Source: a virus (lineage: Duplodnaviria; Heunggongvirae; Uroviricota; Caudoviricetes). Taken from it: a stretch of DNA of 21,063 nucleotides. The stretch's first letter is position 1, and each line of letters starts with the position of its first letter. Below are positions 1 to 21,063 of the stretch, piece after piece. The stretch lies in the IMG/VR virus record IMGVR_UViG_2617270947_000018; one strand, written 5' to 3'. The notes beneath the pieces are model-generated. The model did not search any database and had not been told where the DNA came from. It saw only the letters and a list, made by a program, of their open reading frames with translations. A program made the translations under genes and the position numbers.

Positions 1-981
1 TTATAACGTCACTCCGCCTTTTAGTGGATTCAGAGCGACGGCATTTTGCAGATAGTCAGGCGCAAGGTGCGCATAGGCCATCGTCTGCTGAATGCTCGCA
101 TGTCCCAGAATCTGTTGCAGTGCGATTATATTGCCCCCATTCATCATGAAATGGCTTGCGAATGTATGCCGCAGGATGTGGGTTGCCTGATTGGGTGGTA
201 TATCAGGTTTCACTCTGCGTAAAATCCCGCAAAATTTCTCATAATCAACTTTGAATAATTTGGCGCTGGCCTCCTCTTTAACTTTTTTCTCCAGTTCCTC
301 AGAAATCGGCACGGTTCGCTTTTTACCGTTTTTGGTTTTCAGGAAGGTAACCCTGCAATTTGTAATCTGTGCTGGTTTTAGCGTGGCAACTTCCGTCCAT
401 CTTCCTCCAGTGCTCAGACATAAAAGCGCGACAAGTAAGTCATCACCAGCCAAAACATTTAACAGTTTTTCGATTTCTGCTTTTTCCAGGAACGTCATTT
501 CAGGGTTGGCCTCCGCCAGTGGCGGCAGTCCGTGAATTGGGTGTTGCCCGGAAAATTCATCCAATTGAATTAATTTTGTGAACATGCCGGATAATCTGTA
601 CATGTCACGGTTTATCGTTGAGGCACTGATACCATCACGTAGTCGCATGGAACGATAATCCATCAAAGCCCTTTTGCTCATCCTGCTCACTGGTATATCA
701 CCTATGCCGCTGATGGTTTTGAGTAGATGATTAAACTCTTTTGTTCCATGCTCGTGGTTTTGCCCGTGATATTTCCACCAGATGTCCAGCAACTCACTCA
801 AAGTCCGGCGGTCTGCTCGCTGGCCTCCCCATTCTTTCTGACTGGCATTGGCGATTGTGTATCGCTCAAATGCTAGTGCTTCAGCTTTTCTTTCGAATTT
901 CCTGCGGATGCGTTTTCCGTCGCGACCGCGAGGTCTAATGTCCACTTCATAGCGACCATCATCGAGCTTCTTAATTGCCAT
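1..981 (-). CDS. int: Tyrosine recombinase / phage integrase (P2 Int-like)
   Basis: Minus-strand ORF whose stop codon is at 1-3. The C-terminus has the tyrosine-recombinase catalytic region (HILRHTFASHF ... LGHASIQQTMAYAH, i.e. the R/H-x-x-R...H...Y signature). The N-terminus MAIKKLDDGRYEVDIRP matches P2 Int as recalled. The start at 979-981 is preferred because GGAGGG lies about 8 nt upstream; an in-frame ATG at 1009-1011 would add 10 codons but has no Shine-Dalgarno (SD). Confidence 0.88.
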   Translation of the reverse strand: MAIKKLDDGRYEVDIRPRGRDGKRIRRKFERKAEALAFERYTIANASQKEWGGQRADRRTLSELLDIWWKYHGQNHEHGTKEFNHLLKTISGIGDIPVSRMSKRALMDYRSMRLRDGISASTINRDMYRLSGMFTKLIQLDEFSGQHPIHGLPPLAEANPEMTFLEKAEIEKLLNVLAGDDLLVALLCLSTGGRWTEVATLKPAQITNCRVTFLKTKNGKKRTVPISEELEKKVKEEASAKLFKVDYEKFCGILRRVKPDIPPNQATHILRHTFASHFMMNGGNIIALQQILGHASIQQTMAYAHLAPDYLQNAVALNPLKGGVTL

Positions 982-1050
982 AAGAAAGCCCTCCGGCGCT
1001 GTATTCACCATCTTGGTAGCAAATGGTGAAAATGTAATCTTTATATAGAG

Positions 1051-1344
1051 TTAGCCAATCCTTTTCGCGGAGTGGTTGGACTCTGTTGACTCTGGCCCAA
1101 TGTGCGCGAGAGCCGGTGCGATTTGTCCTGCGTCCGGCGCGGTTTTATCTGTCATAAGCCATAGAGCATATTTTTGGAATGTGGGATGCATAGTGATTTT
1201 TAGCAAAGCTGTGCCACCGGGTTCAAAGTTTCCTCCTTCATATTTTTTAAGTGTGCTTAGCGGTAACTCTATGATTTCACAGAATTTTGATTGGCTTAGC
1301 CCTTCAGCCTCACGCAAGGCCTTAATCTTTTCGCTTAATTTCAT
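1051..1344 (-). CDS. C: Immunity repressor, P2 C-like but a different immunity type
   Basis: 97-aa ORF divergent from cox and immediately upstream of int, as in P2. The C-terminal half contains QIAPALAH, as in P2 C from memory, but the N-terminal DNA-binding half differs from P2 C. Confidence 0.8.
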   Translation of the reverse strand: MKLSEKIKALREAEGLSQSKFCEIIELPLSTLKKYEGGNFEPGGTALLKITMHPTFQKYALWLMTDKTAPDAGQIAPALAHIGPESTESNHSAKRIG

Positions 1345-1465
1345 TTGACATGGTGCCTATATAGGGACTAAATTCCCTCAAAACTGGAACCTATATAGGT
1401 TCCATTGATTTGAGAATAAACCAGCGTCTAAACGGTTTTGAGTGGTTTAGAAAGGGCTGGATCCT
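1345..1465. promoter_or_regulatory. Early/repressor promoter-operator region (Pe/Pc-like) with two palindromic CCTATATAGG operator candidates
   Basis: Intergenic region between the divergently oriented C and cox. TTGACA at 1345-1350 is followed 18 nt later by TAAATT (1369-1374), a sigma70-like rightward promoter. The self-complementary 10-mer CCTATATAGG occurs at 1356-1365 and 1390-1399; the second copy extends to an 18-bp perfect palindrome GGAACCTATATAGGTTCC (1386-1403). Confidence 0.55.
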
Positions 1466-1753
1466 ATGAGGGTACCATATATGGACGCTGAAAATTATGT
1501 GATTCAGTATCCGCTTGATGCGGTTCATGTGGATAAATTTGCTGATTTATTAGGGAAGCCAAAGACAGCCGTCAGTGAAATGGTGAAGGCAAATAAATTA
1601 CCAATTATTGAATTGCGTGATCCTTGCAAACCGAAGGCTCGTGCCGGTGAAAAATGGGTTTTCATTCCTGAGTTTAATCGCGCTGTACGTGAGGCGTTTT
1701 ATAACCGACCGGTTGAACAGCGTGATGCATGGCTTTTGTGGATGGGGTTGTGA
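1466..1753 (+). CDS. cox: Cox-like excisionase / early-promoter repressor
   Basis: 95-aa ORF in the P2 cox position. C-terminal ...RDAWLLWMGL resembles P2 Cox (...RDGWLMWLGL as recalled). An alternative start at the internal Met (MDAENY) is possible. Confidence 0.75.
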   Translation: MRVPYMDAENYVIQYPLDAVHVDKFADLLGKPKTAVSEMVKANKLPIIELRDPCKPKARAGEKWVFIPEFNRAVREAFYNRPVEQRDAWLLWMGL

Positions 1754-1755
1754 TT

Positions 1756-1926
1756 ATGAATGAGCCGCGTTGTATTGCTCAGTTATTGCGTAACGAAAGC
1801 CCCAGGGCGATTGACTTCACCATCACCCACGGGAAGGGGCGCAAGGGAATCATTATCCGCACCAAAAAACAGAGTCCGTTAAAAAAGGCTCTGACCTTTC
1901 TGAAAAGCCGGAGGGCCTGGAAATGA
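1756..1926 (+). CDS. Small basic early protein (P2 orf78-like position)
   Basis: ORF between cox and B. The ATG at 1756 follows a GGGG-rich SD-like stretch and overlaps the cox stop; an upstream in-frame ATG at 1729 is also possible. Its stop overlaps the B start (ATGA). Confidence 0.5.
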   Translation: MNEPRCIAQLLRNESPRAIDFTITHGKGRKGIIIRTKKQSPLKKALTFLKSRRAWK

Positions 1927-2423
1927 CAGTGATGACGCTCAATCTCGTTGAAAAACAGCCAGCAGCTATGCGCCGGATAATTGGTAAGCATCTTGCCGTT
2001 CCTCGCTGGCAGGATACATGTGATTATTATAATCAGATGATGGAGCGCGAACGGCTAACAGTTTGCTTTCATGCGCAGTTAAAACAACGTCACGCAACGA
2101 TGCGTTTTGAAGAAATGAACGACGTCGAACGTGAACGGCTGGTTTGTGCAATTGATGAATTGCGTGGCGCATTCTCAAAACGCCGTCAGGTTGGCGCAAG
2201 TGAGTATGCATATATTAGTTTTTTAACAGTCAGTCAGCGTCGCACTTTATTTATGCACGCACGACTGACTGAAAAAGAATTCAACCAGCCATACTGGCGA
2301 ATTAATGAAGAATCATGTTACTGGCGTGATGCTTTGTTCCGTGCATTACGTGAATTATTCAGCCTGTTTGAGTATGCACCGACAATTCTGACGTCGGTAA
2401 AACCAGAGCAATATCTGCATTAA
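1923..2423 (+). CDS. B: Replication protein B (helicase-loader-like, P2 gpB)
   Basis: 166-aa ORF, the same length as P2 B, in the conserved position after cox; the translation matches P2 B as recalled. Confidence 0.82.
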   Translation: MTVMTLNLVEKQPAAMRRIIGKHLAVPRWQDTCDYYNQMMERERLTVCFHAQLKQRHATMRFEEMNDVERERLVCAIDELRGAFSKRRQVGASEYAYISFLTVSQRRTLFMHARLTEKEFNQPYWRINEESCYWRDALFRALRELFSLFEYAPTILTSVKPEQYLH

Positions 2424-2486
2424 ATAATTAACCAGAGTTTTTAACGCACTTAATCGTGCGGGGCTTCTTTTTGCCTGGAGAAAGTC

Positions 2487-2711
2487 ATGCATACAGTTTC
2501 TGAAAATCAGTGCGGTATATACGCATTAATGCTGCAACAGGCCAGAACCGAAGCACAGGCCGACGCTGCGACGCGCTTTTCTTCTCATCTTGACGCCATG
2601 ATTCGCCACATCACAAAGGCGGAGTTATCCCGCGTGGAGATAGTCGAGCTGCTCAGTCAGGAGTCGGAAAAATTTCACAATATCGGATTGTCTCGCGGGG
2701 AGGTGCTTTGA
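2487..2711 (+). CDS. Hypothetical early protein (P2 orf80-like)
   Basis: 74-aa ORF with GGAG 6 nt upstream of the ATG; its stop overlaps the next start (ATGA), indicating translational coupling. Confidence 0.55.
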
Positions 2712-3013
2712 TGTCCTGTTCTCGTTCAGTTGTATTACTGAATAACGCCCTAAAAATCGCCGTTATGAAAAATGGCGATTTGTCTCTTATTCAACTTGGT
2801 CTTGATAAAGAAAAACGCGAAATAACTGAGTCTGTTATCGCGATTTATCAGAACGAATTAAATCTCCTGTCTGATGTGGTCAATTTACTTGTTAAACGCG
2901 CTGTATTTCACAAGCAAATCTCCTCCGTGGATGAACTGACGAAATTAACGACAGAAATTGCCAGTTATTGCGCTGATGAATTTAAAAACCTTAACGACAA
3001 AAGGAACTGGTAA
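2711..3013 (+). CDS. Hypothetical early protein (P2 orf81-like)
   Basis: About 100-aa ORF. ATG at 2711 (the ORF track starts at a TTG one codon earlier). Its stop codon overlaps the next gene's ATG. Confidence 0.55.
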   Translation: MSCSRSVVLLNNALKIAVMKNGDLSLIQLGLDKEKREITESVIAIYQNELNLLSDVVNLLVKRAVFHKQISSVDELTKLTTEIASYCADEFKNLNDKRNW

Positions 3014-3237
3014 TGCCGGACAACGTAGATTTTATTCAGGAACAACAGGCTGAATTACTGGAGCGCCAGATTAACGCGGCAAGGGTAAAACATTGCGGTG
3101 CTTCTGCGCTGGTTTGCGAAGAGTGTGACGCGCCAATACCTGCTGCCCGTCGTGCGGCTTATCCGTCAGCCACGCGTTGTGTTTCCTGTCAGTCAGTCTT
3201 TGAAGCAAAAAACAAACATTACCGGAGAATGGCATGA
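3013..3237 (+). CDS. DksA/TraR-type C4 zinc-finger protein (P2 orf82-like)
   Basis: 74-aa ORF with CEEC-x17-CVSC, i.e. a CxxC...CxxC four-cysteine zinc-finger arrangement typical of the TraR/DksA family. Confidence 0.65.
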   Translation: MPDNVDFIQEQQAELLERQINAARVKHCGASALVCEECDAPIPAARRAAYPSATRCVSCQSVFEAKNKHYRRMA

Positions 3238-3509
3238 GTATTCGTATCGAAATTGGCGAACGTTATGTCGTTACCAGTGACAGCTTTCAGTTTATTCTCC
3301 ACGAGAAAAAGAGAGCGGAAAGCGGTAAAAACGCCGGTCAGGAATGGCTGTCGGTGGTTGGTTATTACCCGAAATTAAGCCAGCTCGTTTCCGGCCTGAT
3401 GCATCACGATATTCTGACCGGAAGCGCAAAGTCTTTTGCTGATTTAAACGCGCAGGTTGAGCAACTCAGCAAGCGTTGTTCAGAGGCTTTTGGCTCATAT
3501 GGCCGTTAA
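3234..3509 (+). CDS. Hypothetical early protein (P2 orf83-like)
   Basis: 91-aa ORF; ATG overlaps the previous stop; its 3' end overlaps the first 11 nt of gene A. Confidence 0.55.
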   Translation: MSIRIEIGERYVVTSDSFQFILHEKKRAESGKNAGQEWLSVVGYYPKLSQLVSGLMHHDILTGSAKSFADLNAQVEQLSKRCSEAFGSYGR

Positions 3510-5784
3510 AGCCTCCGGGCGTTTTGTCCCTCCGTCAGCATTTGCCGCAGGCACCGGTAAGGCGTTTACCGGTGCTTATGCATGGAACGCGCCACGCGAG
3601 GCCGTCGGGCGCGAAAGACCCCTTACACGTGACGAGATGCGTCAGGTGCAAGGTGTTTTATCCACGATTAACCGCCTGCCTTACTTTTTGCGCTCGCTGT
3701 TTACTTCACGCTATGACTACATCCGGCGCAATAAAAGCCCGGTGCACGGGTTTTATTTTCTCACATCCACTTTTCAGCGTCGTTTATGGCCGCGCATTGA
3801 GCGTGTGAATCAGCGCCATGAAATGAACACCGACGCGTCGTTGCTGTTTCTGGCAGAGCGTGACCATTATGCGCGTCTGCCGGGGATGAATGACAAGGAG
3901 CTGAAAAAGTTTGCCGCCCGTATCTCATCGCAGCTTTTCATGATGTATGAGGAACTCTGCGATGCCTGGGTGGATGCGCATGGCGAGAAAGAATCGCTGT
4001 TTACGGATGAGGCACAGGCTCACCTGTATGGTCATGTTGCTGGCGCTGCACGAGCTTTCAATATTTCCCCTCTCTACTGGAAAAAATACCGTAAAGGGCA
4101 GATGACCACGAGGCAGGCATATTCTGCCATTGCCCGTCTGTTTAACGATGAGTGGTGGATTAGTCAGCTTAAAGGCCAGCGTATGCGCTGGCATGAGGCG
4201 TTACTGATTGCTGTCGGGGAGGTCAATAAAGACCGTTCTCCTTATGCCAGTAAACATGCCATTCGTGATGTGCGTGCACGCCGCCAGGCAAATCTGGAAT
4301 TTCTTAAATCGTGTGATCTCGAAAACAGGGAAACCGGCGAGCGCATCGACCTTATCAGTAAGGTGATGGGCAGTATTTCTAATCCTGAAATTCGCCGGAT
4401 GGAGCTGATGAACACCATTGCCGGTATTGAGCGTTACGCCGCAGCAGAGGGTGATGTGGGGATGTTTATCACGCTGACCGCGCCGTCAAAGTATCACCCG
4501 ACACGTCAGGTTGGAAAAGGCGAAAGTAAAACCGTCCAGCTAAATCACGGCTGGAACGATGAGGCATTTAATCCAAAGGATGCGCAGCGTTATCTCTGCC
4601 GTATCTGGAGCCTGATGCGCACGGCATTCAAGGATAATGATTTACAGGTCTACGGTTTGCGTGTCGTCGAGCCACACCACGACGGAACGCCGCACTGGCA
4701 TATGATGCTTTTTTGTAATCCGCGCCAGCGTAACCAGATTATCGAAATCATGCGTCGCTATGCGCTCAAAGAGGATGGCGACGAAAGAGGAGCCGCGCGA
4801 AACCGTTTTCAGGCAAAACACCTTAATCGGGGCGGTGCTGCGGGGTATATCGCGAAATACATCTCAAAAAACATCGACGGCTATGCACTGGATGGTCAGC
4901 TCGATAACGATACCGGCAGACCTCTGAAAGATACTGCCGCGGCTGTTACTGCATGGGCGTCAACGTGGCGCATCCCGCAATTTAAAACGGTTGGTCTGCC
5001 GACAATGGGGGCTTACCGTGAACTACGCAAATTGCCTCGCGGCGTCAGCATTGCTGATGAGTTTGACGAACGCGTCGAGGCTGCACGCGCTGCCGCAGAC
5101 AGTGGCGATTTTGCGTTGTATATCAGTGCGCAGGGTGGGGCAAATGTCCCGCGCGATTGTCAGACTGTCAGGGTCGCCCGTAGTCCGTCGGATGAAGTTA
5201 ACGAGTACGAGGAAGAAGTCGAGAGAGTGGTCGGCATTTACGCGCCGCATCTCGGCGCGCGTCATATTCATATCACCAGAACGACGGACTGGCGCATTGT
5301 TCCGAAAGTGCCGGTCGTTGAGCCTTTGACTTTAAAAAGCGGCATCGCCGCGCCTCGGAGTCCTGTCAATAACTGTGGAATGCTCACCGGTGGTGATACT
5401 TCGTTACCGGCTCCCACACCTTCTGAGCACGCCGCAGCAGTGCTTAATCTGGTTGATGACGGAGTTATCGAATGGAATGAGCCGGAGGTCGTGAGGGCGC
5501 TCAGGGGCGCATTAAAACACGGCCTGAGAACACCTAATCGTCAGCAAAGAAACGGAAGCCCGTTAAAACAGCATGAAATAGCGCCATCGGCCAGACTGAC
5601 CCGGTCGGAACGAATGCAAATCACCCGTATCCGTGTTGACCTTGCTCAGAACGGTATCAGGCCGCAGCGATGGGAGCTTGAGGCGCTGGCGCGTGGCGCG
5701 ACCGTAAATTATGACGGGAAAAAATTCACGTATCCGGTCGCTGATGAGTGGCCGGGATTCTCAACGGTAATGGAGTGGATATAA
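3499..5784 (+). CDS. A: Rolling-circle replication initiator (HUH endonuclease, P2 gpA)
   Basis: 761-aa ORF from ATG 3499 (the track's 3457 start is a TTG). HUH metal-binding motif TPHWHMMLF and a Y-x3-Y catalytic tyrosine pair (GYIAKYISK). Sequence and length match P2 A as recalled. Confidence 0.9.
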   Translation: MAVKASGRFVPPSAFAAGTGKAFTGAYAWNAPREAVGRERPLTRDEMRQVQGVLSTINRLPYFLRSLFTSRYDYIRRNKSPVHGFYFLTSTFQRRLWPRIERVNQRHEMNTDASLLFLAERDHYARLPGMNDKELKKFAARISSQLFMMYEELCDAWVDAHGEKESLFTDEAQAHLYGHVAGAARAFNISPLYWKKYRKGQMTTRQAYSAIARLFNDEWWISQLKGQRMRWHEALLIAVGEVNKDRSPYASKHAIRDVRARRQANLEFLKSCDLENRETGERIDLISKVMGSISNPEIRRMELMNTIAGIERYAAAEGDVGMFITLTAPSKYHPTRQVGKGESKTVQLNHGWNDEAFNPKDAQRYLCRIWSLMRTAFKDNDLQVYGLRVVEPHHDGTPHWHMMLFCNPRQRNQIIEIMRRYALKEDGDERGAARNRFQAKHLNRGGAAGYIAKYISKNIDGYALDGQLDNDTGRPLKDTAAAVTAWASTWRIPQFKTVGLPTMGAYRELRKLPRGVSIADEFDERVEAARAAADSGDFALYISAQGGANVPRDCQTVRVARSPSDEVNEYEEEVERVVGIYAPHLGARHIHITRTTDWRIVPKVPVVEPLTLKSGIAAPRSPVNNCGMLTGGDTSLPAPTPSEHAAAVLNLVDDGVIEWNEPEVVRALRGALKHGLRTPNRQQRNGSPLKQHEIAPSARLTRSERMQITRIRVDLAQNGIRPQRWELEALARGATVNYDGKKFTYPVADEWPGFSTVMEWI

Positions 5785-5895
5785 TGGCAAAAATTCACGA
5801 GATCTTAGATAGTTTCGTACTGTATATATTTAGTTGTTACTTGCAGTTTGGTATTGTTTGCCATGGTTGTTTGTTAAGTGCTTTAAAGGTGAGGA

Positions 5896-7734
5896 ATGAG
5901 CGAGTTCGATGTTTTTTCTATTTCAGTTGATGATTTTAAAAAAAGTGAGTACGCCAGTATATTGTTACCACCAAGAAGCCATTCTTATTTTGAAATGGAA
6001 TCTTATTTTTTTCAGTTGTTGTTATTTTATAAGCAAAAAAAAGATGTGAGTTCTTGGAGGGTTTGCTATTTATTACGTTCGTTATTTAGTTTAAAATTTT
6101 CTAAGTCTGGTGATATTATCGACTTTGAGTCTAAAATCATTCTCTATCCTAAGCGAGGTTATAGACCTTCAGATTACAAGGATAATTATTTAACCATATT
6201 AACTTGTATTAAAGAAAATACTGATAACCCTTATATTATATCTAGGGTGTGTGATGTTTTATGGATAAATAACCGTAAGGATATAGATTCTGCTAATAAA
6301 GCAATAGAGTCATATGCTCTAATGATTAATGATGCTTGTGATACTTTGTTAGAAAAAAAGGAATCAGGTGACATCCATGTTTTTGATGTTGTTGACTGCT
6401 TGGATAGAGGTATTACAATATCGCGCATGCTTATTGGCAGGAAAAAACAACTGCAAGGAGGGATAGTTGACTCGACGTTAAGGCTATATCATATATTAAT
6501 AGATTCTAGTATATTTATCGGTGTTTTAAGAATTTCTGAAATTCTTTATAAGAATAATTTATTGTGCCCCTTACAATTGGCTAAGAATGCAGAAAAGATA
6601 GCTGATGAGCATTGTGGAGCTTCTTATTTTGATGCTGTGAAAAAATTGTTTTATTTTGCGTCTGAATTATATGTTAAAAATGATATGGAAGAGCAAGGAA
6701 GAAGGTGCAAAATGAAAGCGACAGAAATAACATTGGCTCAATTTGAACAGTCTTCATCTCCAACATTGAAGGCTCATTGGCTAAGAGTTGCTCTTGGGGA
6801 ATTTAGAGCGATTGGTGGAATGAGTGAAAGGATTAAAGAGATTAAAGAGGAATTAAATTCTATTCGAGATCAAATCAATGATGAAATGTATTCCTTTGCA
6901 ATACCAATGGATCTTAGTGATGTTATCGCTCAGAAAGAGCATATTTATAATCAATTAAATTTCTCAGAAATAATTAAAAAATTAATCTCTAGATTTAAGG
7001 TTGTAAGTGCCAGTGAGATTATGGAAAGAGCTCGCTCTGATGCTAAGAGATATTTTTTTGTTAATGTGAGTGATACGGTTTTTTATGATGACAGAGGACG
7101 CGTTGTGGCAAGGCAACCACCTTTAGATTCTGCTGGGGATATAAGTCTAGATGATGCCTGTGTAAATTATTTAAGAACTAGTAATATTGAGCATCAGTTT
7201 TATGTTTATGGTGAGTTTGAAGTTGTTAGGCAAAGAGTGTTGTCTAGGTATTCATTAAATGAGAATACATTTGACCCAATCTCACAACAAAGTCTATTTG
7301 TTCCTCCTGGGTATGCGGAAATATTTTCTTTAGGATTTCTTAAGCTTTGGCAGGGGGATTATGTGTCTGCCTGTTATTTGTTGTTGCCGCAGTTGGAGAA
7401 TTCAATTAGATGGATTTTAGAATTAAGAAGAAAAGAAACAACGAAAATAGATGTGTCACTTTTTGAGGAGGCTACTAGTCTATCTCAAATGCTTGCAAAT
7501 TATAAGAGTGAAATGGAAGGTATTTTTGGGAGTGATCATGTATTGACTATGGATTTATTGTTCAATATGAAAGGTGGTGCTGCAATTAGACACACGATGG
7601 CTCATGGCAGGTATACTGTAAATCATTGTTATCAACCAACTTCAGTTTTTGCCTGTGTCTTTATCTTTTATTTAACTTGTTTGCCTTTATTTAGTGTATG
7701 GGAAGATAAAGTTGAACCTTATCTGACTGATTAA
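5896..7734 (+). CDS. Hypothetical 612-aa protein; AT-rich cargo gene in the P2 tin/old slot; candidate anti-phage (abortive-infection-like) effector with HEPN-like R-x4-H motif and C-terminal hydrophobic tail
   Basis: Long uninterrupted ORF in a region of about 25% G+C (counted on sampled 60-nt lines) against about 55% in flanking phage genes. Strong SD (AAAGGTGAGGA) precedes ATG 5896. No Walker A (GxxxxGK[ST]) motif. Near the C-terminus, GGAAIRHTMAHG (R565-x4-H570, nt 7588-7605) is followed by a 19-aa hydrophobic stretch VFACVFIFYLTCLPLFSVW (nt 7645-7701). It lies between gene A and cos, where P2 carries tin/old. Confidence 0.75.
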   Translation: MSEFDVFSISVDDFKKSEYASILLPPRSHSYFEMESYFFQLLLFYKQKKDVSSWRVCYLLRSLFSLKFSKSGDIIDFESKIILYPKRGYRPSDYKDNYLTILTCIKENTDNPYIISRVCDVLWINNRKDIDSANKAIESYALMINDACDTLLEKKESGDIHVFDVVDCLDRGITISRMLIGRKKQLQGGIVDSTLRLYHILIDSSIFIGVLRISEILYKNNLLCPLQLAKNAEKIADEHCGASYFDAVKKLFYFASELYVKNDMEEQGRRCKMKATEITLAQFEQSSSPTLKAHWLRVALGEFRAIGGMSERIKEIKEELNSIRDQINDEMYSFAIPMDLSDVIAQKEHIYNQLNFSEIIKKLISRFKVVSASEIMERARSDAKRYFFVNVSDTVFYDDRGRVVARQPPLDSAGDISLDDACVNYLRTSNIEHQFYVYGEFEVVRQRVLSRYSLNENTFDPISQQSLFVPPGYAEIFSLGFLKLWQGDYVSACYLLLPQLENSIRWILELRRKETTKIDVSLFEEATSLSQMLANYKSEMEGIFGSDHVLTMDLLFNMKGGAAIRHTMAHGRYTVNHCYQPTSVFACVFIFYLTCLPLFSVWEDKVEPYLTD

Positions 7735-7895
7735 TGGAAGTTGATTTAGGTATTTTGGCATTTATCTTTCTGCGTGCAATATGTGCATGGTTTTGCATGT
7801 GCCGGAGTTGCATGTTCCGGCCGTGCGTCCGCCAGAACGGGCGTGGCTCAAAAGCGGTATTGCACCTGCATTAAAAACACCCCATGAAGCGGGCG

Positions 7896-7914
7896 GGCGA
7901 GGCGGGGAAAGCAC
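7896..7914. other. cos site: 19-nt P2 cohesive-end sequence GGCGAGGCGGGGAAAGCAC
   Basis: Exact 19-mer recalled as the P2 cohesive end, found in the GC-rich non-coding region between the cargo gene and portal gene Q, where cos sits in the prophage permutation. Confidence 0.7.
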
Positions 7915-8056
7915 TGCGCGCTGGCGGGGGGGCTGATTTTATTTTTTCAGCGTCTGAGCGCGTCGTGATGGCGTTTAGATTGTTAGCCGGGGCGTTGGTG
8001 TGTCTGCGGGCTGTTTTGTGCGGTGGTGAGCGTGTGAGGGCGTGATGGCGGGTTGT

Positions 8057-8078
8057 AAAAAAGCCGCCCGCAGGCGGC
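8057..8078 (-). terminator. Rho-independent terminator of the P-Q operon (minus strand)
   Basis: Read on the minus strand, 5 nt after the Q stop: GCCGCC-TGCG-GGCGGC (6-bp GC stem, 4-nt loop) followed by TTTTTT. Confidence 0.6.
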
Positions 8079-8083
8079 GATGT

Positions 8084-9118
8084 TCAGCCGTTGTCAGTGT
8101 CCAGTGAGTAGTTTTTAAAGCGGATGACCTCCTGACCGAGCCAGCCGTTTATCTCGCGGATCCTGTCCTGTAACGGGATAAGCTCATTGCGGACAAAGAC
8201 CTTTGCCACTTTCTCAATATCACCCAGCGACCCGACGTTCTCCGGCTTGCCCCCCATCAACTGAAAGGGGATGCGGTGCGCGTCCAGCAGGTCAGCGGCG
8301 CTGGCTTTTTTGATATTAAAAAAATCGTCCTTCGTTGCCACTTCACTGAGCGGGATAATTTTAATGCCGTCGGCTTTCCCCTGTGGGGCATAGAGAAACA
8401 GATTTTTAAAGTTATTGCGGCCTTTCGACTTAACCATGTTTTCGCGAAGCATTTCGATATCGTTGCGATCCTGCACGGCATCAGTGACGTACATGATGTA
8501 TCCGGCATGTGCGCCGTTTTCGTAATACTTGCGGCGGAACAGCGTGGCCGACTCATTCAGCCAGGCAGAGTTAAGGGCGCTGAGATATTCCGGCAGGCCG
8601 TACAGCTCCTGATTAATATCCGGCTCCAGCAGGTGAAACACGGAGCCGGGCGTGAAAGGTGTCGGCTCGTTGAAGGACGGCACCCACCAGTAAACATCCT
8701 CCTCCACCCCACGGCGGGTATATTTTGCCGGTGAGGTTTCCAGTCTGATGACCTTACCGGTAGTGCTGTAACGCTTTTCCAGAAACGCATTACCGAACAC
8801 CAGAAAATCCAGCACAAAGCGGCTGAAATCCTGCTGAGAAAGCCACGGATGCGGGATAAATGTCGAGGCCAGAATATTGCGTTTGACGTAAATTGGTGAG
8901 CTGTGATGCACGGCAGCACGCAGGCTTTTTGCCAGACCAGTAAAGCTGACCGGTGGCTCATACCATCTGCCGTTACTGATGCACTCGACGTAATCCAGAA
9001 TGTCACGGCGGTCGAGTACCGGCACCGGCTCACCAAAGGTGAATGCTTCCATTTTCGGGGCGCTGGCGGTCATTTTTTTTGCCGCAGGTTGCGGTGTTTT
9101 CCCTTTTTTCTTGCTCAT
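8084..9118 (-). CDS. Q: Portal protein (P2 gpQ)
   Basis: 344-aa minus-strand ORF, the same length and position as P2 Q; translation matches P2 Q as recalled. Its start overlaps the P stop (ATGA). Confidence 0.9.
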   Translation of the reverse strand: MSKKKGKTPQPAAKKMTASAPKMEAFTFGEPVPVLDRRDILDYVECISNGRWYEPPVSFTGLAKSLRAAVHHSSPIYVKRNILASTFIPHPWLSQQDFSRFVLDFLVFGNAFLEKRYSTTGKVIRLETSPAKYTRRGVEEDVYWWVPSFNEPTPFTPGSVFHLLEPDINQELYGLPEYLSALNSAWLNESATLFRRKYYENGAHAGYIMYVTDAVQDRNDIEMLRENMVKSKGRNNFKNLFLYAPQGKADGIKIIPLSEVATKDDFFNIKKASAADLLDAHRIPFQLMGGKPENVGSLGDIEKVAKVFVRNELIPLQDRIREINGWLGQEVIRFKNYSLDTDNG

Positions 9119-10890
9119 CAGTAAAACTCCAGAATGGTGGATGTCAGCGGGGTGCTGATACCGGCGGTGAGTGGCTCATTTAACAGGGCGTGCATGGTCG
9201 CCCAGGCGAGGTCGGCGTGGCTGGCTTCCTCGCTGCGGCTGGCCTCATAGGTGACACTGCGTCCGCTGCTGGTCATGGTCTTGCGGATAGCCATAAACGA
9301 GCTGGTGATGTCGGTGGCGCTGACGTCATATTCCAGACAGCCACGGCGGATAACGTCTTTGGCCTTGAGCACCATTGCGGTTTTCATTTCCGGCGTGTAG
9401 CGGATGTCGCGTGCGGCGGGATAGAACGAGCGCACGAGCTGGAACACGCCGACACCGAGGCCGGTGGCATCAATACCGATGTATTCGACGTTGTATTTCT
9501 CGGTGAGTTTGCGGATGGATTCAGCCTGAGTGGCAAAGTCCATGCCTTTCCACTGGTGACGCTCAAGTATTCTGAATTTGCCACCGGCCACCACCGGCGG
9601 TGCCAGTACCACGCATCCGGCGCTGTCGCCACGGTGTGACGGGTCGTAACCAATCCATACCGGGCGGGAGCCGAACGGATTCGCGGCAAACGGCGCATAG
9701 TCTTCCCATTCTTCCAGCGTGTCGACCATGCAGCGTTGCAGCTCCTCGAACGGGAACACCGACGCCTTGTCGTCAACAAATTCACACATGAACAGGTTTT
9801 TAAAATCGTCGGCGCTGTTTTCGCGTTTGAGCTGCTCAATGTCGAACAGCGTGCAGCCGCCTTTCAGGGCGTCCTCAATGGTGACAATCTGCCGCCACTG
9901 GCCGTCCGCACAGAGAAGTCCACCGGCAAGGGCGTTATGACTGACGTCGATTTCCACGCGTTCGGCGGCGCTGGCGCGTCCCCGGTTAAACAGTTCACCC
10001 GACCAGAACGGGTAGGCGTCGTGCGCCAGCGTGGACGGGGTGGAGAAATAGGTCGAACGCAGGTGACTCTGTGAGGCCATACCTGATGCCACCTTACGCA
10101 GTACCTGAAAATTCGGGATCCAGAAAATCTCGTCGACGTACAGGTCGCCGTTATGGCTCTGTGCGGTGTTGGAGTTGGTGCCGAGAAAAATCAGTTTTGC
10201 GCCGTTATTGCCCAGGACAATCGGGTCACCGGTCAGGTCAACGTCAACCAGCCGGGCAAAGGCGATGATGTATTCACGGAACACATACGCCTGCGTTTTA
10301 CTGGCCGACAGAAAAATCTGGTTATGGCCGGTTTTCAGGGCGCGCAGCAGCGCCTCGCGGGAAAAATAAAACGTTGCGCCAATCTGGCGGGATTTCAGGA
10401 TATCGCGGATGCGGTGCTCAAGCCCGGCGCGATACCAGTGCAACTGATAGTCGAAAGACTGCTCAAAGAAAATCTGCTCCAGCTTTTCGATGGCCTCGTC
10501 ACTGAAAAAATTCTTTTTCGGTTTGCGACGCCCGCCTTTGTTGCGGTTAGCGACGTTCGGATTAAGGTCTGCCTCGTTGCCGGTCTGACTGTAGCGGTTG
10601 ACCCGTGCCAGTCGTTCAATCTGGCGTCCTAGCAGGTCAATTTCCTTGAAGTCACCGCCGGTTTTCTGCGGTTTGATGATGAGCTGGGTCAGCCGCGCTT
10701 CCAGACTCATTTCGACACGGCTGATGGGGGCAACGCTGTCCCAGCCGTCGCGCTGTTTCCAGCTCTGCACCGTCGGGCGTTTCATCTGCAACATGGCGGC
10801 AATCTGCGGCACGGAAACCCCCTGCCAGTACAGCAGCGCCGCCTGACGACGCGGGTCGTGTAAAAGAGTGGTGTCTGTGGTGATGGTCAT
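9118..10890 (-). CDS. P: Terminase large subunit (ATPase/nuclease, P2 gpP)
   Basis: 590-aa ORF from ATG 10888-10890, starting MTITTDTTLLHDPRRQAALLYWQG as recalled for P2 P. The track's 600-aa version begins 10 codons upstream. Confidence 0.9.
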   Translation of the reverse strand: MTITTDTTLLHDPRRQAALLYWQGVSVPQIAAMLQMKRPTVQSWKQRDGWDSVAPISRVEMSLEARLTQLIIKPQKTGGDFKEIDLLGRQIERLARVNRYSQTGNEADLNPNVANRNKGGRRKPKKNFFSDEAIEKLEQIFFEQSFDYQLHWYRAGLEHRIRDILKSRQIGATFYFSREALLRALKTGHNQIFLSASKTQAYVFREYIIAFARLVDVDLTGDPIVLGNNGAKLIFLGTNSNTAQSHNGDLYVDEIFWIPNFQVLRKVASGMASQSHLRSTYFSTPSTLAHDAYPFWSGELFNRGRASAAERVEIDVSHNALAGGLLCADGQWRQIVTIEDALKGGCTLFDIEQLKRENSADDFKNLFMCEFVDDKASVFPFEELQRCMVDTLEEWEDYAPFAANPFGSRPVWIGYDPSHRGDSAGCVVLAPPVVAGGKFRILERHQWKGMDFATQAESIRKLTEKYNVEYIGIDATGLGVGVFQLVRSFYPAARDIRYTPEMKTAMVLKAKDVIRRGCLEYDVSATDITSSFMAIRKTMTSSGRSVTYEASRSEEASHADLAWATMHALLNEPLTAGISTPLTSTILEFY

Positions 10891-11063
10891 GAATACCTCG
10901 CCGTGATGAATACACGGCAAGGCTACTGAGTCGCGCCCCGCGATTCGCTAAGGTGCTGTTGTGTCAGTGATAAGCCATCCGGGACTGATGGCGGAGGATG
11001 CGTATCGTCGGGAAACTGATGCCGACATGTGACTCCTCTAATCACTATTCAGGACTCCTGACA
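10891..11063. promoter_or_regulatory. Divergent late-promoter region between P (leftward) and O (rightward)
   Basis: 173-bp intergenic region between divergently transcribed late operons, as in P2. I could not find an unambiguous Ogr-type dyad by eye, so only the region is called. Confidence 0.4.
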
Positions 11064-11918
11064 ATGGCAAAAAAAGTCTCAAAATTCTTTCGTATCGGCG
11101 TTGAGGGTGACACCTGTGACGGGCGTGTCATCAGTGCGCAGGATATTCAGGAAATGGCTGAAACCTTTGACCCGCGTGTCTACGGTTGCCGCATTAACCT
11201 GGAACATCTGCGCGGCATCCTGCCTGACGGTATTTTTAAACGTTATGGCGATGTGGTCGAACTGAAGGCCGAAAAGATTGACGACGATTCGGCGCTGAAA
11301 GGCAAATGGGCGCTGTTTGCGAAAATCACCCCGACCGATGACCTTATCGCGATGAACAAGGCCGCGCAGAAAGTCTACACCTCAATGGAAATTCAGCCGA
11401 ACTTTGCCAATACCGGCAAATGTTATCTGGTGGGGCTGGCCGTCACCGATGACCCGGCAAGCCTCGGCACGGAATACCTGGAATTCTGCCGCACGGCAAA
11501 ACACAACCCCCTGAACCGCTTCAAATTAAGCCCTGAAAACCTGATTTCAGTGGCAACGCCTGTTGAGCTGGAATTTGAAGACCTGCCTGAAACCGTGTTC
11601 ACCGCCCTGACCGAAAAGGTGAAATCCATTTTTGGCCGCAAACAGGCCAGCGATGACGCCCGTCTGAATGACGTGCATGAAGCGGTGACCGCTGTTGCTG
11701 AACATGTGCAGGAAAAACTGAGCGCCACTGAGCAGCGCCTCTCTGAGATGGAAACCGCCTTTTCCGCACTTAAGCAGGAGGTGACTGACAGGGCGGATGA
11801 AACCAGCCAGGCATTCACCCGCCTGAAAAACAGTCTCGACCACACCGAAAGTCTGACCCAGCAGCGCCGCAGCAAGGCCACCGGTGGTGGCGGTGACGCC
11901 CTGATGACGAACTGCTGA
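11064..11918 (+). CDS. O: Capsid scaffolding protein (P2 gpO)
   Basis: 284-aa ORF from ATG 11064 (MAKKVSKFFRIGVEGD...), matching P2 O as recalled; the track begins 22 codons upstream. Confidence 0.85.
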   Translation: MAKKVSKFFRIGVEGDTCDGRVISAQDIQEMAETFDPRVYGCRINLEHLRGILPDGIFKRYGDVVELKAEKIDDDSALKGKWALFAKITPTDDLIAMNKAAQKVYTSMEIQPNFANTGKCYLVGLAVTDDPASLGTEYLEFCRTAKHNPLNRFKLSPENLISVATPVELEFEDLPETVFTALTEKVKSIFGRKQASDDARLNDVHEAVTAVAEHVQEKLSATEQRLSEMETAFSALKQEVTDRADETSQAFTRLKNSLDHTESLTQQRRSKATGGGGDALMTNC

Positions 11919-11976
11919 CCGGCGTCAGTCAGTCCGGGAAAACCTTCACGATTAACCCTTAATTTCAGGAAAAACT

Positions 11977-13050
11977 ATGCGCCAGGAAACCCGCTTTAAA
12001 TTTAATGCTTACCTGTCCCGTGTTGCCGAACTGAACGGCATCGACGCCGGTGATGTGTCGAAAAAATTCACCGTTGAACCGTCGGTCACCCAGACCCTGA
12101 TGAACACCATGCAGGAGTCCTCTGACTTTCTGACCCGCATCAACATTGTGCCGGTCAGCGAAATGAAAGGGGAAAAAATTGGCATCGGTGTCACCGGCTC
12201 CATCGCCAGCACCACCGACACCGCCGGTGGCACCGAGCGTCAGCCGAAGGACTTCTCGAAGCTGGCGTCAAACAAGTACGAATGCGACCAGATTAACTTC
12301 GATTTTTATATCCGCTACAAAACGCTGGACCTGTGGGCGCGTTATCAGGATTTCCAGCTCCGTGTCCGTAACGCCATTATCAAACGCCAGTCCCTTGATT
12401 TCATCATGGCCGGTTTTAACGGCGTGAGGCGTGCCGAAACCTCTGACCGCAGCAGCAATCCGATGCTGCAGGATGTGGCGGTCGGCTGGCTGCAGAAATA
12501 CCGCAATGAAGCCCCGGCGCGCGTGATGAGCAAGGTCACTGACGAGGAAGGGCACACCACCTCTGAGGTCATCCGCGTGGGTAAGAGCGGTGATTATGCC
12601 AGCCTCGATGCACTGGTGATGGATGCGACCAACAACCTGATTGAGCCGTGGTATCAGGAAGACCCTGACCTTGTGGTGATTGTGGGGCGTCAGCTGCTGG
12701 CGGACAAATATTTCCCCATCGTCAACAAGGAGCAGGACAACAGCGAAATGCTGGCCGCTGACGTCATCATCAGCCAGAAACGCATCGGTAACCTGCCGGC
12801 GGTACGCGTCCCGTACTTCCCGGCGGATGCGATGCTCATCACGAAGCTGGAAAACCTGTCCATCTACTACATGGATGACAGCCATCGCCGCGTGATTGAG
12901 GAAAACCCGAAACTCGACCGAGTGGAGAACTACGAGTCAATGAACATTGATTACGTGGTGGAAGACTACGCCGCCGGTTGTCTGGTGGAAAAAATTAAGG
13001 TCGGTGATTTCTCCACACCGGCTAAGGCGACCGCAGAGCCGGGAGCGTAA
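11977..13050 (+). CDS. N: Major capsid protein (P2 gpN)
   Basis: 357-aa ORF, the same length and position as P2 N; translation matches as recalled. Confidence 0.9.
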   Translation: MRQETRFKFNAYLSRVAELNGIDAGDVSKKFTVEPSVTQTLMNTMQESSDFLTRINIVPVSEMKGEKIGIGVTGSIASTTDTAGGTERQPKDFSKLASNKYECDQINFDFYIRYKTLDLWARYQDFQLRVRNAIIKRQSLDFIMAGFNGVRRAETSDRSSNPMLQDVAVGWLQKYRNEAPARVMSKVTDEEGHTTSEVIRVGKSGDYASLDALVMDATNNLIEPWYQEDPDLVVIVGRQLLADKYFPIVNKEQDNSEMLAADVIISQKRIGNLPAVRVPYFPADAMLITKLENLSIYYMDDSHRRVIEENPKLDRVENYESMNIDYVVEDYAAGCLVEKIKVGDFSTPAKATAEPGA

Positions 13051-13053
13051 CCG

Positions 13054-13797
13054 ATGACGAGTCCCGCACAGCGCCACATGATGCGGGTCTCGGCAGCGAT
13101 GACCGCGCAGCGGGAAGCCGCCCCGCTGCGACATGCAACTGTCTATGAGCAGATGCTGGTTAAGCTCGCCGCAGACCAGCGCACACTGAAAGCGATTTAT
13201 TCAAAAGAGCTGAAGGCCGCGAAAAAACGCGAACTGCTGCCGTTCTGGTTGCCGTGGGTGAACGGCGTGCTGGAGCAGGGCAAAGGTGCACAGGATGACA
13301 TTCTGATGACGGTCATGCTGTGGCGTCTGGATACCGGCGATATTGCCGGTGCGCTGGAGATTGCCCGTTATGCCCTGAAGTACGGTCTGACCATGCCGGG
13401 TAAACACCGCCGTACCCCGCCGTACATGTTCACCGAGGAGGTAGCGCTTGCGGCCATGCGCGCTCACGCTGCCGGTGAGTCTGTGGATACCCGCCTGCTG
13501 ACGGAGACCCTTGAACTGACCGCCACGGCTGACATGCCTGATGAAGTGCGCGCAAAGCTGCACAAAATTACCGGTCTGTTTCTGCGTGACGGTGGTGATG
13601 CCGCCGGTGCGCTGGCGCACCTGCAACGTGCGACACAGCTCGACTGTCAGGCAGGCGTCAAAAAAGAGATTGAACGACTGGAGCGGGAACTGAAACCGAA
13701 GCCGGAGCCGCAGCCAAAAGCGGCCACCCGCGCCCCGCGTAAGACCCGGAGCGTGGCACCGGCAAAACGTGGACGCCCGAAAAAGAAAGCCAGTTAA
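13054..13797 (+). CDS. M: Terminase small subunit / endonuclease subunit (P2 gpM)
   Basis: 247-aa ORF following N, with a basic proline/lysine-rich C-terminal tail; matches P2 M in length and order. Confidence 0.85.
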   Translation: MTSPAQRHMMRVSAAMTAQREAAPLRHATVYEQMLVKLAADQRTLKAIYSKELKAAKKRELLPFWLPWVNGVLEQGKGAQDDILMTVMLWRLDTGDIAGALEIARYALKYGLTMPGKHRRTPPYMFTEEVALAAMRAHAAGESVDTRLLTETLELTATADMPDEVRAKLHKITGLFLRDGGDAAGALAHLQRATQLDCQAGVKKEIERLERELKPKPEPQPKAATRAPRKTRSVAPAKRGRPKKKAS

Positions 13798-13896
13798 CAA
13801 CCGAATGCGCCCCGCGCCAGGGCGGCACGCCGGTCAGTGAGGGTGAATCACCTGACACTGCACCGGCGTCCACCGCCCGACTTTTCAGAGGTAGTC

Positions 13897-14406
13897 ATGA
13901 TGACGCTGATTATTCCGCGAAAGGAGGCTCCCGTGTCCGGTGAGGGTACGGTGGTCATCCCGCAACCGGCAGGCGACGAGCCGGTGATTAAAAACACGTT
14001 CTTTTTCCCCGATATCGACCCGAAGCGCGTCCGGGAACGTATGCGCCTTGAGCAGACCGTCGCCCCCGCTCGTCTGCGTGAGGCCATCAAGTCAGGCATG
14101 GCGGAGACGAATGCGGAGCTGTACGAGTACCGCGAACAGAAAATTGCCGCCGGTTTTACGCGTCTGGCGGACGTCCCGGCGGACGATATCGACGGTGAAA
14201 GCATCAAAGTTTTTTACTACGAGCGCGCCGTGTGTGCGATGGCGACCGCGTCGCTTTATGAGCGTTATCGCGGCGTGGATGCCAGTGCGAAAGGCGACAA
14301 GAAGGCTGACAGCATTGACAGCACCATTGATGAACTGTGGCGGGATATGCGCTGGGCGGTGGCGCGTATCCAGGACAAGCCGCGCTGCATCGTGAGTCAA
14401 ATCTGA
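13897..14406 (+). CDS. L: Head completion/stabilisation protein (P2 gpL)
   Basis: 169-aa ORF from ATG 13897 (MMTLIIPRKE...); stop overlaps the X start. Confidence 0.85.
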   Translation: MMTLIIPRKEAPVSGEGTVVIPQPAGDEPVIKNTFFFPDIDPKRVRERMRLEQTVAPARLREAIKSGMAETNAELYEYREQKIAAGFTRLADVPADDIDGESIKVFYYERAVCAMATASLYERYRGVDASAKGDKKADSIDSTIDELWRDMRWAVARIQDKPRCIVSQI

Positions 14407-14609
14407 TGAAGACCTTTGCGCTACAGGGCGACACGCTCGACGCCATTTGTGTCCGGTATTACGGGCGCACTGAGGGCGTGGTTGAGACCGTGCTCGCCGC
14501 AAATCCGGGACTGGCTGAACTGGGTGCGGTGCTGCCACACGGCACCGCCGTCGAACTGCCCGACGTTCAGACCGCGCCCGTGGCTGAAACTGTCAATCTG
14601 TGGGAGTAA
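14406..14609 (+). CDS. X: Small tail protein X
   Basis: 67-aa ORF (MKTFALQGDTLDAICVRYYG...) translationally coupled to L (ATGA overlap); P2 gene order. Confidence 0.75.
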   Translation: MKTFALQGDTLDAICVRYYGRTEGVVETVLAANPGLAELGAVLPHGTAVELPDVQTAPVAETVNLWE

Positions 14610-14612
14610 CGC

Positions 14613-14894
14613 ATGACAGCAGAAGAAAAAAGCGTCCTGTCGCTTTTCATGATTGGGGTGCTGATTGTTGTCGGCAAGGTGCTTGCCGGTGGTGAACCCA
14701 TCACCCCGCGTCTGTTTATCGGGCGCATGTTGCTCGGTGGTTTTGTCTCGATGGTTGCCGGTGTTGTTCTGGTGCAGTTTCCTGACCTGTCACTGCCTGC
14801 GGTGTGCGGCATCGGCTCCATGCTGGGTATCGCCGGTTATCAGGTGATTGAGATTGCCATTCAGCGCCGCTTTAAGGGCAGGGGGAAACCGTAA
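14613..14894 (+). CDS. Y: Holin (P2 gpY)
   Basis: 93-aa ORF with hydrophobic transmembrane segments and a charged C-terminus (RRFKGRGKP); first gene of the lysis cassette. Confidence 0.8.
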   Translation: MTAEEKSVLSLFMIGVLIVVGKVLAGGEPITPRLFIGRMLLGGFVSMVAGVVLVQFPDLSLPAVCGIGSMLGIAGYQVIEIAIQRRFKGRGKP

Positions 14895-15391
14895 TGCCGG
14901 TAATTAACACGCATCAGAATATCGCCGCCTTTCTCGACATGCTGGCCGTGTCCGAAGGGACGGCGAACCATCCGCTGACGAAAAACCGGGGCTATGACGT
15001 GATAGTCACCGGACTGGATGGAAAGCCGGAAATCTTCACCGACTACAGTGACCACCCGTTCGCACATGGTCGACCGGCGAAGGTGTTTAACCGTCGCGGT
15101 GAAAAATCCACGGCCTCCGGTCGCTATCAGCAGCTTTACCTGTTCTGGCCGCATTACCGCAAACAGCTTGCCCTGCCGGATTTCAGTCCGTTGTCACAGG
15201 ACAGACTCGCCATTCAGTTGATCCGCGAACGCGGTGCGCTGGATGACATCCGGGCGGGACGCATTGAGCGCGCCATTTCACGCTGTCGCAATATCTGGGC
15301 GTCCCTGCCGGGTGCCGGTTACGGTCAGCGTGAGCATTCACTGGAAAAACTGGTCACCGTCTGGCGTACCGCCGGCGGCGTACCGGCTTAA
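14894..15391 (+). CDS. K: Endolysin (lysozyme-like, P2 gpK)
   Basis: 165-aa ORF directly after the holin; matches P2 K as recalled. Confidence 0.85.
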   Translation: MPVINTHQNIAAFLDMLAVSEGTANHPLTKNRGYDVIVTGLDGKPEIFTDYSDHPFAHGRPAKVFNRRGEKSTASGRYQQLYLFWPHYRKQLALPDFSPLSQDRLAIQLIRERGALDDIRAGRIERAISRCRNIWASLPGAGYGQREHSLEKLVTVWRTAGGVPA

Positions 15392-15405
15392 ACGGAGTAA
15401 ATACC

Positions 15406-15831
15406 ATGAAGAAATTATCCCTTTCACTGATGCTGAACGTGTCGCTGGCGCTGATGCTGGCACTGTCCCTGATTTACCCGCAGAGCGTGGCCGTCAATTT
15501 TGTCGCCGCCTGGGCGATTCTGGTGACGGTTATCTGTGTGGTTGCCGGTGGTGTCGGCGTGTATGCCACTGAGTATGTGCTGGAACGCTACGGGCGGGAG
15601 CTGCCGCCGGAATCGCTGGCCGTGAAGATTGTCACGGCGCTGTTTTTGCAGCCGGTGCCGTGGCGCAGGCGGTCAGTGGCTCTGGTAGTGATGGTGGCGA
15701 CGTTTATCTCGCTGGTCGCTGCCGGGTGGATTTTTACTGCGCTGATTTACCTCGTGGCGTCGCTGTTCTTCCGGCTGATACGTACGGCCTGCCGTCAGCG
15801 TTTTGAGGGGCGGGAACCATGTCAAAACTGA
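15406..15831 (+). CDS. lysA: Lysis timing membrane protein LysA
   Basis: 141-aa ORF with multiple hydrophobic helices, in the P2 lysA position. Confidence 0.75.
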   Translation: MKKLSLSLMLNVSLALMLALSLIYPQSVAVNFVAAWAILVTVICVVAGGVGVYATEYVLERYGRELPPESLAVKIVTALFLQPVPWRRRSVALVVMVATFISLVAAGWIFTALIYLVASLFFRLIRTACRQRFEGREPCQN

Positions 15832-16244
15832 TGATTGTGCTGGTTGTGTTGTTATCACTGGCGGTGGCGGGGCTGTTTCTGGCGAAGCATGAAAACGCCA
15901 GCCTGCGCGCCTCGCTGGACAGGGCAAACAATGTCGCCAGCGGGCAGCAGATGACCATCACCATGCTGAAAAAACAGTTTCATGTTGCGCTCACCAGGGC
16001 AGATAAAAACGAGCTGGCGCAGGTTGCACTGCGTCAGGAACTGGAAAACGCCGCGAAGCGTGAAGCACAGCGCGAGAAAACCATCACGAGGTTACTGAAT
16101 GAAAACGAAGATTTTCGCCGCTGGTACGGCGCTGACCTGCCTGATGCTGTGCGCCGGTTGCACCAGCGCCCGGCCTGCACTGACGCCAGTGATTGTCCAC
16201 AACGCCTGCCCGAAAGTGAGCCTTTGCCCGATGCCGGGCAGTGA
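15819..16244 (+). CDS. lysB: Inner-membrane spanin (Rz-like) LysB
   Basis: 141-aa ORF with an N-terminal transmembrane helix then a charged coiled-coil-like region; overlaps lysA by 13 nt. Confidence 0.75.
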   Translation: MSKLMIVLVVLLSLAVAGLFLAKHENASLRASLDRANNVASGQQMTITMLKKQFHVALTRADKNELAQVALRQELENAAKREAQREKTITRLLNENEDFRRWYGADLPDAVRRLHQRPACTDASDCPQRLPESEPLPDAGQ

Positions 16245-16389
16245 CCCGGAGACGAACGGTGATTTAAGTGCCGATATCCGGCAGCTTGAGAACGCGCTGG
16301 CACGCTGTGCCAGCCAGGTAAAAATGATTAAACACTGTCAGGACGAAAACGATGCTCAAACCCGACAGCCTGCGCAGGGCGCTGACTGA
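16099..16389 (+). CDS. lysC: Outer-membrane lipoprotein spanin (Rz1-like) LysC, nested out of frame in lysB
   Basis: 96-aa ORF starting inside lysB in another frame; N-terminal signal peptide with cysteines (MKTKIFAAGTALTCLMLCAGC) and a proline-rich mature region. Confidence 0.65.
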   Translation: MKTKIFAAGTALTCLMLCAGCTSARPALTPVIVHNACPKVSLCPMPGSDPETNGDLSADIRQLENALARCASQVKMIKHCQDENDAQTRQPAQGAD

Positions 16390-16819
16390 TGCCGTCACGG
16401 TGCTGAAAACCAGTCCCGAGATGCTGCGGATATTCGTGGATAACGGGAGTATTGCCTCCACACTGGCGACGTCGCTGTCATTTGAAAAGCGTTACACGCT
16501 CAATGTCATTGTGACCGACTTTACCGGTGATTTTGACCTGCTCATCGTGCCGGTGCTGGCGTGGCTGCGGGAAAATCAGCCCGACATCATGACCACTGAC
16601 GAAGGCCAGAAAAAGGGCTTCACGTTTTATGCAGACATCAACAATGACAGCAGCTTTGATATCAGCATCAGCCTGATGCTGACCGAGCGCACGCTGGTCA
16701 GTGAGGTGGACGGCGCGCTGCATGTGAAGAATATCCCGGAACCCACGCCGCCGGAGCCGGTCACCCGCCCGATGGAGCTTTATATCAATGGCGAACTGGT
16801 GAGCAAGTGGGATGAATGA
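16352..16819 (+). CDS. R: Tail completion protein R
   Basis: 155-aa ORF; P2 gene order and length. Confidence 0.8.
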   Translation: MLKPDSLRRALTDAVTVLKTSPEMLRIFVDNGSIASTLATSLSFEKRYTLNVIVTDFTGDFDLLIVPVLAWLRENQPDIMTTDEGQKKGFTFYADINNDSSFDISISLMLTERTLVSEVDGALHVKNIPEPTPPEPVTRPMELYINGELVSKWDE

Positions 16820-17264
16820 GTTTAAGCGTTTTGAAGACCGGCTGACCGGACTGATTGAGTCGCTGTCACCGTCAGGGCGTCGGCGACTGAGTGCCGAACT
16901 GGCGAAACGTCTGCGGCAGAGTCAGCAGCGTCGGGTGATGGCACAGAAAGCCCCGGACGGCACACCCTACGCGCCACGCCAGCAGCAGAGCGCCAGAAAA
17001 AAGACCGGTCGTGTTAAGCGAAAAATGTTTGCGAAACTTATCACCAGTCGTTTTTTGCATATCCGCGCCAGCCCTGAACAGGCATCAATGGAGTTTTACG
17101 GCGGGAAGTCACCGAAAATCGCCAGTGTGCATCAGTTTGGTCTGTCGGAAGAAAACCGGAAAGACGGTAAGAAAATTGATTATCCGGTGCGTCCTCTGCT
17201 CGGCTTTACCGGTGAGGATGTGCAGATGATTGAAGAGATTATCCTGGCTCACCTCGACCGTTAG
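16812..17264 (+). CDS. S: Tail completion protein S
   Basis: 150-aa ORF overlapping the R stop; P2 gene order and length. Confidence 0.8.
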   Translation: MNEFKRFEDRLTGLIESLSPSGRRRLSAELAKRLRQSQQRRVMAQKAPDGTPYAPRQQQSARKKTGRVKRKMFAKLITSRFLHIRASPEQASMEFYGGKSPKIASVHQFGLSEENRKDGKKIDYPVRPLLGFTGEDVQMIEEIILAHLDR

Positions 17265-17296
17265 TTGTGCCATTCCCGACACCTCATCGTTACATT

Positions 17297-17318
17297 GCCG
17301 CCGGTATGACCCGGCGGC
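17297..17318 (+). terminator. GC-rich hairpin between S and V (possible operon terminator or regulatory structure)
   Basis: GCCGCCGG-TATGAC-CCGGCGGC: perfect 8-bp stem and 6-nt loop, 13 nt upstream of the V start codon. The downstream U-tract is weak. Confidence 0.35.
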
Positions 17319-17330
17319 ATCCTTCCCGTT

Positions 17331-17966
17331 ATGAACACTCTCGCAAATATCCAGGAACTCGCGCGCGCACTGCGCAACATGATTCGCACCGGCCTTGTCG
17401 TCGAAACCAACCTTAAAGCCGGTCGCTGCCGTGTGCAGACCGGTGGCATGTGCACCGACTGGCTTCAGTGGCTGACCTGTCGTGCCGGTCGTTCGCGCAC
17501 ATGGTGGGCACCTTCCGTGGGGGAGCAGGTGCTGATTCTGGCCGTGGGCGGTGAACTTGACACGGCGTTTGTTCTGCCGGGGATTTATTCCGGCGATAAC
17601 CCCGCGCCGTCTGCGTCGGCGGATGCCCTGCATATCCGTTTCCCTGACGGGGCGGTGATTGAGTATGAACCCGAAACCAGTGCACTCACGGTAAGCGGAA
17701 TTAAAACGGCCAGCGTGACGGCTTCTGATTCTGTTACTGCCACGGTGCCGGTGGTCATGGTGAAAGCATCAACCCGCGTCACCCTGGACACACCGGAGGT
17801 GGTCTGCACCAACAGGCTGATTACCGGCACGCTGGAAGTGCAGAAGGGCGGGACGATGCGCGGCAACATTGAACACACCGGCGGTGAACTCTCATCAAAC
17901 GGTAAGGTACTGCATACCCATAAACACCCCGGCGACAGTGGCGGCACAACAGGGGGACCTCTATGA
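17331..17966 (+). CDS. V: Baseplate spike protein (P2 gpV)
   Basis: 211-aa ORF; first gene of the V-W-J-I baseplate operon, P2 length. Confidence 0.85.
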   Translation: MNTLANIQELARALRNMIRTGLVVETNLKAGRCRVQTGGMCTDWLQWLTCRAGRSRTWWAPSVGEQVLILAVGGELDTAFVLPGIYSGDNPAPSASADALHIRFPDGAVIEYEPETSALTVSGIKTASVTASDSVTATVPVVMVKASTRVTLDTPEVVCTNRLITGTLEVQKGGTMRGNIEHTGGELSSNGKVLHTHKHPGDSGGTTGGPL

Positions 17967-18310
17967 CAGCGCGTTATCTCGGAATGAATCGCAGTGATGG
18001 CCTGACTGTCACTGACCTTGAGCATATCAGCCAGAGTATCGGCGATATCCTGCGCACACCGGTCGGCTCACGGGTGATGCGTCGTGATTACGGCTCGTTG
18101 CTGGCGTCAATGATTGACCAGCCGCAGACCCCGGCGCTTGAGTTGCAGATTAAAGTCGCCTGTTACATGGCAGTGCTGAAATGGGAACCCCGCGTCACCC
18201 TGTCATCCGTCACCACGGCGCGCAGTTTTGACGGGCGAATGACGGTCACGTTAACCGGCCAGCACAACGACACCGGCCAGCCACTTTCGTTAACCATCCC
18301 TGTGAGTTGA
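17963..18310 (+). CDS. W: Baseplate wedge protein (gp25-like, P2 gpW)
   Basis: 115-aa ORF overlapping the V stop; P2 length and order. Confidence 0.85.
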   Translation: MTARYLGMNRSDGLTVTDLEHISQSIGDILRTPVGSRVMRRDYGSLLASMIDQPQTPALELQIKVACYMAVLKWEPRVTLSSVTTARSFDGRMTVTLTGQHNDTGQPLSLTIPVS

Positions 18311-18314
18311 AACC

Positions 18315-19223
18315 ATGCCGATTATCGACCTGAACCAGCTACCCGCACCGGATGTGGTCGAGGAGCTGGACTTTGAAACCATTCTTGCCGAACGCAAGGC
18401 GACACTGATTTCCCTTTACCCGGAAGACCAGCAGGAGGCGGTCGCCCGTACCCTGACACTGGAATCTGAGCCTCTCGTCAAACTGCTGGAGGAAAATGCT
18501 TATCGTGAGCTTATCTGGCGTCAGCGTGTGAATGAGGCTGCACGGGCGGTGATGCTGGCCTGTGCAGCCGGTAATGACCTTGATGTGATTGGTGCCAATT
18601 ACAACACCACACGCCTGATTATCCCCCCGGCAGATGATTCAACCATCCCGCCGACACCGGCAGTAATGGAATCTGACACCGATTATCGGCTGCGTATTCA
18701 GCAGGCGTTTGAGGGCTTAAGCGTCGCCGGGTCGGTGGGAGCCTATCAGTATCATGGTCGCAGTGCCGACGGGCGTGTCGCCGATATTTCTGTCACCAGT
18801 CCGTCTCCGGCCTGCGTCACCATCTCTGTGCTGTCACGTGAAAATAATGGTGTCGCATCCGAAGACCTGCTGGCCGTGGTGCGTAACGCCCTTAATGGCG
18901 AGGACGTCAGACCGGTGGCCGACCGCGTGACCGTGCAGTCTGCCGCCATTGTTGAATACCAGATAAACGCCACGCTTTACCTTTACCCTGGTCCCGAAAG
19001 CGAACCCATACGCGCTGCCGCCGTGAAAAAACTGGAAGCGTACATCACGGCACAGCACCGGCTGGGGCGTGACATCCGTCTGTCTGCCATTTATGCCGCT
19101 TTGCATGTGGAAGGCGTGCAGCGTGTTGAACTGGCTTCACCACTGGTCGACATCGTGCTCAACAGTACGCAGGCGTCTTTCTGTACCGAATACCGCGTCG
19201 TGACCGGAGGCTCGGATGAGTGA
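18315..19223 (+). CDS. J: Baseplate protein J
   Basis: 302-aa ORF; P2 length and order. Confidence 0.85.
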   Translation: MPIIDLNQLPAPDVVEELDFETILAERKATLISLYPEDQQEAVARTLTLESEPLVKLLEENAYRELIWRQRVNEAARAVMLACAAGNDLDVIGANYNTTRLIIPPADDSTIPPTPAVMESDTDYRLRIQQAFEGLSVAGSVGAYQYHGRSADGRVADISVTSPSPACVTISVLSRENNGVASEDLLAVVRNALNGEDVRPVADRVTVQSAAIVEYQINATLYLYPGPESEPIRAAAVKKLEAYITAQHRLGRDIRLSAIYAALHVEGVQRVELASPLVDIVLNSTQASFCTEYRVVTGGSDE

Positions 19224-19791
19224 TTTGCGCCTGCTGCCGACCGGCTCATCACCGCTTGAAGTCGCTGCTGCAAAAGCCTGTGCGGAAATTGAAAAAACGC
19301 CGGTCAGTATTCGTGAGCTGTGGAACCCGGACACCTGCCCGGCAAATCTGCTGCCGTGGCTGGCGTGGTCATTTTCGGTTGACCGCTGGGATGATAAGTG
19401 GGCGGAAGCGACAAAACGCGCTGTTATCCGCGATGCGTATTTCATTCACTGCCATAAGGGCACTATAGGCGCAATCCGGCGTGTGGTGGAGCCGCTCGGC
19501 TATCTGATTGAGGTGAGGGAGTGGTGGCAACTCAATGAGGAGCCGGGGACGTTCCGTATCGTTGTTGGCGTGCTTGAGCAGGGTATTACCGAGGAAATGT
19601 ATCAGGAGCTGGAGCGCCTCGTTGCTGATGCAAAACCGGCAAGCCGCCATCTGACGGGACTGGCTATCAGTTTAAGTACAACCGGCAACATTTTTGCCGG
19701 TGCGGGATGCTATCACGGCGACGCCCTGACAGTTTATCCCTACACCCCGGAGGCCATTATTGTCGGAGGGGATTATTTCCATAAGCGCTAA
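19216..19791 (+). CDS. I: Baseplate protein I, with 3' end running into the IS186-like terminus (C-terminus probably altered)
   Basis: ORF overlaps the J stop as in P2. It is 191 codons against 176 recalled for P2 I. The last codons CAT AAG CGC TAA (19780-19791) lie inside the insertion-sequence end. Confidence 0.7.
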   Translation: MSDLRLLPTGSSPLEVAAAKACAEIEKTPVSIRELWNPDTCPANLLPWLAWSFSVDRWDDKWAEATKRAVIRDAYFIHCHKGTIGAIRRVVEPLGYLIEVREWWQLNEEPGTFRIVVGVLEQGITEEMYQELERLVADAKPASRHLTGLAISLSTTGNIFAGAGCYHGDALTVYPYTPEAIIVGGDYFHKR

Positions 19792-21063
19792 CTTAAGGGT
19801 TGAACCATCTGAAGAATGCGACGCCTCGGTGCCTCGTTAAGACGATGCCTCGCGTTCTTCAATTGCGTTTTGTAGGCTGTCAGGGATACTGTCCCACGAA
19901 TGGCCACCTGTAAGCTCCAGATGACCATTTTTGTTATTCTCCACAACGAGTTAGTTCTTCTTTTCGGATCCGGCACTTCTGGGGGGGAAATCCAGCGATG
20001 GCTGGATTATGTCGTCAATTAAAAATGCGGCGAGTAGATTAGCAAATATCCACGCTTTCGCGAGTTCAGGTTCCTTTGCACGCAAAGCATCCAGGTGCAG
20101 CAAACTTTTGAGCCGCTTAAAAGCCAGTTCAATTTGCCATCGCAGACGGTAACAATCAGCCACTTGCTCTGCTGAATATTCATCTTCCGGTAATGATGTT
20201 AGCAATAGCACATGGCCCGCTGCTTCCAGCGTTTCCGCCTGAACTACTCGTCCTTTTCGACGATTCTCGCTGAGCAGTCGGGTTTTACTGATTAATGCTT
20301 TTTCGGGAGGAAGTGATACGGCAATGAGACGTGCCGGAAAGGGAGCTCCGGCTTTTTTATTACCTGAATTGCCTATCATTACAGTGGTTTCACCGTTCTT
20401 ACCGCAATCCAGCCCGCGCAGAAAACCCATCATGTCAAAGCGCATTCCTTCTGCAGTTAACCAGCGCAATCCTCGCCAGTGAACCCGGACGATATAATCA
20501 GCTTCTCCAAAAGCAAGTGAGCGGATACATTCGGGACGCGAACCGAATCCCCGGTCAGCAATGCGTATCTCGTCTGCCGTTTGCGCAAATCGGTCCAGCC
20601 GTTCAGCGTCTCTGCTGTCGGTTAGCTCAAAATCAGTGAACTGACAGGTATGAGGATCATATCCCATATGTAGTCGCCATTCAGCGCTGCCGCCCCCGGG
20701 CGCACTGATTGCTGTTCCATCGACAAGACGCAATCTCTTTCCGCTTGTACAACCCGTAACTGCGGCGCGTACAGCAAGTGTTTGTGCGGCAAGTATGCCA
20801 AACCAGTCGGCGGCATTCCGCAGCCGCTTCAGGAGAGCCACGTCAGATAATGTTGCAACGTCATGGAGCTGAGCCCATGCAGTGACTTCACGTAATGACA
20901 TCCCCCCGGGGCCGTAAGCCAGCCCCAGACGTAGCAGAGTTGCAGCATCACGAATTTCGCGGCGGCGGGTTAGAGCCCCGGCATTACGTGCCGAAGTATC
21001 CAGTTCTTCGGGCTTACCAATATGGGCCAGAATTGCTGACCAGTTATCGTGAGAGTAATTCAT
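19780..21063 (-). mobile_element. IS186-like insertion sequence (IS4 family), partial; extends beyond the window
   Basis: The terminal sequence CATAAGCGCTAACTTAAGGGTTG begins at about 19780 and is recalled as the IS186 inverted repeat. It contains the complete 370-aa transposase ORF. The implied length (about 171 bp, plus 1113 bp ORF, plus about 50 bp beyond the window) fits the roughly 1.34-kb IS186. Confidence 0.8.
19951..21063 (-). CDS. insL: IS186 transposase (DDE, IS4 family)
   Basis: 370-aa minus-strand ORF whose ATG is the last three bases of the window; the translation (MNYSHDNWSAILAHIGKPEELD...) matches the IS186 transposase as recalled. Confidence 0.88.
   Translation of the reverse strand: MNYSHDNWSAILAHIGKPEELDTSARNAGALTRRREIRDAATLLRLGLAYGPGGMSLREVTAWAQLHDVATLSDVALLKRLRNAADWFGILAAQTLAVRAAVTGCTSGKRLRLVDGTAISAPGGGSAEWRLHMGYDPHTCQFTDFELTDSRDAERLDRFAQTADEIRIADRGFGSRPECIRSLAFGEADYIVRVHWRGLRWLTAEGMRFDMMGFLRGLDCGKNGETTVMIGNSGNKKAGAPFPARLIAVSLPPEKALISKTRLLSENRRKGRVVQAETLEAAGHVLLLTSLPEDEYSAEQVADCYRLRWQIELAFKRLKSLLHLDALRAKEPELAKAWIFANLLAAFLIDDIIQPSLDFPPRSAGSEKKN

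Follow-up and report, generated by a model that had tools for sequence, protein, structure and literature searches.

HEPN nucleases and the cargo of P2-like prophages

HEPN domains are found in a range of single-protein phage defences. In ApeA, AbiJ, AbiD/AbiF, PD-T7-4, HEC-08, DS-11 and DS-38, a HEPN nuclease and an accessory domain share one polypeptide, and in HEC-08 and DS-11 defence requires the residues of the Rx4-6H motif. HEPN-MNT toxins (e.g. SO_3166, PDB 5yep, 7ae2) are about 130 aa long and have an MNT antitoxin gene as partner; the HEPN fold is known from non-catalytic regulators too, e.g. MtlR. The DUF4209/C6orf70 group was assigned to the catalytically active HEPN domains by Anantharaman et al. 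(2013), with bacterial members showing TPR fusions and RM-related operons. For its eukaryotic members, C6orf70 (ERMARD), the prediction is a location in the ER membrane and a function in cellular RNA decay. Our search for literature on DUF7380, and on ERMARD/C6orf70 in connection with HEPN, returned nothing beyond that study.

P2-like prophages carry variable genes at a defined hotspot. [quoted passage not shown] Across this hotspot, 1,650 gene arrangements have been catalogued, many with validated defences, and the locus also houses genes outside defence, for example partition systems and a cytolethal distending toxin (Rousset 2022). Two entries of that catalogue are named ‘DUF4209’. System #13 (193 loci), represented by ‘Putative HEPN’ of E. 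coli S88, was cloned with its native promoter as pFR103 and stands in the table of systems tested but not validated, the panel comprising eight phages; system #55 (76 loci) was not among the systems cloned (Rousset 2022). The PDC systems are bioinformatic candidates, proposed because their genes lie inside BREX, DISARM and type I RM loci (Payne et al. 2024 bioRxiv, 10.1101/2024.01.29.577857).

A foreign gene between gene A and cos

The window, i.e. the whole stretch of DNA analysed (21,063 nucleotides of a Caudoviricetes genome, IMG/VR record IMGVR_UViG_2617270947_000018), has the conserved P2 flanks that a first-pass annotation had described. Gene A, encoding the replication endonuclease, lies on the left (3457..5784, + strand; Pfam Phage_GPA, E=8.9e-124); on the right are the portal gene Q (8084..9118, − strand; Pfam Phage_portal, and the RefSeq annotation of a near-identical prophage) and the terminase gene P (9118-10920, − strand). 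The 19-nt string GGCGAGGCGGGGAAAGCAC, which we take to be the P2 cos sequence, has one exact match at 7896..7914 (+ strand), with 0 expected by chance, and this cohesive-end sequence marks the right edge of the hotspot. The same string also adjoins cargo in P4 clones (Rousset, Table S2). Elsewhere in the prophage, an IS transposase takes the place of the expected start of tail-fibre gene H.

Other P2-like phages are homologous to the window up to 5759-5801 and again from 7783-7861, which delimits a foreign block of ~2.0 kb. This module, from 5802 to about 7860, holds one long ORF, as had been claimed, and no second or partner gene. The ORF, at exactly the coordinates first given (5896..7734, + strand), opens with ATG and codes for 612 aa. 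The ribosome-binding signal attributed to it was recovered by direct reading of the sequence as the Shine-Dalgarno-like AAGGTGAGG at 5886-5894 (+ strand), and a ribosome-binding site is annotated at the equivalent place in the GenBank record of the P2-EC46 allele discussed below. A consensus scan found a promoter-like site, TTCTCA-16-TATAAT (5758..5785, + strand; 10/12 matches), which overlaps the end of gene A and might possibly be the gene's own promoter, such sites being no more numerous in the region than in shuffled sequence. The same type of scan weakly indicated a terminator-like hairpin 3′ of the stop codon (7773..7789, + strand).

The gene differs in composition from its surroundings. 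Its G+C content is 33.1% (60-nt lines range over 20-48%, with a mean of 33%), against 53.5% in gene A and 56.4% to the right of cos. The contrast reported by the first-pass annotation, ~25% versus ~55%, is therefore real but smaller, the lower value being that of third codon positions only (25.6%). Distribution is uneven too: among 5426 complete E. coli genomes, 1682 have the 3′ end of gene A but only 21 the 612-aa gene, whose full-length frame is intact in all of these. Strains E308 and VE-V10-F are examples of carriers, at 99.9% nucleotide identity to the window gene. When the interval is compared across P2-like phages, different genes fill the slot between gpA and cos/gpQ. The 612-aa gene is thus variable cargo of this hotspot and not conserved backbone, and its horizontal acquisition into a defence hotspot of P2-like prophages is the best explanation of the data. 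It is also a real gene under purifying selection, since dN/dS against an allele of 88% identity is 0.23.

An allele of a catalogued defence candidate

The protein had not been recognised at first reading, yet it matches described families over its full length. A PADLOC scan placed it in PDC-S39 through two HMMs that both cover about aa 8-600, PDLC05011 (E=4e-73, aa 8-599 on profile positions 7-583 of 595) and PDLC05012 (E=1.7e-68), and returned nothing else; in particular, the PADLOC models of ApeA, AbiJ, AbiD/AbiF, PD-T7-4, HEC-08, DS-11 and DS-38 did not match. PDC-S39 is likewise a single-gene candidate, and nothing structural sets the 612-aa protein apart from it. RefSeq names the product ‘DUF7380 domain-containing protein’, PHROG 5183, of unknown function, matches it over its full length, and a search of NCBIfam gave no match.

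The 88%-identical allele is deposited as ORF612 of phage P2-EC46, a record that probably originates from Odegrip et al. 2006. The window allele differs from it at 12% of residues, mostly within aa 1-100 and aa 301-400. It is this allele that represents system #55 in the same gpA-gpQ slot, labelled DUF4209, and a protein near-identical to that of the window, WP_042964140, itself appears in Table S5A (Rousset 2022). System #13 is a more remote relative in the same slot, colinear with the window protein at 28% identity (E=7e-51). DefensePredictor gives the 88% allele 8.85 log-odds, for a stringent cut-off of 4, with the C-terminal domain of AbiJ as best remote match (probability 63, coverage 0.19); the allele is absent from the 118 units tested in that work. 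In the literature searched, no phenotype was found for the 612-aa gene or its alleles, nor a validated phenotype for any family member.

The 612-aa gene is consequently another allele of an already catalogued gene in an already described hotspot. The earlier observation is largely confirmed, and a single-gene defence candidate remains a credible description of the locus; the words ‘undescribed’ and ‘new’ are not supported, given PDC-S39, system #55, ORF612 and the DefensePredictor entry.

Domain architecture

The protein is composed of three parts, and its AlphaFold2 model has a pLDDT of 91.3. An N-terminal DUF7380 domain (aa 8-184; 5917..6447, + strand) is matched by Pfam PF24098 with 91.3 bits for a cut-off of 27, and contains the residues R87, D93, R117, D120 and W123, near-invariant in an alignment of 60 sequences; we propose it as a sensor or regulatory module. 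It is followed by a central all-alpha, TPR-like helical-repeat region (about aa 185-414; 6448..7137, + strand) and by a C-terminal domain (modelled stretch aa 415-612; 7138..7731, + strand) that adopts the all-alpha helical-bundle fold of HEPN domains and is probably related to DUF4209/C6orf70; the HEPN domain proper would correspond to about aa 455-612.

The C-terminal domain carries the Rx4-6H motif of the HEPN superfamily as RHTMAH (R565 to H570; 7588..7605, + strand), found by regex search and followed by the invariant G571. A second motif, PQLENSIR (aa 498-505; 7387..7410, + strand), contributes the invariant E501 and the near-invariant R505 in alignments of 60 sequences and of 34 domain sequences. 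Sixty homologues at 19-88% identity all retain E501, G561, R565, H570 and G571. Regex searching also returned Rx4-6H-like strings at aa 427-433 and aa 572-577; a HEPN dyad was rejected, R427/H433 not being conserved in a 28%-identical homologue (P0007, alignment A1). The HEPN domain with its Rx4-6H motif is what the family and the window protein have in common with C6orf70/DUF4209 (PF13910), the predicted ER-membrane location and RNA-decay role belonging to the eukaryotic members. Taken alone, the window protein does not match PF13910 at E<=1, while 5 of the 7 sequences of alignment A1 do (best E 9.3e-6). When solved structures were searched by sequence, none of three profiles had a significant match. 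From the behaviour of other HEPN enzymes, we infer an endoribonuclease that would act as a dimer pairing two Rx4-6H motifs.

This architecture separates the protein from several described systems. The occupants of the same position in P2, Old and Tin, are unlike this all-alpha, HEPN-containing protein, in which a regex search found no Walker A motif, and Pfam and PADLOC found no ATPase or TOPRIM domain. An OLD-family nuclease is ruled out on these grounds, in line with the view of the first-pass annotation that the protein is no OLD-type ATPase. A HEPN-MNT toxin–antitoxin module is also ruled out: here the HEPN domain forms the end of a 612-aa protein and the module contains no partner gene. 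As for ApeA, AbiJ and the other validated HEPN defences, they share the single-chain design but lack the N-terminal module of DUF7380 and TPR-like repeats.

Conservation bears as well on whether the HEPN domain is catalytic at all. MtlR and some sacsin-type HEPN-fold domains are not nucleases, so that scaffolding or binding could be all that the protein does; the ORF could also be a decaying, non-functional remnant, in an element that may be defective given the IS transposase at the expected start of gene H. Both ideas are very improbable in view of the invariance of R565, H570 and E501 at 19-88% identity, of a frame kept intact in 21 genomes at a dN/dS of 0.23, and of an architecture of 600-640 aa kept across 1118 cluster representatives at E<=1e-30.

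The last helix has drawn attention as a possible membrane segment. Residues 583-602 (SVFACVFIFYLTCLPLFSVW) have a mean Kyte-Doolittle hydropathy of 2.17, Table S5B of Rousset notes ‘1 TM’ for the system, and a single transmembrane helix is predicted in eukaryotic C6orf70, from which one could imagine a protein anchored in, and acting at, the inner membrane. This is barely credible: in the domain model the segment is, with high confidence, the last helix of the HEPN bundle; across the family its median hydropathy is 1.41, exceeding 1.6 in only 17 of 60 sequences; and the family consensus (IYACWLIYRLTCLPL) places an arginine inside it. After this comparison the flagged segment was judged to be a hydrophobic core helix.

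A large family in mixed neighbourhoods

The family is far larger than simple searches suggest. Word-indexed homologue searching gave the same 7 proteins whether queried with a single sequence or with a 60-sequence profile, and the full family surfaced only through exhaustive profile search, which retrieved 3708 cluster representatives (50% identity) at E<=1e-3. Members are mostly 600-640 aa long and match over their full length. They span Proteobacteria (including Alphaproteobacteria), Binatota and cyanobacteria, and occur outside P2 and P4 contexts too.

Genomic contexts of relatives are varied. A 52%-identical homologue in Enterobacter fills the same gpA-portal slot, and a 28%-identical one adjoins two integrases, QatABCD, an SNase and an MmeI-type RM gene. 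A search for related loci with the 7-sequence alignment gave 10 loci. Ten distant homologues have mixed neighbourhoods with housekeeping and mobile-element genes, an integrase, ArdC and RecT; PADLOC matches nearby are few (SoFic twice, PDC-S24, a DRT-type RT, PDC-S31 and PD-Lambda-2_B), and this sample hints only weakly at an association with defence.

Proposed mechanism and alternatives

The most likely function, as we infer it, is that of a self-contained abortive-infection or exclusion RNase, dimeric and restrained by its N-terminal sensor. Sensing and auto-inhibition would be the task of the DUF7380 domain together with the TPR-like helical array; the C-terminal HEPN domain would act as an endoribonuclease that needs no metal, with R565 and H570 as catalytic residues and E501 in a supporting role. 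On the model of other HEPN enzymes, the active site would arise where the Rx4H motifs of two protomers come together. Once a trigger of phage origin had bound or remodelled the N-terminal module, the enzyme would cleave host and phage RNA (tRNA, rRNA or mRNA), so that translation stops and infection is aborted, to the benefit of the lysogen population.

A horizontally acquired, single-polypeptide conflict system of this kind, in which a sensor-gated HEPN RNase aborts infection, has in our judgement a little better than an even chance of being correct. It is argued for by the position in a documented hotspot, the rarity of the gene (21 versus 1682 genomes), the G+C contrast and the dN/dS of 0.23, as well as by the size of the family, its invariant residues, membership of PDC-S39, the assignment by Anantharaman et al. 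(2013), the DefensePredictor score and the context of relatives. It is weakened by the absence of a family phenotype, by the pFR103 relative, which was not validated, by the candidate-only status of PDC systems, by the lack of a PF13910 match for the window protein, by the mixed neighbourhoods and by the existence of non-catalytic HEPN folds such as MtlR.

The negative result of pFR103 can be accommodated in another way. An active HEPN conflict RNase might be directed at other targets, i.e. P4-type satellites, rival P2-like or temperate phages, or plasmids, or might be conditional on temperature, host background or relief from silencing. The S88 relative showed no activity against eight standard phages; in the same study, P2 itself was the phage excluded by another system of the P2 hotspot, and a PARIS homologue needed induction to be active (Rousset 2022). 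In addition, the gene adjoins cos, an element that P4 shares with P2, and DNA of 33% G+C in E. coli is of the kind that would be expected to be silenced by H-NS. Yet no particular target receives direct support, and a P4-specific role cannot be general in a family widespread outside P2 and P4, in Alphaproteobacteria, Binatota and cyanobacteria. We regard this alternative as unlikely.

The same negative assay, together with the many distant homologues that sit amid housekeeping genes, is also what one would expect of a non-defence accessory gene (a ‘moron’) encoding an RNA-processing, RNA-decay or regulatory protein that alters host physiology or prophage maintenance. Such a role would parallel the stress-related RNA-decay function predicted for eukaryotic C6orf70 (ERMARD) by Anantharaman et al. 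(2013), and partition systems and a cytolethal distending toxin are known as cargo of the hotspot. However, the patchy and rare occurrence (21/5426 genomes), the foreign composition and the mosaic of alleles form the pattern of a conflict gene, the family became a candidate through its embedding in BREX, DISARM and type I RM loci, one relative lies within a Qat and RM island, and the 88% allele scores 8.85 log-odds with DefensePredictor; an accessory function outside defence is accordingly improbable.

Implications for the family

Returning to a conflict function, the broader proposal is that PDC-S39, with its DUF7380 domain, TPR-like repeats and DUF4209-type HEPN domain, is a genuine and widespread single-protein immune system in which an N-terminal site, which would comprise R87, D93, R117, D120 and W123, senses a phage cue and unleashes the HEPN RNase. 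This is tentative, and we place it somewhat short of an even chance. At present, the family is just a name in candidate lists: PDC-S39, ‘DUF4209’ in the catalogue of the P2 hotspot, and a DefensePredictor match. The value of the window accordingly lies in offering a well-defined construct for testing and is no discovery in itself. If functional, the 612-aa protein would give a family of about 3,700 cluster representatives (50% identity) its first member with experimental support, and would show a TPR-like sensor gating a HEPN RNase inside one polypeptide.

The consequences may extend to eukaryotes. The C6orf70/ERMARD HEPN lineage can be traced to the last eukaryotic common ancestor, and the HEPN domain of PDC-S39 probably belongs to this lineage. 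A functional 612-aa protein might illuminate its uncharacterised eukaryotic relative, ERMARD. If the broader proposal is true, working out the trigger and RNA target of PDC-S39 would, because of this shared lineage, provide the first functional handle on ERMARD, and prokaryotic and eukaryotic immunity would be connected at one more point.

Location and distribution of the cargo gene

The DNA under study is the left-hand portion of a P2-like prophage. An integrase gene (1-1011, minus strand) and a helix-turn-helix repressor-like gene (1051-1344, minus) are followed by cox, several small early genes and gene A (3457-5784). The cargo gene, a 612-aa ORF, occupies positions 5896-7734 on the plus strand. 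Positions 7896-7914 exactly match the P2 cos sequence, after which come the portal gene Q (8084-9118) and the terminase gene P (9118-10920), both on the minus strand, and then gene O, the gene for the major capsid protein and later genes. Directly after the P2 tail gene I (19216-19791), at the expected place of the tail-fibre gene H, begins a 370-aa ORF (19951-21063, minus) that extends to the end of the window and encodes a DDE_Tnp_1 transposase domain (E=1.6e-26). The tail-fibre region is probably interrupted by an IS element, and the prophage may for that reason be defective.

The coordinates and length of the ORF in the first-pass annotation are exact, its ATG lies six bases past an AAGG inside the Shine-Dalgarno-like AAGGTGAGG, and the protein contains no Walker A motif, as had been claimed. 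The foreign composition is real in its contrast with the flanks (gene A, 53.5% G+C; right of cos, 56.4%) and had been overstated in size: the ORF measures 33.1% G+C rather than about 25%, with 60-nt lines ranging from 20 to 48% (mean 33%), and only its third codon positions (25.6%) come near the earlier value.

Comparison across P2-like phages confirms that the A-to-cos interval is a variable cargo slot. In BLAST alignments with two other such phages, backbone identity of 95-97% stops at 5759-5801 and resumes at 7783-7861, leaving a foreign module of ~2.0 kb with one long ORF; in the compared phages the slot is filled by DUF3850 together with a hypothetical gene, or by other hypothetical genes that are unrelated. 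The flanks are matched by 78 of 50,697 phage records and the cargo gene by a single one, P2-EC46, where it is "ORF612", a hypothetical protein gene with 91.9% nucleotide identity. Of the 5,426 complete E. coli genomes searched, 1,682 contain the final 590 bases of gene A and 21 contain the 612-aa gene, always on the chromosome (six copies at >=99% identity, fifteen at ~91%). VE-V10-F carries a near-identical gene in the same prophage context, adjoining cpxP, under the RefSeq name "DUF7380 domain-containing protein". Placement of the gene at the P2 hotspot is supported. The early region of the window also contains a 166-aa ORF (1923-2423, plus) in a part of lower G+C (43-47%); it has no Pfam match, and its VE-V10-F counterpart is a 'hypothetical protein' in RefSeq.

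Two further arrangements concern the 88%-aa-identical allele of the cargo gene. In E. coli ECC-1470 (locus L003, 5653-6385), two extra small genes of 89 and 156 aa, both below the Pfam cut-off, separate the allele from the portal gene Q, and Table S5A of Rousset et al. 2022 includes a variant with a hypothetical gene and an RVT_1 reverse transcriptase behind the allele. Several cargo units can thus be stacked in one slot.

Domain architecture and conservation

The protein, at first not recognised, is recognisable through profile searches. Pfam assigns DUF7380 to aa 8-184 (91 bits, cut-off 27), PADLOC matches the whole protein to the phage defence candidate PDC-S39 (E=4e-73), and PHROG 5183, annotated without function, also spans the full length; the NCBIfam scan gave no match. 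A profile built from the seven closest sequences and run against 1.84 billion cluster representatives retrieved 3,708 proteins at E<=1e-3 and 1,118 under the stricter limit of E<=1e-30, almost all of 600-640 aa and aligned end to end. The family is large and has a fixed architecture.

The AlphaFold2 full-length model is of high confidence (pLDDT 91.3, pTM 0.77) and almost all helical, and fold searches with it returned only TPR or alpha-solenoid proteins. For the C-terminal HEPN domain, a predicted RNase domain, the fold comparison lists sacsin HEPN, AbiA, RnlA/LsoA, Las1, MtlR and AbiV. A membrane anchor at the hydrophobic segment aa 583-602 is hardly credible, as this segment is modelled as the final helix of the bundle and is less hydrophobic in most of the family. 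Pfam DUF4209 (PF13910) is matched by five of the seven closest sequences and not by the window protein alone. Anantharaman et al. 2013 placed DUF4209/C6orf70 in the HEPN superfamily as a family with predicted catalytic activity, and described bacterial versions as "fused to TPR" and said that they "occur in R-M related operons", a description that fits the cargo protein.

In an alignment of 60 members, which share 19-88% identity with the window protein, invariance is limited, besides Met1, to E501, G561, R565, H570 and G571, which fall in the motifs PQLENSxR and RHxxAHG; R565-x4-H570 constitutes the HEPN Rx4-6H signature. Near-invariant residues are grouped in DUF7380 (R87, D93, R117, D120 and W123). 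The gene is under purifying selection (dN/dS 0.23 against the 88% allele). That it is non-catalytic or decaying is very improbable, given both this ratio and the invariant catalytic residues. Synonymous divergence from the same allele (ECC-1470 and P2-EC46) is 0.04 in codons 501-612 (7396-7734) but 0.18-0.40 elsewhere in the gene, and amino-acid differences are concentrated in aa 1-100 and 301-400; the alleles look mosaic, with a putative recombination breakpoint close to where the HEPN core begins.

Relatives and their genomic neighbourhoods

The system had been proposed as undescribed; gene, family, predicted HEPN effector and hotspot were in fact all catalogued already. In GenBank AM157366, the P2-like prophage of ECOR46 has the 88% allele under the name ORF612. 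A defence hotspot in the gpA-gpQ interval was defined by Rousset et al. 2022; system #55 of their Table S5B, "DUF4209", comprises 76 loci and has the protein start MSEFDVFSISVDDFKKSEYASILSSPRSY, and Table S5A includes WP_042964140 (in NZ_CP030281), the RefSeq protein of 99.9%-identical copies of the cargo gene. PDC-S39 is one of PADLOC's 145 "untested phage defence candidates", a set drawn from genes that lie within BREX, DISARM and type I RM loci. In DefensePredictor (Science 2026) the 88% allele, WP_001288417.1, scores a mean log-odds of 8.85 (stringent cut-off 4), with the label "Predicted novel defense gene" and the AbiJ C-terminal domain as best remote match; the allele is not among the 118 tested units of its table. 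The cargo gene thus adds an allele to a kind of candidate that is already known. A DUF2634 protein validated as defence system DS-7 (DefensePredictor Table S6) is encoded ~20 kb from the 88% allele on contig NZ_QOYF01000007.1, from the ECOR assembly GCF_003334585.1 of a strain carrying that allele.

In Enterobacter, a degraded P2-like prophage has a homologue of 52% identity in the same slot, between gene A and the portal gene. Seven nt downstream is a DUF2971 gene (303 aa, E=1.2e-5; locus L007, 9852-10763, and also L005, 11849-12760), a possible partner that has no counterpart in the window. A 28% homologue in locus L004 directly follows two tyrosine integrase genes. Downstream (12265-21857) is a compact defence island that includes QatABCD; its genes encode a QatA-like KAP_NTPase, QatB, an unannotated product, a QatD-like TatD DNase, an SNase and an MmeI-family RM enzyme. 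The region has the look of an integrative element with a load of defence genes. Ten further loci, from Yersinia, Sphingomonadales, Binatota and a cyanobacterium, have mixed neighbourhoods of housekeeping and mobile-element genes with a few PADLOC matches (SoFic twice, PDC-S24, a DRT-type reverse transcriptase, PDC-S31 and PD-Lambda-2_B). These neighbourhoods suggest, without great strength, that the family is associated with defence genes.

Proposed function

The status of the gene as a defence candidate is supported. The main evidence against reading its product as a defence RNase is the negative result for a relative from E. coli S88, a colinear protein of 28% identity in the same slot. This member of system #13 (193 loci) was cloned as pFR103, "Putative HEPN", and is listed among the additional tested systems (Table S2B) rather than the validated ones (Table S2A) of Rousset et al. 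2022. The result is weakened because the panel comprised only eight phages, because one PARIS homologue in the same study was functional only under induction, and because H-NS would probably silence DNA of 33% G+C in E. coli. A literature search found no report of a phenotype for any family member. It is fairly unlikely, if worth weighing, that the protein is a conflict RNase that acts only conditionally or has satellites, temperate phages or plasmids as its targets. An accessory role outside defence, in RNA metabolism or regulation, is likewise unlikely.

On balance, the cargo protein is predicted to be a single-polypeptide abortive-infection or exclusion RNase. Its location, architecture, fold and motif are shown by the analysis, whereas its activity, dimerisation, target, trigger and phenotype are inferred. 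Its HEPN domain, with R565 and H570 together with E501, would be the effector, probably dimeric by analogy with other HEPN enzymes. DUF7380 and the TPR-like array may keep this effector off and detect a phage cue, upon which cleavage of tRNA, rRNA or mRNA would stop translation.

Follow-up and report, generated by a model that had tools for sequence, protein, structure and literature searches.

A predicted HEPN RNase of the DUF4209/ERMARD family in the gpA-gpQ cargo slot of an Escherichia coli P2-like prophage and the probable nature of its hydrophobic last helix

[quoted passage not shown] The very hydrophobic stretch close to its C-terminus, read as a membrane anchor in the first-pass annotation, is most likely helix-4 of this domain, as judged from structure modelling and homologue comparison. 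On the whole, the protein is probably a soluble, cytosolic one-protein sensor-effector of the P2-like prophage hotspot, the HEPN domain of which would act as an RNase aborting infection.

The window analysed, i.e. the entire stretch of 21,063 nucleotides, is an E. coli P2-like prophage. Besides the cargo gene, it harbours genes for an integrase, a HTH repressor, Cox, gpA, gpQ, terminase gpP, scaffold gpO and a P2-type capsid protein. A locus of E. coli E308 is 99.9% identical, and RefSeq gives its gene order as replication endonuclease, DUF7380 domain-containing protein and phage portal protein. The features of the locus relevant for the cargo slot are:

1-1011, minus strand: integrase
3457-5784, plus strand: P2 replication endonuclease gpA, left border of the cargo slot (Pfam Phage_GPA, E 9e-124)
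5758-5785, plus strand: weak candidate for a sigma-70-like promoter upstream of the cargo gene (TTCTCA-16-TATAAT, 10/12; consensus scan)
5887-5894, plus strand: strong Shine-Dalgarno sequence AGGTGAGG, directly 5' of the ATG at 5896 (read from the sequence)
5896-7734, plus strand: cargo gene, 612 aa, comprising DUF7380, a TPR-like part and a DUF4209-type HEPN domain (ORF list, translation, RefSeq CDS with the same coordinates)
7773-7789, plus strand: weak terminator-like hairpin 3' of the stop codon (consensus scan only)
8084-9118, minus strand: P2 portal protein gpQ, right border of the cargo slot (Pfam Phage_portal; RefSeq 'phage portal protein')

In RefSeq, the start of gpA is placed at 3499. 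Promoter-like sites in the region are no more numerous than expected from shuffled sequence. A ribosome-binding site is annotated at the equivalent relative position in the record of P2-EC46 ORF612. The translation of the cargo gene ends in ...FNMKGGAAIRHTMAHGRYTVNHCYQPTSVFACVFIFYLTCLPLFSVWEDKVEPYLTD*, the protein end also being written out as ...GGAAIRHTMAHGRYTVNHCYQPTSVFACVFIFYLTCLPLFSVWEDKVEPYLTD.

The cos-proximal gpA-gpQ slot is known as a defence hotspot of P2, where it is occupied by old/tin (PMC9122126). The cargo gene agrees with this hotspot in position, in variability among related prophages and in atypical composition. Its GC content amounts to 31-37% versus 52-61% in the flanks (composition profile), and it was found in 21 of 2157 complete E. 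coli genomes matching the flanks. As its distribution in P2-like prophages is rare and patchy, the cargo is not considered part of the phage core cycle. Inspection of the ORFs between gpA and gpQ revealed no second credible ORF and no partner or antitoxin-like gene.

In Pfam, DUF7380 is the sole match of the cargo protein, NCBIfam yielded no match, and PHROGs matches were confined to families of unknown function. Both PADLOC models of the candidate PDC-S39 match full-length (E 4e-73 and about 2e-68; aa 8-600). The Pfam model of DUF4209 (PF13910) is matched neither by the cargo protein nor by its C-terminal domain, even at E ≤ 10. A word-indexed protein search recovered seven close homologues plus short DUF4209 fragments; PF13910 is precomputed for two of the seven, P0006 (49% identical) and P0007, and DUF4209 is matched by five of them. 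The same holds for 38 of 42 homologous C-terminal domains, with a best E of 1.2e-10. Membership of the cargo protein in DUF4209 therefore rests on homology, since its own sequence misses the Pfam model; the C-terminal homology to Pfam-matching proteins is accompanied by the bacterial architecture of a HEPN domain combined with TPR-like repeats. The family is large: an exhaustive profile search (E ≤ 1e-3) returned 3708 cluster representatives, mostly of 600-630 aa and matched end to end.

DUF4209 was assigned by Anantharaman et al. (2013) as the C6orf70 (ERMARD) family of HEPN domains on computational grounds (PMC3710099). According to the same survey, this family is commoner in bacteria than in eukaryotes and is there fused to TPR and encoded in operons related to restriction-modification (PMC3710099). 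The family-level HEPN assignment thus dates from 2013, and in PADLOC the protein already counts as a candidate. Apart from this computational assignment, literature searches on DUF4209, DUF7380, PDC-S39 and the RefSeq protein brought up nothing but brief mentions of PDC-S39 as a candidate. Searches for ERMARD with HEPN or with phage, for WP_042964140 and for P2-EC46 returned nothing useful, and no experimental report was found on any family member, anti-phage activity of PDC-S39 included.

Within the cargo protein, the following parts and motifs are distinguished:

5917-6447, plus strand: N-terminal DUF7380, aa 8-184 (Pfam PF24098, E 8e-26)
6448-7257, plus strand: middle all-alpha region, aa 185-454
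7315-7731, plus strand: C-terminal HEPN domain of the DUF4209 / C6orf70-ERMARD family, aa 474-612 (modelled as 455-612)
7396-7410, plus strand: E501-N-S-I-R505, E-x3-[KR] motif of HEPN helix-2 (within helix 489-510)
7588-7608, plus strand: R565-H-T-M-A-H570-G571, predicted catalytic R-x4-H motif at the end of HEPN helix-3 (R565 and H570 in 138/138 homologues)
7636-7728, plus strand: helix 581-611 including the hydrophobic stretch 584-602, read as HEPN helix-4 (DSSP, pLDDT 97-98)

The first-pass annotation had pointed to an R-x4-H motif in GGAAIRHTMAHG, with a polar residue (H566) following the Arg. Both R565 (nt 7588-7590) and H570 (nt 7603-7605) are indeed encoded in ORF 5896-7734, and its coordinates and residue numbering proved exact when the codons of R565, H570 and W602 (ending at nt 7701) were checked against the translation. 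R-x4-6-H by itself is not above chance, as it occurs three times in the protein and at least once in 85% of composition-preserving shuffles; the significance of the motif derives entirely from its conservation. Across 138 full-length homologues, the median identity of which to the query is 23%, no column is invariant except E501, R565 and H570. Nearly invariant are R505 (136/138), G571 (134/138), P498, G561 and P562, while position 566 is occupied by H (113), N (23) or D (2). That the Arg, the His and the helix-2 Glu are the sole invariants at about 23% identity reads as a signature of selection on catalysis. In the HEPN signature, R-x4-6-H lies at the end of helix-3, its Arg is followed by a polar residue, and helix-2 contributes an acidic residue within E-x3-[KR] (PMC3710099). 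R565-HTMA-H570 and E501-NSI-R505 match it exactly. The R-x4-6-H occurrences at 427 and 572 were considered for a second HEPN motif and rejected, neither being conserved.

The AlphaFold2 model of the full-length protein, based on the 138-sequence alignment, is all-alpha (pLDDT 95, pTM 0.85), and residues 455-612 modelled alone form a compact domain (pLDDT 93.5, pTM 0.88). Helix 474-486 is followed by helix 489-510 bearing E501 and R505, by an insert of a beta-hairpin (516-526) and short helices, by helices 546-557 and 564-569 (RHTMAH), and, after a loop, by the long helix 581-611. The modelled domain is the four-helix up-down bundle that the first-pass annotation had proposed to look for; an insert separates helices 2 and 3, and the motif closes helix-3, ahead of helix-4. 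This domain matches complete HEPN domains over 100-128 residues. The HEPN-like reading of the motif is borne out by this fold, by the invariance of E501, R565 and H570 and by the DUF4209 matches of the homologous C-terminal domains; on this basis RNase activity is predicted. No solved relative emerged from the PDB with sequence profiles built either from the full-length family or from the C-terminal domain, and among the viral folds of BFVD the matches were limited to weak ones to TPR/Sel1, their TM-scores not exceeding about 0.2. The N-terminal region had been described as devoid of a nucleotide-binding motif, in agreement with the lack of a Walker A and with DUF7380 as the only Pfam assignment; near-invariant residues of DUF7380 among the 138 homologues are R87, D93, R117, D120, W123, Y140 and R171. 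Together with the middle region, the N-terminus presumably forms a TPR-like helical-repeat scaffold with a sensor role.

No other 19-residue window of the protein is as hydrophobic as the stretch VFACVFIFYLTCLPLFSVW (584-602; Kyte-Doolittle mean 2.17, summed Hessa -0.04 kcal/mol), after which 10 residues follow. On these scale-based measures the stretch attains transmembrane-level hydrophobicity, and this part of the earlier description stands, as does the acidic end. Its extension, a tail-anchored toxic RNase with 584-602 spanning the inner membrane, the acidic end on the periplasmic side and the HEPN site tethered to the membrane until a phage infects, is nevertheless highly improbable. It could draw on the same values in the cargo protein and its closest relatives, including a Hessa sum of about 0 and the lack of any charged residue in the stretch, as well as on the short acidic tail that follows. 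The survey of 2013 moreover predicts a single transmembrane region in eukaryotic C6orf70, the members of which are described as ER-membrane proteins, and mentions other membrane-associated bacterial HEPN proteins (PMC3710099). Helix 581-611, however, must be HEPN helix-4, as it is the sole helix after the R-x4-H motif, and its placement in the membrane would strip the HEPN fold of this helix. It is modelled with a pLDDT of 97-98 in the full-length and the isolated domain alike, the latter being as compact and complete as described above. Its columns have low entropy and rank among the best conserved, comparable to the catalytic core; conservation of Y585 (124 of 138), C587 (111), W588 (121), P597 (113) and W602 (108) goes far beyond that of usual lipid-facing anchors. 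Model confidence, conservation and hydrophobicity together suggest that the helix is packed in the core of the HEPN domain.

The homologues likewise speak against a membrane span. Family medians for the aligned segment (KD19 1.40, Hessa sum +5.3 kcal/mol) are below transmembrane level, and only 35 of 138 sequences have a KD >1.6. Position 592 is polar in 83% of the homologues (R 68, H 30), and at least one charged residue falls within the aligned 19-mer in 119/138. The segment belongs to a folded domain and is not membrane-competent across the family. W588 co-occurs with a polar residue at 592 (i/i+4) in 106 of 121 sequences as compared to 7 of 17 lacking W588 (Fisher p 6e-5, not corrected for phylogeny). 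In the enterobacterial clade, both are replaced (V and Y in the cargo protein); the helix therefore resembles a membrane span there and does attain transmembrane-level hydrophobicity. That it would be hydrophobic enough to serve as a conditional membrane-insertion switch is the less likely reading. Since the stretch is a conserved helix-4, polar at mid-helix in the family and insufficiently hydrophobic there, an RNase tethered to the membrane does not make the best model, and the apparent anchor most likely reflects nothing but the strong hydrophobicity of HEPN helix-4.

HEPN RNases have a composite R-x4-H site contributed by two domains and display metal-independent RNase activity. [quoted passage not shown] By analogy with such RNases, binding of a phage-derived trigger to the helical scaffold would release the HEPN domains or allow them to dimerise. 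As each protein has one HEPN domain, activation would probably proceed via dimerisation, whereby two R-x4-H motifs could form a composite, metal-independent RNase site. Cleavage of cellular and/or phage RNA would then stop translation and abort the infection by a competing phage.

Some HEPN domains are non-catalytic binding modules, e.g. MtlR and the substrate-binding domains of nucleotidyltransferases. The domain of the cargo protein might similarly be a silent binding or regulatory module, with the function residing in the helical scaffold, e.g. in sequestration of a phage protein. Non-catalytic HEPN families typically lack R-x4-6-H, however (PMC3710099), and the restriction of invariance to the Arg, the His and the helix-2 Glu across the 138 sequences argues against a silent domain, which we regard as improbable. 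An active HEPN RNase without a role in defence, be it as a prophage toxin for addiction or stabilisation or as an RNA-processing factor in the P2-like phage cycle, appears unlikely, although somewhat less so. Such a role would be in keeping with the roughly one quarter of P2 hotspot loci that contain non-defence cargo, e.g. partitioning systems, and with cytolethal distending toxin being the cargo in about 2% of these loci (PMC9122126); that the literature searches yielded no report of PDC-S39 anti-phage activity also leaves room for it. Against it stand the lack of an antitoxin-like partner in the slot, the rare and patchy distribution noted above and the occurrence of homologues outside prophages next to other defence systems.

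A homologue with 28% identity is located on an island between two integrases and adjoins QatABCD, a MmeI-type restriction-modification enzyme and a RES-Xre toxin-antitoxin pair; another one, 52% identical, is flanked by gpA fragments and the portal gene in a degraded P2-like prophage, both in a metagenome contig and in Enterobacter. For distant neighbourhoods, 120 ORFs flanking nine homologues were inspected (Yersinia, Sphingomonadales, Binatus, cyanobacteria). Defence genes among them comprise Pycsar, defence-type reverse transcriptases, SoFic, PD-Lambda-2_B and other PDC candidates, and integrases, a type IV secretion coupling protein and many housekeeping genes are present as well. No conserved partner family was detected among the 120 ORFs of the nine loci. 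A partner or antitoxin gene was accordingly rejected, the slot offering no credible second ORF and the nine distant loci no common neighbour.

The closest parallel to the cargo protein in the same slot is P2-EC46 ORF612 (AM157366.1), which is 87.7% identical, of equal length and deposited as hypothetical protein. Phage vB_EcoM-569R9 carries a 35.6% identical 'DUF4209 domain-containing protein' between gpA and gpQ. Old/tin and the systems validated by Rousset et al. 2022 (DUF4238, 3HP, DprA-PRTase) use the same slot and are unrelated to the cargo protein in sequence. PDC-S39, itself a bioinformatic candidate, agrees with it in its full-length match and single-gene architecture. With the C6orf70/ERMARD family, the cargo protein has in common the C-terminal HEPN domain, R-[NH]-x3-H-G and an upstream E-x3-R; the bacterial members share the further traits of TPR-like fusions and location in restriction-modification or defence loci. 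It differs from this family in staying below the Pfam model, in having His rather than Asn after the Arg and in its separate DUF7380 N-terminus, and, as a proposed soluble protein, from the ER-membrane proteins of eukaryotes. Sequence similarity to Csm6/Csx1, RnlA/LsoA, HEPN-MNT toxins, the C-terminal HEPN domain of AbiA and PrrC/RloC was not detectable. Unlike these characterised HEPN defence RNases, the cargo protein has no CARF, NTPase, reverse-transcriptase or MNT/antitoxin partner, and its regulatory part is a TPR-like scaffold devoid of a nucleotide-binding motif.

Chances appear about even that P2-like prophages have, in such a stand-alone, NTPase-free TPR-like sensor joined to an ERMARD-type HEPN domain, a functional RNase that aborts infection by means of a single gene. 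In that case, the protein would provide the first biochemical function for the DUF4209 family, to which human ERMARD (C6orf70) belongs, and the predicted 'transmembrane' helix of the family may prove to be HEPN helix-4. Hydrophobicity-based transmembrane calls on the last HEPN helix can mislead, and here such a call would misplace a probably cytosolic, predicted RNase. We know of no molecular function of human ERMARD. Were the activity confirmed, DUF4209/PDC-S39 (>3,700 clusters at 50% identity) would rise from candidate to a defined defence system of a single gene, the known abortive-infection systems would gain an architecture of sensor and HEPN domain that is free of an NTPase, and a tractable bacterial model for the human protein would be at hand. 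The cargo protein is chiefly of value because its single gene allows the DUF4209/ERMARD family to be tested cleanly.

Downstream of the 612-aa cargo protein gene, which is the only cargo between gpA and the portal gene gpQ, two features of the window were recorded.

7793-7820: 13-nt tandem direct repeat, TTGCATGTGCCGG / TTGCATGTTCCGG, spacing 15 nt
19951-21063 (-): DDE_Tnp_1 transposase ORF, 370 aa, at the window's right-hand edge

The repeat lies shortly 3' of the cargo stop codon, where the GC content climbs back to the phage level, and could represent a regulatory element, a cos-proximal element or a cargo-insertion junction. The transposase ORF is located past the P2-like late genes and looks like an IS element inserted within or beside the prophage.

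A 52 % identical homologue of the cargo protein is encoded in two P2-like remnant loci, L003 and L004 (from Enterobacter and a metagenome contig), together with the following genes.

L003 9849-10760; L004 9852-10763: 303-aa ORF 3' of the homologue
L003 14579-15628: GmrSD_N (DUF262) gene flanked by tail gene S and baseplate gene V

The 303-aa ORF had no match in Pfam. The location of the GmrSD_N gene hints that the late genes of the P2-like remnant harbour a second cargo site. A distant, 28 % identical homologue (L002) is encoded within an island flanked by two integrases, with the following genes immediately 3' of it.

L002 10265-15168: QatABCD-type cluster, SNase-domain gene and MmeI-type restriction-modification enzyme

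The QatABCD-type cluster appears complete, comprising KAP NTPase, QatB, an unannotated 455-aa gene and TatD.

Within the cargo protein, helix 4 of the C-terminal HEPN domain (residues 581-611) contains the hydrophobic stretch initially read as a membrane anchor, and across the family W588 co-varies in this helix with a polar amino acid at position 592, the two forming an i/i+4 pair.

nt 7657-7659: covarying position aa 588
nt 7669-7671: covarying position aa 592

In the E. coli/Citrobacter/Enterobacter clade both residues are replaced by hydrophobic or aromatic ones, which accounts for the transmembrane-like hydrophobicity of the helix there. Near-invariant polar residues of the N-terminal DUF7380 domain (aa 8-184, window 5917-6447; R87, D93, R117, D120, W123, Y140 and R171), together with the conserved pair D398/G401 in a beta-hairpin (aa 398-401), suggest that the cargo protein possesses, besides the HEPN site, a putative second functional site for binding or catalysis.

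What the first reader, a model, noticed from the sequence alone, without database searches (positions are those of the whole stretch)
19740..21063. IS186-like element inserted at the 3' end of baseplate gene I, truncating the late tail operon in this window
The late operon V-W-J-I normally continues into tail-fibre genes H and G. Here gene I reads straight into an insertion-sequence terminus at about 19780 (its last three codons and stop are IS sequence) and the rest of the window is the IS transposase. A G-run (GGAGGGG, 19764-19770) lies just upstream of the junction; IS186 is known to prefer G/C-rich targets. The I open frame is also about 15 codons longer than the 176 I recall for P2 I, so its C-terminus is either naturally divergent or altered by the insertion. 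The prophage may therefore be defective for tail-fibre expression through polarity or gene disruption.
Basis: partly seen in the sequence, partly recalled or inferred. Interest (0 to 1): 0.55.

Follow-up and report, generated by a model that had tools for sequence, protein, structure and literature searches.

The report
IS186 inserted in prophage tail gene
An ordinary, well-known E. coli jumping gene (IS186) has landed on its preferred target sequence at the very end of a P2-like prophage's baseplate gene I, clipping a conserved 15-residue tail and probably silencing the tail-fibre genes behind it; the sequence stops there only because the draft assembly broke inside the repeat.

Summary
Window 19780-21063, plus 47 nt further on the source contig, matches E. 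coli K-12 IS186A at 1332 of 1332 nt, and the InsL transposase is 370/370 identical. The 23-bp terminal repeat starts at 19780, and gene I ends in three IS-encoded codons (HKR) plus a stop.

The empty site in the nearest relative (strain E308, 99.4% identical over 19.8 kb) reads GGGG-ATTATTT-CCCG. That is one mismatch from the published IS186 target GGGG(N6/N7)CCCC.

Native gpI in this lineage has 203 aa, against 176 in P2. The insertion removes the last 15 residues (PASAIHLIDNLRVNA), which are conserved even in gpI proteins only 74-78% identical. They lie in the C-terminal region that a 2026 preprint proposes tethers the tail fibre.

The loss of the operon at the window end is an assembly artefact. 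The window is the end of draft contig JHDM01000083.1 (E. coli 1-110-08_S3_C2), which stops 8 nt short of the other IS end. I could not find the far junction, so a simple insertion with H and G following is likely but unproven.

A second, probably independent IS186 insertion sits 1 nt away in a prophage about 3% diverged, so the site is a recurrent target. No complete E. coli genome carries either allele. This is known biology and of low interest.

The parts
19216..19791 (+). Gene I (baseplate wedge/triplex protein gpI) fused to the IS end: 188 native codons, then HKR and a TAA stop from the IS. The native protein is 203 aa.
   Evidence: ORF list. Alignment to E308 gpI and P2 gpI. Pfam Tail_P2_I covers aa 7-143 with E=7e-56. 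TIGR01634 equivalog, E=3e-62.
19768..19779 (.). Left half of the IS186 target: GGGG (19768-19771), core ATTATTT (19772-19778) and one C (19779). The empty site in E308 reads GGGGATTATTTCCCGG. The predicted 10-bp target-site duplication, GGATTATTTC, is 19770-19779.
   Evidence: Target motif GGGG(N6/N7)CCCC from PMC5009759. Flanks of other IS186 copies show the same geometry.
19780..19802 (.). IS186 terminal inverted repeat (23 bp), CATAAGCGCTAACTTAAGGGTTG. It contains the TAA stop that now ends gene I (19789-19791).
   Evidence: it is the perfect reverse complement of the other K-12 IS186A end.
19780..21063 (-). IS186 body. The element continues 47 nt beyond the window to the contig end and is expected to end about 8 nt after that. 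In this window it is oriented with the transposase antisense to the phage late operon.
   Evidence: 1332/1332 nt identical to K-12 IS186A. Thousands of near-identical copies occur in E. coli genomes. The contig end was read.
19951..21063 (-). insL, the IS186 DDE transposase (370 aa, IS4 family).
   Evidence: 370/370 aa identical to K-12 InsL1. Pfam DDE_Tnp_1, E=1.6e-26. NF033592 IS4-family transposase scores above its cut-off.
20333..20358 (+). Terminator-like hairpin with a T6 run inside the IS, on the same strand as the phage late operon: GCCGGAAAGGGAGCTCCGGC TTTTTT. It is a candidate cause of transcriptional polarity on H and G.
   Evidence: Consensus scans. Folding gives -13.3 kcal/mol, z = -1.9. 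This is a pattern match only; function is inferred.
17331..19223 (+). Intact upstream genes V, W and J of the same late operon (V-W-J-I-H-G in P2).
   Evidence: ORFs, gene calls and Pfam, E308 annotation and the P2 operon annotation.

Best explanation
A copy of the E. coli insertion sequence IS186 transposed into a near-consensus target, GGGG-ATTATTT-CCCG, 47 nt before the stop codon of baseplate gene I. IS186 belongs to the IS4 family, is about 1.34 kb long, has 23-bp inverted ends and encodes the InsL DDE transposase. The host is an otherwise intact P2-like prophage integrated next to cpxP in E. coli 1-110-08_S3_C2.

Shown: the IS identity, the left junction, the target motif, and replacement of the last 15 gpI residues by HKR plus a stop.

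Inferred:
1. The insertion is simple, with a 10-bp duplication GGATTATTTC, and the rest of I, then H, G and the F operon follow on another contig. The window ends only because the short-read assembly broke inside the repeat.
2. The insertion separates H and G from their only known promoter (P_V) by 1.34 kb of untranslated antisense IS. That stretch contains a terminator-like hairpin and no outward promoter, so H and G expression should be strongly reduced.
3. The clipped gpI lacks a conserved C-terminal segment of the region proposed to tether the fibre.

The prophage would therefore probably make fibre-deficient, non-infectious particles.
For: IS identity: 1332/1332 nt and 370/370 aa match K-12 IS186A/InsL1, and the family models agree.

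Junction: homology to 1,496 genomes with uninterrupted J-I ends at 19780. Strain E308 is 99.4% identical over 1-19780 and shows the empty site and a 203-aa gpI.

Target: the published motif is GGGG(N6/N7)CCCC, with 7 of 59 sites off by 1-2 bases (PMC5009759). The empty site is one mismatch off. It is one of only four loci within one mismatch in 19.85 kb of prophage.

Other IS186 copies have GGGG followed by 8-9 nt before CATAAG, and 10-11 bp duplications.

The junction is real: independent Logan assemblies carry it.

Assembly break: the contig ends at ...CCCTTAAGTTAG, 8 nt short of the IS end.

Recurrence: a second insertion lies 1 nt away in a prophage about 3% diverged.

Operon structure: P2 annotation gives V, W, J, I, H and G as one transcript from P_V, while the F operon has its own promoter.

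Polarity: a terminator-like hairpin lies on the operon strand, and no sigma-70-like site was found in a full IS copy.

gpI tail: PASAIHLIDNLRVNA is conserved in homologues 74-78% identical overall. A P2 cryo-EM preprint places fibre attachment on the gpI C-terminal region from R153 (10.64898/2026.09.14.750843). The gpI C-terminal module changes together with the H type.

H in a sibling: an H protein identical to E308's carries nr accession EYE08730.1, in the same accession series as the sibling isolates.
Against: The right-hand junction, the target-site duplication and the resumption of I and H were never seen. Six collection scans found nothing, and three H-protein look-ups showed only uninterrupted I-H contexts or an empty site.

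The EYE08730.1 link to a sibling genome rests only on accession proximity.

Polarity and loss of fibre attachment are inferences; no expression or phenotype data exist.

The truncated gpI still contains everything that aligns to the complete, functional 176-aa P2 gpI and the whole Pfam domain, so it may retain core baseplate function.

The hairpin is only a consensus match (z = -1.9).
Confidence: 0.8

Rival explanations
1. The IS marks a deletion or rearrangement end point. After insertion, IS186-mediated adjacent deletion or recombination between IS186 copies removed or relocated H, G and the rest of the prophage, leaving a truncated remnant.
For: The far junction was not found anywhere. The contig ends in the IS, so nothing in hand shows what lies beyond it. 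IS-associated deletions and IS-IS recombination are documented in E. coli (PMC5009759).
Against: In that study recombination was about ten times rarer than insertion (4.5e-5 against 3.5e-4 per genome per generation). The left flank has exactly the geometry of a primary insertion at a near-consensus target. Everything upstream is intact. An H protein identical to E308's carries an accession in the same series as the sibling isolates.
Confidence: 0.13
2. The insertion is real but phenotypically silent. The truncated gpI works, and H and G are still expressed by read-through or an unrecognised promoter, so the prophage remains fully functional.
For: The truncated protein keeps every residue that aligns to the complete 176-aa P2 gpI and the whole Tail_P2_I domain. 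The hairpin is a weak consensus match. The allele persists in four sequencing runs, including one much later run, SRR25477456.
Against: The lost 15 residues are conserved across gpI homologues that differ at a quarter of their positions. They lie in the proposed fibre-tether region. The stop codon is followed by 1.3 kb of untranslated antisense IS carrying a hairpin-T6 and no promoter-like site. The I-H start/stop overlap (ATGA in E308) is lost. Persistence of a prophage allele in a lysogen does not require phage function.
Confidence: 0.15
3. The junction is an assembly chimera that joins a prophage contig to an unrelated IS186 copy.
For: IS elements are classic sites of misassembly, and the source is a short-read draft.
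Against: The same junction appears in independent Logan assemblies from SRR1186483 (three samples) and SRR25477456. The break falls exactly on an IS186 target motif at the correct distance from GGGG. A sister event exists 1 nt away in other samples.
Confidence: 0.02

Closest known systems
IS186 (IS186A/B/C of E. coli K-12; IS186/IS421 group, IS4 family)
   Same: The 1332 nt available are identical to IS186A and the InsL transposase is identical. The 23-bp inverted repeat, the GGGG(N6/7)CCCC-type target and the flank geometry all match.
   Different: Nothing differs in the element itself. Only the insertion site is particular. The target has one mismatch (CCCG), and the left junction leaves one C rather than two before CATAAG. 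This implies a 10-bp rather than an 11-bp duplication, as at K-12 IS186A.
IS186 insertion hot spots (lon promoter in E. coli B; fimA and menC in mutation-accumulation lines)
   Same: Insertions recur at one short G4-N6/7-C4-like site, here at least twice at positions 1 nt apart.
   Different: The site lies in a mobile prophage gene rather than a chromosomal locus. It is an imperfect motif and the events are rare: 0 of 5,426 complete genomes carry one, although 1,496 carry the J-I region.
Bacteriophage P2 gene I / gpI (baseplate triplex with gpJ; fibre attachment)
   Same: Gene order V-W-J-I is the same. The protein is 88% identical over aa 1-145 and hits the Tail_P2_I and TIGR01634 equivalog models.
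   Different: This lineage's gpI is 203 aa, not 176. Its C-terminal module differs and is paired with a 427-aa H that has a Mu/P1-like invertible segment, rather than P2's 669-aa H.

Membership tests
IS186 (IS4 family insertion sequence) | Near-identity of the DNA to the reference IS186 | tested here: met
   1332/1332 nt identical to K-12 IS186A over the part present in the window and contig.
IS186 (IS4 family insertion sequence) | Single ORF encoding the 370-aa InsL DDE transposase | tested here: met
   370/370 aa identical to InsL1. Pfam DDE_Tnp_1 and NF033592 IS4-family transposase score above their cut-offs.
IS186 (IS4 family insertion sequence) | 23-bp perfect terminal inverted repeats at both ends | tested here: inconclusive
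   The left repeat is complete at 19780-19802. The right repeat is only partly present (15 of 23 nt), because the contig ends 8 nt early.
IS186 (IS4 family insertion sequence) | Insertion at a 5'-GGGG(N6/N7)CCCC-3' target | tested here: met
   The empty site in E308 is GGGG-ATTATTT-CCCG, one mismatch off. The source paper reports 7 of 59 sites off by 1-2 bases.
IS186 (IS4 family insertion sequence) | Target-site duplication flanking both ends (10-11 bp as counted here; a 6-7 bp core in PMC5009759) | not testable with these tools
   The right junction lies on another contig. Six collection scans and three H look-ups failed to find it.
P2 gpI (Tail_P2_I / TIGR01634) baseplate protein | Full-length match to the family model | tested here: met
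   Pfam PF09684 matches profile positions 1-139 of 139 at aa 7-143, E=7e-56. The TIGR01634 equivalog scores 208 bits against a cut-off of 30.
P2 gpI (Tail_P2_I / TIGR01634) baseplate protein | Position directly after baseplate gene J in the V-W-J-I-H-G late operon | tested here: met
   V, W, J and I are contiguous with overlapping starts and stops in the window. The order is the same in P2 and E308.
P2 gpI (Tail_P2_I / TIGR01634) baseplate protein | Intact native C-terminus (the proposed fibre tether) | tested here: not met
   The last 15 of 203 residues are replaced by HKR. The lost segment is conserved in distant homologues.

The most novel reading that the evidence does not exclude
The G4-N7-C3G site at the I-H boundary of this widespread P2-like prophage lineage may be a recurrent IS186 hot spot. 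Occupying it would uncouple fibre attachment and fibre expression from the rest of the virion. That would be a repeatable, possibly host-selected, route to disarming the prophage while keeping its immunity and defence cargo. It would also provide a natural truncation series (188+HKR and 189 aa) for testing the proposed gpI C-terminal fibre tether.
Probability: 0.12. Interest if true: 0.35.

Novelty: already known. Interest (0 to 1): 0.12.

Why it matters
The finding matters mainly for annotation and interpretation.

- The prophage should be flagged as IS-disrupted at gene I and probably defective for tail fibres.
- The apparent loss of H and G is an assembly artefact and should not be read as a deletion.
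- The case shows that the published IS186 target motif predicts where a prophage gets hit. At least two separate insertions occurred at the same 15-bp site.
- The two natural truncations of the conserved gpI C-terminus could be used to test the recently proposed gpI-gpH tether in P2-like phages.

None of this changes what is known about IS186 or P2.

Tried and rejected
**Search for the far IS junction.**
- Exact-pattern scans for the left and the predicted right junction all returned zero: GTDB species representatives, IMG/VR and JGI metagenomes.
- No complete E. coli genome has either junction.
- I searched for the H protein of relative E308 and looked up three hits. P0018 gave only contexts with an intact 203-aa I upstream. 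P0112 and P0009 also gave uninterrupted or empty sites.
- The look-up reads only the 24 blocks of the collection with the longest contigs, so the wanted draft contig could not be reached.
It worked through the listing of cluster members.

**Invertase site hypothesis.** I considered that contig breaks near the G-run might reflect the phage invertase acting at the end of I. I rejected this: the inverted crossover-like repeats lie inside H and next to the invertase (L003 8324-8355 and 10063-10094).

**Mosaic boundary hypothesis.** I considered a third mosaic boundary at GGGGA. I rejected this too: complete genomes fall into only two classes, full coverage or a break at about 19650 for the P2 type.

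**Literature.** The primary paper on the lon hot spot (PMC95536) is not held. A search for the strain name found nothing useful.

**Not attempted.** I did not predict a gpI-gpH complex, because the tool takes single chains and only sequences from the window.

Full report
**1. What is in the sequence**

The + strand reads ...GTCGGAGGGGATTATTTC|CATAAGCGCTAACTTAAGGGTTGAACC..., with the bar between 19779 and 19780. A 191-codon ORF at 19216-19791 runs across that point. A 370-codon ORF on the minus strand fills 19951-21063 and starts exactly at the window end.

The DNA from 19779/19780 onward, joined to the 47 nt that follow on the source contig, matches E. coli K-12 IS186A at 1332 of 1332 nt. The transposase is 370/370 identical to InsL1. 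Pfam DDE_Tnp_1 and the NCBIfam IS4-family model agree. About half of 5,426 complete E. coli genomes carry near-identical copies.

The 23-bp terminal repeat is at 19780-19802. The TAA that now ends gene I (19789-19791) lies inside it.

**2. Where the phage ends and what was hit**

The window up to 19780 is a P2-like prophage carrying int, C, cox, B, A, a cargo gene, Q, P, O, N, M, L, X, Y, K, lysABC, R, S, V, W, J and I. All of these frames are open.

It is 99.4% identical in one piece to a prophage of E. coli E308, which is integrated beside cpxP. Matches in 1,496 complete genomes run up to 19780 and none crosses into the IS.

In E308 the site reads GGAGGGGATTATTTCCCGGCCTCGGCC, and gene I continues for 47 more nt to a 203-aa product whose stop overlaps the H start (ATGA). 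The protein here therefore has 188 native residues followed by HKR. The native tail PASAIHLIDNLRVNA is gone.

P2's own gpI is 176 aa and ends ...TVYPG. The lineage naturally has a 27-aa extension, and the IS removed the last 15 residues of it.

**3. Target choice**

Lee et al. (PMC5009759) defined the IS186 target as 5'-GGGG(N6/N7)CCCC-3'. Insertions occurred in either orientation and some sites were hit repeatedly. Seven of 59 sites were off by one or two bases.

The empty site here is GGGG-ATTATTT-CCCG, one mismatch off. In the reconstructed 19.85 kb of prophage there is no perfect site, and only four loci lie within one mismatch.

I read the flanks of other IS186 copies in sufD, in a CRISPR array and at K-12 IS186A. 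All have GGGG followed by 8-9 nt before CATAAG, and 10-11 bp duplications. By the K-12 geometry the duplication here should be GGATTATTTC (19770-19779). The far junction should then read ...GCGCTTATG-GGATTATTTC-CCGGCC.

**4. Why the window stops**

An exact-protein look-up of the 191-aa fusion found the source: contig JHDM01000083.1 of GCA_000601175.1, 62,934 bp long. That contig ends at ...CCCTTAAGTTAG, 8 nt short of the IS end.

Two Logan assemblies carry the same junction and stop about 30 nt into the IS, as expected for k = 31: SRR1186483 (three samples share the contig) and SRR25477456. GenBank names attached to the J and I proteins identify the isolates as E. coli 1-110-08_S3_C1, C2 and C3. 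The window matches S3_C2.

The junction is therefore real and inherited. The disappearance of H and G is an assembly break in a repeat.

**5. The far side**

I could not see it. Pattern scans of three collections found nothing. Look-ups of H proteins returned only uninterrupted I-H contexts or an empty site.

The only hint comes from an accession number. An H protein identical to E308's 427-aa H carries nr accession EYE08730.1. That falls in the same series as the sibling isolates' I and J proteins, EYE10120, EYE16792/3 and EYE19091.

I rate a simple insertion at roughly 0.8 and an IS-mediated deletion or rearrangement at roughly 0.13.

**6. Likely consequences (inferred)**

P2's annotation makes V, W, J, I, H and G one transcript from P_V, with a separate promoter for the F operon. 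Any polarity should therefore hit H and G only.

The IS places 1.34 kb of untranslated, antisense-to-insL sequence after the new stop codon. It carries a hairpin plus T6 on the operon strand at 20333-20358. A scan of a complete IS186 copy in this orientation found no sigma-70-like site.

The lost 15 residues are conserved in gpI homologues that are only 74-78% identical overall: identical in KE40, and with one substitution in CFIAFB20190157. A 2026 cryo-EM preprint on P2 places fibre attachment on the flexible gpI C-terminal region, from R153 (10.64898/2026.09.14.750843).

The C-terminal part of gpI also changes together with the fibre type. The 176-aa form goes with P2-type H of 669-751 aa. 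The 203-aa form goes with a 427-aa H that carries an invertible segment.

Against a severe defect, the truncated protein keeps the whole Tail_P2_I domain (aa 7-143) and everything that aligns to complete P2 gpI.

**7. Recurrence**

If IS186 had cut one base further right, gene I would end ...DYFP-stop. That 189-aa protein exists in the collection as P0151 / WP_270671233.1.

Four of its contigs show ...ATTATTTCC|CATAAGCGC... with the IS in the same orientation, and one of them carries the 370-aa transposase. Their prophage differs from the window by about 3%, whereas SRR25477456 differs by 1 in 1,963 nt.

The site has therefore probably been hit at least twice. A one-base slip in the C-run after a single event, followed by recombination, is the less likely alternative. 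Neither allele occurs in the complete-genome set.

**8. Verdict**

The element is a fully known IS at a predictable target in a common prophage. Novelty is 'already known' and interest is low.

Noticed in passing
window 5896-7734 (+): A 612-aa cargo gene lies between replication gene A and portal gene Q, the slot where P2 carries old and tin. It hits Pfam DUF7380 and matches the PADLOC candidate anti-phage defence family PDC-S39 over its full length (E=4e-73). NCBIfam gives no match.
   Followed up: partly
L029, L033, L035, L037 (ENA and Logan contigs); protein P0151 / WP_270671233.1: A second IS186 insertion sits at the same gene I target, 1 nt to the right (..ATTATTTCC|CATAAG; gpI ends DYFP-stop) and in the same orientation. 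Its prophage is about 3% diverged from the window's, which suggests a recurrent target.
   Followed up: yes
L021-L028 and L030-L038 (draft and metagenome contigs): Many independent contigs end inside the last ~100 nt of gene I: partial proteins of 171, 172, 179 and 185 aa, and contigs ending at ..GGAGGGG(A) or ..TTTCCCG(G). The ends are the same whatever the assembler's k. I attribute this to co-resident P2-like prophages that diverge at polymorphic sites, but did not resolve it.
   Followed up: partly
L003 7510-10743 (E. coli E308 prophage, downstream of I): This lineage has a Mu/P1-like invertible tail-fibre segment: H (427 aa), G, an inverted G' and an H' C-terminal fragment, then a resolvase-family invertase. 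Crossover-like inverted repeats lie at 8324-8355 and 10063-10094. PGAP annotates H as two partial pseudogenes although the 427-aa frame is open.
   Followed up: partly
window about 19500-19780; L007 12193-12723; L020 22216-22746: Gene I is mosaic. The first ~145 residues are 88% identical to P2 gpI, and the remainder is 48% identical and 27 aa longer. The C-terminal type tracks the H type.
   Followed up: partly
L001 1501-2860 (E. coli ATCC 8739, NC_010468.1 about 1,017,084-1,018,440): An IS186 copy splits a CRISPR array. Its target, GGGG-ATGAGTT-CCCC, spans a spacer end and the start of the repeat, and it has an 11-bp duplication GGATGAGTTCC.
   Followed up: no
L013 1-1407 (GCA_023520215.1) and L016 7182-8395 (GCA_013985095.1): Related prophages differ in cargo and damage. 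One has a PycTM gene plus a cyclase-like gene just upstream of V, in the P2 orf30 slot. Another has an IS3-family (rve) transposase between the invertase and the sheath gene.
   Followed up: no
window 1-19780: GGGG(N6/7)CCCC-like sites look scarce in the prophage. There are 0 exact and 7 one-mismatch hits at four loci, against means of 0.9 and 19.8 in mononucleotide shuffles. The control is crude and I did not pursue it.
   Followed up: no
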